Shown piece after piece: positions 1-64,000 of a stretch of DNA of 64,000 nt (its first letter is position 1; every line of letters begins with the position of its first letter). The stretch comes from an uncultured Pseudomonadota bacterium (GTDB lineage: Bacteria; Pseudomonadota; Alphaproteobacteria; Rhizobiales; Xanthobacteraceae). The stretch covers positions 109,177 through 173,176 of the forward strand of contig CAVRHC010000007.1 in the NCBI GenBank assembly GCA_963720835.1. Direction: 5' to 3'. The notes under the pieces are model-generated. The model was not told the DNA's origin and made no database searches. It saw nothing but the letters and a program-made list of their open reading frames with translations. A program made the translations under genes and the position numbers.

Positions 1-521
1 GCATCGAGGCGCTGAAGGCGCTGCTCGCGCCGCGCATGGCGAGCGAGTTGCCGAAAGGCGAGGGCACAGACTACACGATCTATCCCGAGCCGCTCGACGA
101 ACCCTACAAGGCGCGGCGGTTCGAGGTCGGCGAGCTGCTCTACAAGAGCATCGCCATTCCGCGCGAGGACAGACCGGCGCGTTACACGCAATATGCGCGC
201 AATTACCGGTTCTTCGACGCGCCGGTGGCGCTGTTCTTCGCGCGCGAAAAGGCGCATGGGCCCGCGCAATGGGCCGACATCGGCGGCTATCTGCAAACCG
301 TCTGCCTGCTCGCGCGGGGGCACGGTCTGCACACCTGCCCGCAGCAGGCCTGGGTTTCCTTCCACAAGACTGTCCGGTCGTTCCTCGATCTCCCTGACAA
401 CCTGATGATCTATTCCGGTATGGCGCTCGGCCATGCCGACAAGTCTGCGCCGATCAATCAATGGCGCGCGCCGCGCGAGGCGGTGGATGCGTTCGCGACG
501 TTCGAGGGATTCGAAAGCTGA
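1..521 (+). CDS. nitroreductase family protein, 5' end cut by window edge
   Basis: The reading frame is open from the window start to the stop at 519-521. The translated C-terminal part (FFDAPVALFF...HTCPQQAW...GMALGHAD) looks like the NAD(P)H-flavin nitroreductase fold. The listed ATG at 36 is probably internal. Confidence 0.7.
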   Translation, partial: IEALKALLAPRMASELPKGEGTDYTIYPEPLDEPYKARRFEVGELLYKSIAIPREDRPARYTQYARNYRFFDAPVALFFAREKAHGPAQWADIGGYLQTVCLLARGHGLHTCPQQAWVSFHKTVRSFLDLPDNLMIYSGMALGHADKSAPINQWRAPREAVDAFATFEGFES

Positions 522-533
522 GCCGATGTCTCG

Positions 534-2006
534 CTATCTGGTGCCGAAGTTGTAGTTCACGCCGACGCGCATGATGTGATCGTGAAACTCGCTCGACAGA
601 ATGAACGGAACTGACCCGGTCGGGTAGGTGACGGGATCGCTGAAAGTGCCCAAGTCGACGTAGAGATATTCGGCTTTCGCGCTCCAGCCATTGCCGAGTT
701 GCGTTTCGATGCCGCCGCCGGCTGTCCAACCTGACCTGGTATACGCGAACGCCGCCTTGTAGATGCCGCCGGCATTGAGGTCGGTCGTGAGGGTCTCGGT
801 GATACGTCCGATGGCCCAGCCGCCGGTGCCGTAGAAAAGCGTCGCTCCATTGGTCCAGCCCAGGCGGCCGCGCACGGTGCCAAACCAGGACAGCGTCTGG
901 TCGACCTGGGTTAAAAACGCGCTTGGGGCGGGTGGGGGAATGCACCCTGTCACGCAGTTCGCGCGCGCCGACTGACCGCTGCCTTGGATGTCGGCCTCGA
1001 TGCCGGCAACCCACATGGGTGCAAATTGCCAATTGAATCCGATCTGGCCGCCGGCAATGGCGCCGCGCGGCACCAGATCGAAGGTGTCGTAAACGATGAG
1101 CGGCTTTTGCGCGACGAACCCGCTTGCATTGGCGGCAATGCCGTAGCCGGCATTGCCGCCAACGTAAAGGCCTGACCAATTCGCTGATGGTGCCGGCGCA
1201 GCCATCGGATAGTCCGCCCCTGGCGCACCGAAACTGTAGTTCAGTCCGGCTCTGACGACGTGGTTATGGATATCGCTCGACGTGACGAATGTCGCATTGA
1301 AGTTTGATGCGAGAAATTGCGCGTTGATGGTGCCGAGATCGACGTAAAGATATTCGACCTTCGCGGTCCAGTTGCCGAAGACCTGGGACTCGACGCCGCC
1401 GCCGAGTGTCCAGCCCGATTTGTCTTCCCGGTAGTTGACCGTAAGAATTGTGTTGCCGGCGATCTGGGTTGTGCTGATGTCGGTCTCGATACGGCCATAG
1501 GCCCAGCCGGCGGTGACGTAAAACAACGTCGGTCCGTTGGTGACACCGACGCGTCCGCGGACCGTGCCGAACCAGGGCAGTCTTTGCATGTACTGCGAAA
1601 TAGCGGGACTCGGTCCTGATACTCTGCACCGCGAGACGCAGGTCGCCGAGTCGGTTTGTCCGCTGGCCTGGAAGTCGGCCTCAATGCCCAGCACGAAATT
1701 GAGTGCCGGTTGCCAATTGTAGCCAATCTGTCCGCCGCCAATGACTCCATCCGGGCCGATGTCGAATGCTTCGATGCCGCCGTTGAGTGCGCCGCCGACA
1801 TAGCGACCATGGCTGGTGCGATCGAGCGACACGCCGTAGCCGACATTGGCGCCGATATAGGGCCCGGTCCACGAATAGGTTTCCGGTGCGACTGGTGCCA
1901 TCGATTTGCCGGGCCGCTCGCGCTCTATACCCGAAGCCGGCGATGCAACGGCGATGCCGGTCGCGATGGCGACGCCACCGGCGCATATAAAGAGTAAATG
2001 ACGCAC
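534..2006 (-). CDS. outer-membrane beta-barrel protein (OmpA-like/porin-family OMP_b-brl), tandem-duplicated domain
   Basis: 490 aa with an N-terminal signal peptide (MRHLLFICAGGVAIATGIAVA). It has two homologous halves, each with G-x-Y-x-G-x-N-x-GY, IEADxQ, WFGTVRGR, AKxEYLYVDLG and a terminal H-x-x-R-x-G-x-NY-x-FG motif. Confidence 0.8.
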   Translation of the reverse strand: MRHLLFICAGGVAIATGIAVASPASGIERERPGKSMAPVAPETYSWTGPYIGANVGYGVSLDRTSHGRYVGGALNGGIEAFDIGPDGVIGGGQIGYNWQPALNFVLGIEADFQASGQTDSATCVSRCRVSGPSPAISQYMQRLPWFGTVRGRVGVTNGPTLFYVTAGWAYGRIETDISTTQIAGNTILTVNYREDKSGWTLGGGVESQVFGNWTAKVEYLYVDLGTINAQFLASNFNATFVTSSDIHNHVVRAGLNYSFGAPGADYPMAAPAPSANWSGLYVGGNAGYGIAANASGFVAQKPLIVYDTFDLVPRGAIAGGQIGFNWQFAPMWVAGIEADIQGSGQSARANCVTGCIPPPAPSAFLTQVDQTLSWFGTVRGRLGWTNGATLFYGTGGWAIGRITETLTTDLNAGGIYKAAFAYTRSGWTAGGGIETQLGNGWSAKAEYLYVDLGTFSDPVTYPTGSVPFILSSEFHDHIMRVGVNYNFGTR

Positions 2007-2182
2007 GATATCGCCCCCGAAACCTTTTTGGTATTGCCCAAATCCTTGAGCGATTTTGCGGGCTTCGGGTCAAATCGGGTTGTCCGTTTTGGCACCCGAA
2101 TTGACTTCTCAAGCAGGCATCCTCTGTTTGTCGCGGACTGTGATCCTCCCGCAACGATGTAGACGCTTGGCAGGCGCCCGAA

Positions 2183-3271
2183 TTGCTTTGCCAGGCATTC
2201 AGCGGCTATTCTCTGCTGCGGCGGGGGGCTGCTTTGATGGTCGACGACGGATCGGCCGGTGACGGCGCGACGCGTGCGCCACTCAGAATTGTTTTTTCAT
2301 CGGACGAGTTGCCCGACGGTTTGAACAACCGGGCGCGGCTGTCGCTTTGGCGCGATCTTTACGCCGAACGCTTTGGCGCCTGCGATGCCTATTGCGATCC
2401 GGAGCGGCCATTTATGGCGCGGTCGGAAATTGCGCTGTTCGGCGACGTCGGCTTCGCCCAATTCGAGGGCACGATCGACCGCTTCGTGCGGACGCAACAG
2501 CAAGTCGCGTCCGATCCGGCCGGCGATATGTTTTTTCTCGGCTTCAACCGCGGCCGTTCCGGCGCGCTAATCGCGCATCGCAGCCGGGAGGTCATGTTCG
2601 CGCCGCGCGGCGCGGTATTCATGAACGGCTCCGAGCCGACCGATACGACTGGACCGGCTTTGGATCCATGGGCATGGCTCAGCGTCAGCTTGCCGCGCGC
2701 GCAGTTGCTCAACGTCGTGCCCAACGCAGAAGATCTGGTGATGTCGAAATTCGACATCGACGCTCCTGCGATGCGGCATCTGCGCCGCTATCTTGACATC
2801 TTGCAAGAGCTCGACGCCGCTGCCAGCGGTTCGCTGCTGGGCGAACGGATTGGCACAATCATTTTCGATCTTGTTGCCCTTGCCTTGGGTGCCAACGGTG
2901 ATTCGGCAGAGATCGCGCGCATGCGCGGACTGCGCGCAGCGCGGACGCGGGAAATTCTCGTAGAGATCGATCGGTATTTTACAAGTGCCGACTTCACCTC
3001 GGGAAAAATTGCGCAAAAGCTCGGGCTATCGCGACGCTACGTAAACGACCTCCTGGCCGAAACGGGCGTGAATTTTACCGAGCGTGTGATCGAATTACGG
3101 TTGCAAAAAACGCTGTCGATGCTGGCGGACCCGCGCTACGACCGCCTCCGCGTGAGCGAAATCGCCGAAGCCGCCGGTTTCAACGAGGTCTCTTATTTCA
3201 ACCGCTGCTTCCGCCGTCGGTTCGGTGCCTCGCCGATGCAATTCCGCGGCCGCGGCGGTAATGGCGGATAG
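2183..3271 (+). CDS. AraC family transcriptional regulator
   Basis: C-terminal dual HTH typical of AraC/XylS (IAQKLGLSRRYVNDLL ... SEIAEAAGFNEVSYFNRCFRRRFGASPMQFR). The start is uncertain; an internal ATG near 2237 is possible. Confidence 0.85.
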   Translation: MLCQAFSGYSLLRRGAALMVDDGSAGDGATRAPLRIVFSSDELPDGLNNRARLSLWRDLYAERFGACDAYCDPERPFMARSEIALFGDVGFAQFEGTIDRFVRTQQQVASDPAGDMFFLGFNRGRSGALIAHRSREVMFAPRGAVFMNGSEPTDTTGPALDPWAWLSVSLPRAQLLNVVPNAEDLVMSKFDIDAPAMRHLRRYLDILQELDAAASGSLLGERIGTIIFDLVALALGANGDSAEIARMRGLRAARTREILVEIDRYFTSADFTSGKIAQKLGLSRRYVNDLLAETGVNFTERVIELRLQKTLSMLADPRYDRLRVSEIAEAAGFNEVSYFNRCFRRRFGASPMQFRGRGGNGG

Positions 3272-3342
3272 GCTGCGGCGAGCCATGCGCCCGCCTATTC
3301 GCATTCACTTGACGTTCACCGGCACGTCGCTATTCCCCCTCC

Positions 3343-3660
3343 ATGCCGGTGCTTTCCCAACTCACCATCTTCCTGCTGCTCGGCCTTGCCGCCGGTTCGG
3401 CGCAAGCCGCCGATCCCCCGCACCACGCTTGCCTGAGCAAGGCCGAACAGCGCGCGGCGGTCGCCAGCCATCGGGCGGTTTCGCTTGCCCAGGCCGTCAA
3501 GGCGGCCAAGGGACACCATCGCCGCAGCGAGCTGTTGCGGGCGCGACTTTGCCGTCACGGCGAGGGGCTCGCCTACGAGCTCACGCTGCTGGGCCACAAC
3601 GGCAAGGTCAAACGCGTCGCCGTTGACGCCGAAAACGGCAGGCTTATTAGTCTCCGCTAG
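3343..3660 (+). CDS. PepSY domain-containing secreted protein
   Basis: 105 aa with a signal peptide (LLLGLAAGSAQA). The C-terminal pattern (LTLLGHNGKVKRVAVDAENGRLI) is typical of small PepSY proteins found upstream of OmpR/HK pairs. Confidence 0.65.
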   Translation: MPVLSQLTIFLLLGLAAGSAQAADPPHHACLSKAEQRAAVASHRAVSLAQAVKAAKGHHRRSELLRARLCRHGEGLAYELTLLGHNGKVKRVAVDAENGRLISLR

Positions 3661-3689
3661 ACTTCGGTTTCGCCCTTCGATTTGCCGTA

Positions 3690-4433
3690 TTGTCGGAGGA
3701 GGAACCGCCCGCCCCGCAGGCCCGAAATCGTCGGACCAATGGCCGGAGCTTGAGAGACACCGCCTTGCGCCTCCTCGTTGTCGAGGACGACCCCGATCTC
3801 AACCGCCAGCTTGCGTCAGCGCTTGCCGGCGCGGGCTACGTCGTCGACCGCGCCTTCGACGGCGAAGAAGGCCATTACCTCGGCGAGCAGGAACCCTACG
3901 ACGCCGTCATTCTCGACATCGGTCTGCCGAAGATGGACGGCATCGCCGTGCTGGAGGCGTGGCGACGCGCCGGCCGCGCCATGCCGGTATTGATGCTGAC
4001 GGCGCGCGACCGCTGGAGCGACAAGGTGCAGGGCTTCGACGCCGGCGCCGACGACTACGTTGCCAAGCCGTTTCATCTGGAGGAAGTGCTGGCGCGGGTG
4101 CGTGCCTTGCTGCGCCGGTCCGCCGGGCACGCCAAGAGCGAACTTAGCTGCGGTCCGGTGCGGCTCGACACCCGCACCGGTCGCGTCTCGCTCAACGGCA
4201 ATGCGGTGAAGCTCACCAGCCACGAATACCGGCTGCTGGCCTACCTCATGCACCATAGCGGACGCGTGGTCTCGCGCACCGAACTGGTCGAGCACCTCTA
4301 CGACCAGGACTTCGATCGCAACTCCAATACGATCGAAGTGTTCATCGGACGCATCCGCAAGAAGCTCGGTGTCGAGATCATCCAGACCGTGCGCGGGCTC
4401 GGCTATCTGCTGTCGGCGCCCGACCCGCGATAA
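3690..4433 (+). CDS. OmpR-family response regulator (receiver + winged helix)
   Basis: Motifs LLVVEDD, ILDIGLPKMDG, LTARD, DDYVAKPF, then a winged-helix tail (LTSHEYRLLAYLM ... TVRGLGYLL). The true start may be the TTG near 3765 (LRLLVVEDD). Confidence 0.9.
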   Translation: MSEEEPPAPQARNRRTNGRSLRDTALRLLVVEDDPDLNRQLASALAGAGYVVDRAFDGEEGHYLGEQEPYDAVILDIGLPKMDGIAVLEAWRRAGRAMPVLMLTARDRWSDKVQGFDAGADDYVAKPFHLEEVLARVRALLRRSAGHAKSELSCGPVRLDTRTGRVSLNGNAVKLTSHEYRLLAYLMHHSGRVVSRTELVEHLYDQDFDRNSNTIEVFIGRIRKKLGVEIIQTVRGLGYLLSAPDPR

Positions 4434-4434
4434 T

Positions 4435-4483
4435 GGGCATGACCCCGAAAAGTGGAGACCGGTTTTCGGGCCAGATCATGCGC
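4435..4483. repeat. REP-like palindromic intergenic element, copy A
   Basis: gggcatgacc...accggttttcgggccagatcatgcgc. It shares a 32-nt core with only 4 mismatches with copy B at 9253-9301. It contains an internal CCCGAAAA/TTTTCGGG inverted repeat and sits immediately after the response-regulator stop codon. Confidence 0.6.
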
Positions 4484-4500
4484 TCACTTAAAAAACTCTA

Positions 4501-5865
4501 ATGCGCGCCAATTCGCTCGCGCTGCGCCTGTTTCTTTCCGCCACCGCCTGGGCGGTGATCATCCTGCTCATCACCTCTATCGTCCTGTCGTCTCTCTACC
4601 GCCATAGCGTCGAGCGCGCCTTCGATCGTCGCCTCGGCGTTTATCTGCGAACCTTGGTCGCCGATCTCGCCGCGCCCGAGGAGGGCGCGAACGCGAAGTT
4701 TCCGCAATCAATCGGTGAGCCGCTGTTCGAATTGCCGCTGTCGGGCTGGTACTGGCAAGTCACGCGGCTCGACGGCGCAGCGCATGACGTGCGCTCATCG
4801 CGTTCGCTGTGGGATCGCGGGCTGCCGCATCTTGACAGCGTGGCGACGGATGCCGATGGCACGCGCGATGGCTATGTCGACGGCCCCGAGGGACAGCATC
4901 TGCGGCTCGTCGAGCGCACCATCGATCTCGGCGCGGATGGTCATTTCCTCGTTTCGGTGGCCGGCAATTCCGCCGAGATCGCGCAGGAGACGCGCGCCTT
5001 TGACCAGACCTTGGCGATTACGTTTTCGCTGCTGGCCGCGGTCTTGCTGCTGACCACCATGTTCCAGGTGCGTTTCGGGTTGGCGCCGCTCAAGCGCATC
5101 ACCGACAGCCTTGCCGCCATCCGCGCCGGCAAGGCCGAGAAGCTTGCCGGGCGTTTTCCCGACGAAATCGCACCGCTCGCGCGCGAGACTAACGCCTTGA
5201 TCGAAGCCAACAAGGAAGTCGTCGAGCGCGCGCGCACCCATGTCGGCAATCTCGCGCACGCGCTGAAGACGCCGTTGTCGGTCATGGTCAACGAGGCGGC
5301 CGCGCACAAGCGCGATCCATTCGCCGCCAAGGTGCTGGAGCAGGCCGAGATCATGCGCGACCAGATCGGGCGTCATCTCGAGCGCGCGCGTATCGCCGCG
5401 CGGCAGACGGTGGTCGGCTCGGTGAGCGAGGTCGAGCCGGTGGTGAGCGCGCTCGCGCGCACCATGGAGAAGATTCACCGTGACCGCCATATCGCCATCG
5501 CGGTGCGCGCCGACAAGCAGGCGCGCTTTCGCGGCGAGCGGCCTGATCTCGAAGAAATGGTCGGCAACCTGGTGGACAATGCCTGCAAGTGGGCGGTTTC
5601 GCGCGTGTCGATCGAGGTTGCGCGCGAGCACCGCCCCGAGTCCGACATCGTGCGCATCGTCGTCGACGATGACGGCCGCGGCTTGTCGGCGGCCGAGCGC
5701 GAGCAGGCGGGCAAGCGCGGCGGGCGGCTCGACGAAAGCAAGCCGGGTTCGGGTCTCGGCCTGTCCATCGTGCTTGAGCTTGCCCGTCTTTATGATGGCG
5801 AGCTCAATCTCGGCAGCGCGCCGATCGGCGGTTTGCGCGCCGAACTGGTGCTGCCGGCGGCATAA
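4501..5865 (+). CDS. sensor histidine kinase (two TM segments, HAMP, HisKA, HATPase_c)
   Basis: H-box VGNLAHALKTPLS, N-box NLVDNACKWA, G-boxes DDDGRG and GSGLGLSIV. It lies directly downstream of the response regulator. Confidence 0.9.
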   Translation: MRANSLALRLFLSATAWAVIILLITSIVLSSLYRHSVERAFDRRLGVYLRTLVADLAAPEEGANAKFPQSIGEPLFELPLSGWYWQVTRLDGAAHDVRSSRSLWDRGLPHLDSVATDADGTRDGYVDGPEGQHLRLVERTIDLGADGHFLVSVAGNSAEIAQETRAFDQTLAITFSLLAAVLLLTTMFQVRFGLAPLKRITDSLAAIRAGKAEKLAGRFPDEIAPLARETNALIEANKEVVERARTHVGNLAHALKTPLSVMVNEAAAHKRDPFAAKVLEQAEIMRDQIGRHLERARIAARQTVVGSVSEVEPVVSALARTMEKIHRDRHIAIAVRADKQARFRGERPDLEEMVGNLVDNACKWAVSRVSIEVAREHRPESDIVRIVVDDDGRGLSAAEREQAGKRGGRLDESKPGSGLGLSIVLELARLYDGELNLGSAPIGGLRAELVLPAA

Positions 5866-5964
5866 GAAAAGTCAGAGTGGCCGCGTGCGCCGGACTTTTG
5901 CCCCATTCCTCCCTTTTCGATAGGCGGATTGTCTTTCTTCATTTGTCGAATCCCCGGGGGACGC

Positions 5965-6450
5965 ATGTCCGTAGTTAAAGTCGCCGCCGTCACCGCATTC
6001 GCATTGGCGCTTGCCGCTTGCGCCGGCGATCCGGAAAGCGGACGCGGTCCGCATGAAAACACCGGCACGCTGGTCGGCGGCATCGCAGGCGCGGCCATCG
6101 GCTCGCAGTTCGGCGGTGGCGTCGGCGGCCATATCGCGGGAGCGGCAGTCGGCGCCGGCCTCGGTGCACTGATTGGTAATCGCATCGGCGCGTCGATGGA
6201 CGACGATGACCGCCGGCGCGCCTACGACGCTCAGATCAGCGCGCTCGATGACGGCTCGCCCGGCGCGCCGGTGTCCTGGAACAATCCCGATTCCGGCCGG
6301 CATGGCACGGTGGTGCCGGGGCCCTATTACGAGGCGCAAGGCAAGCGCTGCCGCTCCTACACACATACCATTTATATTGAAGGCCGCCCCGAAACGGCCC
6401 GCGGCACCGCCTGCCGCAACCCGGATGGGACCTGGAGTCCCTTGAGCTAG
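5965..6450 (+). CDS. surface-antigen-type lipoprotein with glycine-zipper domain
   Basis: Lipobox LALAAC after a signal peptide, a glycine zipper (GGIAGAAIGSQFGGGVGGHIAGAAVGAGLGALIG) and a Cys-containing C-terminal domain (RCRSYTH...GTACRNPDGTW). The start is taken at ATG 5965, preceded by GGGGGA. Confidence 0.7.
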   Translation: MSVVKVAAVTAFALALAACAGDPESGRGPHENTGTLVGGIAGAAIGSQFGGGVGGHIAGAAVGAGLGALIGNRIGASMDDDDRRRAYDAQISALDDGSPGAPVSWNNPDSGRHGTVVPGPYYEAQGKRCRSYTHTIYIEGRPETARGTACRNPDGTWSPLS

Positions 6451-6551
6451 CTGGTTTTACCGCCGGGCGGACGGCTGTCCTTTATGCTTAATGCATTGTT
6501 AACGCCCGCGGCGCTATCAAACCGTGTGAAGAAGACGCGGAAAACGCGGAG

Positions 6552-7962
6552 ATGGCGGGCGCCGAGACTATCGAACGGCTGCGGCAATACCTGAGCGAGC
6601 TCTCGCCGCGGGCGCGCGCCCTGCTGATCGGCGAGTTCGAACGCAATCTCCTGGGCGGCGATGAAGCCGCCGGCATTGATCTCGTTCTCAGCCAGCTGCG
6701 CGGCATTGCGCGCGAGCAACGCGACGGCTCTCCGCGCATCGGCCATTGCGCGCGGCTGTTCTTCAAACCGCTCGAGCCATTCATGGTCGACGACCAGGCT
6801 GAGCACAATCATCCCGGCCGGATCGCGCGCGCCTCGCTGGAGACGCTGTGGACCTGGATCAGGCGTGATTTGTTGCCCGACGAGACCAAGACATTGGCCG
6901 ATGAAGTGACCGACGCGCTTCTCAAAGGCGATACAGATTTGGCCGAGCGTCTCACCCGCAAATTTCAGGACAAGGCGGCTGTCGCGATGCAAGCCGGCTT
7001 TGAGGCTGCGGCGGAGGACGAAAGAAGCCGCCGCCGCATGCTGGCGCAGATCGGTACGGCGCGCCCCGCCGAAGATGCCATGACGTTGAAATGCGTGATG
7101 GCCGGCCGCGATCAACTCGCAGGCTTGGCAAGCAAACTGCCATTGCGCATCGTCGATCTCAGCAACGGGCAGCTCGACGAGTGCAAGAAACTGATCGAGG
7201 ATCTCTCCGCCGATAACGGTGAGCTATTCCTTTATGCGTTGCTGACGGTGATGAGCCGCCTGGCTTCGCCTTGGCAGATCGTACGCTTCGGCATCACGGG
7301 CGGCGGCGAGCGACGTCGCCGCGCGCGTCGCCGAAACCCACTACGGCGTGGCGATCACCATCGTGCTGGCCGAACTTGACCGGCTGATCGGCGAATTGCG
7401 CAACGATCTGCGCAGCGGGCGCGGCGTGGCGGTGGGGGCGCTGCTCAAAATCATTCACGATATCGCGCGCGGTTTGCGCACCGAGCTCGATTTGCCGATC
7501 GACAGCACGTGGGGCCGTGCGCTGGCCGCTTCACGCGCGCAAACCGCCGAACTTCTGCGCGCCGAAATCGAATCGGCGCCCGGCCGGGTGCGGCGCCTGC
7601 TGCGGCCGCGGCCGTCCCACGAAATTCGCGCGAATTCCGCGCTCGATCCCGACGACGTCGCGGAGACCGAGGCCCTGCTCGATTTCGTCGGCAATTGCCG
7701 TTATTTTGCCGGTGAGCTTGCGCTTAACGAAATAACGCAGCGGACCTTCACGGTGATCCAGCAATATCTCGACAGCGCGACGCGCGCACTGCTCGACGGG
7801 CTGCGCCACGCCGGCGAAGGCGACCGCAGCTTCCGCCAGAGCCAGGTGGACGCTTCGGTGCGTTTTAGCGCCAAAGTGTTCGGGCAGGATTACGCGGGCT
7901 TGCTCGCCAAGGCGCGCGACGTGGCCGGCGCCGCCGACCGCCGTTCCCGGCAAGCCGTTTAG
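6552..7962 (+). pseudogene. conserved hypothetical protein, apparently split by a 1-nt frameshift near 7295-7310
   Basis: ORF 6552-7379 ends in an Arg-rich out-of-frame-looking tail (GGGERRRRARRRNPLRRGDHH). The +1 frame upstream of ORF 7348-7962 reads sensibly (AAASDVAARVAETHYGVAITIVLAEL) starting from about 7300. Confidence 0.5.
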
Positions 7963-8094
7963 ACCCCGCGAAACGCCGATTTCGCCGTTTCCGCATGCCG
8001 GTGGCGTGATATTGCGCATTGCCGCCACGATTGGGCCTGATGTATGCCCCCTGTCGCGCCTGTTGGGGCGCCGTTGGCCCGGTAGAATGGCTCC

Positions 8095-9252
8095 ATGACC
8101 CTGTGGCTGGTATTTGCGCTGATGACGGCGGCGGCGATTTTCGCCGTGCTCTGGCCGCTTGGCCGCCGCTCAGATGGGCGCGGCGGCAGCGATGTCGTCG
8201 TCTACCGCGACCAGCTCGACGAGATTCAGCGCGACCGCAATTCTGGGCTGATCGGAGAAACGGAGGCGGACGCGGCACGGGTCGAAGTCTCGCGCCGGCT
8301 GATTGCCGCCGCGGATGCGGCCGACACGGAGAAGCCGTCGAGCGTCGGCTCGCCGCTGTGGCGACGGCGACTGACCGCCGTTGCCGGTTTGGTGCTGGTG
8401 CCGATCGGCGCGGCTGCGCTTTATCTCATGGTCGGCTCGCCGCAATTGCCTGGCGAGCCGCTGCAAGCGCGCATGCGTGCTATCCATAACGACAAATCGA
8501 TCTCCAGCTTGGTGGTGCAAGTCGAGCAGCATCTCGCGCGCAACCCGAACGACGTGCGCGGCTATGCCGTGCTGGCGCCGGTTTATCTTCAGCTCGGGCG
8601 CTTTGCCGATGCGGTACGAGCGCGGCGCAAGGTGCTCGCACTCGCCGGCGAAAACGCCGAGCGACAGGCCGATCTCGGCGAAGCAATCGTCGCGGAAGCA
8701 AACGGCATCGTCACCGCCGACGCCAAGAGCGCTTTCACGCGCGCGCTCGCGCTCGACGCCAACGAGATGAAGGCAAAGTTCTTCGTCGGTCTCGCCGCCG
8801 AACAGGATGGCGACCGCCGCAGGGCGGCAGAGGTCTGGCGCAGCATGCTGAAAGGCGCGCCCGCCGACGCGCCGTGGGTTGCGACCGTGCGCGAAGCATT
8901 GTCACGCATCGGCGCCGAGGTGCCGGCGGTTGCCGCAGCACCGTCGACGTCAGTGCCGCCGATCGCTGGCAATGCCGGACCGAGCGCCGCCGATGTCAAC
9001 GCGGCGGCGCAGATGAGCGAGCAGGACCGCAACACCATGATCCGCAGCATGGTGGCGCGGCTCGCCGACCGGCTGAAACAAAACGGCGACGATATCGATG
9101 GTTGGCAGCGCCTGCTGCGCGCCTATATGGTGCTCAACGAGCGCGACAAGGCGCATGCGGCGGCCGGCGATGCGCGCAAGGCGCTGGCCAACGATCCGGG
9201 CAAGCTGCGCCGGATCGAGGACACCATCAAAAGCCTGGGGCTCGAGAGTTAA
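8095..9252 (+). CDS. ccmI: cytochrome c-type biogenesis protein CcmI (CycH)
   Basis: N-terminal MTLWLVFALMTAAAIFAVLWPL membrane anchor, a second TM segment and a TPR-like periplasmic domain. It lies upstream of ccmE-ccmF-ccmH. Confidence 0.85.
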   Translation: MTLWLVFALMTAAAIFAVLWPLGRRSDGRGGSDVVVYRDQLDEIQRDRNSGLIGETEADAARVEVSRRLIAAADAADTEKPSSVGSPLWRRRLTAVAGLVLVPIGAAALYLMVGSPQLPGEPLQARMRAIHNDKSISSLVVQVEQHLARNPNDVRGYAVLAPVYLQLGRFADAVRARRKVLALAGENAERQADLGEAIVAEANGIVTADAKSAFTRALALDANEMKAKFFVGLAAEQDGDRRRAAEVWRSMLKGAPADAPWVATVREALSRIGAEVPAVAAAPSTSVPPIAGNAGPSAADVNAAAQMSEQDRNTMIRSMVARLADRLKQNGDDIDGWQRLLRAYMVLNERDKAHAAAGDARKALANDPGKLRRIEDTIKSLGLES

Positions 9253-9301
9253 GCGCATGATCACGCAATGTGGGCACCGGTTTTCGGACAAGATCATGCG
9301 C
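9253..9301. repeat. REP-like palindromic intergenic element, copy B
   Basis: gcgcatgatc ... accggttttcggacaagatcatgcgc with perfect 10-bp terminal inverted repeats (9253-9262 / 9292-9301). The same core is present at 4435-4483. Confidence 0.6.
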
Positions 9302-9312
9302 AAGGAAGCGGC

Positions 9313-9780
9313 ATGACGCGCAAGCAGCGACGGCTCGTTCTGATCGGCGGCAGCGGCGCCGTGCTGGCGGTCGCGGTTGGGCTGGTGCTCAACGCCATGA
9401 GCGGCTCGATCGTGTTCTTTCAATCCCCCACGGAAGTGGCGGAAAAACACATCGCGCCCGGTACGCGCATCCGCATCGGCGGGCTGGTCAAGCCCGGCAG
9501 CGTCGAGCGCGGCGCCGATCTGCGGATCAAGTTCGAGGTGACCGACGGCAACAAGGACGTCCCGGTCCGCTATCAGGGCATCGTTCCGGACCTGTTTCGC
9601 GAGGGCCAAGGCGTCGTGGCGGAAGGTAAGCTCGAGCCTGAGGGTTACGTTGCGGCCGACACCGTGCTCGCCAAACATGACGAGCGCTACATGCCAAAGG
9701 AAGTGGTCGACGCGCTGAAGAAATCCGGCCGTTGGCAGGAAGGCAGCGTGGATGGCGCCGCCGGGATGGCGAAGAAGTGA
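9313..9780 (+). CDS. ccmE: cytochrome c maturation heme chaperone CcmE (CycJ)
   Basis: MTRKQRRL... TM anchor, RIGGLV, and [10 protein letters not shown] containing the heme-binding His. The start is taken at the internal ATG 9313 of ORF 9268-9780. Confidence 0.95.
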
Positions 9781-11756
9781 TCCCGGAGCTCGGCCACTAT
9801 GCGCTGGTGCTGGCGCTGGCGCTTGGGTTGATGCAGTCGGTGGTGCCGCTGGTCGGTGCGCAGCGGCGCGACGCCACGCTGATGAGCCTCGGTAATTCCA
9901 CCGCGCTTGCGCAGTTCTTTTTCGTCGCGCTGTCCTTTGCAGCGCTGACAACCTGTTACGTCACCTCCGACTTCTCGGTCCGCACCGTGTTCGAGAACTC
10001 GCACTCGCAGATGCCGCTCATCTACAAGATGACGAGCGTATGGGGGAACCACGAGGGCTCCATGTTGTTGTGGGTCCTCATTTTGTCGGTGTTCGGCGCC
10101 ATGGTGGCGGCGTTCGGCCTCAACCTGCCGGCGACACTGAAAGCCAATGTGCTGGCGGTGCAGTCGTGGATCGCCTGCGCTTTCTATCTCTTTATTCTGC
10201 TGACCTCGAATCCGTTCCTGCGTCTGCATCCGGCGCCGTTCGAAGGCCGCGATCTTAATCCGATTTTGCAGGACCCTGGTCTCGCCATTCATCCGCCGCT
10301 GCTCTATCTCGGCTATGTCGGGTTCTCGATCGCCTTTTCGTTCGCGATCGCCGCGCTGATCGAAGGCCGTATCGATGCCGCCTGGGCGCGCTGGGTGCGG
10401 CCGTGGACGCTGTTGGCCTGGATGTTTCTGACGCTCGGCATCGCCATGGGCTCGTACTGGGCCTATTACACGCTCGGCTGGGGCGGCTTCTGGTTCTGGG
10501 ACCCGGTTGAAAACGCATCCTTGATGCCGTGGCTTGCCGGCACCGCGCTGTTGCATTCGGCGGTGGTGATGGAAAAGCGCAACGCGCTGAAGATCTGGAC
10601 CATCCTGCTCGCCATTCTCACTTTCTCGCTGTCGCTGATCGGCACCTTCCTGGTGCGCTCCGGCGTGCTTACCTCGGTGCATTCCTTCGCCAGCGATCCA
10701 CGCCGCGGCGTCTTTATCCTCGCCATTCTGTTGCTGTTCATCGGCGGCGGGCTGACCTTGTTTGCCGCGCGCGCTTCCACGCTCAAGCAGGGCGGGCTGT
10801 TCGCGCCGGTCTCGCGCGAAGGCGCGCTGGTGTTCAACAATCTCTTTCTCACCACGTCGTGCCTGACCGTGCTGACCGGCACGCTTTATCCGTTGGCGCT
10901 CGAGGCGCTGACCGGCGCCAAGATCACGGTGGGCGGGCCGTTCTATAATTTGACCTTCGGTCCGCTATTTCTGACGCTGATGGTTGCGATGCCGTTCGGG
11001 CCGCTGTTGGCGTGGAAGCGTGGCGATATGCTGGGCGCGGCGCAGCGGCTAATGGCGGCGTTCGGCGTCGGCCTCGTTGCGGTCGGCGTTGCCTTCGCCA
11101 TCGAAGGCGGCAATTCAGTGCTGGCGCCGTTTGGTGTCGGACTTGCTTTCTATGTGATGGTCGGCGCACTGGTCGATCTGACCGAGCGCACCGGATTGTT
11201 CCGTTCGCCGTTCGCGACCGTACGCGCACGCGCTTTCGGTTTGCCGCGCTCGATCTGGGGAACGGCGGTTGCGCATTTCGGCATTGCACTGACGCTGCTC
11301 GGCATCGTCTGTGCCGGCACCTGGGGCACCGAGCGCATCGTCGCGGTGAAGCCGGGGCAGGGCGTGTCGCTCTCCGGTTATGATCTTACCTTTGACCGAC
11401 TGGTCGAGCGGCCGGGTCCGAATTACGCCGAGCAGGCTGCACTTTTCACCGTGCGTGCAGGCGGCACCGTGATCGGCATCATGGCGCCGTCCAAGCGGCG
11501 TTTCACCGCGCGCGGCATGGACAAGAATGAAGCCGCATTGATGATCCGTGGCCTCGGCCAGCTTTATCTGTCGCTCGGCGACACCAACTCGGACGGCTCC
11601 GTTGCCATCCGGCTCTATTACAAGCCGATGGTGCTGCTGATCTGGATCGGCGCGGTGGTGATGATGCTGGGCGGCGCGCTTTCGCTTTCCGACCGGCGCC
11701 TGCGCGTCGGTGCGCCAAAGCCCGCGGCGAAATCCACGTTGCAGGCAGCGGAGTAG
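9777..11756 (+). CDS. ccmF: heme lyase CcmF (CycK)
   Basis: Polytopic protein with the [12 protein letters not shown] tryptophan-rich heme-handling motif. The GTG at 9777 overlaps the ccmE stop (GTGA). Confidence 0.95.
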
Positions 11757-11761
11757 GGGAT

Positions 11762-12217
11762 ATGCGCCGCTTTGCGTTTCTCGCCGTGCTGGCCGCGTTG
11801 CTTGCGCCGGCCGCGCACGCCGTAACGCCGGACGAAATGCTCAAAGATCCGGCGCTGGAAGCGCGCGCGCGGCAGCTATCGCAAGAGCTGCGCTGTATGG
11901 TCTGTCAGAACCAGGATATCGACGATTCGAATGCGCCATTGGCGCACGATTTGCGCGTACTGGTGCGCGAGCGCTTGAAAGCCGGCGATTCCAACCGGCA
12001 GGTGCTCGACTATCTGGTCGCCCGTTACGGCGAATTTATTCTGCTCAAGCCGCGCTTCGAACTGCACACTTTGCTGCTCTGGGGGCTGCCGCCGCTCGTT
12101 TTGATTGCGGGCGCGGCCGGACTCATCGCCGCGATGCGCCGGCGCAAGGGCGCCGCAGCGGAACCGGCGCCTTTGAGCGAGGCCGAGCAACGCCGGCTTT
12201 CGACTTTGGTGGAATAA
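11762..12217 (+). CDS. ccmH: cytochrome c-type biogenesis protein CcmH (CycL)
   Basis: Signal peptide, LRCMVCQNQ (the LRCxxC motif) and a C-terminal TM segment. Confidence 0.9.
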
Positions 12218-12366
12218 AGACCCGATGAATCCTTGTTCAAGCTATTGATTTTTCATAAAAAGTTTTTTCCCCACCTTACAAAAGTTTAATCCCGCCGACA
12301 GGACGCCGTAAGGCTCGTCCCCCCATCTTCAGGTTCGAAGCGCGCGACGCGCAAAACCGAATCCAG

Positions 12367-13941
12367 ATGGGAGTTTTCCTGATGAACCCGAGCGTCACCC
12401 AAGCCCCTCAAGCTCCGCAAAAGCGACGGGTGCTTTCCGTCCGGCGCGTTGCCTTGCTTGCCACGACCATTGCCGGCCTCGGCGCCGCAGCGTTTGTCGT
12501 GGCGCCCGACGTCAATTTGTCGGCTCACTATCCGACCGCGCTTGCGCAGAACCTGACCGAGCAGGCCGCCAAGATGCCGGCTCCGGTCGGCTTTGCCGAC
12601 ATCGTCGCCAAAGTGAAGCCGGCGGTGATTTCGGTCCGCGTCAAGGTCGATGGCGGTTCCGCCACCACCGGCAGCGGCAATGTGCAGGACCTTCCTCCGG
12701 GCCTGCGTGAATTCTTCCGCCGCTTCGGCATGCCCGACAACATGCCCAATGGTCCCATGCCGCGCGGTCGCGGCGGCCACAACATCATCATGGGCCAGGG
12801 CTCCGGCTTCTTCATTTCGGCGGATGGCTATGCGGTCACGAACAACCACGTGGTCGAGAAAGCCGAAAGCGTTGAGGTGAAGACCGACGACGGCAAGACC
12901 CACAAGGCGAAGGTCATCGGCACCGACCCGCGCACCGATCTTGCGCTGATCAAGGTGGACGACGGTCCGTTCCCCTATGTGAAGCTGTCGGAGAAGACCC
13001 CGCGCATCGGTGACTGGGTACTCGCGGTCGGCAATCCGTTCGGCCTCGGCGGTACAGTGACGGCCGGCATCGTCTCGGCGCGCGGCCGTGACATCGGTGC
13101 CAACGCCTACGACGACTTCATCCAGATCGACGCGCCGGTCAACAAAGGCAATTCCGGCGGCCCGAGCTTCGATACCGAAGGTAATGTGATCGGCGTCAAT
13201 ACGGCGATCTTCTCGCCGTCGGGCGGTTCGGTCGGCATCGCCTTCGACATCCCGGCCGATACCGTCAAGACCGTGATCGCCCAGCTTCGTGAGCATGGCC
13301 ACGTCACGCGCGGCTGGATCGGTGTGCAGATCCAACCGGTGACCAAGGACATTGCCGACAGCCTTGGTATGAAGTCCGCGGAAGGCGCGCTTGTCGCCGA
13401 ACCGCAGCCGAATAGCCCGGCGACCAAAGCCGGCATCGTGGCCGGCGACGTCATCACCGCGGTTAACGGCAAGCCGGTGAAGGATGCCCGCGATCTCGCC
13501 AAGACGATCGGTGCCATGCAGCCGAAGGCGGACGTCAAGCTCTCGGTCCTGCACAAGGGCTCCGAGAAAACCATCAACCTCACGCTCGGCCAATTGCCGT
13601 CGAAGGAGATGGCCAGCAACAAGTCGTCGAATAATGGCGACACGGACAACGGCACCGATCTCGCCAAGCTCGGTCTGACGCTCGCGCCGGCCGATCACGT
13701 TGCCGGAGCAGGCCATGAGGGTGTCGTCGTTACCGGCGTCGACTCCTCGGGTGTTGCCGCCGACCACGGGTTTGCGACCGGAGACGTCATTCTCGAAGTC
13801 GCCGGCAAATCGGTCTCCAACCCTGCCGAGGTCCGCAAGATGGTCAATGAGGCCCGCTCGGACGGCAAGCGCACAGTGCTGATGCGCGTGAAGAAGGGTG
13901 GCAACGCCCGCTTCGTCGCACTGCCGGTCAAGCGAGGCTGA
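12367..13941 (+). CDS. degP: DegP/HtrA (Do-family) periplasmic serine endoprotease with two PDZ domains
   Basis: Catalytic triad context (TNNHVV, DLALIKV, GNSGGP) followed by two PDZ-like segments. The true start may be ATG 12382. Confidence 0.9.
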   Translation: MGVFLMNPSVTQAPQAPQKRRVLSVRRVALLATTIAGLGAAAFVVAPDVNLSAHYPTALAQNLTEQAAKMPAPVGFADIVAKVKPAVISVRVKVDGGSATTGSGNVQDLPPGLREFFRRFGMPDNMPNGPMPRGRGGHNIIMGQGSGFFISADGYAVTNNHVVEKAESVEVKTDDGKTHKAKVIGTDPRTDLALIKVDDGPFPYVKLSEKTPRIGDWVLAVGNPFGLGGTVTAGIVSARGRDIGANAYDDFIQIDAPVNKGNSGGPSFDTEGNVIGVNTAIFSPSGGSVGIAFDIPADTVKTVIAQLREHGHVTRGWIGVQIQPVTKDIADSLGMKSAEGALVAEPQPNSPATKAGIVAGDVITAVNGKPVKDARDLAKTIGAMQPKADVKLSVLHKGSEKTINLTLGQLPSKEMASNKSSNNGDTDNGTDLAKLGLTLAPADHVAGAGHEGVVVTGVDSSGVAADHGFATGDVILEVAGKSVSNPAEVRKMVNEARSDGKRTVLMRVKKGGNARFVALPVKRG

Positions 13942-13960
13942 CAAGGCTAGGGGCGTTCCA

Positions 13961-14146
13961 CCGGCATCCGTCGCCCCCGCTGGTGGTCCGACCTCACGGG
14001 GCAGGCCTTCGGGCCTGCCCCGGCTCTCAAGAGGAAAGCGGCCGGTCGCTGTGGCCGTTTTCCGATCCGGGACTCCAACCCTGGCATCCGTCGCCCCCGC
14101 TGGGGTGGGGTCGTGGAGGGGGTGGCGGGCCAAATCCGCCACCCCC
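13961..14146. repeat. intergenic repeat/hairpin cluster downstream of degP
   Basis: A 21-nt direct repeat ggcatccgtcgcccccgctgg occurs at 13963-13983 and 14083-14103. GC-rich hairpins lie at 13998-14021 (GGGGCAGGCC ttcg GGCCTGCCCC) and 14118-14146 (GGGGGTGGCGG ... CCGCCACCCCC). Confidence 0.6.
13998..14021 (+). terminator. possible degP terminator hairpin (no T-tract)
   Basis: Perfect 10-bp GC stem with a TTCG loop 57 nt after the degP stop. There is no U-run, so intrinsic termination is uncertain. Confidence 0.35.
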
Positions 14147-14310
14147 TCGCGTAAAGAGGGGCTTACAAATCGGGGAATATGAAAAGCAGCCGGCCATTCG
14201 ACCGGCATTCGAATCGACTGGACTTGGTGTGACCGATGCCCACTTATGCAAATATTCACGTTGCTCGCCCTTCTAGCCGCACGGCCGAGGCGCAACCGGA
14301 TCGGACCACC

Positions 14311-14991
14311 ATGCGCATTCTGGTGATCGAGGATGACCGCGACGCGGCCGACTATCTGGTCAAGGCCTTCCGCGAGGTCGGCCATGTCGCCGACGCCGCC
14401 ACCGACGGCGAAGATGGTCTGGCGATGGCACTCGACGGCCAATACGACGTGCTTATCGTCGATCGCATGTTGCCCAAGCGTGACGGGCTGTCGGTGATCG
14501 GCACGTTGCGCGAGAAAGGTATCGAGACGCCGGCGCTGATCCTCTCCGCGCTCGGCCAGGTCGATGACCGGGTCAAGGGCCTGCGCGCCGGCGGCGACGA
14601 TTATCTGCCCAAGCCTTATTCGTTCTCCGAGCTGTTGGCCCGGGTCGAGGTGCTCTCGCGCCGGCGCGGCAGCCGCGCCGAGGAGACCGTGCTGCGTGTC
14701 GGCAATCTCGAACTCGACCGGCTATCGCACCAGGTGCGCCGCGGCGAAGACGAGATTTCCCTGCAACCGCGCGAATTCCGGCTGCTCGAATACCTCATGC
14801 AGCACGCCGGTCAGGTGGTGACCCGCACCATGCTGCTGGAAAACGTGTGGGATTACCATTTCGATCCGCAGACCAACGTGATCGACGTACACATCTCGCG
14901 TTTACGCTCGAAAATCGATAAAGGTTTCTCCCAGCCGCTTTTGCATACGGTTCGCGGCGCGGGATACATGATCCGTGACGGCGCTCGGTAA
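14311..14991 (+). CDS. OmpR-family response regulator
   Basis: MRILVIEDD, LIVDRMLPKRDG, LSALG, DDYLPKPY, and a winged helix (LQPREFRLLEYLM ... TVRGAGYMI). The start is taken at ATG 14311. Confidence 0.9.
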   Translation: MRILVIEDDRDAADYLVKAFREVGHVADAATDGEDGLAMALDGQYDVLIVDRMLPKRDGLSVIGTLREKGIETPALILSALGQVDDRVKGLRAGGDDYLPKPYSFSELLARVEVLSRRRGSRAEETVLRVGNLELDRLSHQVRRGEDEISLQPREFRLLEYLMQHAGQVVTRTMLLENVWDYHFDPQTNVIDVHISRLRSKIDKGFSQPLLHTVRGAGYMIRDGAR

Positions 14992-16399
14992 GCTTTTTCG
15001 CACCACCACATTCAAGCTGACGCTGGTCTATTTGACCGTGTTCGCGCTGTTTGCGGTTTTTCTGCTCGGCTATTTTGCGCTCAACACCCGCCGTCTGATC
15101 ACCGAACAGATCACCGATACCGTCAATGCGGAGATCACCGGCCTGTCGGAACAATACCGCCAGGGCGGCATCCGGCGGCTGGTGATCGCGGTTGATGCGC
15201 GCGCGCGCAGGCCGGGCTCCAGTCTTTATCTCGTCACCACCTTCAACGGCGATTCGCTGGCCGGGAACGTCACCGCGCTCGCGCCCGGTATCCTCGAGGT
15301 CCCGGGCTGGACCGAAACCGCTTACCGCCGGCTTGACGAAGCCGAAAACCAGACCCGTCCGGAGCATCTGGCGCTGGTGCGGGTGTTTCAATTGCCCGGC
15401 GGTTTCCGGCTCCTGGTCGGTCGCGATCTGGAAGAGCGCGAACGGCTCTATCACATCGTGCTCTCGGCCGGCCGCTGGTCGGTCGCGATCGTGATCGTGC
15501 TCGGCCTGGTCGGCGGATTGTTCGTGACGCGACGCGTCTTGCGCCGCGTCGACGCCATGACGGAGACGACCAAGACGATCATGGCCGGCGATCTCAGCGG
15601 GCGGCTGCCGGTTGCCGGTAGCGGCGACGAGATCGACCGCTTGGCGCAGAACCTCAATGCCATGCTCGAGCGCATCGAGGCCCTGATGCAGGGGCTCAAG
15701 GAAGTCTCCGACAACATCGCGCACGATCTGAAGACGCCGCTTACGCGGCTGCGCAACCGTGCCGAACAGGCGCTGCGCTCCGCGCACAGCGAGGCCGAAT
15801 ACCGCGCGGCGATCGAAGGCACGATCGAGGAGTCGGACGGTTTGATCCGCACCTTCAACGCGCTGTTGATGATCGCGCGGGCTGAATCGGGGCAGGCGCG
15901 CGACAACATGAACGAATTCGACGCCTCCGAAATCGCGCACGACATCGGCGAGCTTTACGAGCCGCTGGCGGAGGAAAAGGGCATCGAACTCAAGGTCGAA
16001 GCCGAAACGCCGGCGCGGCTGAAAGGAAACCGCGAACTCATCAGCCAGGCGCTCGCCAACCTGGTCGACAACGCCATCAAATATGCCGAACGGCCAAAAG
16101 GGGCGGTCAACGGCGCTGCGCCCGAAATCATCGTGCGCGCGCTCGATTCCGGCGACCGCATCCTGCTCACAGTCGCCGATACCGGACCTGGGATACCGGA
16201 GGCCGACCGCTCCCGCGTGGTGGAACGCTTCGTACGCCTCGAGCAGAGCCGGTCGCAGCCTGGCTCAGGCCTGGGCCTGAGCCTTGCCTCGGCGGTGGCG
16301 CGGCTGCATGGCGGCGAATTGACGCTTGAGGACAACCAGCCGGGCTTGAAAGGCATCATTGCCTTGCCGCGGGGAGGGCCGGTACAGAGTGCGGGATGA
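14975..16399 (+). CDS. sensor histidine kinase (TM-periplasmic-TM, HAMP, HisKA, HATPase_c)
   Basis: H-box VSDNIAHDLKTPLT, N-box NLVDNAIKYA, DTGPGIP, GSGLGLSL. It overlaps the response-regulator stop. Confidence 0.9.
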   Translation: MTALGKLFRTTTFKLTLVYLTVFALFAVFLLGYFALNTRRLITEQITDTVNAEITGLSEQYRQGGIRRLVIAVDARARRPGSSLYLVTTFNGDSLAGNVTALAPGILEVPGWTETAYRRLDEAENQTRPEHLALVRVFQLPGGFRLLVGRDLEERERLYHIVLSAGRWSVAIVIVLGLVGGLFVTRRVLRRVDAMTETTKTIMAGDLSGRLPVAGSGDEIDRLAQNLNAMLERIEALMQGLKEVSDNIAHDLKTPLTRLRNRAEQALRSAHSEAEYRAAIEGTIEESDGLIRTFNALLMIARAESGQARDNMNEFDASEIAHDIGELYEPLAEEKGIELKVEAETPARLKGNRELISQALANLVDNAIKYAERPKGAVNGAAPEIIVRALDSGDRILLTVADTGPGIPEADRSRVVERFVRLEQSRSQPGSGLGLSLASAVARLHGGELTLEDNQPGLKGIIALPRGGPVQSAG

Positions 16400-19335
16400 T
16401 GTTGTCCCAGACTTTGGCCGGGCGGATCGCGCGGGCGCCGTACCTTACCGATAAAGAGGCTGCGCGCGCGCGGGTTGCCGAATGGCGCAGCGGGCTGACG
16501 GCGGATGTCGGCAAGCCGCTGGCAGCGCTCCTGGCCGCGTCTTCCACCGTGACCATCCTGCTTGAAAGCCTCAGCGAAAGCTCGCCGTTTCTATGGGAGT
16601 TGGCGAGCCGCGAGCCCGAGCGGCTGCTGCGGCTCCTGAGCACCGATCCCGACGCGCATTTTGCGTCGCTATTGTCCGAGAGCGGCCGCGCCGCGGCTGC
16701 GGCAACCGATGAAGCCGAAGCCATGCGGGTCTTGCGCCGCATGAAATCGGAAGCAGCGCTTTTGATCGCGCTCGCCGACATCGGCGGCGTCTGGCCGGTG
16801 ATGCGTACGACGCACGCGCTCACCGATCTTGCCGATACGGCGGTCGATGCCGCGGTCGGCTTTGCGCTGGCGGAGGCCGCGCGTGCCGGCCGCCTTCGGC
16901 CCATGAACACGGAGCGCCCCCAGGACGGCAGCGGCTACAGCGTGGTCGCGATGGGCAAGATGGGCGCGTTCGAACTCAATTATTCGAGCGATATCGACCT
17001 CATCGTTTTCTACGATCCGAATTCACCGATCCTGCCCAAGGACACCGCGGCCGCACCGGTGTTCGTGCGGATCACCCAGCGGCTGGTGAAGTTGCTGCAG
17101 GCGCGCACTGCCGACGGCTATGTATTCCGCACCGATTTGCGGCTGCGGCCGGATCCGGCTTCGACCGCGATTGCCATTTCGACGCCGGCGGCGCTCGCCT
17201 ATTACGAGAGCGCGGGGCAGAACTGGGAGCGCGCCGCGATGATCAAGGCACGCGCCTGCGCCGGCGACATCGCGGCAGGCGAGGCGCTGCTGGGCGAACT
17301 CTCGCCCTTCGTCTGGCGAAAATATCTCGATTACGTTGCGCTCGCAGACGTGCACGCCATGAAGCGGCAGATCAACGCGTATCGCGGGCACGGCGAGATC
17401 GCAGTAGAAGGTCACAACATCAAGCTTGGCCGCGGCGGCATTCGCGAGATCGAGTTTTTCGCGCAGACGCAGCAACTGATTGCCGGCGGCCGCACCCCGC
17501 ACTTGCGCGATCGCGACACGCTCACCACGCTCGACAAGCTCGCGCACGATCGCTGGATCGATCAGGACGCTTGCGACGACATGAAGGCGGCCTATTGCTT
17601 CCTGCGCGAGGTCGAGCACCGGCTGCAAATGGTCGATGACGAACAGACGCAGGTGCTGCCGGCGGACCGCGACGGCGTCGAGCGCTTTGCGCGTTTCCTT
17701 GGGTTTGCGGACCGCGATGCCTTCGCCAAGGTGCTGGTCGGATACCTCGGCAAGGTACAGCGCCATTACGCGCGTCTGTTCGAAAAGGCGGCTGCCCCCG
17801 ACCAGCCGGCCTTGTTGTTTCCCGCCGATGCCGACGACCGCAAGACCCTCGACCGCCTGGCGGAGCTCGGCTACCGCAAGCCGCTGGAAGCCTCGACGAC
17901 CGTGCGCAATTGGCTGGCCGGTGATTTCGTTTCGCTCAAAGGCGAGACCGCGCGCGGGCATCTGATGCATTTGCTGCCGGCACTGCTCGAGCAATTGGCG
18001 CGCACCGACAATCCCGACGCGGCCGTCATCTCGTTCGACCGGTTTCTGTATAATCTGCATGGCGCCGCGCGGCTGCTGTCCCTCCTGCGGCAAAATCCCG
18101 ATCTGATTGCGCTGCTGGCGCTGGTGCTCGGTATCGCGCCGCGGCTTGCCGATACGCTGGCTCGCTATCCGCAGGTGATGGACGCGCTGGTCGATCCGAG
18201 CTTTTTCGGACCGTTGCCCGATGACGCCGAGCTCGACCGCCGCCTTGACGCCTCGCTGGCGCAGACGCACCACGACCAGGACCTGCTCGAAGGCATCCGG
18301 GTGTTCGGGCTGGAATACATGTTCCTGATTGGCGTGCGCATCCTGTCCGGGACCGTGACGGCGCGGCAGGCGGGCGAAGCTTTCGCTCGCCTTGCCGATG
18401 CGGTGATTCGGGCGGTGCACCGCTCGGTAGCCGACCACTTTGTGGCGACGCATGGCCGCATCCAAGGCGCCGAAACCGCCGTGCTCGCGATGGGCAAGCT
18501 CGGCGGCTACGAGATGACGGCAAGCTCAGATCTCGATTTGATCCTGATGTACACTTTCGACGGGGACCATCCGGAGTCGGATGGCAAACGCCCCCTTTAT
18601 GGCGGGCAATATTTCGCGCGGCTGACACAACGATTGATCAATGCGCTCACCGCGCAGACCAATTACGGCGCGCTCTATCAGGTCGATATGCGCTTGCGTC
18701 CGTCCGGCCGCGCCGGACCTCTGGCGACCCACCTCGAAGCCTTTGCCGACTACCAGGAGAGCGAAGCCTGGACCTGGGAACACTTGGCGCTGACCCGCGC
18801 GCGGGTGGTCTCGGCCTCGGCGGATTTCGGCGCGCGTGTTGAAAAAGTCATCGGCGAGACACTGTGCCGTCCGCGCGATCCCGCGGCGATTGCCGGTGAC
18901 GTGGTGGAGATGCGCGCTGCGATCGCCAAGGAGAAAGGTGACAAGGAGCGCTGGGATCTCAAATACGCTGCCGGCGGACTTGTCGATATCGAGTTCATCG
19001 CCCAGTATTTGCAGCTTGTGCACGCGCACGAGCGCCCGGAGATTCTCGATACCTCGACCGCCGGCGTGCTCGACAAGGCGCGTGCCTTGCGCGTGCTGCC
19101 GGTGGAGGACGCCGAGGTATTGCGGCCGGCGGTGCAGCTTTATCACGACCTCACGCAACTTGTGCGATTGTGCCTCAGCGGGCCGTTCAATCCAAAGACG
19201 GCGGGCGCGGGGCTCTTGCGCCTGTTGGCGCGCGCCGCCGACGTGCCGGACTTCGCCTCGCTCGAGGCGACACTGAGCGAGACGCAGACGAAGGTGCGCG
19301 AAAGTTTCGTGCGAATTTTAGGTCGGGCGCCATAG
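16396..19335 (+). CDS. glnE: bifunctional glutamine synthetase adenylyltransferase/adenylyl-removing enzyme GlnE
   Basis: 979 aa with two nucleotidyltransferase halves (GKMGAFELNYSSDIDLIVFY and GKLGGYEMTASSDLDLILMY). ATGA overlap with the upstream kinase. Confidence 0.95.
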   Translation: MMLSQTLAGRIARAPYLTDKEAARARVAEWRSGLTADVGKPLAALLAASSTVTILLESLSESSPFLWELASREPERLLRLLSTDPDAHFASLLSESGRAAAAATDEAEAMRVLRRMKSEAALLIALADIGGVWPVMRTTHALTDLADTAVDAAVGFALAEAARAGRLRPMNTERPQDGSGYSVVAMGKMGAFELNYSSDIDLIVFYDPNSPILPKDTAAAPVFVRITQRLVKLLQARTADGYVFRTDLRLRPDPASTAIAISTPAALAYYESAGQNWERAAMIKARACAGDIAAGEALLGELSPFVWRKYLDYVALADVHAMKRQINAYRGHGEIAVEGHNIKLGRGGIREIEFFAQTQQLIAGGRTPHLRDRDTLTTLDKLAHDRWIDQDACDDMKAAYCFLREVEHRLQMVDDEQTQVLPADRDGVERFARFLGFADRDAFAKVLVGYLGKVQRHYARLFEKAAAPDQPALLFPADADDRKTLDRLAELGYRKPLEASTTVRNWLAGDFVSLKGETARGHLMHLLPALLEQLARTDNPDAAVISFDRFLYNLHGAARLLSLLRQNPDLIALLALVLGIAPRLADTLARYPQVMDALVDPSFFGPLPDDAELDRRLDASLAQTHHDQDLLEGIRVFGLEYMFLIGVRILSGTVTARQAGEAFARLADAVIRAVHRSVADHFVATHGRIQGAETAVLAMGKLGGYEMTASSDLDLILMYTFDGDHPESDGKRPLYGGQYFARLTQRLINALTAQTNYGALYQVDMRLRPSGRAGPLATHLEAFADYQESEAWTWEHLALTRARVVSASADFGARVEKVIGETLCRPRDPAAIAGDVVEMRAAIAKEKGDKERWDLKYAAGGLVDIEFIAQYLQLVHAHERPEILDTSTAGVLDKARALRVLPVEDAEVLRPAVQLYHDLTQLVRLCLSGPFNPKTAGAGLLRLLARAADVPDFASLEATLSETQTKVRESFVRILGRAP

Positions 19336-19376
19336 CTGGGCGCAGCTCGAAGCCGCAACCCGATTGTCACAGCCTG

Positions 19377-20163
19377 CTATTGTTCGGCCAGCCGGTGCTC
19401 ACTCAAAATAATATTCAACAAGGAACTGTGCACGTGGATTTGGCCGTTGTACTCGATGTATCCGAGTTTTCGAAACTTGGTCATGAACTGATTAATGCGC
19501 GACCGTGTCGTGCCCACCATGTTGGCGAGCATTTCTTGCGTGATCGGTACAGAGATCATGTGCGGTTGCGCATCAAGGCCGGCACTCGCCAGTGTCAGTA
19601 GAATACGTGCCAGGCGTTTTTCGCTGGAGTTGAATAACTGATCGACCAGGTCCGCCTGCAGCTTGTTATTACGATGAAGAACGAAGGATAAGAAAATTGA
19701 AGAAAATTCCGGGTCGATCTTTGAGCGCATTAAGCACTGTAGCCTGCTTGAGTCGGGCGATCTTCGCAGGCGTCGCGCACTTGATCGTTGTTCTCCGCAG
19801 CAGAATTCCGTCCACGCAGCCTTCGCCGAAAAAATCTCCATGCCCAAGAATGGCGATAACGGCCTCCTTGCCCTGCTCGGAGATTGTCGTGACGATAACG
19901 GTGCCGCTGATGATGTAAAAAAGCGCATCCGCGGGATCGCCTTGCGCGTAGATCACCTGATCAATTTCGTAGTCCGCTATTGTTGCGCCGTCGTGTTCGG
20001 CAATGAACACGCGGTAGTCAAAGTCTTGATGTCGACCGCCGTCACCATCTGGTAGGCTCAATTCTTCTTCCATGGTATTCCGCACTTCACGAAAATCGCG
20101 TTCAGCGAACCATTCGGCCGAAGATTGTAAAAGCATTTTTTCGTACTTTTTCGACGACGACAA
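19377..20163 (-). pseudogene. Crp/Fnr-family transcriptional regulator, split by a frameshift near 19719-19727
   Basis: ORF 19669-20163 carries the cNMP-binding beta-roll (IYAQGDPADALFYIISGTV...GHGDFFGEG). ORF 19377-19928 carries, in another frame, the C-terminal Crp HTH (DLVDQLFNSSEKRLARILL...ITQEMLANMVGTTRSRINQFMTKFRKLGYI). It lies in an AT-richer patch. Confidence 0.7.
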
Positions 20164-20364
20164 GCGGTGCTTTCATGCAAACAATTACCGTCTCGCCATT
20201 CGCCAAGGATGTGGTGAAATCGCAATAATTGCAGCGCCGAGGAATCGACAGGATAATTTACAGATTAGAAAATATAGATTGAGGCGGTATAAATATACCG
20301 TGTCGTGGGTCATTCGGTGCGGTGAGGAGGCACAACGCGTATGTTTCTTGCTTGTGCTGTGTCG

Positions 20365-22659
20365 TTACGCCGCTTCTTCCTTCGGCAAAGCGCAGTGCGG
20401 CTCAAGCGGCAGCCGCACAACGACCAGCGTGCCTTTGCCAGGTGTTGAGCGAATGCGCATACGCCCGCCATGCAGTTCGACCAGCGATTTGGAAATGGCG
20501 AGGCCAAGCCCTGAACCCTGATGGCTTTTGGTGAGCTGGCTTTCGACTTGCTCGAAGGGCCGGCCCAGCCGCTTAAGCGCATCACCGGTGATGCCAATGC
20601 CGGTATCGCCGATGCCGAGAACGATACAGCCGTCGGCCACGCGCCCGCGTACGGTCACGCGCCCGCCGGTCGGCGTGAACTTGACCGCGTTGGACAAGAG
20701 GTTGAGCGCAACCTGTTTGAGCGCGCGCCGGTCGGCGCGCAAGCGCAATTCCGGCGCGATGCGGGCGACGAGTTTCAGCCTCTTTTCCTGAGCGCGCGCG
20801 GAAACGACGCGCATGGCCTCTCCCAGCAGCGGGTCCAGCGCGAGGTCCTCGAAGTCGAGACGGATGCGTCCGGCCTCGATCTTGGCCATGTCGAGAATGT
20901 CGTTGATCACGTCAAGCAGGTATTGCCCGCTCGAATGGATGTCGCTGCAATATTCGTTGTATTTTTCCGCGCCGAGCGGGCCGAACATGCCGGACTCCAT
21001 GATCTCGGAAAAGCCGATGATGGCGTTGAGCGGCGTGCGTAGTTCGTGACTCATATTGGCAAGGAATTTCGATTTCGCCTGATTGGCCTCCTCGGCGCGG
21101 GTCTTTTCAGCGGCATACTTCTCGGCCATTTCCTGCGCGCGCTGTTGCGAGACGCGCAAGTCTGACACGCTCGCCATCAGCCGCTTTTCGCTGTCCATCA
21201 GCTTTTCTTCGTGGGTCTTGATCGTGGTGATGTCGGTGCCGACCGACACATAGCCACCGTCCTTGGTGCGGCGCTCGCTGATGTGCAGCCAGCGGCCGTC
21301 CTCGAGCTGCGCCTCGAAGGTGCGCGCGCCGGGAATGGCGGGGCCGTTATTGATGACCTTGTTAAGCACGACCGGCTTGCTGCCGGCGGCCACGACGGAT
21401 TCATAGGAGGCGCCGGCTGTAATGGCGTCGTCCGGCAGATCGTGCAGGTCCTGGAAATTGGAGTTGCACAAGACGAGGCGATTGTCGGCGTCCCACAACA
21501 CGAAGGCTTCCGGAATGGTTTCAATCGCGTCGCGCAGGCGCAGATCGGCGGCGACCGTTTTCTCCACAAGGTTTTTCTGTTCGGTGACGTCGACGGCGAT
21601 GCCGATCAGATGCGGTGCCGGCTCGCGGCGATGGCTCACCAGTTCGCAGCGCGCGCGTAGCCAGATCCAGTGGCCGTCGGCATGACGCATGCGGAATTCG
21701 TGGTCGATCACGCGCATCTTGGCGTCCGCGAGCTGGCGCGCAAGCTCATAGAGCTGCACGTCTTCCGGATGGACCAGCGCGCTTACCTCGCCGAATGGCA
21801 AGAGGTCGTCTTTGGCTTCGAGTCCGAGAATGTCGAACATGGATTGCGACCAGAAGATACGCCCGCGTGCGAGGTCCCAGTCCCACAGGCCGCAGCGGCC
21901 GCGATTGAGCGCGGTGTCGATGCGCGTTCGCACCGTTTCGTAGATCAGGTCGGCTTCGCGCGCGCGCGTTGCTTGCCAGTGAAAGGCAAAGCCGAGAATG
22001 AGCACCACGAAACCGGTCGTCGTTGACAGCGTGACCGTGAGCGTCGTCAGCGCGCGCCAGGTCGCGAGCGCCGCGTCGCGCGGCTGCACGACGGCGATCT
22101 GGCCGAATGGGGGCTTGAGCATACGCACGGTCGCGAGCGCGCGCGTTTCGTCCGGTAGCGTGATGTCCATGACGCCGGCGCCGGCGCCGAAGGTGGTAAG
22201 TGGTTGCGTCGGACCGAGCAGGTCGATCAGACGGCGGCCGGTCGGGGTGTCGGGGCTAGGCGTGGCGGCCGCAATCACGCCCTCCGTATTGGTCAGCAGA
22301 AAGCGCCGGCCAGCGGCGGTTGCCCACGGCGGCAAGGCTTGGATGAGAATTTCTTGCGGACGCTCGACAGCGTCCTTGGGATCGGAAAGTGGCTGTTGCA
22401 GCCGTTCTGAAGCGAGATCCGCAACGGCGTCGAGCGTGATCACCATATCGCCGAGCGTCTGCTCGCGATGATCGAGCGCCTGCACGATGGCACCGACGCA
22501 GATGGTGGCGAGAAATGCGATGATGAGCACCGGCACTGCCCGGCGCAACATAGGCTCGGCGGTCAGCAGCCTTCGATACGCCGGTTTGGCGATCGATTGC
22601 GCGAGGCCCTTGATAGAATCGGGATGTGCAGACGCACTCGCCGCCTCGGCGCGCGCCAT
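20365..22659 (-). CDS. PAS-domain sensor histidine kinase (PleC-like architecture)
   Basis: 764 aa: TM, periplasmic domain, TM, two PAS-like segments, a coiled linker, H-box FLANMSHELRTPLNAIIGFSE, N-box NLLSNAVKFT, GDTGIGI, GSGLGLAI. Confidence 0.85.
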   Translation of the reverse strand: MARAEAASASAHPDSIKGLAQSIAKPAYRRLLTAEPMLRRAVPVLIIAFLATICVGAIVQALDHREQTLGDMVITLDAVADLASERLQQPLSDPKDAVERPQEILIQALPPWATAAGRRFLLTNTEGVIAAATPSPDTPTGRRLIDLLGPTQPLTTFGAGAGVMDITLPDETRALATVRMLKPPFGQIAVVQPRDAALATWRALTTLTVTLSTTTGFVVLILGFAFHWQATRAREADLIYETVRTRIDTALNRGRCGLWDWDLARGRIFWSQSMFDILGLEAKDDLLPFGEVSALVHPEDVQLYELARQLADAKMRVIDHEFRMRHADGHWIWLRARCELVSHRREPAPHLIGIAVDVTEQKNLVEKTVAADLRLRDAIETIPEAFVLWDADNRLVLCNSNFQDLHDLPDDAITAGASYESVVAAGSKPVVLNKVINNGPAIPGARTFEAQLEDGRWLHISERRTKDGGYVSVGTDITTIKTHEEKLMDSEKRLMASVSDLRVSQQRAQEMAEKYAAEKTRAEEANQAKSKFLANMSHELRTPLNAIIGFSEIMESGMFGPLGAEKYNEYCSDIHSSGQYLLDVINDILDMAKIEAGRIRLDFEDLALDPLLGEAMRVVSARAQEKRLKLVARIAPELRLRADRRALKQVALNLLSNAVKFTPTGGRVTVRGRVADGCIVLGIGDTGIGITGDALKRLGRPFEQVESQLTKSHQGSGLGLAISKSLVELHGGRMRIRSTPGKGTLVVVRLPLEPHCALPKEEAA

Positions 22660-22879
22660 GAAGGCCTCCGTTCGGAATTTCCCCTAACCACCCAGACCGG
22701 AAGGATGTGCCGCATCGCTGTCCGAATCAGTTTCGATTGGAATCGATGACCGGTGATTTGTCGAGAGTCCTTGCCACAATTATTGAAAAATTCTTACCGA
22801 CAATTTTACCAGCGCGACCAATAGTTAACAGCGGTCCCCGCGCGCGGCGCGGCCCAAATGAAGCGAACGATGCGGGCTT

Positions 22880-25519
22880 TCAGGCCGGCGTGAGTGCGCG
22901 CTCGACGATGTCGGAAAGGTCGCGCGAGAGGCCTGCCGTCGCCTTGATCCGTTGCAGGGCCGCTTCTGCCTTGCCGCGGCGACCGTCCTCCAGCGTGCGC
23001 CAGGTGCGAAAGGCGGTCGCCAGTCGTGCTGCAAGCTGCGGGTTTTTCGGGTCGAGCGCCAAGACCGTGCTGGCGACGAAATCGTAGCCCGCGCCGTCGG
23101 CGCGGTTGAACTGCGTCGGATTGCCTTGCGCGAAGACACCGATCAGTGCGCGCACGCGGTTGGGGTTGGCCATGGAAAACGCGGCATGGCCGGTGAGGGC
23201 GCGCACATGATCGAGCGTGTCGGCTTGCGGGGTCATGGCTTGCAGCGAGAACCATTTATCGATGACCAGCGCGTCGGCCGCATAGCGCTTGTAGAACTCA
23301 CCGAGCGCGCGCGCACGATCGGGGCCGTCGTGCTGCGAAAGTGTAATTAACGCGGCCATGCGATCCGTCATGTTGTCGGCGTCGTCGTATTGCCTTGCGG
23401 CGCGCGCGATGTCGGCGGGCGATCCGGTCGCTGCCATCAGATCGAGGCAGACATTGCGCAAGGCACGCCGGCCGGCAGCTGTTGAGTCGGGCGTAAAACC
23501 GCCGTGCACCGTCAAGCGGTCGTAGCGAGTCGACAAAACGGCGCTTAAGCGTTCGCCGACCTCTGTTCGCAGCGCCTTGCGGGCGCCGAAAATTGCATCG
23601 GGGTCGATGTTGTGGCCAATTTCGCGAGCGATGTCGCCTTCGCCCGGCAGCGCGAGCGCGAGCGCAACGAAAGCGGGCTCCAGCGCTTCGTCCTCGAGAA
23701 TTGTAGCGAGCGCCACGATGAGCTTTTCGTCGCTGCGCGGCGCCTCGCCGGCCCGCACCCGCCTTACATTGTCGATCAGGAGCCGCATTGAAATTGTCTG
23801 CAAGGCCTGCCAGCGGTTGAACGGATCGCTGTCATGGGCGGCGAGGAAGGCGAGGTCCTCTCCGGTGAGATCGGTCTCAAGCTTGATCGGTGCTGAAAAG
23901 CCGCGGTTGATCGACAGCACCGGGCGCTGCGTGATGCCGGTGAAGGTGACGCTTTGCTCCGGCTCGCGCAGCATCAACACGCCGTGTTCGACGTCGTTCG
24001 CCGGCGACAGCGGCAGGTCGCGGCCATCGCTGCCGACAAGCCCGAGCGCGAGCGGAACGATCATTGGCTCTTTCGCCGGTTGACCGGGTGTGGGTGGTAC
24101 GGATTGCTTGGCGTGGATCGTGAAGGTCTTGGCGGTAACGTCATAACGGCCTGAGACGGTGACCTGCGGCGTGCCGGCCTGGCTGTACCAACGCATGAAT
24201 TGCGTCATGTCGCGGCCGCTCACATCGGCAAAGCACTGGATAAATTGCTCGACGGTGGCGGCCTCGCCGTCATGGCGTTCGAAATAGAGATCCATCCCGG
24301 TGCGGAACGTCTCCGGGCCGATCAGGGTCTGCACCATGCGCACGACTTCCGCGCCTTTCTCGTAGACGGTCGACGTATAGAAGTTGTTGATCTCTTTATA
24401 GGTGTCGGGGCGGACGGGATGCGCGAGCGGTCCGGCGTCCTCGACGAACTGGGCGGCGCGAAGCCCGCGGACGTCGGAGATGCGCTTCACCGGACGCGAG
24501 CGCATGTCGCTGGTGAATTCCTGGTCACGGAAGACCGTGAGACCCTCTTTCAGACAAAGCTGAAACCAGTCGCGGCAGGTGATGCGGTTGCCGGTCCAGT
24601 TGTGGAAATATTCGTGTGCGATCACACCCTCGACGCCGGAATAGTCGCCGTCGGTCGCGGTCTCAGGCGAAGCCAGCACGTATTTGTCGTTGAAGACATT
24701 GAGGCCTTTGTTCTCCATCGCGCCCATGTTGAAGTCGGAGACGGCGACGATCATAAAAATATCGAGGTCGTATTCGCGGCCGAATTTTTCCTCGTCCCAG
24801 CGCATCGATCGCTTGAGGGCGTCCATGGCGTAATCGCAACGGCCTTCCTTGCCGTGCTCGACATAGATGCGCAGCACCACGTCGCGGCCCGACATCGTGC
24901 GGAAGGTGTCTTCGACGCAGGCAAGATCGCCGCCGACGAGCGCGAACAGATATGACGGCTTGGGATGCGGATCGTGCCAGACCGCGAAGTGGCGCCCGTC
25001 CGGAAGGTCGCCGTGCTCGGTGAGATTGCCGTTGGCGAGCAGCACCGGCGCCTCTCGTCTGTCGGCTTCGATGCGCGTCGTGTAGACCGCCATCACGTCC
25101 GGCCGGTCCGGGAAATAAGTGATGCGGCGGAAGCCTTCCGCCTCGCATTGCGTGCAATAAGTGCCGCTCGAACGGTAAAGACCGGAGAGGTGGGTATTGG
25201 CCTGTGGATCGACGTCCGTTTCGATTTCCAGCGTGAACGGACCATTCGGCGGCTGCGCGATGGTCAAGCTACCCGGCGTCGCCACATAGTTTTCCGTCGG
25301 CAGTGCGGTCCCGTCGACCTTGAGGCCAACGAGCGCGATGCCGTCGCCGTCGAGCACCACGGGTGCCGCCGACGATTGCGGATTCGGCTTCATATGAAGC
25401 GTCGCGCGCACCCTGGTCTTTGTCGGGTGCAGCGAAAAATCAAGCGAGACCGCCTCCACCAGCCAGTCGGGCTGGCGGTAATCCTTGAGGCGAATGGGCT
25501 GGGCAATATCGGTGCGCAT
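22880..25519 (-). CDS. pepN: aminopeptidase N
   Basis: GAMEN exopeptidase motif and HEYFHNWTGNR-X-E zinc motif. The start is taken at ATG 25519 (MRTDIAQPIRLKDY). Confidence 0.95.
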   Translation of the reverse strand: MRTDIAQPIRLKDYRQPDWLVEAVSLDFSLHPTKTRVRATLHMKPNPQSSAAPVVLDGDGIALVGLKVDGTALPTENYVATPGSLTIAQPPNGPFTLEIETDVDPQANTHLSGLYRSSGTYCTQCEAEGFRRITYFPDRPDVMAVYTTRIEADRREAPVLLANGNLTEHGDLPDGRHFAVWHDPHPKPSYLFALVGGDLACVEDTFRTMSGRDVVLRIYVEHGKEGRCDYAMDALKRSMRWDEEKFGREYDLDIFMIVAVSDFNMGAMENKGLNVFNDKYVLASPETATDGDYSGVEGVIAHEYFHNWTGNRITCRDWFQLCLKEGLTVFRDQEFTSDMRSRPVKRISDVRGLRAAQFVEDAGPLAHPVRPDTYKEINNFYTSTVYEKGAEVVRMVQTLIGPETFRTGMDLYFERHDGEAATVEQFIQCFADVSGRDMTQFMRWYSQAGTPQVTVSGRYDVTAKTFTIHAKQSVPPTPGQPAKEPMIVPLALGLVGSDGRDLPLSPANDVEHGVLMLREPEQSVTFTGITQRPVLSINRGFSAPIKLETDLTGEDLAFLAAHDSDPFNRWQALQTISMRLLIDNVRRVRAGEAPRSDEKLIVALATILEDEALEPAFVALALALPGEGDIAREIGHNIDPDAIFGARKALRTEVGERLSAVLSTRYDRLTVHGGFTPDSTAAGRRALRNVCLDLMAATGSPADIARAARQYDDADNMTDRMAALITLSQHDGPDRARALGEFYKRYAADALVIDKWFSLQAMTPQADTLDHVRALTGHAAFSMANPNRVRALIGVFAQGNPTQFNRADGAGYDFVASTVLALDPKNPQLAARLATAFRTWRTLEDGRRGKAEAALQRIKATAGLSRDLSDIVERALTPA

Positions 25520-25566
25520 GAATTTGATCCAGGCTGTTGGGATTGGAATTGAAAGTATGGCTGCGA

Positions 25567-26151
25567 TCACCGCAAACCGTCGGTGCCCTTGATGTCATCC
25601 TTCTTCAGTCCGCCGACGCGCGGCAACGGCCGGCCGCCGGTCGTGACCGCGACGGCAACGACGATTTCATTCGCGCGCGGCGCATCGGGCACCGAAACCT
25701 GCATGCCGTCGAAATGGCTGCGCACGTAGGCTGCATCCTTGTGGCCGAGCGGGATATCAAGCTCCGCGCCGGGACCGCCGCGTTTCTTGGAGGAGGGGAT
25801 GAGCGCCGCGCCTTTCGCAAGCGTCTTGCGGACCGGCGTTCCCATCTTCGGATGCAGCAGCGCAGCGGCGTGTTCCATCTCGCCGTCAGCGCCGACAAGG
25901 GCCGCCTTGCCGTAACTTTCAGCTTTGGCGCCGTCGATGCCGAGAGCGGCAACCGCCCGCTCGGACAGGATCTTGCCGAGTTCCTCGCCCATGTCGATTA
26001 AGGGTGCAAGGTCTTCGACATAGCGGCCCGCAAAAGGGTTTTCGATCACGGCGATAGCGACAGCGCGGCGCACCGGCGGCGTCACCGCCTGGCCCATTTC
26101 GGTCAGCGTCTCATCGATGACCGTGACGAATTTGCGGATTTTGACGCTCAT
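25567..26151 (-). CDS. amino acid synthesis family protein (DUF1185-type)
   Basis: 194 aa with the N-terminus IRKFVTVIDETLTEMGQ... and ...AVAVTTGGRPLPRVGG, which I recognise as the AA_synth/DUF1185 family. The function is not established. Confidence 0.65.
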   Translation of the reverse strand: MSVKIRKFVTVIDETLTEMGQAVTPPVRRAVAIAVIENPFAGRYVEDLAPLIDMGEELGKILSERAVAALGIDGAKAESYGKAALVGADGEMEHAAALLHPKMGTPVRKTLAKGAALIPSSKKRGGPGAELDIPLGHKDAAYVRSHFDGMQVSVPDAPRANEIVVAVAVTTGGRPLPRVGGLKKDDIKGTDGLR

Positions 26152-26172
26152 CGCAGTTGGTACTCCGTCTGG

Positions 26173-27366
26173 TCAGCTTACCACTTCCGGCAAACGTTCG
26201 GCCGGCGGCGTGTTACGGCTGCGTCCGGTGCGCACGATACCGTCGATCACGGTCATGCCAATTCCGGGCAAATCGCCGAGGCGCACGCTTTCGAGCAAAT
26301 TGCTGCCGGCGGAATGCTGCGCCTTGTCCATCAACACAAAATCGGCGACGCGACCGACTTCGATCAGCCCGCAATCGAGCTTGCGCATGCGCGCGGTATT
26401 GCCGGTCGCGAAGCAGAACGCCTGTTCCGCCGGCACGTCGCCGAGCGACGACAGCATCGCGACCATGCGAATGATGCCGAGCGGCTGCACGCCGGAGCCG
26501 GCCGGGCCGTCGGTGCCGAGGATCACGCGGTCGAGCTGGTTCAACTCGCGCGCGACACGCAACGCGAACAGGGCGGCGCGTTCGTTGCCGTTGTGGACGA
26601 TTTCGAGGCCGCGCCGGCAGCCCTCGCAGATGCAGCGGATTTCCTTGTCCGGCAGGGCGGTGTGTCCGCCATTGATGTGGCCGATCACGTCGGTGTCGGC
26701 CTCGAGCACGACGTCGGCCCCAATCAGGCCGGAACCAGGAATGGAGGGACCGCCGGTGTGGATCGTGGACTGGATGCCATATTTGCGCGCCCAGGCGACC
26801 ATCTGCCGCGCATTGGCACCGTCCTTGACGCCGCCGAGGCCAACCTCGCCAAGCAGCTTGACGCCGGCGTCGGCGAGATCCTTGAAGTCCTGTTCGGTCA
26901 TGCCGGGTTCGAGTACCGGTGCGCCGGCGTGCAGTTTGACGCCTCCGAAGCGGAAATTGTGAAAGGAGCGTTGTGCGGCGATCGCGTGCGCCTTGAGACC
27001 GACAATGTCGCGCGGCCGGCCCGGATGATGCACTTCGCCCGCGGAGATCATGGTGGTGACACCGCCATGCAAAGATGAATCGATCCAACCCATTTGGTTC
27101 TGGCGTGGCGTCCAATCGCCAGCGACCGGATGGACGTGGCTGTCGATCAGACCGGGTGCCAGCACAGTGCCGCGCGCATCGACAACCACGGTGGCTCCCG
27201 AGGGATCCACGTCGCTCGCCTTGCCGATCGCGGCGATACGGCCATTCTCCGCCACGATCGTATCGGCGTCGAGAACCGGATTCTCGAGCGCTCCCGAAAG
27301 GACAACGCCGATATTGCGGATGACGAGTTTGGACGGCGTGGCTGCTGCGGCAGTGTCGTGCGCCAT
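26173..27366 (-). CDS. metal-dependent amidohydrolase (enamidase-like)
   Basis: PGLIDSHVHP metal motif, internal HTGG and HINGGH segments, and a C-terminal GRVADFVLMD motif typical of the amidohydrolase superfamily. The start is taken at ATG 27366. Confidence 0.7.
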   Translation of the reverse strand: MAHDTAAAATPSKLVIRNIGVVLSGALENPVLDADTIVAENGRIAAIGKASDVDPSGATVVVDARGTVLAPGLIDSHVHPVAGDWTPRQNQMGWIDSSLHGGVTTMISAGEVHHPGRPRDIVGLKAHAIAAQRSFHNFRFGGVKLHAGAPVLEPGMTEQDFKDLADAGVKLLGEVGLGGVKDGANARQMVAWARKYGIQSTIHTGGPSIPGSGLIGADVVLEADTDVIGHINGGHTALPDKEIRCICEGCRRGLEIVHNGNERAALFALRVARELNQLDRVILGTDGPAGSGVQPLGIIRMVAMLSSLGDVPAEQAFCFATGNTARMRKLDCGLIEVGRVADFVLMDKAQHSAGSNLLESVRLGDLPGIGMTVIDGIVRTGRSRNTPPAERLPEVVS

Positions 27367-27447
27367 GATGAACGGTCTCCAGCCTCGATGCGATGAGGAT
27401 ACACGCGTCGGAGCGAACATCAAAAGATGTCCGCGGGCGGAGGTGGT

Positions 27448-28824
27448 TTACTCCAGGCGCGCCGGTTCGGCGTGACCGATCACGCGCTTGATCGACGGCG
27501 AGCGCTCGCGAAGGGCGCGCTCCAACATGTCGACCTTTTCGTGCACCGATTGCACGGTCAGCGCCGGATCGACGTAGCAATGGAAATTGACGATCTCTCC
27601 GTCATCGGTTTCGCGCACGCGCACGTCGTGGACCTCGCGGATCGTTTTGCCGTCGGCGGCGAACTCCGCAAGCGTGATCTCGATGGCCTTGACCCGTTCG
27701 GGCGGCGCTTCGCGTCCGGCCGCCTCCTGTGGTTGCAAAGGCTCAATATGCGTCTCGACCTCGACATCGGCGCCGAGTTCAGCGGCGATGGCATTCTCCA
27801 GGCCGTCGGCCAAATCGTGAGCGGCGCGCAGCGAGAGCTTTCCGTCGACTTCCAGATCGAGCGCGATCGCCAAGCGGTCCCTCAACGCGTGTACCGTGAC
27901 GTGATGCACGGCGAGCGCCCGGTTGCGCGCGATCACCATGACGCGGTCAAGCACCGTTTCATTGCTGAGCGCCACGGGATCGGTGGTCACCACCGGCTCG
28001 GCGCCCAATATGTTCTTGCGCAACGCTTCGGTCACGGCTTCCTTGATTTCGCGCACGCGTTCGAGCGGCAAGGTGCGGCTGACCGCGACAGTGAGATCGA
28101 CGAAAATTTTCTCGCCGACGGCGCGCGCGCGCACCTGTTCGACCGCGACCACGCCCGGCACCTTTGATGCGGTCGTGGTGATGCTGGCAGTAGCGCCCGG
28201 AGGCGCCACGTCGGTAAGCGCATCGATGGTACGGCGGCCGAGCCGCCAGCCGGCGATGCAGACGACGATCGCGACCGCAAGCGCCGCCGCCGAATCCGCC
28301 CACCACACGCCGAAGCGCACGCCAAAAAGCCCGATCAACACCGCGAGCGAAGCCCACAGGTCGGAGGAAAAATGCAACGCGTCGGCTTCCAGCGCCTGGC
28401 TCGATGTCTTTTCGGCCGTGCGTTTGAGCGCGCGCGATCGCACGAAGTCGACGACGATCGAAACGGCCATAACGCCAAACGCCCAGATATTGGCGTCGAC
28501 GGCGTGCGCCTCGTGCTCGATCAGCCGCTTGCCCGCTTCCCAGATCACGAGGCCTGAGAGCAAGAACAATAATGCTGTTTCCGCTAGCGCAGAGACGTTT
28601 TCGAACTTTCCGTGACCGAACTGATGTTCGGCGTCGGCCGGTTTCCCGGCGACACGCACGGCGGCATAGGTGATTACCGTGGCACCGAGATCGATCAACG
28701 AATGCCCGGCTTCGGAAAGAATCGCGAGCGAGCCGGTAGCAAAGCCGACAAGACCTTTTGCGATTGTCAGTCCTGCCGAGGCGGTAATCGAGGTGAGCGC
28801 GACCTGCTCCTTTTCATTCTGCAT
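27448..28824 (-). CDS. cation diffusion facilitator (CDF) transporter with extended C-terminus
   Basis: TM domain with SLAILSEAGHSLIDL and FGHGKFE CDF signatures. At 458 aa it is about 150 aa longer than the CDFs I know, and the tail looks like three tandem ZT_dimer-like domains. Confidence 0.85.
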   Translation of the reverse strand: MQNEKEQVALTSITASAGLTIAKGLVGFATGSLAILSEAGHSLIDLGATVITYAAVRVAGKPADAEHQFGHGKFENVSALAETALLFLLSGLVIWEAGKRLIEHEAHAVDANIWAFGVMAVSIVVDFVRSRALKRTAEKTSSQALEADALHFSSDLWASLAVLIGLFGVRFGVWWADSAAALAVAIVVCIAGWRLGRRTIDALTDVAPPGATASITTTASKVPGVVAVEQVRARAVGEKIFVDLTVAVSRTLPLERVREIKEAVTEALRKNILGAEPVVTTDPVALSNETVLDRVMVIARNRALAVHHVTVHALRDRLAIALDLEVDGKLSLRAAHDLADGLENAIAAELGADVEVETHIEPLQPQEAAGREAPPERVKAIEITLAEFAADGKTIREVHDVRVRETDDGEIVNFHCYVDPALTVQSVHEKVDMLERALRERSPSIKRVIGHAEPARLE

Positions 28825-28835
28825 GCGATGTCCGC

Positions 28836-29831
28836 CTAAGGCGTGACCGGTTTGCCGTCGGCCGCCGCCGAGCGTACGACCGCGTCGAGAATCCGGATGT
28901 TGGCCATGAGTTCATCCGTGGTGAAGCGATAAGGCGAACGGCCTTCGATGGCGTCGGCCCAGGCCTCGAAATTCATACGCACGGTATTGGCGTGATCGTA
29001 GCTGCGCGTCTCGCGCGTCCCGTCGGCCTTGCAATGCACGAAGCTCGACGGAATGCCCTGGTCGACATTGCCGCCTTCCTGTACCTCGACCCAGCCTTGG
29101 TCGCAAAGAATCGTAAAGCGCGCATAGAACGGTGGTGTCGAGAGGCACGTAATGCGTCCGCGCGCGCCGCTCTCGAATTCGATGTCGGCGGTGACGAAAT
29201 CCTCCGATGGCGGCGGAAAAATCTGCGAGGCCGTACGGGCGGCAACGCGCGAGGGCTTTCCCGCGAGCGAAACGAACATGTCGCCGAGGTGGATGCCGAG
29301 CGCGGTCCAGGCGCCGGCCGGCGCGTGCTTGGGATCGCGCCGCCAGTTCGACGGATCCATTTTGCGGAAATTGTTGTGGCTGACATTGGCGTCCATGAGC
29401 AGGATGCGACCGAGCGCGCCGCTGTCGAAGCGCCTGCGCATTTCTTCCAGCGCCGGCTCGTATCGGCGCTCGTGACCGATGCCGAGGACGCTGCCGGCTT
29501 TTTCGCACGCCGCCAGAATACGCTCGGCACTCGCTGCGGTAAGGGCGAGCGGCTTTTCGCAGAACACGTGCTTGCCGGCGGCGAAGGCGGTAACCGCCAT
29601 CTCTTCATGCAGCGCATGCGGGGTGACGACCGCGACCGCCTCAATCTCAGGGTGTTTCAGCAAGTCATGATAGTCTTCGATCAGATCGAAACCGTGCGCA
29701 GCCGCAAACGGTTCGGCCATGGCGACGTCGATGTCGCAGCCGGCGACGACATTGAAGCGGGGGCTGTCGGCGAGGCAGGTCACGATCTGCTTGCCCCACC
29801 AGCCGAGCCCGATGATGCCGATGTAAATCAT
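28836..29831 (-). CDS. Gfo/Idh/MocA family oxidoreductase
   Basis: N-terminal Rossmann motif IGIIGLGWWGK and EKP motif (VFCEKPLA). The start is taken at ATG 29831. Confidence 0.85.
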   Translation of the reverse strand: MIYIGIIGLGWWGKQIVTCLADSPRFNVVAGCDIDVAMAEPFAAAHGFDLIEDYHDLLKHPEIEAVAVVTPHALHEEMAVTAFAAGKHVFCEKPLALTAASAERILAACEKAGSVLGIGHERRYEPALEEMRRRFDSGALGRILLMDANVSHNNFRKMDPSNWRRDPKHAPAGAWTALGIHLGDMFVSLAGKPSRVAARTASQIFPPPSEDFVTADIEFESGARGRITCLSTPPFYARFTILCDQGWVEVQEGGNVDQGIPSSFVHCKADGTRETRSYDHANTVRMNFEAWADAIEGRSPYRFTTDELMANIRILDAVVRSAAADGKPVTP

Positions 29832-29936
29832 GGCGTCGTTATTCCCCTTGCGTCGCGCGCCGACAATGCGGGGCCGAACCGCGCTGCGCAATGCTGGAAG
29901 GCCGATGATTCAACGCGCGACATTTGGCTTGTGAAT

Positions 29937-29951
29937 GATATATAATATATC
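29937..29951. promoter_or_regulatory. perfect AT palindrome in the leader of the XRE/Ehr operon
   Basis: GATATAT-A-ATATATC (7-bp arms) inside a strongly AT-rich 130-bp gap. TATAAT hexamers lie at 29941-29946 and 29972-29977, and TTGACA at 29963-29968 with non-canonical spacing. Confidence 0.35.
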
Positions 29952-30019
29952 AATAATGATGCTTGACATTTTATAATGGCTGGCAAAAATATCATTTATC
30001 CCGAGTCTTGCCGGCCATC

Positions 30020-30277
30020 ATGATTACCTCCTCCCAGATGCGTGCCGCACGCGCCTTGCTTGGTATCGACCAGCGCGAGCTGGCGCAGCGCGCGCGGCTG
30101 TCGCTGCCGACCATCCAGCGCATGGAGGCGAGCAAGGGTGTCGTCCGCGGCAATGTCGAGTCGCTGATGAAGCTCGTCGACGCGCTTGCCGCCAACGGCG
30201 TTGAATTGATCGGGGAGGGCGCCGCTTCGTCGAGCGGCGGCCGCGGCGTGCGCATGAGAGGTGCGCCCGGATCATGA
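30020..30277 (+). CDS. XRE-family helix-turn-helix transcriptional regulator (85 aa)
   Basis: MITSSQMRAARALLGIDQRELAQRARLSLPTIQRMEAS is a typical Cro/C1-type HTH. Its stop overlaps the next start (ATGA at 30274-30277). Confidence 0.75.
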   Translation: MITSSQMRAARALLGIDQRELAQRARLSLPTIQRMEASKGVVRGNVESLMKLVDALAANGVELIGEGAASSSGGRGVRMRGAPGS

Positions 30278-32280
30278 CGGTGGCGTACGCGCTTTACGGC
30301 GTTGCCGCGTTGTTGGCGCTTGCGCCAATCGCGCTCGTCTTGGCACGCTCGCCCAGTGCCAGCGGCGTTGTCTATGGTGCGAGCCTGGTCGTGTCGTTGG
30401 CGCTTGGCGCGATTTCGCTGGTGAGCCTATTCAACGAACAGACGTCCACCATTGTCCTGCCGCTCGGCCTGCCGTGGCTGGGCGCTCATTTTCGCATCGA
30501 TGCGCTTGCCGCTTTTTTCCTCGTCGTCGTGAATCTCGGCGGCGCGGCGGCGAGCCTGTTTGCGCTCGGCTATGGCCGCCACGAAGAGACGCCGCAACGT
30601 GTGTTGCCCTTCTATCCCGTATATTTGGCGGCGATGAATCTCGTCGTCATGGCCGACGACGCGTTCAGCTTTCTGGTGGCGTGGGAGTTCATGTCGCTCT
30701 CGTCCTGGGCGCTTGTGATCTCGCATCACCAAGATCGCGAGAATGTGCGTGCCGGTTACGTTTATCTCTTGATGGCGAGCTTCGGCACGCTGGCGCTGCT
30801 GCTTGCCTTCGGGCTCCTGGCTGGCGCTGACGGCAACTACGCTTTCACCAGCATGCGCGAGTCTCATCCTTCCGCCGAACTCGCCGCGCTGGTGCTAATC
30901 CTCGCCGTTGTCGGTGCCGGTTCTAAATCCGGCGTGGTGCCGCTGCATGCCTGGCTGCCGCTCGCGCACCCGGCCGCGCCCAGCCATGTCTCCGCGCTGA
31001 TGAGCGGTGTGATGACCAAAGTCGCGGTCTACGGCTTCGTGCGCATCGTGTTTGATCTGCTCGGCACCCCGGACTGGTGGTGGAGCATGGTGGTGCTGGG
31101 CGTCGGCGGTATCACTGCGGTGATGGGCGTGCTGTACGCGCTGATGCAGAATGACATCAAGCGTGTGCTCGCTTACAGCACTATCGAGAACATCGGTATT
31201 ATTTACTCCGCGCTTGGGCTTGCCCTCGCATTCAAGGCCGAAGGCCTTTCGTTGGCTGCGGCGCTTGCGCTGACCGCCGGCCTGTTTCATGTGTTCAATC
31301 ACTCGCTCTTCAAGAGCCTGCTGTTTTTCGGCGCCGGCAACGTGCTCAACGCGACCGGCGAACGCGATATGGAGAAGCTGGGCGGGCTCATCCATCGCAT
31401 GCCGAAAACGAGCTTCGTGTTTCTGGTCGGCTGTGTGGCGATTTCGGCGCTACCGCCGTTCAACGGCTTCGTCTCGGAGTGGTTGACTTTCCAAGCCGTC
31501 TTGCTCAGCCCGCAAATTCCGTCCTGGGGCTTGAAGCTTCTGGTGCCGACGGTTGGTGCGCTTCTCGCTCTGTCGGCGGCGCTTGCGGCGGCGTGTTTCG
31601 TTCGTGCCTTCGGCATCACATTCCTTGGCCGGCCACGCACTGCCGCGGCGGGTAGGGCGCAGGAAAGCGATCGGTTTTCGCTGGCTGCGATGTACATCTT
31701 TGCTGCGCTGTGTCTGCTCGCCGGGATTTTCCCCGGTGTCTTCATCGATGCGCTGGCGCCGGTGTCGACGGCGCTCATTGGTGCGGCAATGCCGCATCAA
31801 ACAAACGTCGCATGGCTCTCGATCGTGCCGATCGCCGAGAGCCGCAGCTCTTATAATGGGCTCCTGGTCTTTCTCTTTGTGGTCGCCTCGGGTTCGATCG
31901 GCGCCTTCGTCATCCACCGCCTGGCCTCCGATCGACTGCGTCGGGGGCCAGCCTGGGATTGCGGCTATCCCGATCCAAGCCCGGCCACGCAATATACAGC
32001 GTCGAGCTTTGCCCAGCCGATCCGCCGCGTTTTCGGCACAGTAATTTTTCGCGTGCGCGAGATCGGCGCGATGCCGCCGCCAGGCTCGAGTGTGTCGGCC
32101 AAACTGACGGTCGAGGTCCATGATCAGATCTGGGAGGTGCTCTACGCGCCGATTTCCAATCTCATTGCTTTAACCGCCGAACGGCTCAACGTGCTCCAGT
32201 TTCTCACCATCCGCAGCTACCTGACCCTGGTGTTTGCTGCGCTCATCGTGTTGCTGCTCGTGTTGGCGATCTGGCCATGA
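30274..32280 (+). CDS. Ehr/hydrogenase-4 subunit B-like antiporter-type membrane subunit (NuoL/HyfB family)
   Basis: 668-aa polytopic protein with Mrp/NuoL-type motifs (WEFMSLSSW, GSKSGVVPLHAWLPLAHPAAPSHVSALMSG). Confidence 0.9.
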   Translation: MTVAYALYGVAALLALAPIALVLARSPSASGVVYGASLVVSLALGAISLVSLFNEQTSTIVLPLGLPWLGAHFRIDALAAFFLVVVNLGGAAASLFALGYGRHEETPQRVLPFYPVYLAAMNLVVMADDAFSFLVAWEFMSLSSWALVISHHQDRENVRAGYVYLLMASFGTLALLLAFGLLAGADGNYAFTSMRESHPSAELAALVLILAVVGAGSKSGVVPLHAWLPLAHPAAPSHVSALMSGVMTKVAVYGFVRIVFDLLGTPDWWWSMVVLGVGGITAVMGVLYALMQNDIKRVLAYSTIENIGIIYSALGLALAFKAEGLSLAAALALTAGLFHVFNHSLFKSLLFFGAGNVLNATGERDMEKLGGLIHRMPKTSFVFLVGCVAISALPPFNGFVSEWLTFQAVLLSPQIPSWGLKLLVPTVGALLALSAALAAACFVRAFGITFLGRPRTAAAGRAQESDRFSLAAMYIFAALCLLAGIFPGVFIDALAPVSTALIGAAMPHQTNVAWLSIVPIAESRSSYNGLLVFLFVVASGSIGAFVIHRLASDRLRRGPAWDCGYPDPSPATQYTASSFAQPIRRVFGTVIFRVREIGAMPPPGSSVSAKLTVEVHDQIWEVLYAPISNLIALTAERLNVLQFLTIRSYLTLVFAALIVLLLVLAIWP

Positions 32281-33227
32281 TCCGTGATTTGGCGTTGCAG
32301 GGAGGTGAGATGACGCTGGTGCTGTTGCTCAGCCCGCTGCTGACTGGATTCGTGCGCAAGGTGAAAGCCCGACTGTTGCGGCGGCAGGGGCCGCCGCTGT
32401 TGCAGCCCTATCGCGACCTCATCCGGTTGATGCGCAAGGATGTCGTGCTGGCCGAGAGCGCTTCGTGGCTGTTTCGCGTCATTCCATACATTATCTTCGG
32501 AGGGACTTGGGTTGCTGCTTCGCTCGTTCCGACCTTCCGTGGCGGTTTGCTGTTTTCCTGGTCGGCCGATCTCATCGCCATCATCGCGTTGCTCGGTAGC
32601 GCACGTTTTTTTCTCGCGCTCGCCGGTCTCGATGTCGGCACCAGCTTCGGCGGCATCGGTTCGAGCCGCGAGGTGATGATCGCCTCGCTCGCCGAGCCCG
32701 CGATGCTGATGATTGTTTTTGCCATCGCCTTGATCGCGGGCTCGACTCAACTTTCGACCATGGCGGCCTTTATGGCGTCGCCGCAGGTCGGCTTGCGCGT
32801 ATCGCTCGGGCTCGGGCTGATCGCGCTGATTATGGTGGCGATCGCGGAGAACGCGCGTATCCCAGTCGACAACCCGGCGACGCATCTTGAACTCACCATG
32901 GTGCACGAAGCTATGGTGCTCGAATATTCGGGCCGGCATCTGGCGTTGATCGAATTGTCCGCCTTTCTCAAACTGCTGCTCTACGTCTCGCTGATCGCAT
33001 GCCTGTTCGCGCCCTGGAGCACGGCGCGGCCTGACGCCGCGCCACAGGAGCTTGTCGTCGGCGTTGCGGCTTATGTCGTCAAACTCGCAGTCGGCGGCTT
33101 TCTGCTCGCTGTGTTCGAAACGTCGATCGCCAAGATGCGGGTTTTCCGCGTGCCGCAATTCCTCGGCGCCGCCTTGATGCTTGGCGTTGCTCGCGACGCT
33201 GCTGCTTTCGTGTCGGGGAGCTTCTAG
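32277..33227 (+). CDS. NuoH/HycD/HyfC-like membrane subunit
   Basis: 316-aa polytopic protein with the N-terminal KARLLRRQGPPLLQPYRDL motif typical of HycD/NuoH. It overlaps the upstream stop. Confidence 0.85.
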   Translation: MIRDLALQGGEMTLVLLLSPLLTGFVRKVKARLLRRQGPPLLQPYRDLIRLMRKDVVLAESASWLFRVIPYIIFGGTWVAASLVPTFRGGLLFSWSADLIAIIALLGSARFFLALAGLDVGTSFGGIGSSREVMIASLAEPAMLMIVFAIALIAGSTQLSTMAAFMASPQVGLRVSLGLGLIALIMVAIAENARIPVDNPATHLELTMVHEAMVLEYSGRHLALIELSAFLKLLLYVSLIACLFAPWSTARPDAAPQELVVGVAAYVVKLAVGGFLLAVFETSIAKMRVFRVPQFLGAALMLGVARDAAAFVSGSF

Positions 33228-33230
33228 CCG

Positions 33231-33893
33231 ATGCACGGACTTGAGTTCGATATTGCTCACCTGCTTGCCGGCTCTCTCGTGCTGGCGTCATTCCTGTTGC
33301 TTTATCAGGACCGACTCTACGCACTGCTAAACGTGTATGCGTTGCACGCCGTAGTACTCGCGGCTTCGGTCACCTGGCAGGCTTTCATACAGGATGCGCC
33401 GCATCTTTATATTACGGCTGCCATCGCACTCGGCTTCAAGGCCATCATCATTCCGGTAGCGCTCCACCGGATCATCGTGCGCCTCGGCATCCACCGCCAG
33501 ATCGAGACTGTGGTCGGCGTCGGTCCGGCGATGTTGCTCGGCATAGGCCTCGTTGCGTTGTCCATGGTGGTGATGCTGCGGGTGACGGTGGACGCCGATC
33601 CGCTCGCGCGTGAGGACCTCGCTTTCGCGCTTTCTGTCGTGCTGCTCGGTTTGCTGATCATGGTGACGCGGCGCAATGCGGTCAGCCAGGTGATCGGCTT
33701 CATGTCGCTCGAGAACGGCCTGGTGCTTGCCGCGACCGGCGCCAAGGGCATGCCGCTGGTGGTTGAAATCAGTGTCGCCTTTTCGGTGCTGATCGCCTTC
33801 ATCGTCATCGGCATCTTCCTGTTCCGAATTCGGGAAAGGTTCGACACCGTCGACCTGCACGCGCTCGATAAATTCCGTGGAGAGCGCCGATGA
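33231..33893 (+). CDS. HyfE-like (NuoK-related) membrane subunit
   Basis: 220 aa with a C-terminal GFMSLENGLVLAA motif characteristic of hydrogenase-4 component E. Confidence 0.8.
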   Translation: MHGLEFDIAHLLAGSLVLASFLLLYQDRLYALLNVYALHAVVLAASVTWQAFIQDAPHLYITAAIALGFKAIIIPVALHRIIVRLGIHRQIETVVGVGPAMLLGIGLVALSMVVMLRVTVDADPLAREDLAFALSVVLLGLLIMVTRRNAVSQVIGFMSLENGLVLAATGAKGMPLVVEISVAFSVLIAFIVIGIFLFRIRERFDTVDLHALDKFRGERR

Positions 33894-35329
33894 CGATCGA
33901 CGCGCTGACCGGCGTCTTGTTGATCCCTGCGGCCGCGGCCGCGCTGCTGGCCGTGCTGCCCGGCTATCGGCTGACCGCGCGGCTTAACGTGCTGGCGACG
34001 CTGGCGACGTTTCTCACAGCGGTGTCTCTGTTCTTCGTCGAGCCAAAGTCCGGCTCCTATTTGCTGGTGGACGATCTCAATAAGGTCTTCATCGTGTTGA
34101 CGACCTTCGTCGGCTTCACCACCAGCGCTTTCAGCGCAAGCTATATCAGCCACGAGATCGAAACGGGCAAGTTGACGCCGACTTTCGTGCGCTTTTATCA
34201 CGCTATGTACCAGGCGTTGATGTTCGCCATGAATCTCGCGCTGGTCGCCAACAATATCGGGCTGATGTGGGTGGCGATCGAGATGGCGACGCTGACCACC
34301 GTGCTGATGGTCGGCATCTACCGGACGCACGAGGCACTGGAAGCGGCCTGGAAATATTTCATCCTCGGCAGCGTCGGCATCGCGCTCGCCTTGTTCGGCA
34401 CCATTCTCGTCTATATGGCGGCACGGCCGGTGATCGGCGAGGGCCTCGACGCCATGGTGTGGACGGTGCTGATCAAGCGTGCCGACAGTTTCGACGCAGC
34501 GCTGCTCAATGTCGCCTTCGTATTTCTGCTGCTCGGCTACGGCACCAAAGTAGGACTGGCGCCGCTGCATGCATGGTTGCCCGACGCCCATGCCGAAGGC
34601 CCGACGCCCATCTCTGCGGTGCTCTCCGGCCTGCTGCTTAACGTCGCGCTCTATGCGCTGCTGCGCTTCAAAATGTTGCTGGCACTCAATCCGGCAGCGA
34701 TTGCGCCGGGCCCGCTGATGGTGACGATGGGGCTCATCTCCTGTGTGTTCGCCGCGTTCATGTTGTACCGCCGGCGCGACATCAAGCGACTGTTCGCCTA
34801 TTCCTCGATCGAACACATGGGCATCATCGTATTCGCCTTTGGCATGGGCGGACCGCTCGCCAATTTTGCCGGCCTCCTGCACATGACCATGCACTCGCTC
34901 ACCAAATCGGCGATCTTCTTTGCGGTCGGTCACATCTCTCAAGTCAAAGGCACGCAGAAGATTGCCGACATGGGCGGCCTGACGGTAAGCAATCCGGTGC
35001 TTGGTTGGGGCCTAGTACTGGGCGTGGTGGCGATTGCCGGCCTGCCGCCGCTCGGAATTTTCATGAGCGAATTTCTTGTGGTGAGCTCGACCTTTGCGCG
35101 TCAGCCTTGGCTCGCAATCATTCTGGTGTTCGGAATCTTGATTGCGCTCGGCGGCTTGTTCTATCGCCTCAACACCGTGGCCTTCGGCGAGCCACGCGGA
35201 TCGACGGCGCCGACGCATGCTTCCTACGTGCCGATGTTCGCCCATCTCGCGATCGTTTTTGTCGCGGGCTTTTATATGCCGCCGGCGTTGGTTCTCGGCT
35301 TCGAGAACGTCGCCAAGTTGCTAGGATAA
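33890..35329 (+). CDS. NuoN/HyfF-like antiporter-type membrane subunit
   Basis: 479 aa with GTKVGLAPLHAWLPDAHAEGPTPISAVLSG. ATGA overlap with the upstream gene. Confidence 0.9.
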   Translation: MTIDALTGVLLIPAAAAALLAVLPGYRLTARLNVLATLATFLTAVSLFFVEPKSGSYLLVDDLNKVFIVLTTFVGFTTSAFSASYISHEIETGKLTPTFVRFYHAMYQALMFAMNLALVANNIGLMWVAIEMATLTTVLMVGIYRTHEALEAAWKYFILGSVGIALALFGTILVYMAARPVIGEGLDAMVWTVLIKRADSFDAALLNVAFVFLLLGYGTKVGLAPLHAWLPDAHAEGPTPISAVLSGLLLNVALYALLRFKMLLALNPAAIAPGPLMVTMGLISCVFAAFMLYRRRDIKRLFAYSSIEHMGIIVFAFGMGGPLANFAGLLHMTMHSLTKSAIFFAVGHISQVKGTQKIADMGGLTVSNPVLGWGLVLGVVAIAGLPPLGIFMSEFLVVSSTFARQPWLAIILVFGILIALGGLFYRLNTVAFGEPRGSTAPTHASYVPMFAHLAIVFVAGFYMPPALVLGFENVAKLLG

Positions 35330-35334
35330 CGCCC

Positions 35335-36843
35335 ATGGCTTTGTTCAACGACATAAAGCATCGCGAGTATGCCAAGGCGCATCGGCCTTGGCCGCGGCTC
35401 ATTGTCGGCGACGAGGGTTGGAAGCAGGCGATCGATCTGTTGACGAGCGGGCGCTGCACGCTGCTCGGGCTTTGGGGTGATGCGCCCGATGTGCACATGG
35501 CACTGCTTGATGAAACCGCAGGCGACATTGCGGTGATCAGTTACGCTTGCGTCAACGGAAATTTTCCGAGCGTTGCCGCGCACCATCCGCCCGCGATCCG
35601 GCTTGAGCGCGCAATCCGCGATCTGTTCGGCCTCGAAGCGCTGGGCGCGCCCGATGCGCGGACCTGGCTCGACCTCGGCTTCTGGGATGTGCGGCATCCG
35701 CTCGGCAAGAAAAAGCGCGCGCAAAAACCGGCGCCTTACGAATTCTTGCCGGTGGAAGGCGAGGGGCTGCACCAGATTCCGGTCGGCCCCGTGCATGCCG
35801 GCATCATCGAGCCGGGGCATTTCCGTTTCACCGCCAATGGCGAATTCGTGGTGCGGCTGGAGCAGAGGCTCGGCTACGTGCACAAGGGCATCGAGTCCCT
35901 GATGGCCGGATCGACGTTGAGCGAAGCGGCCAAGCTCGCGGGCCGTACCTCCGGCGACAGCACCGTCGCTTACTCATATGCCTTTGCGCAGGCGGCCGAA
36001 GCGGCCTTGCAGGTGGACGTGCCGCCGCGCGCGGTCTACCTGCGCGCGTTGATGGCGGAGCTCGAGCGGCTCGCCAACCATTTCGGCGATATCGGCGCGA
36101 TCTGCAACGATGCTTCCTTTGCGCTGATGCATGCGCAAACAGGTATCCTGCGCGAACGCGTCCTGCGCGCGGCGCAGTTGTGTTTCGGCCACCGGCTAAT
36201 GATGGATGTGATCGTGCCAGGCGGCCTCGCGCGCGATCTTGCGCCGGACGGTGAAAAGGCATTGCGCGATTTGCTGTTCGAGGTACGCAAGGTTTTCCCG
36301 CGGCTGATCGAGCTTTACGACAAAACGGCATCTCTACAGGACCGCACGGTCACCACAGGCATCGCAAAACCGGACTATGTGCGCCAGTTCGGCGCCGGCG
36401 GCTATGTCGGCCGTGCCTCCGGCCGCGCATTCGATGCGCGTCGAAACCTCAACTATGCGCCGTACAACGATCTCAAATTCGAGGTGCCGGTACTGGACGC
36501 CGGCGACGTCAATGCCCGCGTCTGGATCCGCATCCGCGAGGTGGAGCAGAGCCTTGGGCTGATCGAGCAGATCCTCAGCCGCCTGCCGGACGGCAAGACT
36601 GACACGCCGATTAAAGCGAGCGGGCGAATCAGTGAAGGAGCGGCGCTGGTGGAAGCCTTCCGTGGTGACGTCTTGGTTTGGCTGCGGCTCGACGGCAAGG
36701 GGCGCGTGGCGCGCTGCCACTTGCGCGATGCGTCCTGGTTTCAATGGCCGCTCTTGGAGACCGCAATCGAAGACAACATCGTCGCGGATTTTCCGCTCTG
36801 CAACAAGTCGTTCAATTGTTCGTATTCGGGGCACGACCTCTGA
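35335..36843 (+). CDS. NuoC-NuoD fusion / HycE-like large subunit lacking the NiFe cysteine ligands
   Basis: VGPVHAGIIEPGHFRF and RLGYVHKGIE are typical of group-4 hydrogenase large subunits. Where RxCGxCxxxH is expected the sequence reads RTSGDSTVAY, and where DPCxxCxxR is expected it reads NCSYSGHDL followed by the stop. Confidence 0.9.
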   Translation: MALFNDIKHREYAKAHRPWPRLIVGDEGWKQAIDLLTSGRCTLLGLWGDAPDVHMALLDETAGDIAVISYACVNGNFPSVAAHHPPAIRLERAIRDLFGLEALGAPDARTWLDLGFWDVRHPLGKKKRAQKPAPYEFLPVEGEGLHQIPVGPVHAGIIEPGHFRFTANGEFVVRLEQRLGYVHKGIESLMAGSTLSEAAKLAGRTSGDSTVAYSYAFAQAAEAALQVDVPPRAVYLRALMAELERLANHFGDIGAICNDASFALMHAQTGILRERVLRAAQLCFGHRLMMDVIVPGGLARDLAPDGEKALRDLLFEVRKVFPRLIELYDKTASLQDRTVTTGIAKPDYVRQFGAGGYVGRASGRAFDARRNLNYAPYNDLKFEVPVLDAGDVNARVWIRIREVEQSLGLIEQILSRLPDGKTDTPIKASGRISEGAALVEAFRGDVLVWLRLDGKGRVARCHLRDASWFQWPLLETAIEDNIVADFPLCNKSFNCSYSGHDL

Positions 36844-37352
36844 TGCGCCGAATCCTGTTGCAAAGCCTCACGCGCGGTCCGCTCACGGAAGCCGCACCTG
36901 CGCCGGACGAGGCGGCGCTGGCGGAACTCGCCAAGAGCGTCGACCGCGTCGCGCGCGCCAGACTCGGCCGCTCGCTCTCCATTCGCCAGGTTGATGCCGG
37001 CTCCTGCAACGGCTGCGAACTGGAAATCCACGCACTCAGCAATGCCTTCTATGACCTCGAACGCTTTGGTTTTCATTTCGTCGCATCGCCGCGCCATGCC
37101 GACGTCCTGATGGTGACCGGTCCTGTGACCAAGAACATGCGCGAGGCGCTCGAGCGCACTTACAACGCGACGCCCGATCCGAAATGGGTGGTGGCCGTCG
37201 GTGGTTGCGCCGCCGACGGTGGCGCGTTTGCCGGCAGCTATGCGGTGGTCGGTGGCGTGAAAGACGTCATTCCAGTCGATTTGCACATTCGCGGCTGTCC
37301 ACCAACGCCGACCGATCTTCTCAGAGGGCTGCTCGCGCTGCTGACCGTTTGA
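36843..37352 (+). CDS. NuoB/HycG-like small subunit with intact 4-Cys [4Fe-4S] motif
   Basis: GSCNGCE, GGCA and GCPP cysteine motifs. The ATG overlaps the large-subunit stop by 1 nt. Confidence 0.9.
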   Translation: MRRILLQSLTRGPLTEAAPAPDEAALAELAKSVDRVARARLGRSLSIRQVDAGSCNGCELEIHALSNAFYDLERFGFHFVASPRHADVLMVTGPVTKNMREALERTYNATPDPKWVVAVGGCAADGGAFAGSYAVVGGVKDVIPVDLHIRGCPPTPTDLLRGLLALLTV

Positions 37353-37499
37353 TTAAACGCTGCATTTCTAAAGCTCGTCACGTGTGAAATCAGGTATCGC
37401 GTGGCCGCGGTATGAGTTTTCAATAATCATCGATCGAGCCTCAGCCGCACACCGGGCATTCACGACGGCATCGCTTCTGGAGAGTGGTGCTTCGTCGCT

Positions 37500-37527
37500 T
37501 TGACAATATTTGAGTCGCAGCTAGAAT
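37500..37527 (+). promoter_or_regulatory. sigma-70-like promoter upstream of the flavin reductase gene
   Basis: TTGACA (37500-37505), a 16-nt spacer, then TAGAAT (37522-37527). It is followed by the inverted repeat ATCATT-gaa-AATGAT (37526-37540). Confidence 0.4.
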
Positions 37528-37582
37528 CATTGAAAATGATGCCTTTATAAGGCACGCGCGCCAACGAGATGGAGAAACGGCC

Positions 37583-38092
37583 ATGAGCGCTATGGAAGCT
37601 CTTAGCGATGCTGTCGGCGCCGATTTCCGCGCCACGATGCGCCGGTTCCCCGCCACCGTGACCATCGTGACCGCCAATGACGGGACACGCGATCACGGCA
37701 TGACCGTATCGTCCGTCACGTCGGTATCAATGTCGCCGCCTTCTCTGATGGTCTGTCTGAACAATCGGACGCTGCTGCACGAAATGCTGCTGAGTCAGGC
37801 GAATTTCGCCGTCAACGTGCTCAGCCACGAGCATATGAGCTTGTCGGACGCCTTCAGCGGCCGCGTTGATCCGGAGGTTCGCTTCGCCGCAGGTGGTTGG
37901 GAGCGCGACGAGTTGGGCATGATGGTGCTGCCCTCGGCGCATGCCGTTGTGGTGTGTCGGCGGATGGCCGCTGTGCCCTATGGCACCCACACTATTTTCG
38001 TCGGCCAAGTCACGCGGGCGCGTGTCGATGACCGCACGCGACCGCTGCTATATGCCGAGGCCGCGTATTGCATTTCTCATCCTGCCACTTGA
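37583..38092 (+). CDS. flavin reductase (HpaC/HsaB-type NAD(P)H:flavin oxidoreductase component)
   Basis: 169 aa with FRATMRRFPATVTIVT...GMTVSSVTSVSMSPPSLMVCLN, typical of the flavin_reduct domain. Confidence 0.85.
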   Translation: MSAMEALSDAVGADFRATMRRFPATVTIVTANDGTRDHGMTVSSVTSVSMSPPSLMVCLNNRTLLHEMLLSQANFAVNVLSHEHMSLSDAFSGRVDPEVRFAAGGWERDELGMMVLPSAHAVVVCRRMAAVPYGTHTIFVGQVTRARVDDRTRPLLYAEAAYCISHPAT

Positions 38093-38141
38093 CGGACCGC
38101 GCTGTTAAGCGGCTGTCGCGCCGTTAGGGCCTTTGCCGAAG

Positions 38142-38173
38142 AAAAAATGGCCGGGGGGAGGAACCCGGCCATT
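38142..38173 (-). terminator. rho-independent terminator of the monooxygenase gene
   Basis: On the minus strand, AATGGCCGGG ... CCCGGCCATT forms a 10-bp stem followed by TTTTTT, 10 nt after the stop at 38183. Confidence 0.6.
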
Positions 38174-38182
38174 GTCCGCAAT

Positions 38183-39412
38183 TCAGAATATGCCTTGCGG
38201 TTGCAGTCCTAATTTGTGCGTTCCGTAGAGCGCCGACAGGGTATCCCAATCGATGCTTGCATGGAGTGCTGCGGTGTTGGCGTCGCGCCAGAAACGCTGC
38301 ACGCGATTCTTCTCGTCCGCAGCCGCCGCGCCAACCTTGGTGAAGAGATCGTTGACGACTTCCGACGAGGTCCGCGCGGCAAAGCCATGATTACGCCGGA
38401 TCCGCACACGCTGTTCGATATCGAGTGTACCGCCGTTGCAGACAATGTCCTGGCCTTCCTTAAGGCTGGTCACCATCAGGGTTTGCGCGGCATCGATCCG
38501 CGCGGAGGCCTGACCGATCAGGCTTTGAATGAGCTGCGATTCGGCGACCTTTTCGAAAACGCCGGGACGGGCCATGCGCTTTGCATCGCGAGCGGTTTCC
38601 GTAAAGGCGTCGATCGCCCCTTGCGCCATTCCAACGATGGGCGAAACCAGTGCGGTCGGCCCGAACGTCGGGTAGCCCATACGCGCTTGGCGGTTGCCCG
38701 GAACGTCAAGGCCCGGGACCTTGCCGGAAAAGATAGCGCTCAATGGCAACACGCGATGTTTCGGAACGAAGACCGGATCGACGATGCCAACCGTCTTCGA
38801 ACCGGTGCCCTGAAGTCCGCAAACGTTCCAGCTGTTGTGATCGACAACAACGTCGCTCACCGGTACCAGGCACCAGGCAAGCGCTGGCGGGCCTTCTTTA
38901 TTTGGGTTGGGCAATAGCGCGGCAAGGATCAGCCACGCGGCACTATCGACACCGCTTGCCCACGGCCAGTTGCCGGAGATCTTGTAACCGCCGTCGACCG
39001 CCTCGACCTTGGGTGTCGGCAAATATGAGACGGCGAGAAGGTTGTCCGGATCGTCCCAGACCTCCTGCTGCGCTTCGAGCGGAAAGAAGGCGGTCATCCA
39101 GCCAAAGCAGACTGCGAGGGTCCCGCACCAGCCGGTGCTGCCGCAGGCGCGGCCGAGCTCGAAGCCGATCTGCGCCAGTTCCGCGGGACCGTATTCATAG
39201 CCGCCGAAGCGTTCGGGCTGCATCACACGAAACACGTCCGCATCGCGCAAAGCGTCCATGGTCTCGGCGGGGACGCGTTTGGCTTTTTCGGTAGCGAGGG
39301 CGCGAGCATCGATTTCGGGGCGCAGTTTGCGGATGCGATCAAGGATCATGCTGAATTCCGGCCGCTGCGCCGCGCTAGCGGCGCCAACCGGGCGCAAAGC
39401 TTCCTTCTGCAT
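38183..39412 (-). CDS. acyl-CoA dehydrogenase-fold flavin-dependent monooxygenase, oxygenase component (HsaA/C2-HpaH-like)
   Basis: 409 aa with ACAD-type N, middle and C domains (RVMQPERFGGYEY ... ISGNWPWASG ... RFWRDANTAALH). It is convergent with the flavin reductase gene. Confidence 0.75.
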   Translation of the reverse strand: MQKEALRPVGAASAAQRPEFSMILDRIRKLRPEIDARALATEKAKRVPAETMDALRDADVFRVMQPERFGGYEYGPAELAQIGFELGRACGSTGWCGTLAVCFGWMTAFFPLEAQQEVWDDPDNLLAVSYLPTPKVEAVDGGYKISGNWPWASGVDSAAWLILAALLPNPNKEGPPALAWCLVPVSDVVVDHNSWNVCGLQGTGSKTVGIVDPVFVPKHRVLPLSAIFSGKVPGLDVPGNRQARMGYPTFGPTALVSPIVGMAQGAIDAFTETARDAKRMARPGVFEKVAESQLIQSLIGQASARIDAAQTLMVTSLKEGQDIVCNGGTLDIEQRVRIRRNHGFAARTSSEVVNDLFTKVGAAAADEKNRVQRFWRDANTAALHASIDWDTLSALYGTHKLGLQPQGIF

Positions 39413-39638
39413 TTTTTGTTGTCCTCCCTAGGTGTAACAGTCGTTACGGTTCGTAGTCTGCACCTTTGCGCCGCGTTTGACAAATCCATAGTTACGCCCC
39501 CTGGCGACACAGGATGCGGCGAAGACGTTTTTATTCGCAGTTATGCAGGGTTAGCGAAGAACGCCCACGGGTGCGGCAGGGATGGCGCCGCCGCTCCGGG
39601 GGAAACCACGCGGGCCCGAAAGTGGCGTTGATGTGCGG

Positions 39639-40325
39639 CTAGCGCTTCGGTCTATCCGTGCGGCAGCCTTGCAGGAAAACTTTCACGGCAAGCCGCACCG
39701 TGCGGTCGATGTTTTTAGTGCGGTCTTTTTCGCTCGCAGCGGAGGTAAGCCAGCTTAGCAGATGGTCGCCAATCAGCATGTCGTGAAATAGGACGGCAAG
39801 ACGGCGCGGGTCCTCGTCATCACGGATGTTTCCGGCGCGCTGTTGGGTTGCGATCCAGTCGGTAATGATCTGATAAACGGTGCGCGGACCAGTATCATAG
39901 AACAATTTGCCGACGGTCGGAAATGTACGTCCAATTGAGGTCACCAGGCGATGGAAACGCAGAATTTGTGGTGACAAAACCTTCGACAGGAATGAATGCG
40001 CGATCCGTGTGAGTTGCTCGTCGACGGTGCCGATCGGCCGGGTGTCGATCTGGATGGTGACGTCCTTGCACATCTGTTCGACCACGGCTTCGAACAGCTT
40101 CTCCTTGCTACCGAAATTGGAATAGATCGTACCCTTCGAGCCGCCGACCGCGTCGATGATGTCGTTGATCGAGACGCCGTCGTAGCCCTTCTCGAGGAAC
40201 AGTTTGGCGGCGGAACGGACGATCTTGTCGCGCTTGGTATCGGTGCGCTTTTGGCGCACGGCGGGGCGCGAAACATCGGTTGCTTTGGCTGGCACCCGCG
40301 GGGCCGCACGTTCTGCAGATTCCAT
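39639..40325 (-). CDS. TetR family transcriptional regulator
   Basis: N-terminal HTH IVRSAAKLFLEKGYDGVSINDIIDAVGGSKGTIYSNFGSKEKLF. The start is taken at ATG 40325. Confidence 0.9.
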   Translation of the reverse strand: MESAERAAPRVPAKATDVSRPAVRQKRTDTKRDKIVRSAAKLFLEKGYDGVSINDIIDAVGGSKGTIYSNFGSKEKLFEAVVEQMCKDVTIQIDTRPIGTVDEQLTRIAHSFLSKVLSPQILRFHRLVTSIGRTFPTVGKLFYDTGPRTVYQIITDWIATQQRAGNIRDDEDPRRLAVLFHDMLIGDHLLSWLTSAASEKDRTKNIDRTVRLAVKVFLQGCRTDRPKR

Positions 40326-40395
40326 GGCGCCACCTATGACAATTATTGTTTGCTGACGCCAGCACAAAACCTTTTGACACAAGACGCCGGCTCCA

Positions 40396-40417
40396 GTACC
40401 GTAACATACGGTACGGT
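40396..40417. promoter_or_regulatory. candidate TetR operator in the divergent tetR/yciI-like promoter region
   Basis: GTACCGTA-aca-TACGGTAC (8-bp perfect arms) followed by an overlapping TACGGTACGGT. The same GTACCGTA and TACGGTACGGT words recur at 46974-46990. Confidence 0.5.
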
Positions 40418-40465
40418 TTAAAGATAAAACATCAACCTCATCAATGCCGTATCGGAGGAAAGCGC

Positions 40466-40834
40466 ATGCCGCCGGAATTCGATGCCCGCACGAAAGCGCT
40501 CATCTCACGCATGTGGGGCAAGAAGGTATGGGTCGTGCTGTCGAAGGGCAGCGGTCAGGATATCGTTCCGCATCTCGCCGAGCATCTTGACTACCTGCTA
40601 GCGCTCGAAGCTAAAGGCAAGATCTTCGCGTCCGGGCCCATGAACGTGCCAGGATCTGGCGATGGCATGACGGTGCTCAAGGTCGATACCGAAGAACAAG
40701 CGCGCGCAATCGCCGAAGCGGACCCGCTCGTCAAGAATGCGGGGCGGACCTTCACTCTTCATCCGTGGACGCTGAATGAAGGCCAGATGACGGTGACGGT
40801 CTCCTTCTCGCAAATGGGCTTAAAGCTTGGCTGA
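40466..40834 (+). CDS. YciI-like family protein
   Basis: 122 aa: HLAEHLDYLLALEAKGKIFASGP ... EEQARAIAEADPLVKNAGRTFTLHPW. The start is taken at ATG 40466. Confidence 0.65.
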   Translation: MPPEFDARTKALISRMWGKKVWVVLSKGSGQDIVPHLAEHLDYLLALEAKGKIFASGPMNVPGSGDGMTVLKVDTEEQARAIAEADPLVKNAGRTFTLHPWTLNEGQMTVTVSFSQMGLKLG

Positions 40835-40925
40835 AATCTGAAGGGCCGCGTGTGAGAGATCGGCCGCGACCCGATGAATTGATGAAACGTTGATACCGAC
40901 GACAAGCGAGAGAACGGAGGAAGCT

Positions 40926-41729
40926 ATGATCAAAGTCTCAAGGCGCATTCCGGTGAACGAGCCCGGCCAACCAACGCTCACGCGCGCAGATGTATGGCAG
41001 GGGCTGGTGATGAAGGCGGACAACGCGCTGCCTTTCGTGCCGGGGATGAGCCATTGCGAGGTTCTCAACCGCGAAAGCGACAAGGTCTTCGTGCGCGAGA
41101 TCGAGTTTCGTGGCGAACGCTGCCGTGAGCGGATCACGCTTACACCGCAGGAGCGGGTGAAGTTCGAACGTCTGGATGGCTCAGTGCTGGGCACGATCCT
41201 CAATGAGATCGAAGAAGACGCCGATGGGCTCGGCCTGCGCTTCAGCTTCGAACTGAGCCTGGAAGGGGCGCCGGATGGCAGCCCGGCGGAGAAAGAATAC
41301 GGCGCGATCGTCGAGAAGGATTATCTGAAGGCCGTCGATGCGACGCTCGCCGCCATCCGCAGGCTAAAGTCCGATCGCGACGCGTTGATCAAGCGCTATT
41401 ACGAGACTGTTGATTCCATGAATCTCGAAGCCTTCAAGGCCATGCACAGCAAGAACGCAAAGGTGAAATTCGCCAATTTTCCGGCAGCAGAGGGGCCCGA
41501 TCAAATTGCCGGTGCCATCGGTCAGTTCTGGTCCACGATCGGTGGTCTCAAGCACAATTTCGTCAATCGCTGGGATAATCCCGAAGAGTTGATCCTCGAG
41601 GTGGCGGTCGATTACACACGCAAAGATGGTAAATCGGTGACGATTCCTTGCGTCTCGATTCTCAAGCCCGAAGGCGATAAGGTTGGCGAACTGCGCGTCT
41701 TCATCGACGTGGCGCCGCTCTACGCCTGA
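40926..41729 (+). CDS. DUF1857 (SRPBCC/AtaL-like) - SnoaL/NTF2-like fusion protein
   Basis: The N-terminal half (VNEPGQPTLTRADVWQGLVMKADNALPFVPGMSHCEVL) matches my recollection of DUF1857. The C-terminal half (IKRYYETVDSMNLEAFKAMHSKNAKVKFANFP...ELRVFIDVAPLY) is SnoaL-like. GGAGGA lies upstream of ATG 40926. Confidence 0.55.
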   Translation: MIKVSRRIPVNEPGQPTLTRADVWQGLVMKADNALPFVPGMSHCEVLNRESDKVFVREIEFRGERCRERITLTPQERVKFERLDGSVLGTILNEIEEDADGLGLRFSFELSLEGAPDGSPAEKEYGAIVEKDYLKAVDATLAAIRRLKSDRDALIKRYYETVDSMNLEAFKAMHSKNAKVKFANFPAAEGPDQIAGAIGQFWSTIGGLKHNFVNRWDNPEELILEVAVDYTRKDGKSVTIPCVSILKPEGDKVGELRVFIDVAPLYA

Positions 41730-41755
41730 GCGGCGTCGCTGCTAACGAGGCCCTG

Positions 41756-42625
41756 ATGAGCGTCACCTACCGAGATCTCCGCTATTTGCGCGTCGAGGTG
41801 GATGACCTCGACGCGGCAACGCGGTTTGCCGCGGAGCTTTTCGGTCTGCAGCCTGCGGATCGGGACGACACCCATGCCATGTTCCGATCCGACGCGCGCA
41901 ACTACGCGATCTGCTTCTCGCGCGCGAACGAAGGCGAGGCGGTGGCCTTGACGGTGGCGACCCTTGCAGAACTCGACCAAGTAGCTGAGCGGCTAAAGTT
42001 GAATGGCTACAAGTCGCATCGCCTCGATGCGAACGCGGCGGCTGTGCGGCAGGCGAAAGAGGTACTCGCCGTGACGGCGCCGAATGGAGTGATAGTCGAA
42101 ATCGTCTGGCGGCCCATGACCTCCGGCTGGCGTTATCACGGACCGCGCGATGCCGGCATCGTTGACTTACAGTCGGTGTCGCTTGTCACAACCGACATCG
42201 CGGCCGATGAGGCGTTCTGGACCGAGGGGCTTGGCCTCAGGGTCACCGACTGGGCAGGCGATACCGCCTATCTCGCGCTCGATGACATGCATCATCGGGT
42301 GGCACTTTATCCGTCCAAACGCAACGGTATCCTCGGCGCGACCTGGGCGGTGGAGGGAAAAGACAACGTTATGACGAATTGGTATTTCCTGCAAAAAGCG
42401 CAGGCGCCGATCGTCGCGGGACCGGGACACCAGCCGGCTTCGAATGCCATGTTCCTGACCACGCGCGGTCCACGCGGTCTGCTGATGACCTACGCTGCTG
42501 AAACAAACTCGGGCCCGCACATCGCCGCACGCGGTCCGCGCCAGTTTTCCGATTCGGCGAGCTCGCACTGTGCATGGGGCTCGCCGACGGAGCAGCCCGA
42601 ATTTCTTGGAGGAGATCGCCCATGA
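41756..42625 (+). CDS. VOC-superfamily extradiol dioxygenase paralog, apparently lacking two metal ligands
   Basis: Two-domain glyoxalase/BphC-like protein that aligns along its length with the next gene. It reads LQSVSL where the partner has FSHVGL, and LLMTY where the partner has MTFEY. Confidence 0.7.
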   Translation: MSVTYRDLRYLRVEVDDLDAATRFAAELFGLQPADRDDTHAMFRSDARNYAICFSRANEGEAVALTVATLAELDQVAERLKLNGYKSHRLDANAAAVRQAKEVLAVTAPNGVIVEIVWRPMTSGWRYHGPRDAGIVDLQSVSLVTTDIAADEAFWTEGLGLRVTDWAGDTAYLALDDMHHRVALYPSKRNGILGATWAVEGKDNVMTNWYFLQKAQAPIVAGPGHQPASNAMFLTTRGPRGLLMTYAAETNSGPHIAARGPRQFSDSASSHCAWGSPTEQPEFLGGDRP

Positions 42626-43491
42626 TCGAACTCAATGATGTCGTGTATTGCCGCCTTGGGACCACCGACCTCACAGGCGCGGAGTGGTATGCGGTCAATA
42701 TTCTTGGGCTTGAAATCGCCGAGCAGCGCAAGGGAGCGACTTATTTCAAGTCCGACAACCGTGCGCATACGCTTTGCTATTTTGAAGGCGATCCTGAAGA
42801 CCAAGCGACCGGCTTCGAGCTCGGTCGCAATGAGGACCTGCAGGCGGCTGGCGCGACGTTGGAAAAACTTGGCCACGATGTCCACTACGGTACAGCTGAC
42901 GAATGCGAGGCTCGCCGCGTGCGCGAGTTCATTCGTTTCAAGGATCCGAGCGGCAATACGATTGAGTTTGTTGTGCGTCCTGAAACCACCGGCCAGCGTT
43001 ACCACGGCACGCGCGACGCTGGCATTACCGGATTTTCTCACGTCGGGCTCTGCACCACGGACGCCGCGCGCGACGAAGAGTTCTGGACCACCGTGTGCAA
43101 TGCGCGGGTCTCCGATCGTATTGGCGATGCACCGCTGATGCGGCTCGGCACCATCCACCATTCGATCGCGCTGTTTCCGTTCCATAAGGCCGGCATTCAG
43201 CATATCAATCACCAGGTCGGCGGAACCGACGACATCCAGCGTAGCTTCAATTTCGTACGCGAAAATCAGGTGAAGATTACTTTCGGTCCGGGCCGTCATC
43301 CGACCTCATCGGCGCAGTTTCTCTATTTTACCGGGCCGGAGGGCATGACGTTCGAATACTCGACCGGCGTGCGCCAAATCTATGACGAGCCAGCATGGCG
43401 CGATCGTCAGTTCCACTTCGCGCCGAAAGGATTTTGCCAGTGGGGTGCGGCGCCGCAGATCGCCGCCTTCACGGATAAAAAATCCGCGTGA
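42622..43491 (+). CDS. type I extradiol ring-cleavage dioxygenase (BphC/HsaC-like)
   Basis: FSHVGLCTTD, IHHSIALFP and GPGRHPTSSAQFLYFTGPEGMTFEY, i.e. the His/His/Glu triad context. ATGA overlap with the upstream paralog. Confidence 0.8.
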   Translation: MIELNDVVYCRLGTTDLTGAEWYAVNILGLEIAEQRKGATYFKSDNRAHTLCYFEGDPEDQATGFELGRNEDLQAAGATLEKLGHDVHYGTADECEARRVREFIRFKDPSGNTIEFVVRPETTGQRYHGTRDAGITGFSHVGLCTTDAARDEEFWTTVCNARVSDRIGDAPLMRLGTIHHSIALFPFHKAGIQHINHQVGGTDDIQRSFNFVRENQVKITFGPGRHPTSSAQFLYFTGPEGMTFEYSTGVRQIYDEPAWRDRQFHFAPKGFCQWGAAPQIAAFTDKKSA

Positions 43492-44162
43492 ACGACCTAT
43501 CCCGGACGGTCCGCGTCGCCGCCCGCGCACTCGGCCGGGCCGGCTTGGTGCATGCCTATGGTCATTGTTCGGCGCGTATCGACGCGAACCGCTTTCTTGT
43601 CTGTCCGCCCATGCCCATGGGCCTGACGCCGGTTGGGGCGCCGTGCACCGAGGTCCCGGTGAAGGGCCCTTTGCCCGAAGGCGTACTCGGCGAGGTGCGG
43701 TTGCATCAGCGCATCTATGCGAGCCGGCCAGAGGCAGGCGGCGTCGTGCGTTTCATGGGGCCGCAGATGATGGCGCTCGCCGCGCTAAGCCGCGTGCCGA
43801 AGATGCGGCACGGCTTTGGAACTTATTTTTTGCCGGGCGTCGGATTTTGGGGCGATATCCAATTGATCCGCGACGATGCCTTGGCCGATGGCGCGATTGC
43901 CGCGATGGGCGAAAGCGCAGGTCTGATCATGCGCGGCAATGGCGCGGTGACGGCGGGCAGGAGCCTTGAAGAGGCCGTGGTGCTGGCCTGGTATCTGGAA
44001 GATGCCTGCCGGGTGGAGCTTGCTGCGCTCGCAGCTGGACTGGACGATGCGCCGACGATCGCGCCCGACGCGGCGGCACAACGAGCCACCAAGGCTGGAC
44101 TCATCATCGAACGCATGTGGGATTACCTGACCGCCGGCGACCCCGAGTGCGGTGCAAAGTAG
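43488..44162 (+). CDS. class II aldolase/adducin-domain protein (atypical, His ligands not evident)
   Basis: 224 aa with family-like segments (GLVHAYGHCSARID, GLIMRGNGAVTAGRSLEEAVVLAWYLE). The usual HxH segment reads VVRFMGP. It overlaps the upstream stop. Confidence 0.65.
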   Translation: MNDLSRTVRVAARALGRAGLVHAYGHCSARIDANRFLVCPPMPMGLTPVGAPCTEVPVKGPLPEGVLGEVRLHQRIYASRPEAGGVVRFMGPQMMALAALSRVPKMRHGFGTYFLPGVGFWGDIQLIRDDALADGAIAAMGESAGLIMRGNGAVTAGRSLEEAVVLAWYLEDACRVELAALAAGLDDAPTIAPDAAAQRATKAGLIIERMWDYLTAGDPECGAK

Positions 44163-44184
44163 GGTTTATGGAGACTCTACGAGT

Positions 44185-44739
44185 TCAGGCTTGCCGCGTC
44201 TTCTCGATCCATGCGGCAAACGTGGCCAGGAAACCCTTGAGCAGGTCGCGCGTTCCGTCATTGAGCTTGCCAGCCTGATCGAACAACGTGGACACATGGC
44301 TGATATAGACTTCCGGCTGCTGTAACGTTGGCATGTTCACGAAGGTGAGCGACTGCCGCAGGTGGTGTGTGGCGCCGAAGCCGCCGATAGCGCCAAGCGA
44401 GGCGCTGGCTATAGCGGCGGGTTTGCCGCTCCAGACGCTCTTGCCATAGGGCCGCGAGCCGACGTCGAGCGCGTTCTTGAGAGCAGCGGGTACCGAGCGG
44501 TTGTATTCCGGCGTGACGAACAGTACGGCGTCGGCCTTTGCGACGCGGGCGCGGAAATCGACCCATTCCGCGGGCGGCGTCGCCTCCAGATCCTCATTGA
44601 AGAGCGCGAGGCGGCCGATCTCGAGGATATCGAATTTGAGGCCGGCCGGGGCAAGCGCGATCATCTCTTGCGCGATCTTCCGATTGAACGAATCCTTGCG
44701 CAAGCTGCCGATAAGGATTGCGACGTTTCTGGCGGTCAT
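44185..44739 (-). CDS. NAD(P)H-dependent FMN reductase family protein
   Basis: MTARNVAILIGSLRKDSFNRK ... FVTPEYNRSVPAALKNALD is typical of the FMN_red family. Confidence 0.85.
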   Translation of the reverse strand: MTARNVAILIGSLRKDSFNRKIAQEMIALAPAGLKFDILEIGRLALFNEDLEATPPAEWVDFRARVAKADAVLFVTPEYNRSVPAALKNALDVGSRPYGKSVWSGKPAAIASASLGAIGGFGATHHLRQSLTFVNMPTLQQPEVYISHVSTLFDQAGKLNDGTRDLLKGFLATFAAWIEKTRQA

Positions 44740-44778
44740 GTTTTTCCTCGTTGGGATACTCGTCCAGGAGTTGCGTGA

Positions 44779-45756
44779 TCAGAAGGCATCGAGGTCGTTG
44801 GCGACACTGATAGGACCGTGATAGCTCCTCGCAATTTCACCGTGATAGCGCGCAATGTCGGCGATCTTGTGCGAACCGGGGCCGATATGCGTGACCACCA
44901 GCCGTTTGACGCCGGCTGCGGCGGCGAGCTTGCCGACGTTTTCAGGCGAGAGATGATGGTCGTTGAGATGCTTGGCCACTTCGGCGATGCGTGATGGTGG
45001 TTGAGAGGCGAGCGCCACCTTGATGACGGCGACCTGGGCGTCAAGATCCAGCATTTCGCTGACCAGTAAGTCGGCGCCCTTGGCGAGCTTCTCCACTGCT
45101 TCGGAAGGACCGGTGTCGCCGGTAAAGACGATCGATCGATCCGGCATATCGAAGCGATACGAGAGGGATTTGTTACGACTTTCGGGGCTGCCGGGCTTGA
45201 AGGCAAAATGGCTGTTCTCGGCCGCGGTGACTTTTAATGTCCCAAGCTGGACCTGAGAGCCGCCCGTTATTTCCACGGCCTTGAAGGAGTCTTCGGGGCG
45301 CGGAATTTTAGGCCGTGAAAGCCCCGAGCCAATTTCAGCAATAGGGTGGAGGGCCTCTACAAGGCCTTCGACCAATCGCTTGGTACCGGGCGGCCCGTAA
45401 ATAGTGACGGGCTTGAGCATTTTAAGTTGTATGCGCAAGCCCATGATCGCAGCCAACCCGCCGGTATGATCGAAATGGAGGTGGCTTAGAAAGATCGTGC
45501 TGATCGCGTTAAGCGATACGCCGACTTTGGACAATTGCTCGGCCGTGCCGTCACCGGTGTCGACAAGGATCGCTTCCGAGCCACGCATCAAGAGATTGGC
45601 CGGCTGTGATCGCGTCGGATTGGCGAGCGGTCCGGCTTGAGTACCGAGTGTAACCCATAGACTGGTAGAAGCCGTTGGCTCCTGCGCGAGCGCGGCGAGC
45701 GGCAAGCCCGTGATTATTGCAGCAATCAAGATAGCCCGCACGGTAATTCTCTGCAT
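44779..45756 (-). CDS. secreted MBL-fold metallo-hydrolase
   Basis: Signal peptide (ILIAAIITGLPLAALAQE) and HLHFDHTGG metal motif. The start is taken at ATG 45756. Confidence 0.8.
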   Translation of the reverse strand: MQRITVRAILIAAIITGLPLAALAQEPTASTSLWVTLGTQAGPLANPTRSQPANLLMRGSEAILVDTGDGTAEQLSKVGVSLNAISTIFLSHLHFDHTGGLAAIMGLRIQLKMLKPVTIYGPPGTKRLVEGLVEALHPIAEIGSGLSRPKIPRPEDSFKAVEITGGSQVQLGTLKVTAAENSHFAFKPGSPESRNKSLSYRFDMPDRSIVFTGDTGPSEAVEKLAKGADLLVSEMLDLDAQVAVIKVALASQPPSRIAEVAKHLNDHHLSPENVGKLAAAAGVKRLVVTHIGPGSHKIADIARYHGEIARSYHGPISVANDLDAF

Positions 45757-45878
45757 GTAGACGCCATCCGAGTTCCGGCGACAGAAGTCGGCGATGTATG
45801 GACACGATGGGTCGCTGTAGAGGCCGCGCGCCAAAGGCTGCGCGCGACCAATCTTCGGTATTGCAGGACGAGTCTCAG

Positions 45879-46910
45879 CTATTTCTGGCGCTGCGACATT
45901 TGCTGTTTCGGAGGAATGACGGTGACCTTGTCTCCGACTTCGAAACTCATCAGGTCGACGCCCGCGACCAGCGGGCCCTTATAGGTCTTGCGCGTCTGCG
46001 CGATGAGATCATCTACCGTCGGCGCCGGCAGCGGCACCTTGAACGCCGGCGCGCCCATCAGCACGATGTGTGTATAGGCGGCGAGCTTCGGCTTGTCCTG
46101 CGCGAAGACCTCACCGCATTGTTCCGGCGAAGTGTGCAGGTTGAAGATATTCTTCAGCGGCGGGATCTTTTCCAAGAGCGCTGGATTGACCGCGAGAACC
46201 TCGTGGATCAATAGGTCAACGCCTTTTCCATACTTGATGACGTTTTCATTGTAGCGTGTGTCACCGGAAATCAGCACCGAATGCCCATTATAGTCGATGC
46301 GGTATCCGACGGCAGGTTTGGCAGGACCGTGGTCCACCGTGAAGGCGGTCACCTTAACACCGTTGCGGTCTAGCACGACGCCGTCTTTGTCGAAATCGTG
46401 ACCGACGAGGTCGATTTTCGGTTGGCGCGGTCGCGCGCCGACATCCGGTTGATACGCTTTTGCAATGTTGGCGACGAACTGTTCGGTGCCGTGCGGTCCG
46501 ATGACGTCCATTGCCTTTTTGCGATTGCCCCAGGCAAGTGTCAGCCGGCTGGTCAGCCAGAGATCGGGCAAGCCGACCGTGTGGTCGGAATGAAAGTGAG
46601 TGAGGAAGACGGATGTGATGTCCTTGCCCTCGACACCGGCCTGCGAGAGACGCTGCACCACGCCGCGGCCGGCATCGAACAGCAACACTTCATCGCCGGC
46701 CTTGACCAGCGTCATCGCGTTCATGCGGTCGCTCGGCGACACCGGCACCAGTCGGCCTGGCTCGGGAATCGGCGAGCCAGTGCCGAGCAGGGTGACCAGG
46801 ATGTCGCCTTTCTTTTGATCTTGCGCCGCAGCGGGCAGGCAATAGATCGCGCCGCCGAGGCATGACGCCAGCAGGGCACAAGCCAGACTTTTCCACGTAA
46901 TGGACGGCAT
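45879..46910 (-). CDS. secreted MBL-fold metallo-hydrolase (paralog)
   Basis: Signal peptide (LACALLASCLGGAIYCLPAAAQ) and HFHSDHTVG motif. The start is taken at ATG 46910; the long upstream extension of ORF 45879-47318 looks non-coding. Confidence 0.8.
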   Translation of the reverse strand: MPSITWKSLACALLASCLGGAIYCLPAAAQDQKKGDILVTLLGTGSPIPEPGRLVPVSPSDRMNAMTLVKAGDEVLLFDAGRGVVQRLSQAGVEGKDITSVFLTHFHSDHTVGLPDLWLTSRLTLAWGNRKKAMDVIGPHGTEQFVANIAKAYQPDVGARPRQPKIDLVGHDFDKDGVVLDRNGVKVTAFTVDHGPAKPAVGYRIDYNGHSVLISGDTRYNENVIKYGKGVDLLIHEVLAVNPALLEKIPPLKNIFNLHTSPEQCGEVFAQDKPKLAAYTHIVLMGAPAFKVPLPAPTVDDLIAQTRKTYKGPLVAGVDLMSFEVGDKVTVIPPKQQMSQRQK

Positions 46911-46973
46911 CGTTTTCCTCCCAGAAAGCTTTTTAAATTTTTTCGGGCTCGCCGCAGCGTCTCCGCCACAACA

Positions 46974-46990
46974 GTACCGTACGGTACGGT
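46974..46990. promoter_or_regulatory. candidate TetR operator upstream of the MBL-hydrolase operon
   Basis: GTACCGTACGGTAC is a perfect 14-bp palindrome, extended to TACGGTACGGT, 64-80 nt upstream of the 46910 start. It shares words with the site at 40396-40417. Confidence 0.5.
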
Positions 46991-47474
46991 ATTTTAATCT
47001 TTGGACAAAGGCAAACGGAATAGCTGACACGGCCAAACCGCCAGAAATAGCCTCATACGTGCAAATTTCGGCCGTCCCGACGAGAAGCGGCAAGCTGGGC
47101 GGCGTTCGTGCCAGCAAGAGATCGTGATCGGCCGGTAACGTCCTGCGCGTGCCGCAAATGTATCCGGCTGCCGGTTGATCGAAAATCAAGCAAACCTGTC
47201 GTGGGATTAAAGGTATTTGTAGACTTGTCAGTTGGACGGTCGTCGATCCGCTCCGGTCCCCGAAATCGCTGGAGGCAGAAACTTTTTGCCTTGCAGCCGA
47301 GCGAAAGACAGGATGCATCGATATCGCTCACCATTGAGCAAGCCGGACACATTCATTGCCGTCCGTTGGGCAGGCTGCATCACCAATATGTCCGGAATTG
47401 ATCTACGACAGGGACAACTACCTGCCCATATGCAACCCGCATTGGGTCAGTCCGGTTAGTTTGGATTGATCCTG

Positions 47475-48365
47475 TTAAAAATTTGGCAATGGCAGCCCGG
47501 CCTGCATAGACCCAGCGCGCAGTGTATTAAGTAGCAAACAGGCAATTGTCATCGGGCCTACACCGCCCGGCACCGGCGTGATGGCACCGGCGACTTGCAA
47601 TGCGTCCGCATATGCCACGTCACCGACGATGCGCGGCTTGCCGCCTTCGCCCGGCACGCGGTTAATACCGACATCAATTACCGTCGCTCCGCGCTTGATC
47701 CAGTCGCCGCGCACCATCTCAGGTTTGCCGATAGCAGCGACCAGCAAGTCGGCGCGCCGGCACACTGCCGGCAGATCGTGCGTTTTGGAATGGCAAATGG
47801 TCACCGTCGCGTTCTCGGCTAGCAGCAACTGCGCGACCGGCTTGCCGACGATGTTGGAGCGGCCGATCACCACCGCCTCCATGCCCGCGAGCGACTCATG
47901 AACGGTCTTCGCCAACAGCACGCACCCCAGCGGCGTACACGGCACCAACGCGGGCAATCCGCTGGCGAGACGACCGACGTTGAGCGGATGAAAGCCGTCC
48001 ACGTCCTTGGCGGGATCAATGGCGGCGATCACCTTCTGTGGATCGATCTGCTTGGGAAGCGGCAACTGCACCAGAATGCCACTTACGGAGGTGTCGGCAT
48101 TGAGCGCGCGGATGAGTTCGAGTAATTCGCCTTCGCTGGTGTTCGCCGGCCGCTTGTGGTCGAACGCTCGCATGCCGGCTTCCGCCACCGCCTTTGATTT
48201 AGTGCGCACGTAAACGCTGCTCGCCGGATCCTCGCCGACAAGCACCACGGCGATACCCGGCGTAAGTCCGTTAGCGCTTTTAAGTCGGGCGACCTCGCCG
48301 GCAATTTTTTTGCGCAGCTCCGCTGCGACTGCTTTACCGTCGATGGTAACGGAGGTGATGGTCAT
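47475..48365 (-). CDS. folD: bifunctional methylenetetrahydrofolate dehydrogenase/methenyltetrahydrofolate cyclohydrolase
   Basis: 296 aa: [50 protein letters not shown]. Confidence 0.95.
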
Positions 48366-49165
48366 GTTTTAGTGAGCGCCGGCTAATTGACGATGCAATA
48401 GACACGCGCCTTTTCCATCTTCCACGTGCAGGAGTCGCGGTCGTAGGGTGTAAGTGCGAAGCAGTGTCAATGATTGTGCAACTATCACGACCAAAATAGC
48501 GGTGACTGTCACGTAAGCTTGCACGATTGCTGGCGGCACGGTTGCCGAAAGCTCAGCGAACGGATTTGTGATGAACATGAGAGTCCCCCAATTTCGGGCC
48601 AGTTCTTAATCGTTGTCGAAATAAAAACCGGGACCGAATGGAAGCGACAAATAGCACAAGTAAAAATCTTTAAGCCATTGACTTGAATCTATCGCGCAAT
48701 AGACGGTGCAAAACAAACGACGTCATCGCAAAAAGCGAGTGCCGCCGACAGTGGCGCTTGCCGCATAGGCTCAAACTGAACAGCCCGATTCGGCCGCGTC
48801 TCGAGTCATCACCACCATCGTGGGCGAATTGCTCGAGATTCCCAACAAAGTTGTCGCCTTTCGGGGGGTATATGGCAGCCATCCCGCAACTCGCAGCCTT
48901 CGCAAATAAAGCGTGACAGATTTCGTTGCGTCGCGATGGCAGTCGCAAACTGTGACATCAACTTACGGAGCATGCTCATGTCAGCCTCTCGTTCGTCAGT
49001 TCCATCGAAATATAAATAATTTCAATCCAAGAACATTGTTGGGCTATTGAGGTAAATCAAAATATGCAGACCAGGCAGCAGAGGATTTGCTATAGCGAAA
49101 AAGATCGTTTTGTTCTATTTTCTTCAATAAGTACTGGGCTTTAGGCGCCTCGCCAGAGAACGACC

Positions 49166-49790
49166 ATGGATATCTTCAAGCCGGTGAAAATCGAAGGCGC
49201 GCGCGTCATGCTTGAGCCGTTGTCGCTGCGGCATCTTGATGATCTCGCGGCTGCCGGCGCCGACGGATCCATCTGGCATTGGCTGCCGAGCGCGCACCAT
49301 TTGCCGGGCTCAATGGCCGAATTCATTGAGTCTGCTTTGGCCGCATATGAGCGGCGCTCCGCCCTGCCTTTCGCGACGATCGATCGCGTGTCGAAAAAAG
49401 CTGTTGGCTCGAACTCGCTTCCACCATATCGAAATCGAACATCGACGCCTTGAAATCGGGGTGACCTGGATTGGAACTGCTTTCCAACGGTCATATGTCA
49501 ACACTGAAACTAAGTTCCTGCAGCTTTGGTACTGTTTTGAAATCCTGAATTGTCGACGGGTCGAGTTCAAAGCGGATGTCGACAACAAAAAATCAATCAA
49601 CGCGATATCGCGGCTCGGCGCCACGAAAGAGGGGCTTTTTCGAAAGCATATGCTGTATGCGGACGGTCGAAACCGCGATAATGTTTATTTTTCAATAATT
49701 GACGACGAGTGGCCCGCTATCCAGGCGCAGCTTCAGGCGAAGCTTAGCTACGCAGTCTCCCCTCGCGTCATCGAAGTGAAGGCGGCATGA
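49166..49790 (+). pseudogene. GNAT (RimJ/RimL-like) N-acetyltransferase with a 1-nt frameshift at about 49412
   Basis: ORF 49166-49453 gives the N-terminal part (...ATIDRVSKKAVGS). The +1 frame continues with TRFHHIEIEHRRLEIGVTWIGTAFQRSYVNTE...RVEFKADVDNKKSINAISRLGATKEGLFRKH from 49413. Confidence 0.7.
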
Positions 49791-49803
49791 GCGCCCACGC
49801 GCC

Positions 49804-50694
49804 TCAATCCTTGCTGACACGTTTTGCGTAAGCGTCAATAAAATCAGCGGCAGCTTTGCTTCCTCGAGCAAAAGATTTCATCGCTTCCTCATGGAGCAAA
49901 TTCAACGCTTGCATTTTTATTGCATTCGCTTCGTCGCTCTCGGTGATGTTCTCAGCGTTGCGCGGGCGAGGTAAATTGACTTCAATGACAGAACGAACAC
50001 GCGTTGGAATATTTGACATGATCAAGATGCGATCGGCCAAAAAAATTGCTTCGTCGATGTCTGTCGTGACGAAAAACGTCGTGCGCCTGAATTCGTTATA
50101 GAGGTTTGCGTAGTATTCCTGCATCAGCCGTTTGGTCATGGCATCCAGACCGCGGAACGGCTCGTCCAGGATCATAATCGCCGGTTTGTTAATCATGGAG
50201 CGAGCAAGTTCAGCGCGACGTTGCATGCCTCCGGAAAGCTGCGACGGATACTTTTTACGGAATGCTGCGAGCCCCACCTTCTGCAGCAACGCTTCGGCGA
50301 AATCGCGCATCTCCGGCGTGTCTTCGCCGCGTGCACGCGGCCCGTACATGATGTTGTCGTAAGTGGTCATCCAGGGGAAAAGTGCGGTCTCCTGGAAACA
50401 GACCAAACGATCGACCCCCGGACCTGTTACCGGCTTGTCGTCGAAAATAACCGTCCCGCTATTGGGACGTTCGAAACCCGCCAAAAGCCGTATCAGCGTG
50501 CTTTTGCCGCATCCGGACGGTCCGATCATAACGGTCAATTTGCTGCGTTCGATCGTAAAGCTGCAGTTCTGCACGACATGCTTAGTAAAAACGTCGGTGC
50601 CGTAAGACTTGCTGACGTTCTTGACAACGATTTCGCTGCCGAAGGCGGTAGACGTGCCGGCTTGAGCTGACAAGTTGTGGGTCATTTCCTGCAT
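49804..50694 (-). CDS. ABC transporter ATP-binding protein (NitT/TauT family), second ATPase of the operon
   Basis: Walker A GPSGCGKST, signature LSGGMQRR, Walker B ILDEPF. Confidence 0.9.
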   Translation of the reverse strand: MQEMTHNLSAQAGTSTAFGSEIVVKNVSKSYGTDVFTKHVVQNCSFTIERSKLTVMIGPSGCGKSTLIRLLAGFERPNSGTVIFDDKPVTGPGVDRLVCFQETALFPWMTTYDNIMYGPRARGEDTPEMRDFAEALLQKVGLAAFRKKYPSQLSGGMQRRAELARSMINKPAIMILDEPFRGLDAMTKRLMQEYYANLYNEFRRTTFFVTTDIDEAIFLADRILIMSNIPTRVRSVIEVNLPRPRNAENITESDEANAIKMQALNLLHEEAMKSFARGSKAAADFIDAYAKRVSKD

Positions 50695-50711
50695 ATTTTT
50701 TTCTCGCGTTT

Positions 50712-51560
50712 TTACCCTTCAGCGAGCCATGGAGTCAGAAATTCCCCTAACCTGCGTATGGCGGCGCTCGAAATATAGCCAGCGATGCCGATGCTGATCA
50801 TGCCGGCGACGATTTGGGTATAGGAACCGCCGACGTATGAATTCCAGATGAAGAAGCCGAGGCCGCCGCCTGCCGCTCCGCCCATCGAACCGGCGCTTCC
50901 GCCGCCGGAAATCATTTCCGCCGCGACCACCACCGCCCATGTAATGCCGATGCCGACGGTCGCGCCGACGACGATGGACGGCAAAGTTCCCGGCAGAATA
51001 ATGCGCCGAAAAATGTCCCATGTGGACGAGCCCATAGATCGCGCCGCCTGGAAGTAACGGACATCGATGGCCCGCGCGCCGCCGATCACGTTGATGACGA
51101 TCGTGAAAAATGCTCCGAGGAACGTAACAAAGGCGATTGAGAGCTCCTGCGTTGGCCAAAAAATGATGGCTGCCGGCACCCAGGCGAGGGGAGGTATCGG
51201 GCGCAACACTTCGAAGACGGGAAAAGTGATGCCGTAGAACGTACGGCTGACAGCCATGGCAAGGCCAAGCGGGATACCTATGATCATCGCCGCGATGAAG
51301 CCTTCAAAGACCCGCAAGGTGCTAAGATAGGCGCTTTGCCAAAAGCTGGGCTCTTGAATGAGTTTGAGCATCTCCAACAAGACGGCACTCGGCGCGGGGA
51401 TCTGCGATACCCAGGGAAAGGCAATTCCGAACCACGCCTCCGATCGCGATCCGATTTCCCATAAAATGAAAAATACGATGATGGCGACCACACCGCGCCA
51501 GACTGCCTCATCCGTGATAAGGCTTGCGGCCTTCATAAAGATTGCCTCGCTCCGATTCAT
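50712..51560 (-). CDS. msmH: ABC transporter permease (NitT/TauT family)
   Basis: BPD_transp_1-type permease (six TM-like segments; EAA-like loop AARSMGSSTWDIFRRIILPG). The symbol is assigned only from gene order relative to the published msmEFGH operon. Confidence 0.75.
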   Translation of the reverse strand: MNRSEAIFMKAASLITDEAVWRGVVAIIVFFILWEIGSRSEAWFGIAFPWVSQIPAPSAVLLEMLKLIQEPSFWQSAYLSTLRVFEGFIAAMIIGIPLGLAMAVSRTFYGITFPVFEVLRPIPPLAWVPAAIIFWPTQELSIAFVTFLGAFFTIVINVIGGARAIDVRYFQAARSMGSSTWDIFRRIILPGTLPSIVVGATVGIGITWAVVVAAEMISGGGSAGSMGGAAGGGLGFFIWNSYVGGSYTQIVAGMISIGIAGYISSAAIRRLGEFLTPWLAEG

Positions 51561-51562
51561 GA

Positions 51563-52477
51563 TCAGCGTTCCTTTTCACCGGCGTCGAAGGCCTTGATCG
51601 CTTCCTCATGCACGGCCGCGGATGTTTCCTCCATGAAGGCGCGAAAGCGTTTGGTCGTGAGCACGCTATAGTCGCGAGGATGGGGAATATCGATGTCGAG
51701 TATCTTCTTCGGTCGACACGGTCTTGTCGTCATAATTACCACGCGGTGTCCGAGAAAAATGGCCTCTTCGAGATCATGCGTGATGAAGAAAATCGTGACG
51801 CGATTCTTATAAAAAATCTCAAGCAACGCCTCATGCATGACCGATTTCGTCAGCGAATCGAGTGCGCGATATGGCTCGTCGAGCAATAGGATTTTTGGGT
51901 CGTTCATGAGCGCGCGGACAATCTCGACGCGACGGCGAACGCCAGACGAAATTTCACCAGGATAGCTATCTGCAATGCCACGTAACCCGGCATCGGCCAT
52001 CATGCTGTGTGCTTTTTCATAAGCTTCCGCACGCGACATCGTCCCCTGCATTACCGGCCCGAATGCCACGTTATCGAGGTTAGTCTTCCACGGAAACAAC
52101 GCACCGTTTTGAAAGACCACGATACGGTCGGGACCCGGCTCCGCTTTGAGTTTTCCCGGTCCACACAACATTTCGTCGTCGAGATAAATGCTGCCGGAAC
52201 TGAGACTGTGAAAACCGGCAATGGCATTGAGAAGCGTCGTTTTTCCGCAACCCGAGGGGCCGACGACGACGGTGATCTCCCCGGCTGGAACGTCGAAGGT
52301 GCAATGGTCGACGGCCAAAACACCGGCGCCATGTACGCCGTATGTCTTGACGGCATCGATGATGCGTACGCCGCCTTTGTGCGAATTTGTTGAACGTTCC
52401 CTCTGCGATGGCGCAGAGGGAGCTTCCATTGTTGTTTGCACTATCGTTCTCCCAGCGCCAGCTCTCGGGTCCGCCAC
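51563..52477 (-). CDS. msmG: ABC transporter ATP-binding protein (NitT/TauT family)
   Basis: Walker A GPSGCGKTT, signature ISSGVRRR, Walker B LLDEPY. The start may be ATG 52429 (MEAPSAP). Confidence 0.8.
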   Translation of the reverse strand: MADPRAGAGRTIVQTTMEAPSAPSQRERSTNSHKGGVRIIDAVKTYGVHGAGVLAVDHCTFDVPAGEITVVVGPSGCGKTTLLNAIAGFHSLSSGSIYLDDEMLCGPGKLKAEPGPDRIVVFQNGALFPWKTNLDNVAFGPVMQGTMSRAEAYEKAHSMMADAGLRGIADSYPGEISSGVRRRVEIVRALMNDPKILLLDEPYRALDSLTKSVMHEALLEIFYKNRVTIFFITHDLEEAIFLGHRVVIMTTRPCRPKKILDIDIPHPRDYSVLTTKRFRAFMEETSAAVHEEAIKAFDAGEKER

Positions 52478-53379
52478 TGCATCATATAGTCACCGAGCAG
52501 TCGAATGGCGGCGCTCGTAACGTAGCCGACGATTCCCAACGTCACCATGCCGATAATAATCGTGGGATACCGCACCATGGTGTAAGATGTGTTGATTACG
52601 TAACCCAACCCGTATTGTCCCGATACCATTTCACCGGCGACCAACGAAAACCACGCAACGCCGACTGAAATCTGCAAACCGGTGAAGATAAAGGGCAATG
52701 CTCCCGGCGCGATGATATGCCGAAACACTTGCCAGCGTTTCGCACCGAGACAACTTGCCGCACGGGTATAAGACACATCGATCGATTCGACACCCAACAT
52801 CGTGTTGAGGGCAGTCGCATAGAACGACGCAAGAAACGTCAAAAAGATAACCGGCGTTTCGGATCCACGAAACATGACAATCGCTAGTGGGACCCACGCT
52901 AGTGGCGGTATGGGCCGCAGCAGTTCGAAGACCGGGAAAACGTATTGTTTGAAGCGTGGCGACCAGCCGAGAAACAGCCCGAGCGGTACACCAATTCCGG
53001 TCGCCAGAAAGAAGGCAATCGCGATACGCCGGGTGCTGACCCAGATGTGCAGGTAATATTCCGGTACGAAGATCGACAATCCATAGACGGGATCGCGACT
53101 CAACCACTCTGTAAAGACCTGTGTCGGCCCCGGCATTTCGGCAAAGCGCGGCAGTTTCCACACCTCTACCGAAAAATACCAAAAGCCGAGAAAGCAAGCG
53201 AGGCCGATCAACATCAGATATGGCCGCGGACTTTGCAGCCACAGCGACGTCCGGTGCATTGCCAATGCCCAGGAGGTCATGCTTCGGGCATTGTCGCCAA
53301 TCACATCTTGAGGGGAGTCTATCGTGCGAATGTCGCTCAGTTCAGTTTCGGTCATTGCTGCGCCTTTGTGAGGCTCCAT
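52441..53379 (-). CDS. msmF: ABC transporter permease (NitT/TauT family)
   Basis: Polytopic permease with the EAA-like loop AASCLGAKRWQVFRHIIAPG. The symbol is assigned from gene order only. Confidence 0.75.
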   Translation of the reverse strand: MEPHKGAAMTETELSDIRTIDSPQDVIGDNARSMTSWALAMHRTSLWLQSPRPYLMLIGLACFLGFWYFSVEVWKLPRFAEMPGPTQVFTEWLSRDPVYGLSIFVPEYYLHIWVSTRRIAIAFFLATGIGVPLGLFLGWSPRFKQYVFPVFELLRPIPPLAWVPLAIVMFRGSETPVIFLTFLASFYATALNTMLGVESIDVSYTRAASCLGAKRWQVFRHIIAPGALPFIFTGLQISVGVAWFSLVAGEMVSGQYGLGYVINTSYTMVRYPTIIIGMVTLGIVGYVTSAAIRLLGDYMMQWRTRELALGER

Positions 53380-53423
53380 GCCTTTTTAAGGCATGGAGCC
53401 GCGTTGACGTCGTCGTGCGTACG

Positions 53424-54611
53424 TCACTTGCCGGTGTAAGCGGAGTCCGGCAGCGCTTTAACTTCGCCCACAGGCGCCTTCAAATTGCGGGCTTTCAGAA
53501 TGTCCTCGGTCAGATTCGACATAACCGCCTCGGGACGAATTTCGGCCTTGATGCTCTTGATCTCGAGAAGGAATGTCGAGGCCTTGTGCACAAGGTCCAT
53601 TACCTGCGGCGTGAAAGTATACGGCAACGTGATACGAATATCGGTGCCTCCTTCCGATTTGGGCGTCTGACCATAAGCGGATGCCCACAGCGCCTTTTCC
53701 GGGAAGCCGGTGGTCTGCGATGCCGCCATTTTCGCGACCTCCATCGCATGCTTGGAGTCGGCGAAATATAGTTCGGCATCAAGCTCGGCTTCGAGCCAGC
53801 CCTTCACGACATCTGGGCGCTGCTTAATAAGAGCCTCCGGCATGACCAGGAAGGCGCCATCGTTTTCGTTGACCGATGCACCCGTCGCGACCTTGCGTGC
53901 GAGTTTGTCGTGAACCAGGCGTGAAGCCGTCGGCTCCCAAATAACGGCGGCGTCTAGTTTTTTCGCGCGGAAGCCGCTCGTGATCACTTCGATGCTTTGG
54001 TTTAGATATTCGGCCGGCTTGATGTTGAAGCGCTTGAACACGGCCCGCGCAAAACGATCGGAACAAGCACCCTTCGGCACCGCCACGTGCTTGCCGTCCA
54101 TCCACTTAATTGCTTCTTCCGGCGATTTGAACTTGGGCGCATCGGTGCGAACGAGGAAGTTATTGCACTGATCCTGACCCAGGCCGACAGCCGCCACCAT
54201 TCGGACGTCGCGCACTTCGGCGTGGCTGGTCGATACGATCGCAGGCATGTCACCGACGTAACCAACATCCACTTTGCCGGCGAGCATGCCGTTGACAATG
54301 ATTGCGCCCTGCAAGCCAATCTGGAATTCGACTTTTGACCCCTTCGGGAGATATTTTTCGTAGAATTTCTTGTCGCGCATAACGACGCCCGACCACGATT
54401 CCGTATAGTAGGGCTGATAGCCAATAACCAAGTTGATTGCTTCACCGGGCTTTCCGTAGTCCTTGACTGCCGCTGCGGAAGCCGGCGAAGACGTCATCGC
54501 AAAGACGGCGAACCCGGCAGCCGCAACAGCTAGAGATTTGGCGGCGACTGAAAATCGGTTGACGCCATGCTGACGTAGGCCGCGCGGCTCTTTCCCTGTG
54601 TCCAAGTGCAT
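53424..54611 (-). CDS. msmE: periplasmic substrate-binding protein (NMT1/SsuA/TauA-like) of the sulfonate-type ABC importer
   Basis: Signal peptide (AVAAAGFAVFAMTSSPASAAA) and strong RBS GGGAGGA. It is divergent from the msmA-like gene, as reported for Methylosulfonomonas msmEFGH/msmABCD. Confidence 0.8.
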   Translation of the reverse strand: MHLDTGKEPRGLRQHGVNRFSVAAKSLAVAAAGFAVFAMTSSPASAAAVKDYGKPGEAINLVIGYQPYYTESWSGVVMRDKKFYEKYLPKGSKVEFQIGLQGAIIVNGMLAGKVDVGYVGDMPAIVSTSHAEVRDVRMVAAVGLGQDQCNNFLVRTDAPKFKSPEEAIKWMDGKHVAVPKGACSDRFARAVFKRFNIKPAEYLNQSIEVITSGFRAKKLDAAVIWEPTASRLVHDKLARKVATGASVNENDGAFLVMPEALIKQRPDVVKGWLEAELDAELYFADSKHAMEVAKMAASQTTGFPEKALWASAYGQTPKSEGGTDIRITLPYTFTPQVMDLVHKASTFLLEIKSIKAEIRPEAVMSNLTEDILKARNLKAPVGEVKALPDSAYTGK

Positions 54612-55078
54612 TTTGAATCCTCCCTAGCGTGTTTGGTTTTTATACGAAACTCATCGTCTGATTTTCGTGGAACGTCACGTTTCCTTTCTGGATTGCCCCT
54701 TGGTGTCAATTTGCAGTCTATCGCGGCTGCGAGCTGGTCCACCTATTAGCTTAGCGATTTTCGCCGCGTTGCTTTCCGACAGAATGACAGCACCAATTCT
54801 TAATGAGAAAATTGTTCCTCCTAATAGCCCAATAGAAGACCACTATTACCCGCTGGCTTTGGACCGGTGCGAACGCCGTTCTGGTCAGTTGAACGAAAAA
54901 TAGGCAGGTTTTAAGCGCACTTCCGGGCCCAATGCGGGTCGCTTTGAGCTATTGCTCAATCTATTGATATATAACTATTTTCGATATTCTGTGATCTGGT
55001 GAATTCAGGCTGGGCGCTGATATCATCAGTACAACCATACGAGTCTAATCACACTCGACTTTCGGAGGGACAATCATC

Positions 55079-56329
55079 GTGGCAGCAAAGAATCATCGCG
55101 AATGGGTCGCGGAACCCGGCCTAAAGCCGTCAGAATGGGTCGATAGTCGCATTTATTCCGACCCGGAGATTTTCGAGGAAGAGCTCGAGAAGATCTTTAA
55201 GAAGAGTTGGATTCCAGTTTGTCATGAGTCCGAATTATCGAAGCCCTACGATTTCCGCACGATGTCGATCGCGCGTGAGCCGATCGTCGTCTGCCGCGGA
55301 CCGGACAATCAAGTCCGCGCCTTCCTGAACGTCTGTCCGCATCGGGGCATGATCATCGAGCGTCGACCGTCCGGGAGTTTTCTCGAAGGCCAGCCGTCAG
55401 GAAATCCGAAGCGGATGACCTGCATGTTCCATGCTTGGCAATACGACATGCGCGGCAATTGCGTTTACATCAGCCGCGAAAAGGAAGGTTTCCAAGAGCG
55501 CCTGTGCAAGGAGAACGTCGGTTTGCGGCGCTTGCGCTGTGAAGTGAAATTCGGTGGATTTGTCTGGGTCAGTCTCGAGGACAACCCGTCCGTTTCCCTT
55601 GAAGACTGGGGCGCAGAGGCTTTTGCTTGCCTGCGCAAGACTCTCGATGCTGAGCCGCTTGAGGTGTTTCACTATCACAAGGCGATTGTGAATGCTAACT
55701 ACAAGCTTTGGCACGATACAAACTGTGAATTTTACCACGACTTCATGCACTACCATAATCGCGTCACTGGCTTTAACGACGCTTACTTCGCGCGGAAGAA
55801 CGACGCCTTCGATCATGGCCACATTGTCGTCGGAACGTTTGAAGTGAACTACGAAAACTACGAAGGCGCCGAGAGTCGCGCAGAGCTTTCGTTCCCGTAC
55901 CTGCCGCCGAACCAGTGGTACATGATCGACCTTTTCCCGGGCATGAACTTCAACCTGCGTGGTTCCGCACTTCGGTGCGACATCGTGACGCCTTTAGGTC
56001 CGGATAAGGTGATGATCGAGTTCCGCGGGCTAGGCTTGAAGCGGGACACCGCTGAGGAGCGCGAGACGCGCATCAATCATCACAATTCAATATGGGGCCC
56101 ATTCGGCCGCAATTTGCACGAAGACCTGATTGGCGTTCAGGGGCAGGGCACCACGATGCTCACCGGCTCAGAACCGCGGCATATCCTGCATGGTCGCCAT
56201 GAGAACCAGACGATTTATGACGAAAATGGCATGCGGCACTACTACGATGAGTGGGGTCGCTGGATGAATTGGCTGCCGAGTAACCCCGAGAAGCCGTTCT
56301 CGGAGCGGATGTCGGTCGCCGCGGAATAG
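55079..56329 (+). CDS. msmA: methanesulfonate monooxygenase hydroxylase large subunit (Rieske oxygenase alpha)
   Basis: The Rieske motif is CPH (res 86-88) ... CMFH (res 115-118), with 26 residues between the His and the next Cys. This is the unusual CXH-X26-CXXH spacing reported for MsmA. There is also a mononuclear-iron region NCEFYHDFMHYH. GTG start with GGAGGG RBS. Confidence 0.85.
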   Translation: MAAKNHREWVAEPGLKPSEWVDSRIYSDPEIFEEELEKIFKKSWIPVCHESELSKPYDFRTMSIAREPIVVCRGPDNQVRAFLNVCPHRGMIIERRPSGSFLEGQPSGNPKRMTCMFHAWQYDMRGNCVYISREKEGFQERLCKENVGLRRLRCEVKFGGFVWVSLEDNPSVSLEDWGAEAFACLRKTLDAEPLEVFHYHKAIVNANYKLWHDTNCEFYHDFMHYHNRVTGFNDAYFARKNDAFDHGHIVVGTFEVNYENYEGAESRAELSFPYLPPNQWYMIDLFPGMNFNLRGSALRCDIVTPLGPDKVMIEFRGLGLKRDTAEERETRINHHNSIWGPFGRNLHEDLIGVQGQGTTMLTGSEPRHILHGRHENQTIYDENGMRHYYDEWGRWMNWLPSNPEKPFSERMSVAAE

Positions 56330-56447
56330 GCAGCGGAGGAGAAAATTTGTAAGTCTCGCGCGCGCTTTTGCAGGTCATAGGGGCTGCAATCGCGCGCGCC
56401 AATTCAGCGCCGCATTGCGCCTCAATGCTAAAAAAGGCGATTAGACC

Positions 56448-56930
56448 GTGGAACCTCAGGCTCTAGTTCGTGATGCGATTTATCGATCAACAATTCTGCT
56501 CGACAAGCAGGATTGGAATAGCTGGCTCGACCAGTGCGACGCAGAATTCCAATATGCGATACGCGCCTGGAGCCCCGAAATCAGCAAGGACATGACTTAT
56601 CTCTCATTGGACCGCAATGGTCTTGAAAATTTGGTCAACCTTTTGCCGAAGCACAACACAGATCATTCACCCCTGACGCGGCACACGTCAGTATATACCG
56701 TGGAGGTCGACGATAACGCCAATCGCGCCAATGCGGTCAGTTCGGTGATTGTTTATCAAAATCTTCTGGACGGTATCAATTCGCATATTGATGCCGGCGA
56801 GAGCCGTCTTTTCCTGGTCGGCAAATACATCGACAGCTTTAAGATCGACTCCGGCAAAGCGAAGTTTCTCAGCCGCGAGGTACGAATCGAAAACCGACGA
56901 TTGGACAAGGGTTCGCATTGGCCTATATGA
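56448..56930 (+). CDS. msmB: methanesulfonate monooxygenase hydroxylase small (beta) subunit, NTF2-like
   Basis: 160-aa ring-hydroxylating-beta/SnoaL_4-like protein (DKQDWNSWLDQCDAEFQY). It sits between the alpha subunit and the ferredoxin. A GTG start is forced by an in-frame TAG at 56442. Confidence 0.75.
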   Translation: MEPQALVRDAIYRSTILLDKQDWNSWLDQCDAEFQYAIRAWSPEISKDMTYLSLDRNGLENLVNLLPKHNTDHSPLTRHTSVYTVEVDDNANRANAVSSVIVYQNLLDGINSHIDAGESRLFLVGKYIDSFKIDSGKAKFLSREVRIENRRLDKGSHWPI

Positions 56931-57000
56931 CGAACGAGCCGTTTTTACGATCGGTGCTGGGGTGAGGCGCGGTGCCAAGAACAATACGACGAAGCCAAGA

Positions 57001-57369
57001 ATGACATGGAAACGCATCTGCGAGGCGGGAGACGTTGCTGAGAATTCCGTCAAGAAATTCGACGTCGGCGGGATCCCGATATTGCTGGTGAATTACGGCG
57101 CCGGCTACCGCGCAATTCCCCCTGTTTGCCCGCATATGGAAGAGCCTCTGGACAAATCGGCTGTCGTCGCTAGTTGTGTGCTGACTTGCACCAAGCACCT
57201 GTGGTCTTGGGACATGGCGACGCTCGACATGAAGGGTGAAACGGAAAAGCCCCTATTGACGTATGAAGTCAAACAGGAAAATGGCTCCATCTTCGCAAAT
57301 ATCGAACATGAATTGACTTACGAGTTTGAATCCGAGGACGGCGAAGACGACGACGATTTCTTCAAGTGA
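57001..57369 (+). CDS. msmC: Rieske-type [2Fe-2S] ferredoxin component
   Basis: CPHMEEPL ... CTKHLWSW Rieske motif and a very acidic C-terminus ([13 protein letters not shown]). The start is taken at ATG 57001. Confidence 0.8.
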
Positions 57370-57385
57370 GTCGATTGCCAGTGCC

Positions 57386-58417
57386 ATGAAAATCACGGTC
57401 CAGAGCAAGAGCGGGGACGTGACATTTCAATGCGGTGAAGGCGAGACGATTCTTCATGCCGGACTTCGTCAAGGTTTGCGCCTTCCCTATGAATGCGCCA
57501 CCGGTACCTGTGGAACTTGCCGCGCGCGCGTCATGAACGGCGAGATCGCAGTCCGATGGAAAACTGCTCCGGGTGGCGCGCGCCTTAAGCCTGAAAAAGG
57601 CGATGTGTTGATGTGCCAAACGCGGGCCCGCTCGGACTGCGTGCTCCGGGTGCCGTCTGAGGTAGGCGCTTCATCGATCCCCTGTCCAGCCTCGCGCCGC
57701 GGTGTCATTCGCGGTATTCGCGGCCTAACTCACGACGTTACGCATTTCGATATCGAACTGTCCGAACCAATCAGTTATGAGGCGGGCCAGTTTGTTGTGA
57801 TTGAAGCAAAAGATTTGGAAGGCGGCCGTGCATACTCGATGGTCAATTTCGACCAGGCGACCGATAGAATTGGGCTTGTGCTCAAACGCAAGCCAGGCGG
57901 CGGTTTCAGCAATTGGCTGGGCGACGAACGGGAAAACGTAGAAGTCGAGGTCTTCGGTCCACTTGGACGGGCGGTGTTCCGACCGCAGGAAGAAAAGCAT
58001 ATCATATGCATCGCCGGTGGCTCGGGCATTGCCGGAATGATGTCGATCCTCGCCCATGCCGTTGACCTTGACTACTTCCGCGACCATAAGGGTTCCGTTT
58101 TCTTCGGTGTTCGCACGCTCGCCGACACTTTCTACCTTGATCAGTTGTCCAGTTACGTCGATGCGTCACATGGTAATCTTGACGTAACCGTTGCGCTTTC
58201 CGATGAAGTCGCTGCTGCGGCAATTCATAACGAATTTTCCAAGTTGAAACTCGCGAGCGGTTTCGTTCACGAAGTTGCGATCAGAGCAATGAACGGCAGA
58301 TACGACAACGCGATCGCGTTTGTGGCGGGACCGCCCCCGATGGTTGATGCCACCATCCGCAGCCTGATCGTCGGCGGCATGGCAACAAAAGATATTCGAT
58401 ATGACAAGTTCGGTTGA
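57386..58417 (+). CDS. msmD: ferredoxin-NAD(P)H reductase component (plant-type 2Fe-2S + FNR-like FAD/NAD domains)
   Basis: [13 protein letters not shown] cluster motif, RAYSMVN flavin motif, [12 protein letters not shown] motif. The start is taken at ATG 57386. Confidence 0.8.
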
Positions 58418-59138
58418 CGCACTTTCGACGCTCAAGCCAAAGGCCGCCAATTGGCAACCGATATCATCGGCGGATGATGATGCATTGGCCCGTGCCCGGC
58501 GTGAAACCCTAAATATCGTGCAGTGGCTCGCGCGCATCGCAAACAGTTACGTTATGGCGCCACCACAGGAGCGGACAATACTGACATTTCTGCCTCAGGA
58601 TGTTGCTCTGGTGACGAAAACCTTCGAGGGCAATAAGTCGCTCCAAATGCGACTGCCGACGTTGGAAATGCAATTTCTCGAGCATGGTCGGCCGGTACCG
58701 CACATTTTCAATCCTGAGGAACACTCGCCGGCGAAGGCCGAAGCTTGGTTCTTAGTCGAGCTTCTTCATCGAGGTATCGATCGCGAAAAGTTTTCCAAGG
58801 ATCTGCCTTATGAGATTCCGAATTTGCTGAGCGGTGACGCTGAAGATTACTCGCCAAAATCTTGCAAAACGGGATTGGGGCAATTGACAGTTTGGTTTCA
58901 AAATGCCGCTGTGGCGTTCGCTACGGCGGGTCATGGCGAGACTTTCGAGTGCTCACCACAGACGCTTGATCTGACGGCCGCAAAAAGTGGATTTTCACTG
59001 GGCAGGGATGACAGCGTCGAGCCGTATTTTTACAAAACCGTGCAGGGTAAACAGTCTGTGCTGAAGGCGTCTCAGTTCGCGGGAGAACGAGATCCACTGG
59101 CGATGATCGTGGCTTTTCTCAACGCGCCCGCGAGTTGA
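58401..59138 (+). CDS. hypothetical protein, no family recognised, translationally coupled to msmD
   Basis: 245-aa ORF whose ATG lies 17 nt before the msmD stop. It has no TM segments or signal peptide and no motif I can assign. Confidence 0.5.
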
Positions 59139-60147
59139 CCGCGGAAATCCGCCGTTTTTCCGGAACTTTCGCAGCGTGCCTTTCGGCCGGCTTTTCGGCG
59201 GGAGGCGATTCGTCGTTGACCGCTTGTTCGCCGGCGAGACGTTTGCGCAGCTCACCGGACTTGTTGAGCTGCTGAACGACCGTGACGAATGCCTTGGCCA
59301 TCGGCAATACGATGTCGCCTTCTCCCCAGAACAAGCCAACGTCTTGGCTCGCCACAGGATCGACCAACGCGAGTGCGCGCGTGCCTCGGTGCAGTCCTGG
59401 GGCGTGAGCGAAATGCGACGGTATGATCGTGCAAAGCTCTGTGAATTGAACCTGAAACATGAGATGCAGGATCAATTCCAACTCAACGTGGGCTTCGGGC
59501 GCACATCCAACACTTTTGAAGACTTGATCGACGAAACGGCGTTCGTGCATTGACGGACGCAACATCGCCAGCGGAAGCTCGGCGGCTTCTTTCCATGTGA
59601 TGTTCGTACGATGCCGGAATTCCGGCTTGTCAGGGACAAGCAGACTCAATTGCTCAGTATAAATCGGCAATATGTTCTTGCGGCCGAGTTCTGCCTTGTC
59701 GAGGTAGGTCAGGGCGACATCGAGCGCGAATTCGTTGAGCCCCAGTTTCATCGCGTCGTTACCGATAAATTGTACGTCCACATGCACTGCGGGGTGTTTT
59801 TCTCGAAAAGGCTCAAGCATGGAAGGCAGGACCGGGGACATCGACGGCATGGCGCCCAAACGCAAACGGCCGGTCAGTTCCTTGCGCATCATCTCCACTT
59901 CTTTGCGCATGGCATCGCAGTAAGCCAGCACGCCGCGCGACCAATTCGCAACGCGTTCGCCCTCAGCGGTCAGTCCGTGAAATCGCTGGCCGCGGCCGCG
60001 AAGAAAAATCGGCACACCAAGTTCGAGTTCAAGCTGCTTGATGCCGCTGGACAGGCTAGGCTGAGTGACGTTGCAGCGCTGGGCGGCACGACCAAAGTGT
60101 CGTTCTTCGGTAACGGCGATCAAGTATCGGAATTGGCGAATGAACAT
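59119..60147 (-). CDS. LysR family transcriptional regulator
   Basis: MFIRQFRYLIAVTEERHFGRAAQRCNVTQPSLSSGIKQLE HTH and a LysR substrate-binding domain, with an extra C-terminal tail of about 45 aa. ATG 60147 is preceded by AGGTGA. Confidence 0.9.
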   Translation of the reverse strand: MFIRQFRYLIAVTEERHFGRAAQRCNVTQPSLSSGIKQLELELGVPIFLRGRGQRFHGLTAEGERVANWSRGVLAYCDAMRKEVEMMRKELTGRLRLGAMPSMSPVLPSMLEPFREKHPAVHVDVQFIGNDAMKLGLNEFALDVALTYLDKAELGRKNILPIYTEQLSLLVPDKPEFRHRTNITWKEAAELPLAMLRPSMHERRFVDQVFKSVGCAPEAHVELELILHLMFQVQFTELCTIIPSHFAHAPGLHRGTRALALVDPVASQDVGLFWGEGDIVLPMAKAFVTVVQQLNKSGELRKRLAGEQAVNDESPPAEKPAERHAAKVPEKRRISAVNSRAR

Positions 60148-60278
60148 GACCGTCACCTGCTTATCAGTTTATACGATAGTACTATTCGAAAATAGATACC
60201 ATCAAATGATTTCTATGATTCAACAGATCGTCCTTTTGGTGCATCGCGGTAAATCGAGTTGCGGCGCAGCATTGTTCG

Positions 60279-61061
60279 GTGCGGTCACGAGGTATCGCCG
60301 TGCCGATTTTTGAGTTGGGCTTGATTGCCATCCTAGGCCTCGTTTCCGGTTTGATGATCGGATGCATCGGGATTGGCGGAGTGATCTTGGTGCCTTCGCT
60401 TGTATTCCTCGCGGACGTTCCAATTCACGTCAGCATCCCGGCTGCGATGATGGCCTACATCCTCTCTGGCTTGGTCGCGACTACGGTCTTTGCGCGCAAG
60501 AAATCGATCGAGTGGCCGATGGCGATTTGGTTGTGTTCCGGCGCAATACCAACCGCTTTCATCGGCGCTTGGACGGTTAACGTTTTGAACCCGCGCATTC
60601 TGGAGGTCTGCATCGGATTTCTCACATTGCTGGCTGGGCTGAATGCACTGACGACACAGGCCGGGGGTGGCGCGGCTGCGCGTGCGGTTGTGCCAAAGAC
60701 AACGCTGGGCGTGGTTGGCGCTATCGCCGGATTTCTGTCGTCCCTGAGCGGAACCGGCGGGCCGTTGGTGCTAGTGCCTATCTTGATTACGATGAGTGTG
60801 CCGGTACTGACCGCGGTGGGCTTAAGCCAGGCAATCCAGCTCCCCATCGCTACAGCGGCGACATTTGGCAATGCGTTGTATGGCACGCTCAATTTGGAAC
60901 TTGGTGGTGTGCTTGCTCTTGCTCTGACCTTCGGATCATGGGGGGGAGCGCGACTCGCGCATGTGATGCCACGGACAATTTTGCGAAAAATCGTATCGGT
61001 CGTGCTGGTGGTGGTCGGCTTGTTTATTTTGGGCAACATTCTTTTCCGGCTGATGCGGTGA
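60279..61061 (+). CDS. TauE/SafE (DUF81) family sulfite-exporter-like membrane protein
   Basis: Polytopic protein with two repeated halves and a GIGGVILVPSL-type motif. The start may be GTG 60300 (preceded by GAGG). Confidence 0.8.
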   Translation: MRSRGIAVPIFELGLIAILGLVSGLMIGCIGIGGVILVPSLVFLADVPIHVSIPAAMMAYILSGLVATTVFARKKSIEWPMAIWLCSGAIPTAFIGAWTVNVLNPRILEVCIGFLTLLAGLNALTTQAGGGAAARAVVPKTTLGVVGAIAGFLSSLSGTGGPLVLVPILITMSVPVLTAVGLSQAIQLPIATAATFGNALYGTLNLELGGVLALALTFGSWGGARLAHVMPRTILRKIVSVVLVVVGLFILGNILFRLMR

Positions 61062-61068
61062 GGACAAC

Positions 61069-62073
61069 ATGGCGTTCGATGCCTCTGCCCTGACGCCGGA
61101 TTTCGGCGATCCGGCTGGCGAAGCGGAGGCATGCCGTGCCGATAGCGCACTCTTCGATTTCTCCTTTCTCGAGCGGGCTAGAATTTCAGGAAAAGGCGCG
61201 CTTGACTTTGTGTCGACATTCGCCGGGCGGCCGCTGATGCAAATGCGGCGAAACGAGATTGCTTATGCCGTGCGGGTTGATGTGGCAGGCCGCGCATTGT
61301 CGGATTTGACGATCTGGCGCATCGGCGACGAGACATTTGAAATCATGAGTGGCCGGCATCAAGACATTGCCGATCTGCACGGGTCGGCGGGTGCGGATAC
61401 CTTTGTCGATGACATAACAGAGGAAAGTGTTGTTTTTTCAGTGCAAGGCCCCAATGCGTTGAATTCCCTGCGTAAAATCGGTGACGTCAACGCCATCAAG
61501 CAGTTGCGTTACTTCAACTTTGGAAATGCGTGCTTGGGCGATGTCCCATGCACTATTGGTCGGCTGGGGTATACTGGAGAACCTGGCTTTGAGATCATCG
61601 CGAACAAAGCCAACGCTAAGGATCTTTGGCAGCGTTTAGCCGAAAATGCGCGGCCGGCAGGCTTCATCGCGGCGGATATTCTGCGCATTGAAGCCGGTTT
61701 CGTTTTATTCGCAAACGAATTTCTCTTGCCAGTCTCGCCCGCAGAAGCTGGGCTCGGCAGGTTTCATCTTGACGCAAAGCCCGCAAACACAACGATCAGA
61801 CTCGTCTCATTTCGTGCCGAGGCTGACAATCTAAGTTTCCCCTGGCGTCCGACTTCAAAGCTATATCGTCCCACTGAATTGAATTCGATTGTCGTGACGT
61901 CTGCATGCGACAGCATTGTCGCGGGAAGTATTCTCGGACTTGGATATGTTCCTGATGGCCACGATAATGCTACGCCGTTGCGTGACCCGACCGAGGCATT
62001 TCGCAATATCCGTCCAACGGCAATGCCATTTTACGACACGAAAAAGCATCGGCCGCGTCAACCGTGGACTTGA
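61069..62073 (+). CDS. GcvT-family (aminomethyltransferase-fold) folate-binding protein
   Basis: SFLERARISGKGALDF, GYTGEPGFEI and ILRIEAGF motifs of the GCV_T fold. Confidence 0.8.
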   Translation: MAFDASALTPDFGDPAGEAEACRADSALFDFSFLERARISGKGALDFVSTFAGRPLMQMRRNEIAYAVRVDVAGRALSDLTIWRIGDETFEIMSGRHQDIADLHGSAGADTFVDDITEESVVFSVQGPNALNSLRKIGDVNAIKQLRYFNFGNACLGDVPCTIGRLGYTGEPGFEIIANKANAKDLWQRLAENARPAGFIAADILRIEAGFVLFANEFLLPVSPAEAGLGRFHLDAKPANTTIRLVSFRAEADNLSFPWRPTSKLYRPTELNSIVVTSACDSIVAGSILGLGYVPDGHDNATPLRDPTEAFRNIRPTAMPFYDTKKHRPRQPWT

Positions 62074-62264
62074 AACAAGGCGCCGGAACGTGGCGGTTCA
62101 TGATGATCCGGGCACTTTCATAGCCCTTGGCGAATATACGATAGCCGTTGATTATTTGACTGAAACGCTGACGAAGCGGCCCAATGTGGCCTGGTTTGGG
62201 CTAGCCGGGGATGCTCGGCTGCTTTCCCAAACGATGAATAGGTACAGCAACAAAGGACCGGGAC

Positions 62265-63173
62265 ATGGCCGATAAGCCGGCGAGGAAAAAAGTCACCATC
62301 AACACCCTCAATAGCAAAATGAAAAAGGGTGAACCCATTACTCAGTTGGCTGCGTACGACTATCGTACGGCTGTCGTTGCCGACCGCCTTGGCATGGATA
62401 TTCTTTGTGTCTCTGATACTGGCGGAATGATTTTGTTCGGGCATCAGAGCACGGTCTCGGTAAGTTTCGATGAAGTGATGATGATGGCAAAGGCCATCGA
62501 CCGCGGCTCCAAATACGGCCTGCGGATGGTTGATATGCCGTATTGGAGCTTTCATGTGTCGCCGGAGCAGGCGGTCGCCAACGCCGGTCGCTTTGTGCAC
62601 GAAGCAAATGCCGAAGTGATGAAATGCGAGGGCAACAAGTATCACGCGAAGAATATTGAAGCCATCGTCCGCGCCGGCATTCCGGTGCAAGGGCATATTG
62701 GCATCACGCCGATGCGAATGCCGCAACTTGGGGGGTTCGTCGCGCAAGGCAAGACAGCCAAACGCGCCAAGGAAATGGTGGAAGATGCCAAGGCGATGGT
62801 CGACGCCGGCTGTTTCTCGATCTTATGCGAAGTGACCACTTCAGAGGTTGCCGAGTATCTGGCAGAAACCTTGCCCGTGCCGGTGATCAGTCTCGGTGCA
62901 GGTAATTGCGCGCACGGCGTGCATATTATCTCCTCCGACCTCTTCCATCTCTGGGAAGAGCATGTTCCGCGTCACTCGCGCATCTACACCGACCTCATTC
63001 CAATCATGGAAGATGTCATCACGCGTTACATGAAAGACGTGGTGAATCGAGATTATCCGGCCGCGAAAGAGACGGTTTTCATGGCCCCTGAGGAATCCCT
63101 CGCGTTTGCACAGGAAATGAAATGGGACCGCAAGGTCGACGAATTGCGTTCATCTAGCAAGAAAACCGCTTGA
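62265..63173 (+). CDS. PanB-family 3-methyl-2-oxobutanoate hydroxymethyltransferase homolog
   Basis: SDTGGM, VDMPY, MKCEG and ILCEV align by eye with E. coli PanB Asp45, Asp84, Lys112 and Glu181 contexts. At 302 aa it has a longer C-terminus than I expect for PanB. Confidence 0.75.
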   Translation: MADKPARKKVTINTLNSKMKKGEPITQLAAYDYRTAVVADRLGMDILCVSDTGGMILFGHQSTVSVSFDEVMMMAKAIDRGSKYGLRMVDMPYWSFHVSPEQAVANAGRFVHEANAEVMKCEGNKYHAKNIEAIVRAGIPVQGHIGITPMRMPQLGGFVAQGKTAKRAKEMVEDAKAMVDAGCFSILCEVTTSEVAEYLAETLPVPVISLGAGNCAHGVHIISSDLFHLWEEHVPRHSRIYTDLIPIMEDVITRYMKDVVNRDYPAAKETVFMAPEESLAFAQEMKWDRKVDELRSSSKKTA

Positions 63174-63290
63174 TTCGAGTTATCCGCTTTGGCGGTCACT
63201 GTTGACGGCATCGCTCCTGCCGTAAAATGGTGACCGCTGTTACCCAAATGTCCCCAGGACTCGCGGAACGTTACGCCGCAGGATTTGCCC

Positions 63291-64000
63291 ATGCCCGCCT
63301 CGCAACACCAAACGCCGAAGTCTGATATCGAGATTGCCCAGGCCGCCAAGATGCGGCCGATCATCGAACTCGCCAAGGAGAAGCTCGGTATCGCGGCGAA
63401 GGATCTCGAGCCTTACGGCCACTACAAGGCCAAGGTCTCGATGGATTACATCAAGTCGCTCGAGGGCAAGCCGAACGGCAAGATGATCCTGGTCACCGCG
63501 ATCACGCCGACGCCGGCGGGCGAGGGCAAGACCACAACGACCGTGGGCCTGACCGACGCGCTCAACTACATCGGCAAGAAGGCGATGCTGTGCCTGCGCG
63601 AAGCCTCGCTCGGCCCCTGCTTCGGCGTCAAAGGCGGCGCCGCCGGCGGCGGTTACGCCCAGGTCGTGCCGATGGAAGACATCAACCTGCACTTCACCGG
63701 CGACTTCCACGCCATCACCTCGGCGCACAATCTGCTCGCCGCGCTGATCGACAACCACATCTATTGGGGCAACGCGCTCGGCATCGACAGCCGCCGCGTC
63801 GCCTGGCGCCGCGTGATGGACATGAACGACCGCGCGCTGCGCGAAATCGTCTGCTCGCTCGGCGGCGTCGCCAACGGCTATCCGCGCGAGGCCGGCTTCG
63901 ACATTACCGTTGCTTCCGAGGTCATGGCGATCTTCTGCCTCGCCAAGAATCTCAACGACCTGCGCGAGCGGCTCGGCAACATCATCGTCGCCTATACGCG
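63291..64000 (+). CDS. fhs: formate--tetrahydrofolate ligase, 3' end cut by window edge
   Basis: My own translation from ATG 63291 gives [24 protein letters not shown]...[17 protein letters not shown]...[31 protein letters not shown]. It is open to the end of the window, and is absent from the ORF track because no stop is present. Confidence 0.95.

Follow-up and report, generated by a model that had tools for sequence, protein, structure and literature searches.

A putative msmABCD methanesulfonate monooxygenase cluster and its linked accessory genes in an uncultured Xanthobacteraceae bacterium

Introduction

Methanesulfonate is among the major products of dimethylsulfide oxidation in the atmosphere, and its turnover by bacteria is followed with MsmA as the marker gene. 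Strains proven to grow on methanesulfonate include M2, TR3, P1, P2, Filomicrobium Y and Afipia felis 25E1. Here, we analysed a stretch of 64,000 nucleotides (the window) from contig CAVRHC010000007.1 of an uncultured member of the Xanthobacteraceae. In NCBI/ENA, this organism seems to be represented by nothing but a 298-kb contig. A first-pass annotation had recognised an msmABCD operon at positions 55079-58417, on the basis of a 26-residue spacer (X26) in the Rieske motif of the alpha subunit. This locus raises the question of whether a spacer of unusual length designates a true methanesulfonate monooxygenase, and of what its host would do with the substrate. The msm system being already known, the locus by itself adds little; its accessory genes and its relatives in soil give it a wider bearing.

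Results

The oxygenase genes

Four genes in the order A-B-C-D on one strand encode the components of a Rieske oxygenase (masses are calculated):

55079..56329, plus strand: msmA, hydroxylase alpha subunit, 416 aa, 48.6 kDa (Pfam Rieske and Ring_hydroxyl_A)
55334..55432, plus strand: Rieske [2Fe-2S] ligand motif CPH-X26-CMFH, MsmA residues 86-118 (direct reading)
55736..56125, plus strand: region delimited by H220, H224 and D349 of MsmA, the predicted ligands of the mononuclear iron (profile alignment with the alpha subunit of terephthalate dioxygenase, 7q04/7vju)
56448..56930, plus strand: msmB, hydroxylase beta subunit, 160 aa, 18.4 kDa (Pfam Ring_hydroxyl_B)
57001..57369, plus strand: msmC, Rieske-type ferredoxin, 122 aa, 13.8 kDa (Pfam Rieske; NCBIfam ferredoxin-subunit matches)
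57386..58417, plus strand: msmD, NADH-dependent reductase, 343 aa, 37.1 kDa (Pfam Fer2, FAD_binding_6 and NAD_binding_1, in that order)

The msmA gene starts with GTG, with a GGAGGG Shine-Dalgarno sequence upstream. On reading the open reading frame, we found CPH at residues 86-88 and CMFH at residues 115-118, separated by exactly 26 residues, as had been claimed for these very residues and nucleotides. Pfam places the Rieske domain, which includes the motif, at residues 43-133 (E 1.4e-17), and Ring_hydroxyl_A covers residues 194-397 C-terminal to it. Profile alignments with Rieske oxygenases of solved structure trace the longer spacer to a single clean insertion of 9 residues, RRPSGSFLE, that separates one Cys-His pair from the other and was mapped against terephthalate dioxygenase and HcaE. 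The X26 spacer is present in 117 of the 120 closest homologues. Of about 60 full-length sequences representing neighbouring families (50% clustering), only 3 have it, the others having X16-19 except for one X23 and one X12. Judging from these alignments, the spacing is no chance feature, since it results from a single clean insertion, is carried by the closest homologues and is rare in neighbouring families. It is by itself no proof of substrate, because a second X26 clade exists with a different gene order and context.

The residues H220, H224 and D349, each at least 90% conserved (alignment A2), are predicted to form the 2-His-1-carboxylate site of the mononuclear iron, with a motif H-x3-H as opposed to the usual H-x4-H. 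The PDB copy that we searched contains no MsmA structure, and the nearest solved structures are of the terephthalate dioxygenase type. With terephthalate 1,2-dioxygenase alpha (7q04, 7vju) and other alpha3beta3 Rieske oxygenases, MsmA shares its two-domain architecture over the full length (E 5e-60), and MsmAB share the Rieske ligands, the predicted 2-His-1-carboxylate site and an NTF2-like beta subunit. The terephthalate dioxygenase type differs by a 17-residue Rieske spacer, an H-x4-H iron motif and aromatic substrates.

Domain searches and the calculated pI bore out the other three components as first described, namely a beta subunit, an acidic Rieske ferredoxin (pI 4.44, motif CPH-X17-CTKH) and a 2Fe-2S/FNR reductase, the latter with a plant-type 2Fe-2S motif CX4CX2CX29C, the FAD motif RAYS and the NAD motif GSGIA. 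The same gene order was found in 76-80 of the 80 genome loci compared, msmB following msmA in 80/80, and the successive intergenic gaps here are 118, 70 and 16 nt. We corrected the starts of two genes: the ferredoxin most likely starts at 57001 and the reductase at 57386, not at the longest-ORF positions 56749 and 57326. The ATG at 57386 is supported by an end-to-end match to MmoC/BenC-type reductases.

Relationship to known MsmA proteins

Compared over its full length, the alpha subunit shares 81-84% identity with the MsmA proteins of Hansschlegelia, Filomicrobium (F. insigne), Methylocella and Methylobacterium (M. nodulans pMNOD01 included), which are 81-93% identical among themselves. Low identity to MsmA, or a closer affiliation to another long-spacer clade, had been named as what would speak against the identification, and the comparison does not refute it: the only other X26 clade, of the Burkholderia RPE67 type, is 50% identical, and X17/18 relatives are at most 39% identical. 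The full-length identity of 81-84% approaches the 84-99% published for proven degraders over an amplicon of about 300 aa (PMC4433239).

Likeness to the characterised proteins of Methylosulfonomonas methylovora M2 (AAD26619 etc.) was measured by proxy. The best stand-in for M2 is Hansschlegelia locus L066, to which five published primers derived from M2 fit with a total of 6 mismatches over 114 nt. Relative to this locus, MsmA, B, C and D are 82, 70, 60 and 61% identical and MsmE-H 51-61% identical; MsmA is 82-83% identical to the Hansschlegelia loci fitting the M2 primers. The M2 system (AF091716; De Marco et al. 1999, as cited in PMC4433239) shares with the window the A-B-C-D order, the four polypeptides, the alpha-subunit motif CXH-X26-CXXH, the acidic Rieske ferredoxin, the 2Fe-2S/FAD/NAD reductase and the divergent msmEFGH genes. 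The calculated masses are within 2.2 kDa of the published 48, 20, 16 and 38 kDa (PMC4433239). The GC content of msmA is 60% in M2 and 55% here.

The peptide targeted by the M2 reverse primer, GRNLHED, is identical in the MsmA of the window. At the nucleotide level, the published M2 msmA primers have 5-6 mismatches each and the M2 msmE primers find no match; amplification of this msmA with the standard M2 primers would therefore probably fail.

The MsmA of the window is 81-94% identical to its counterparts in the 80 genome loci. Dozens of species-level genomes, belonging to a large and mostly uncultured soil group of Xanthobacteraceae/Pseudolabrys-like bacteria, carry an MsmA that is 86-94% identical. 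The protein falls in a 681-member cluster with the JGI label methanesulfonate monooxygenase large subunit, and KEGG-based pipelines already assign this function to its cluster-mates; NCBI-style annotation of these genes reads only "aromatic ring-hydroxylating dioxygenase".

A divergent importer and a conserved intergenic region

The sulfonate-type importer first reported as divergently transcribed is indeed present at 49804-54611, and its binding protein is of the SsuA-family/NMT1_2 type:

53424..54611, minus strand: msmE, periplasmic sulfonate-binding protein (NMT1_2; SsuA_fam, 100 bits)
52441..53379, minus strand: msmF, ABC permease (BPD_transp_1; synteny)
51563..52477, minus strand: msmG, ABC ATPase (ABC_tran; synteny)
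50712..51560, minus strand: msmH, second ABC permease (BPD_transp_1; synteny)
49804..50694, minus strand: second ABC ATPase, downstream of msmH (ABC_tran)
54783..54850, no strand: conserved msmE-msmA intergenic block with ATAGAAGACCACTAT, a LysR-type T-N11-A dyad (MAFFT alignment of 31 intergenic regions)
54950..54990, no strand: second conserved intergenic block, AT-rich, candidate msmA promoter region (same alignment)

Divergent msmEFGH genes occur in about 50 of the 80 loci, and the second ATPase accompanies them in about 50/80. MsmE is 77-83% identical to that of close loci and about 51% identical to that of M2-like Hansschlegelia loci; msmE is in general less conserved than msmA (PMC4433239). 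A LysR-type regulator would bind at the T-N11-A dyad. A generic sigma-70 scan returned sites no more numerous than expected by chance.

Accessory genes

The limits of 55079-58417 first proposed proved too narrow, as the functional unit reaches well beyond them:

58401..59138, plus strand: conserved msm-linked ORF, 245 aa (ORF245), function unassigned (conservation, linkage to msm genes)
59119..60156, minus strand: LysR-family regulator, convergent with and overlapping ORF245 (Pfam HTH_1 and LysR_substrate)
60279..61061, plus strand: TauE/SafE-family sulfite exporter (Pfam TauE, 131 bits)
61069..62073, plus strand: GcvT-like folate-binding protein, 334 aa (Pfam GCV_T)
62265..63173, plus strand: PanB-like hydroxymethyltransferase, 302 aa (Pfam Pantoate_transf)
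63291..64000, plus strand: presumably ftfL (formate-tetrahydrofolate ligase), 5' part, running off the window (translated motif)
47475..48365, minus strand: folD, methylene-THF dehydrogenase/cyclohydrolase, left flank (Pfam THF_DHG_CYH and THF_DHG_CYH_C)

The cluster spans about 13.4 kb, from 49.8 to 63.2 kb of the window, and has a GC content of about 0.54, against 0.60-0.66 over the first 46 kb; GC content is back to 0.63-0.67 at ftfL. None of the 16 genes of the cluster has a disrupted reading frame. At the left edge, a GNAT gene is split across two reading frames.

The LysR gene is found in 62/80 msmA loci and its product is nearer to the CynR type than to CysB/Cbl; the TauE gene is found in 60/80. 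The GcvT-like protein falls under the GcvT cut-offs and matches the TMAO demethylase and DmdA models, its PDB matches being dimethylglycine oxidase and TMAO demethylase, both in their folate domains. The PanB-like protein is related to M. tuberculosis PanB (1oy0, E 2.6e-42, about 40% identity read off the alignment) and is 85-98% identical across msm loci. The folD gene occupies the same left-flank position in 32/80 loci, and ftfL the same position in loci L001, L028, L084, L102 and L106. Together, the GcvT-like, PanB-like, folD and ftfL genes probably represent a THF-linked C1 module flanking the msm cluster.

ORF245 starts 17 nt within the end of msmD. Pfam and NCBIfam searches gave no match, and none of its 502 homologues is functionally named. 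Linkage to msm genes, in several arrangements, holds for 56/80 genome loci. Of 80 metagenome loci, 74 include sequence upstream of ORF245, and in every one of these it adjoins msmD. Its AF2 model is confident (pLDDT 89), and comparison of the predicted fold with the PDB returned no match. The protein is predicted to be cytoplasmic, of about 27 kDa, with a PDB-absent fold and invariant His, Glu, Asp and Cys residues; it could be an assembly, protection or effector factor of the oxygenase, or a partner of the LysR regulator. It is possible, if short of probable, that the msm regulon of Alphaproteobacteria is larger than the published msmABCD/msmEFGH and includes this translationally coupled fifth gene and a dedicated THF module.

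Discussion

We propose, with a probability of roughly 0.88, that the genes at 55079-58417 specify a complete Rieske non-haem-iron oxygenase of three components and four polypeptides, orthologous, by identity and synteny, to MsmABCD of alphaproteobacterial methylotrophs. The first-pass identification is upheld by the X26 spacer, the four components and their order, the divergent importer, the adjoining TauE gene and the 81-84% identity of MsmA. The locus would then hold a complete and apparently intact copy of an already known four-part methanesulfonate enzyme, and the organism is predicted to cleave methanesulfonate to formaldehyde and sulfite and to grow on it.

By homology, NADH would reduce the FAD of MsmD. 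Electrons would leave MsmD through its plant-type 2Fe-2S cluster, be taken up by the Rieske ferredoxin MsmC and reach, in MsmA, first the X26 Rieske cluster and then the mononuclear iron, presumably held by H220, H224 and D349. There, O2 would be activated and the methyl carbon of methanesulfonate hydroxylated, and the hydroxymethanesulfonate would break into formaldehyde and sulfite. Uptake would depend on msmEFGH and the second ATPase, control on the LysR regulator and the conserved dyad in the divergent promoter region, and disposal of sulfite on TauE. Handling of the C1 product would probably be linked to tetrahydrofolate, through the GcvT-like and PanB-like proteins, with folD and ftfL on either flank. 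The GcvT-like protein is a candidate THF-dependent formaldehyde acceptor. Under the larger-regulon reading, possible but short of probable, it would catch nascent formaldehyde as methylene-THF for use by the PanB-like transferase, and toxic free formaldehyde would then never be released.

The same set of genes is known from "Candidatus Filomicrobium marinum" strain Y (KM879220; PMC4433239 Table 1), which shares msmABCD, msmHGFE with an additional ABC ATPase behind msmH, and the LysR, TauE/SafE, GcvT-like and PanB-like genes. Their order differs: the LysR-TauE-GcvT-PanB block follows msmD in the window, whereas strain Y has it on the far side of the transporter genes. Strain Y also has a SoxCD sulfite dehydrogenase, which the cluster of the window lacks. 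ORF245 does not appear in the published table for strain Y; it may sit just outside the 20.3-kb segment. The Burkholderia sp. RPE67 plasmid p3 cluster, of the Beta/Gamma MsmA group, is more distant: it shares X26, the alpha, beta, ferredoxin and reductase components and a nearby TauE-like membrane protein, but its order is A-B-D-C, an MFS transporter replaces msmEFGH, and neither ORF245 nor a GcvT-like or PanB-like gene lies within 12 kb of it.

Could methanesulfonate serve as a source of sulfur only, formaldehyde being merely detoxified and no growth on carbon or energy taking place? The annotated parts of the window contain no serine-cycle or RuBP-cycle genes, no sulfite dehydrogenase adjoins the cluster, unlike in Filomicrobium Y and M. 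nodulans pMNOD01, and TauE suggests sulfite export over energy-yielding oxidation. We nevertheless consider it unlikely. Sulfur scavenging from methanesulfonate normally relies on FMNH2-dependent SsuD/MsuD-type enzymes, and the known isolates with an X26 MsmA were all obtained on methanesulfonate as sole carbon source. The CynR-like character of the regulator and the flanking folD and ftfL genes also speak against it.

It is still less probable that this MsmA-clade enzyme has another physiological substrate, such as ethanesulfonate, another short aliphatic sulfonate or a C1-sulfur compound, with methanesulfonate at most a side substrate. MsmE, expected to set uptake specificity, is distant from its M2-like counterpart, the Burkholderia X26 clade adjoins lactaldehyde dehydrogenase and PrpE, hinting at other substrates in the wider family, and the substrate is known by test in just a handful of isolates. 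Against this, the close MsmA orthologues come from genera with proven degraders, the C1-specific neighbours (GcvT-like, PanB-like, folD, ftfL) suit a one-carbon product and the accessory set is that of the proven degrader Filomicrobium Y. Finally, we give very little credence to a horizontally acquired remnant that has lost its function, as its low GC content, the split GNAT gene and the plasmid location of msm clusters elsewhere are set against intact reading frames, conserved cluster ligands and catalytic residues, and an architecture kept in dozens of related genomes with most proteins 75-98% identical (ORF245 45-74%, GcvT-like 50-77%), which indicates purifying selection.

The msmA of the soil Xanthobacteraceae/Pseudolabrys-like group is probably missed by the classical M2 primers, and the genes bear dioxygenase-only labels, so that the methanesulfonate-degrading potential of soils may be under-counted. 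ORF245 and the THF-linked genes offer cheap leads on oxygenase assembly or regulation and on how cells cope with formaldehyde and sulfite produced jointly.

The FMNH2-dependent SsuD/MsuD enzymes catalyse like chemistry, from sulfonate to aldehyde and sulfite, and are tied to SsuA-type ABC uptake, but they have an unrelated luciferase-like fold, a flavin cofactor and a place in the sulfur-starvation regulon. Such a flavin-dependent identity was rejected, as 49.8-63.2 kb contains no luciferase-like domain and the oxygenase is of the Rieske type. An FMN reductase gene is located at 44185-44739, outside the msm cluster.

The msm gene cluster and its Rieske motif

The genes considered here are as follows (window coordinates, strand, description).

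Genes of the msm region
47475-48365 (-): folD, flanking the msm cluster
53424-54611 down to 49804-50694 (-): five ABC importer genes, from the SsuA-family binding protein (first) to a second ATPase (last)
55079-56329 (+): msmA, alpha subunit; GTG start with GGAGGG ahead of it; 416 residues
56448-56930 (+): msmB, beta subunit; Ring_hydroxyl_B domain
57001-57369 (+): msmC, Rieske ferredoxin; best start 57001; 122 aa; pI 4.44; CPH-X17-CTKH
57386-58417 (+): msmD, reductase; best start 57386; 343 aa; Fer2, FAD and NAD domains; CX4CX2CX29C, RAYS and GSGIA motifs
58401-59138 (+): ORF245, 245 aa; start 17 nt ahead of the msmD stop codon
61069-63173 (+): GcvT-like and PanB-like genes, side by side
63291-64000 (+): 5′ part of the formate-tetrahydrofolate (THF) ligase gene, start at 63291

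The first-pass annotation had recognised a methanesulfonate monooxygenase operon by the spacing of the Rieske motif in the alpha subunit, and translation bears this out to the residue: CPH lies at positions 86-88 and CMFH at 115-118, with exactly 26 residues between them (X26; nt 55334-55432). In MsmA, Pfam recognises a Rieske domain (residues 43-133) and a ring-hydroxylating alpha catalytic domain (194-397). When compared with HcaE and terephthalate dioxygenase, the nearest oxygenases of solved structure, the extra length of the spacer corresponds to one insertion of nine residues (RRPSGSFLE) lying between the two Cys-His pairs. The beta subunit, the acidic Rieske ferredoxin and the 2Fe-2S/FNR reductase that had been announced behind the alpha subunit were all recovered from domains, motifs and pI. 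The calculated masses of MsmA, MsmB, MsmC and MsmD are 48.6, 18.4, 13.8 and 37.1 kDa; the polypeptides of the enzyme purified from Methylosulfonomonas methylovora M2, the source of the characterised MsmABCD, are quoted as 48, 20, 16 and 38 kDa (PMC4433239).

NCBIfam has no MsmA-specific model and yielded only sub-threshold matches to the anthranilate, HcaE and GbcA models; we therefore reject the identity “anthranilate dioxygenase”, a name that some databases give to relatives. A search of solved structures returned none of an MsmA, the best PDB matches being terephthalate dioxygenase alpha subunits.

The X26 spacer among homologues

The X26 spacer was present in 117 of the 120 closest database homologues of MsmA (at least 68% identical); the other three lack the complete motif, with a clear truncation in the case of P0109 (326 aa). 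When 1.84 billion cluster representatives were searched without filters, 10,448 relatives were obtained, only 81 of them at E ≤1e-30. Among its full-length relatives, X26 occurs only in three proteins, P0306 (47% identical), P0309 and P0335, and the next relatives (≤39% identity) have X17 or X18. The spacer is thus clade-specific, as the literature proposes (PMC4433239). It does not mark a single lineage, however: a Burkholderia-type group, 50% identical, also carries it. On plasmid p3 of Burkholderia sp. RPE67 (L162, 11998-17391), the X26 oxygenase with 50% identity to the MsmA of the window belongs to a cluster that has the order A-B-D-C, an MFS transporter and a TauE-like protein, and that adjoins genes for lactaldehyde dehydrogenase, PrpE and a sigma-54 regulator. 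The substrate of this oxygenase may be other than methanesulfonate, so that the spacer alone is no proof of substrate.

Orthology to characterised MsmA

M2 MsmA (AAD26619) was not among the proteins returned by the homologue and cluster searches, and the window was compared with M2 by proxy, through the primers, gene lengths and GC values published for that strain. Five M2 msmA/msmE primers fit locus L066 of Hansschlegelia sp. with 6 mismatches in 114 nt, H. beijingensis being next best, and on the strength of this fit both loci were used as stand-ins for M2. The MsmA of the window shares 82-83% identity with the Hansschlegelia proteins, 84% with that of M. nodulans pMNOD01, 83% with those of M. 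oxalidis and Methylocella silvestris TVC, and 81% with that of Filomicrobium insigne. The reference MsmA of Hansschlegelia, Methylobacterium, Methylocella and Filomicrobium are 81-93% identical to one another, which is comparable to the 84-99% reported among proven degraders, the latter taken over an amplicon of ~300 aa (PMC4433239). The M2 reverse primer encodes the peptide GRNLHED, which the window encodes without change. The exact MsmA belongs to a 681-member protein cluster that JGI labels “methanesulfonate monooxygenase large subunit” and NCBI only “aromatic ring-hydroxylating dioxygenase subunit alpha”.

A closer affiliation to another oxygenase clade with the long spacer would have spoken against the first-pass annotation. 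The identities of 81-84% to alphaproteobacterial MsmA (M2 by proxy), against 50% to the Burkholderia-type X26 protein, support the msmABCD reading. The locus is very probably a further member of a known and already well-described methanesulfonate monooxygenase system. By MsmA, the nearest species-level genome is a soil MAG (94% identical), and it is among soil Xanthobacteraceae/Pseudolabrys-like MAGs that the closest genomes are found.

The msmA primers published on the basis of M2 (sites 55214-55234 and 56104-56125) have 5-6 mismatches to the window, and each has 1-6 in the 25 best-fitting of 80 related loci (L001-L080). PCR surveys with M2 primers would probably under-detect this large soil Xanthobacteraceae-like msmA group.

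Synteny, transport and regulation

Synteny was counted over 80 genome loci anchored on MsmA. Downstream of msmA, msmB is present in all 80, msmC in 78 and msmD in 76; the divergent transporter with its second ATPase accompanies about 50, LysR 62, TauE 60, a GcvT-like gene 43 and a PanB-like gene 45. The divergent sulfonate-type ABC importer of the first-pass annotation is indeed found on the minus strand, in the order SsuA-family binding protein, permease, ATPase, permease, ATPase. The second ATPase gene (49804-50694) follows msmH wherever msmEFGH occurs. With two permeases and two ATPases, all different, the importer probably comprises five genes, as against the four of its published name.

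A published table lists these accessory genes for Filomicrobium strain Y, a methanesulfonate degrader, in another order and together with SoxCD (PMC4433239). On the M. nodulans plasmid, msmABCD-TauE is accompanied by a molybdopterin oxidoreductase and a cytochrome c.

The msmE-msmA intergenic region holds two conserved blocks, one of which contains ATAGAAGACCACTAT, a LysR-type dyad. Counts of sigma-70 promoters and terminators between 54.4 and 60.4 kb were no better than in shuffled sequence, and a promoter call is thus withheld.

Proposed reaction and THF-linked genes

By homology with class IB/III Rieske oxygenase systems, electrons would pass from NADH to MsmD (FAD, then 2Fe-2S), to MsmC, to the Rieske cluster of MsmA and finally to its mononuclear iron. 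The predicted iron ligands H220, H224 and D349, each at least 90% conserved, align to the ligand positions of terephthalate dioxygenase in a profile alignment; the histidine spacing, H-x3-H, is one residue under the usual. Hydroxylation of the methyl group would convert methanesulfonate into hydroxymethanesulfonate, which would yield formaldehyde and sulfite, the products established for the M2 enzyme (PMC4433239). TauE is a candidate exit route for the sulfite.

For the GcvT-like protein, matches were obtained to the folate domains of dimethylglycine oxidase and TMAO demethylase, two enzymes in which a C1 unit is trapped on tetrahydrofolate. The PanB-like hydroxymethyltransferase is 85-98% identical across msm loci, a conservation at least equal to that of MsmA. 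The presence of these two genes, folD and the formate-THF ligase gene around the msm genes suggests a THF-linked processing of methanesulfonate-derived formaldehyde. No experimental characterisation of such an msm-linked module was found in the searchable literature.

ORF245, an msm-linked protein

Apart from the THF module and ORF245, the interest of the locus is low. ORF245 converges on and overlaps the LysR gene. It has no match in Pfam or NCBIfam, and none of its 502 homologues bears a functional name. In an alignment of 38 members, 44 positions are invariant, including H101, E114, E120, H123, D146 and C155. The AlphaFold model is confident (pLDDT 89, pTM 0.86) and shows two alpha+beta repeats, for which Foldseek found no fold match in the PDB; its sole hits (polo-box; best E 0.08, TM ~0.2) amounted to noise.

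The link between ORF245 and msm genes holds across several genera and several gene arrangements. The ORF occurs in 56 of the 80 MsmA-anchored loci; in those of Hansschlegelia, Methylobacterium and Microvirga, it is encoded on the opposite strand, beside LysR. On pMNOD01, a homologue (41% identity, E 5e-48) stands 4 kb upstream of msmA. Among 80 metagenome loci anchored on ORF245 itself, msmD is directly upstream in all 74 with sequence on that side, the six other contigs starting at the ORF or no more than 55 nt from it. The M2 enzyme, once purified, is reported to work with its four polypeptides (PMC4433239), so for ORF245 an accessory, protective or regulatory role is more likely than a catalytic one. 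The searchable literature yielded no experimental characterisation of ORF245.

Composition and remaining genes of the window

Between 48000 and 63200 the GC content is ~0.54, as against 0.60-0.66 in the first 46 kb, and it returns to 0.63-0.67 at ftfL. As a compositional remark only, this is compatible with an acquired cluster or genomic island. No tRNA gene is present in the 64-kb window, no integrase among the annotated ORFs adjoining the msm cluster, and no repeat boundary was seen next to it. In M. nodulans and Burkholderia RPE67, msm clusters are plasmid-borne.

Where the low-GC block has its left edge, ~800 bp of AT-rich non-coding sequence (48366-49165) precede a GNAT acetyltransferase gene (49166-49790, +) split into two reading frames by a frameshift near 49430-49450, either a pseudogene or a sequencing error. 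The first 30 kb hold ordinary chromosomal genes (cytochrome c maturation, GlnE, sensor kinases) at a GC content of 0.60-0.66. They are followed at 30274-37352 (+) by membrane-bound-complex genes related to formate hydrogenlyase, group 4 [NiFe]-hydrogenase and Mrp-type antiporter modules, which encode two Proton_antipo_M proteins, an NADHdh-like protein and a fused 30-kDa/49-kDa large-subunit-like protein (612 aa). The region 38183-47318, for which no link to sulfonate metabolism was established, encodes an acyl-CoA-dehydrogenase-type flavin monooxygenase-like protein, two extradiol-dioxygenase-fold proteins, a class II aldolase, an NADPH-dependent FMN reductase and two metallo-beta-lactamase-fold proteins.

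Follow-up and report, generated by a model that had tools for sequence, protein, structure and literature searches.

A distinct PanB-like subfamily and a putative product-handling module linked to methanesulfonate monooxygenase genes

Introduction

When dimethylsulfide is oxidised in the atmosphere, methanesulfonate (MSA) is among the major products. The breakdown of MSA by bacteria is described as a single enzymatic step, carried out by MsmABCD, and then a ‘spontaneous’ release of formaldehyde and sulfite. In the taurine and sulfoacetaldehyde pathways, TauE/SafE (TSUP) proteins are found beside sulfite-releasing desulfonation, and it is largely from genomic inference that this family is credited with sulfite export. 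Dimethylglycine oxidase (1PJ5), DMGDH (4PAB), sarcosine oxidase and TMAO demethylase (9Q59) possess a folate domain, fused to the oxidising enzyme, that captures the C1 unit as methylene-THF. PanB (EC 2.1.2.11; solved for E. coli, 1M3U, and M. tuberculosis, 1OY0) interconverts methylene-THF or formaldehyde and a hydroxymethyl group.

The closest described locus is that of ‘Candidatus Filomicrobium marinum’ strain Y (KM879220), in which four genes annotated, in this order, as LysR, TauE/SafE, ‘glycine cleavage T protein’ and ‘3-methyl-2-oxobutanoate hydroxymethyltransferase’ are followed by a SoxC/SoxD-type sulfite dehydrogenase, near msmEFGH and msmABCD (Henriques & De Marco 2015, PMC4433239). 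That paper lists the four genes by annotation only and makes a general remark on sulfite and methylotrophy, with no specific role proposed for them. The arrangement is thus not undescribed. Here, we analyse the same gene order in a stretch of 64,000 nucleotides (hereafter the window) from an uncultured Pseudomonadota bacterium (GCA_963720835.1, CAVRHC010000007.1:109177-173176). The block lies beyond msmH, approximately 12 kb from msmA, in strain Y, whereas in the window it stands directly downstream of msmABCD and orf245.

Gene content of the msm island

The window carries an msm gene island with the MsmA motif, msmBCD and a divergent msmEFGH-type transporter. The monooxygenase genes (55079..58417, plus strand; msmA 55079-56329, msmB 56448-56930, msmC approx. 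57001-57369, msmD 57326-58417) encode Rieske, Ring_hydroxyl_A, Ring_hydroxyl_B and Fer2/FAD/NAD domains. MsmA, as read from the sequence, displays a CXH-X26-CXXH Rieske motif, whose 26-residue spacer is the hallmark of this protein (PMC4433239), and is 80-94% identical to the MsmA of 80 genomes. On the minus strand, the ABC importer (49804..54611) comprises two permeases, two ATPases and an SsuA-like binding protein (53424-54611), with NMT1_2 and SsuA_fam matches; it is kept, and divergent from msmA, in 44 related loci.

The start of orf245 (58401..59138, plus strand) overlaps the end of msmD. Its product is a conserved protein of no recognised family, with 52 homologues downstream of msmD sharing 38 invariant positions; neither Pfam nor NCBIfam gave a match, no PDB match was obtained by profile, and a single-sequence AF2 model was unusable (pLDDT 37). 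Next comes a LysR-family regulator (59119..60156, minus strand, likely ATG at 60147; HTH_1 and LysR_substrate), divergent from tauE. Positions 60279..61061 encode a TauE/SafE (TSUP family) membrane protein that may export sulfite; it shares PF01925 with its relatives of the taurine and sulfoacetaldehyde pathways (131.5 bits versus a cutoff of 32.6; residues 16-249 on profile positions 1-236 of 237). The gene for a GcvT-fold folate-binding protein (61069..62073; PF01571, 157.6 bits) starts 7 bp after tauE, and that of the PanB-like protein occupies positions 62265..63173 (PF02548, Pantoate_transf, 274.5 bits). The domain matches for these three plus-strand genes agree with the TauE/SafE, GcvT-fold and PanB-fold reading frames of an earlier note on this DNA.

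That note had also placed folD and fhs on either side, rightly so. The folD gene (47475..48365, minus strand) encodes a bifunctional methylene-THF dehydrogenase/cyclohydrolase (Pfam; NCBIfam PRK14188, 460 bits versus a cutoff of 396), and fhs (formate-tetrahydrofolate ligase), of which the 5' part is present (63291..64000, plus strand) and which continues past the window end, has a translation 84.6% identical to a full-length FTHFS. The block from 48.4 to 63.2 kb has a G+C content of 50-57% versus 62.6% for the backbone; folD (61.6%) and fhs (64.3%) are backbone-like, and both could be housekeeping genes adjacent by chance in this lineage. Elsewhere in the window, AT-skew anomalies at 10-12 and 30-34 kb were accounted for by membrane-protein genes.

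Distribution of the accessory genes

The set of lysR, tauE, gcvT-like and panB-like genes is conserved beside msmA in 45 of 80 msmA loci (raw locus counts, kinship ignored) and across several classes, as the product-handling reading of the earlier note would have it. The same block is present in strain Y and in Bradyrhizobium sp. NP1, whose MsmA is 87.7% identical to that of the window but falls outside the 80 loci kept. TauE accompanies 43 of the 45 PanB-like-bearing msm loci. In all 45, PanB-like is the island protein with the highest conservation (median identity 91.7% versus 88.0% for MsmA).

Searching 185,579 species' genomes returned 266 PanB-like loci, nearly all beside msm genes, and the distribution of the protein tracks these genes, not species. 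No member of its clade was found among the PLSDB plasmids, where all matches were below 60% identity. Fifty PanB-like-centred loci had at least 6 kb on both sides (raw counts again, kinship ignored); an msm-type transporter, MsmA or an ARO oxygenase lies within 10 kb in 46 of them. In Gammaproteobacteria, panB-like precedes msmA by approximately 55 bp, both genes having the same orientation.

The earlier note regarded GcvT-like and PanB-like as partners, which does not hold: PanB-like is the more tightly msm-linked of the two, and its loci often have no GcvT-like gene. Of the 50 well-flanked loci, 35 have the two genes side by side; where gcvT-like is absent (L095, L106, L090), the order is tauE, panB-like, folD, as in some Rhodospirillales, or lysR, panB-like, fhs. 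Neither gene is found in 16 msm loci (Methylobacterium, Methylocella, Hansschlegelia and others), so that MSA use does not, as a rule, depend on the module. PanB-like and an Amidohydro_2 gene are never together in msm loci, the latter being an alternative.

Sulfite-handling neighbours in relatives include SorA with cytochrome c, a second TauE and AprBA, and C1-folate neighbours include FolD, Fhs, MTHFR, 5-formyl-THF cycloligase and FolC. In Bradyrhizobium sp. NP1, 5-formyl-THF cycloligase, MTHFR, SorA, cytochrome c and FolC are all neighbours, and on contigs with an identical PanB-like protein a SorA-like sulfite dehydrogenase gene follows fhs. In 29 related loci folD adjoins msmH, these copies being only approximately 45% identical to the folD of the window. 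No gene able to process a hydroxymethylated 2-oxoacid (reductase, aminotransferase or other) was seen among the recurrent neighbours. From the product-handling reading, the msm linkage, the sulfite and C1-folate neighbours and the GcvT fold with its catalytic Asp (see below) can be retained; novelty of the arrangement and a strict GcvT/PanB pairing have to be given up.

The actinobacterial loci differ in their oxygenase. PanB-like, 71-77% identical to that of the window, is found there beside an unrelated ARO-type oxygenase and a Rieske ferredoxin, in clusters that also hold TauE, Fhs, FolD and an MFS transporter with 60-66% identity to its msm-linked counterpart. PanB-like thus follows the product rather than the MsmABCD complex. 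The actinobacterial oxygenase matches the orphan 8SM9 (E=1e-114) among the AROs described by Liu et al. (2024, PMC10811679), together with AibH2 and SfbO (8SM6), and an adjacent Rieske ferredoxin is common to these AROs and to the actinobacterial partner. However, Arg232 and Arg235, which bind sulfate in SfbO, are not conserved in it, and hence lend no direct support to a sulfonate substrate. This oxygenase is not encoded in the window.

The GcvT-like and PanB-like proteins

The GcvT-like protein misses all GcvT equivalog cutoffs (TIGR00528, 103.7 versus 235.85; PRK00389, 130.1 versus 300). Its AF2 model (pLDDT 80.9) displays the full three-domain T-protein fold with its folate-binding domain, T-protein 1WOS being the best Foldseek match (TM 0.80), followed by the folate domains of DMGDH, DMGO and SoxA; similarity to the demethylating enzymes exists in sequence and in fold. 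Residue D79, invariant in 33 homologues, aligns with the catalytic Asp common to these enzymes (E. coli D97, mature numbering; DMGO D552), and the GYTGE Glu and LRxEAG Arg are also kept. In contrast to the demethylating enzymes, where the domain is fused, the protein is free-standing (334 residues). It lacks residues 3-20 of the E. coli T-protein, whose N-terminus is needed for H-protein binding, and neither gcvH nor gcvP was found among open reading frames of at least 150 aa at 44-64 kb or among the recurrent families of related loci. Judged from its sequence, it is a GcvT-fold folate-binding protein and not the glycine-cleavage T-protein itself.

The PanB-like protein matches the PanBs of the PDB at E=1e-42 to 1e-35, with approximately 35-40% identity in that search, and shows a borderline score against NCBIfam TIGR00222 (208.3 versus a cutoff of 207.55) and one below cutoff for PRK00311 (247.5 versus 272). 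Members of its clade are at least 68% identical across Alphaproteobacteria, Gammaproteobacteria and Actinobacteria whereas no other PanB exceeds 48% identity to them; clustering at 50% identity leaves a single full-length representative of the clade, the next relatives being at 45%. By these sequence relationships, PanB-like is a distinct msm-linked subfamily of ketopantoate hydroxymethyltransferase homologues.

Alignment of 107 clade members confirmed that the catalytic Asp/Asp/Lys/Glu set is retained, as the earlier note had proposed. Indeed, six catalytic residues (D51, D90, K120, E122, H144 and E189, corresponding to E. coli D45, D84, K112, E114, H136 and E181) are 100% invariant, so that the Mg2+ ligands, Lys112, His136 and Glu181 of the same-fold E. 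coli and M. tuberculosis enzymes are identical in PanB-like. Compared with these solved PanBs, though, it is only 28-40% identical, has no pan-gene context and has conserved sites replaced. The replacements (E. coli positions) are G44S, S46T, Y90F, G116N, Q142M, G201S, D209H, Q211V and G220H, all invariant in the clade except D209H (83%), G220H (97%) and S46T (99%), at sites 79-97% conserved in canonical PanBs. Five of them (S46T, Y90F, Q142M, D209H and Q211V) affect polar residues.

Neither panC nor panE was found near the PanB-like gene, and no second PanB match was found within the 64 kb window. Canonical PanBs of the same bacterial family were recovered with a Rhodopseudomonas-like probe, 98% identical to the R. 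palustris PanB, and one of soil type served as query for a genome scan. The 80 genomes returned, all Bradyrhizobium-type and including none of the 125 msm- or PanB-like-bearing assemblies, contain a canonical PanB 87-99% identical among them (all but one at least 88%). Canonical alphaproteobacterial PanB is approximately 39% identical to the E. coli PanB and approximately 33% to the PanB-like protein of the window. Two of the recovered canonical genes, when looked up, stood in an nnrU-panB housekeeping context.

Proposed roles of the module

On balance, we consider it somewhat probable that tauE, gcvT-like, panB-like and the divergent LysR gene make up a conserved accessory module that handles both products of MSA hydroxylation. 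In this scheme, for which we infer the substrates of every module protein, the TauE-type permease would move sulfite out of the cytoplasm, and SorA/cytochrome c, encoded in relatives and just beyond the window, would oxidise it. The C1 unit, donated by free formaldehyde or by its bisulfite adduct, would be loaded onto tetrahydrofolate to give 5,10-methylene-THF. The GcvT-like protein may load it in the manner of the dimethylglycine oxidase and TMAO demethylase folate domains, and PanB-like would run its half-reaction from the hydroxymethyl group to THF, which we regard as the most likely direction. FolD and Fhs would then oxidise the unit to formate, or it could enter the serine cycle. A functional analogy is provided by Fae of H4MPT-dependent methylotrophy, whose dedicated task is to accelerate the joining of formaldehyde to a C1 carrier; its fold is unrelated and its carrier another, and homology is not claimed.

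The genomic context favours the reverse direction, from PanB-like to methylene-THF, over hydroxymethylation of a 2-oxoacid, because operons devoid of the GcvT-like gene would otherwise encode enzymes that consume methylene-THF and none that supplies it. However, the complete set of Mg2+/2-oxoacid-binding and enolisation residues would fit the canonical direction at least as well, and loading of THF by both the GcvT-like and PanB-like proteins would look redundant. In that alternative, which appears unlikely, the GcvT-like protein would make methylene-THF from formaldehyde, and PanB-like would hydroxymethylate a 2-oxoacid other than 3-methyl-2-oxobutanoate, using methylene-THF or free formaldehyde, as a C1 sink or an assimilation step. 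Not only are the residues in question all invariant and the two genes neighbours in most well-flanked loci, but PanB enzymes also act on further 2-oxoacids and on free formaldehyde (Sugantino et al. 2003, as cited in PMC7770189), and the swapped residues could retune oxoacid specificity. Nevertheless, no recurrent nearby gene would use the product, PanB-like frequently stands directly beside folD or fhs with no GcvT-like gene, and the same gene occurs with two unrelated oxygenases, together with TauE.

A more specific version of the preferred, hydroxymethyl-to-THF direction can be formulated, which we regard as doubtful as a whole, with all its linked roles: the msm-linked PanB subfamily would be a missing enzyme that cleaves hydroxymethanesulfonate (HMS), the formaldehyde-bisulfite adduct. 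The MSA monooxygenase would release HMS, which may be too stable for fast spontaneous breakdown. The HMS hydroxyl has a pKa near 11.7. The dissociation constant of HMS is approximately 2e-4 M, and cleavage proceeds at 43 s-1 from the alkoxide form only (PMC6459274). Taken together, these values imply a half-life of minutes at cytoplasmic pH. PanB-like would then act as a Mg2+-dependent lyase or transferase on the C-S bond, freeing sulfite for TauE and SorAB and handing the hydroxymethyl unit to THF, and free formaldehyde would be scavenged by the GcvT-like protein. In the msm loci that have Amidohydro_2 in place of PanB-like, that gene would provide the same step through a non-homologous protein, and the actinobacterial ARO clusters would encode a second, unrelated methanesulfonate monooxygenase.

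Another explanation is that C1/folate and sulfur housekeeping genes merely hitchhike with msm and have no dedicated role in MSA use, TauE being equally well a sulfonate importer. This seems improbable to us. One family of soil Xanthobacteraceae MAGs shows the strongest linkage, and shared ancestry therefore inflates the counts; a few PanB-like loci (L099, L134, L140, L169) have no msm genes nearby; and the fact that the TauE family includes importers is a point against the putative export role. However, the linkage recurs in different gene orders, classes and phyla, which is hard to explain by inheritance alone, and a conserved promoter-like element precedes panB-like.

Finally, an ordinary pantothenate enzyme, whether the housekeeping PanB or an extra copy boosting pantothenate/CoA supply on MSA, is highly improbable, for although the protein passes Pfam and, barely, the TIGR00222 equivalog cutoff, and the canonical-panB scan, having covered no msm-bearing assembly, shows no second panB in such a genome, its clade is rare and far less diverged across phyla than canonical PanBs, replaces their conserved residues, lacks the nnrU or pan context and, on one contig, is present in two copies (L034, L136 and L141).

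A PanB paralogue that outranks the monooxygenase in conservation, travels with msm and joins an unrelated oxygenase suggests that an enzyme not recognised so far is dedicated to the passage from hydroxylation to C1-folate metabolism. If so, a well-studied enzyme family would gain a new reaction, MSA degraders could be recognised in metagenomes by a better set of markers, and the orphan AROs would have a candidate native substrate. Should the genes instead be ordinary folate housekeeping, the neighbourhood is simply a conserved one, already listed in 2015.

Regulatory features

Promoter and terminator scans yielded counts not above those of shuffled sequence, and thus give no evidence on operon structure. 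Upstream of panB-like, a conserved block (62118..62185, plus strand; TCATAGC..GCGAATATACGATAGCC..TTATTTGACT..CCCAAT) emerged from the alignment within an otherwise variable spacer, with the core ATTTGACT present in 39 of 46 loci; we read it as a putative promoter/operator. A riboswitch was considered at this place and discarded, no Rfam match being obtained at the gathering threshold or at E<=1. The 10-mer TATACGATAG of the element recurs at 60170 in the lysR-tauE spacer. As a LysR box it is a weak lead, with just two copies, equalled in 12 of 100 shuffles, and it is absent upstream of msmA. The LysR gene itself, which may control the module, is found at the same position in 42 of the 50 well-flanked PanB-like loci.

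Gene organization of the msm island

The methanesulfonate (MSA) monooxygenase genes of the window lie in a block of 50–57% G+C (approx. 48.4–63.2 kb), which sits within the final 16 kb and is surrounded by a backbone of 62.6% G+C. Next to this block is folD (47475–48365, minus strand), and between folD and msmH stands a frameshifted GNAT (Acetyltransf_3) acetyltransferase remnant (about 48.9–49.8 kb, i.e. about 48900–49790, plus strand). The msmEFGH-type ABC importer (49804–54611, minus strand) is followed on the plus strand by msmA, msmB, msmC and msmD (55079–58417) and by a conserved open reading frame, orf245 (58401–59138). A LysR gene (59119–60156, minus strand) converges with orf245, and tauE (60279–61061), gcvT-like (61069–62073) and panB-like (62265–63173) follow on the plus strand; fhs runs from 63291 to the window end. 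The window MsmA displays the 26-residue Rieske spacer described as a hallmark of this protein (PMC4433239). For the TauE, GcvT-fold and PanB-fold genes, ORF and domain searches confirmed the coordinates and domain calls of the earlier note. Moreover, on metagenome contigs encoding an identical PanB-like protein, a SorA-type sulfite dehydrogenase gene comes after fhs, and the functional cluster therefore extends past the window end.

The first 17 bp of orf245 are shared with the end of msmD, and its last 20 bp with the end of lysR. Its 52 homologues downstream of msmD share 38 invariant residues, with motifs including QWLARxANSY and a second one of 12 residues; no match was found in Pfam, NCBIfam or PDB. 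Promoter and terminator scans of the window were uninformative.

Several features of the surroundings can be recorded here. An intact copy of the GNAT gene occurs at a similar place (beside folD or msmH) in 13 related loci. Just before folD, two adjoining metallo-beta-lactamase-fold genes (Lactamase_B_2; 44779–47318, minus strand) encode proteins with signal-peptide-like N-termini. Further upstream (30274–36843, plus strand), a series of genes for complex-I-like membrane and 30/49-kDa subunits (Proton_antipo_M twice, NADHdh, a fused Complex1_30kDa/49kDa) resembles a group-4 hydrogenase or formate-hydrogenlyase-type complex; this series and ccmF (9732–11756) account for the strongly negative AT skew of those regions.

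Linkage of the module to msm genes

In a collection holding one genome per species, 80 msmA loci were fetched, of which 45 carried PanB-like, all arrangements counted. The order lysR, tauE, gcvT-like, panB-like after msmABCD-orf245 was found in about 40 soil Xanthobacteraceae or Pseudolabrys-type genomes, and Hyphomicrobium, among other lineages, has the same four genes arranged differently. In Gammaproteobacteria (sponge-associated and others), panB-like precedes msmA by about 55 bp in the same orientation. The reverse search, with a divergent PanB-like representative as query, agrees: 266 PanB-like loci were retrieved versus 234 MsmA loci from the same collection, and an msm-type transporter or oxygenase was detected within 10 kb in 46 of the 50 PanB-like loci flanked by 6 kb or more on either side. 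These 50 loci also contained LysR (42), GcvT-like (35), TauE (34) and SorA (26). The arrangement beside msm exceeds chance.

Recurrent neighbours in other loci include FolD, Fhs, SorA with a cytochrome c, a second TauE, AprB with AprA, and a ClC channel; the neighbourhood therefore consistently concerns sulfite and C1-folate. In Bradyrhizobium sp. NP1, which is a cultured strain (CP127385.1:1078589–1099629), the series msmEFGH, msmABCD, an orf, lysR, tauE, gcvT-like, panB-like continues with 5-formyl-THF cycloligase, MTHFR, SorA, cytochrome c, FolC and a transposase; these extra folate genes and the transposase suggest a mobile, folate-centred module. On another contig (CAVZFU010000005.1; loci L034, L136 and L141), some 17 kb separates two PanB-like copies, each sharing 93% identity with the window protein; one copy adjoins fhs and folD, upstream of msmH, and the other lies downstream of the GcvT-like gene.

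Thus, the earlier note's interpretation, namely that these genes and the flanking folD and fhs handle the products of MSA cleavage, is partly supported, by the conserved linkage and by the nature of the neighbours. The arrangement is in part already published, as annotation. The same four genes, then SoxC and SoxD, appear for Filomicrobium strain Y in Table 1 of the 2015 paper by Henriques & De Marco, who tied them to the metabolism of sulfite and to ‘reactions linked to methylotrophic pathways’ and neither proposed nor tested a function (PMC4433239). Our literature search found no further paper connecting methanesulfonate to this PanB homologue.

A distinct PanB subfamily

The added value here is the recognition of the PanB paralog as a distinct and exceptionally conserved companion of methanesulfonate hydroxylation systems (45/80 msmA loci), whereby a putative enzymatic step of MSA catabolism becomes directly testable. 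In a set of 1.84 billion representatives (50%-identity clusters), the PanB-like clade comprised one full-length representative, at 77% identity; the next full-length relatives were at 45%, and canonical PanBs at 41% or less. Identity within the clade is at least 68% across Alpha- and Gammaproteobacteria and Actinobacteria. The canonical PanB of Alphaproteobacteria shares about 39% identity with Escherichia coli PanB and about 33% with the window protein. The clade thus forms a discrete subfamily. PanB-like was also the most conserved island protein in each of the 45 loci that allowed the comparison (median identity: PanB-like 91.7%, MsmA 88.0%, TauE 63.8%, GcvT-like 53.2%).

In an alignment of 107 clade members and 71 canonical PanBs, the Mg2+ ligands, Lys112, His136 and the base Glu181 (E. 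coli numbering) were invariant in the clade. Sites that are 79–97% conserved in canonical PanBs were swapped, the replacements being invariant or nearly so: G44S, S46T, Y90F, G116N, Q142M, G201S, D209H (83% of the clade), Q211V and G220H. The swapped sites fall in motifs at the C-terminal ends of the barrel strands, where the active site lies (PMC7770189). This pattern is that expected of a paralog with its catalytic core kept and its substrate recognition probably altered.

Upstream of panB-like, 39 of 46 loci retain a block of 60–70 bp (62118–62185) that includes a TTGACT box, the rest of the spacer being variable; the block matched no Rfam family and is read as a putative regulated promoter or promoter/operator. 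A 10-mer of this block, TATACGATAG, recurs in the lysR-tauE spacer (60170–60179) and may be a candidate LysR site, on weak statistics.

The GcvT-like protein

The GcvT-like protein obtained a good folate-binding domain score, far under every GcvT equivalog cutoff, and also matched the C-terminal domain of TMAO demethylase. Its AlphaFold model (pLDDT 80.9) is closest to T-proteins (TM 0.80), then to the folate domains of DMGDH, DMGO and sarcosine oxidase, and reached only 0.61 with YgfZ. Across 33 homologues, three residues never vary: the catalytic Asp (DMGO D552; window D79), the GYTGE Glu and the LRxEAG Arg. In contrast to E. coli GcvT, the window protein lacks the first roughly 18 residues, and neither gcvH nor gcvP was found near its gene. 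Taken together, these features point to a probable free-standing folate-binding C1 acceptor rather than a glycine-cleavage enzyme.

Proposed mechanism and direction of the reaction

From the observed fold identities, residue conservation and linkage, we infer the substrates, direction and regulation of a module handling the products of MSA hydroxylation. TauE would take sulfite away, and SorAB would oxidize it; GcvT-like and PanB-like would put the C1 unit on THF, from where it could be oxidized by FolD and Fhs or assimilated via the serine cycle.

On a more speculative and less likely reading, the real substrate of PanB-like could be hydroxymethanesulfonate (HMS), the immediate product of methanesulfonate hydroxylation. 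The hydroxyl pKa of HMS was reportedly placed near 11.7 by Sorensen and Andersen in 1970. Given this value, the half-life of HMS at pH 7.5 would be in the range of minutes, too slow a breakdown for a compound that supports growth. HMS is a stable adduct, with a dissociation constant of about 2e-4 M and a cleavage rate of 43 s-1 from the alkoxide form only (PMC6459274), and its stability exceeds that of other aldehyde-S(IV) adducts (PMC11250035). A literature search returned no paper connecting HMS to MSA monooxygenase.

The main rival of the product-handling reading is that PanB-like works in the canonical direction, hydroxymethylating some 2-oxoacid, and the intact enolization machinery keeps this alive. 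Among the gene families of related loci, no recurrent neighbour able to process a hydroxymethylated 2-oxoacid was found. Furthermore, GcvT-like is missing from many PanB-like loci, and is dispensable: two such loci display the order lysR, tauE, panB-like, folD (L095, L106) and a third lysR, panB-like, fhs (L090), operons that hold methylene-THF consumers only, unless PanB-like is the producer. As for PanB-like being a housekeeping panB, the indirect evidence against this is strong, as the clade is discrete, highly identical across phyla and msm-bound in distribution, its context differs from the canonical nnrU-panB, and two copies occur on one contig.

PanB-like without MsmA, and msmA loci without PanB-like

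Actinobacterial PanB-like proteins (71–77% identical; Amycolatopsis alkalitolerans, Pseudonocardiaceae, Solirubrobacteraceae, Acidimicrobiia) neighbour TauE, Fhs, FolD and an MFS transporter 60–66% identical to the msmA-adjacent one, without MsmA. The place of MsmA is taken by an Amidohydro_2 protein, with an adjoining Rieske ferredoxin, that matches the orphan amidohydrolase-related dinuclear oxygenase (ARO) structure 8SM9 (E=1e-114) and also SfbO and AibH2 (L175:5016–16471 in A. alkalitolerans; also L172, L170 and L167). AROs are monooxygenases with a dinuclear metal site, partnered by Rieske ferredoxins, and one of them, SfbO, binds sulfate (PMC10811679). PanB-like thus tracks the hydroxylation product and not the MsmABCD complex. 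These clusters may represent a second, unrelated C1-sulfonate monooxygenase system; if so, a C1-sulfonate would be a candidate native substrate for orphan AROs. The four clusters also hold a Rieske-DUF2231-Rieske membrane protein and LysR.

Two PanB-like loci, L169 and L134, have neither msm nor ARO genes in their flanks. By tblastn, the gammaproteobacterial L169 has PanB-like with TauE, a GcvT-type protein and Fhs, and no oxygenase within 8 kb, a gene set compatible with the HMS reading and not proof of it; two upstream ORFs look, from N-terminal sequences only, like an FdsA/FdsB-type formate dehydrogenase. L134 has PanB-like with GcvT-like (tblastn), and its other ORFs resemble, again from N-termini only, MetF, an aldehyde dehydrogenase, a DAO-type oxidoreductase and a TctC/TctA-type transporter.

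Conversely, a different Amidohydro_2 gene, of 305 residues and distinct from the actinobacterial ARO, lies beside msmABCD, often adjoining an MFS transporter, in 16 of the 80 msmA loci (L044, L047–L049, L053–L055, L057, L058, L060, L062, L066, L074, L078–L080; e.g. L049:6378–7298). Its closest structure is the uncharacterized BB4693 (PDB 3IRS). It is confined to msm loci devoid of PanB-like and GcvT-like, and never accompanies any of the 45 PanB-like genes (Fisher's exact p=1.5e-7 over the 80 loci, shared ancestry being ignored). This exclusion is compatible with non-homologous replacement, or with lineages that differ in their C1 carrier.
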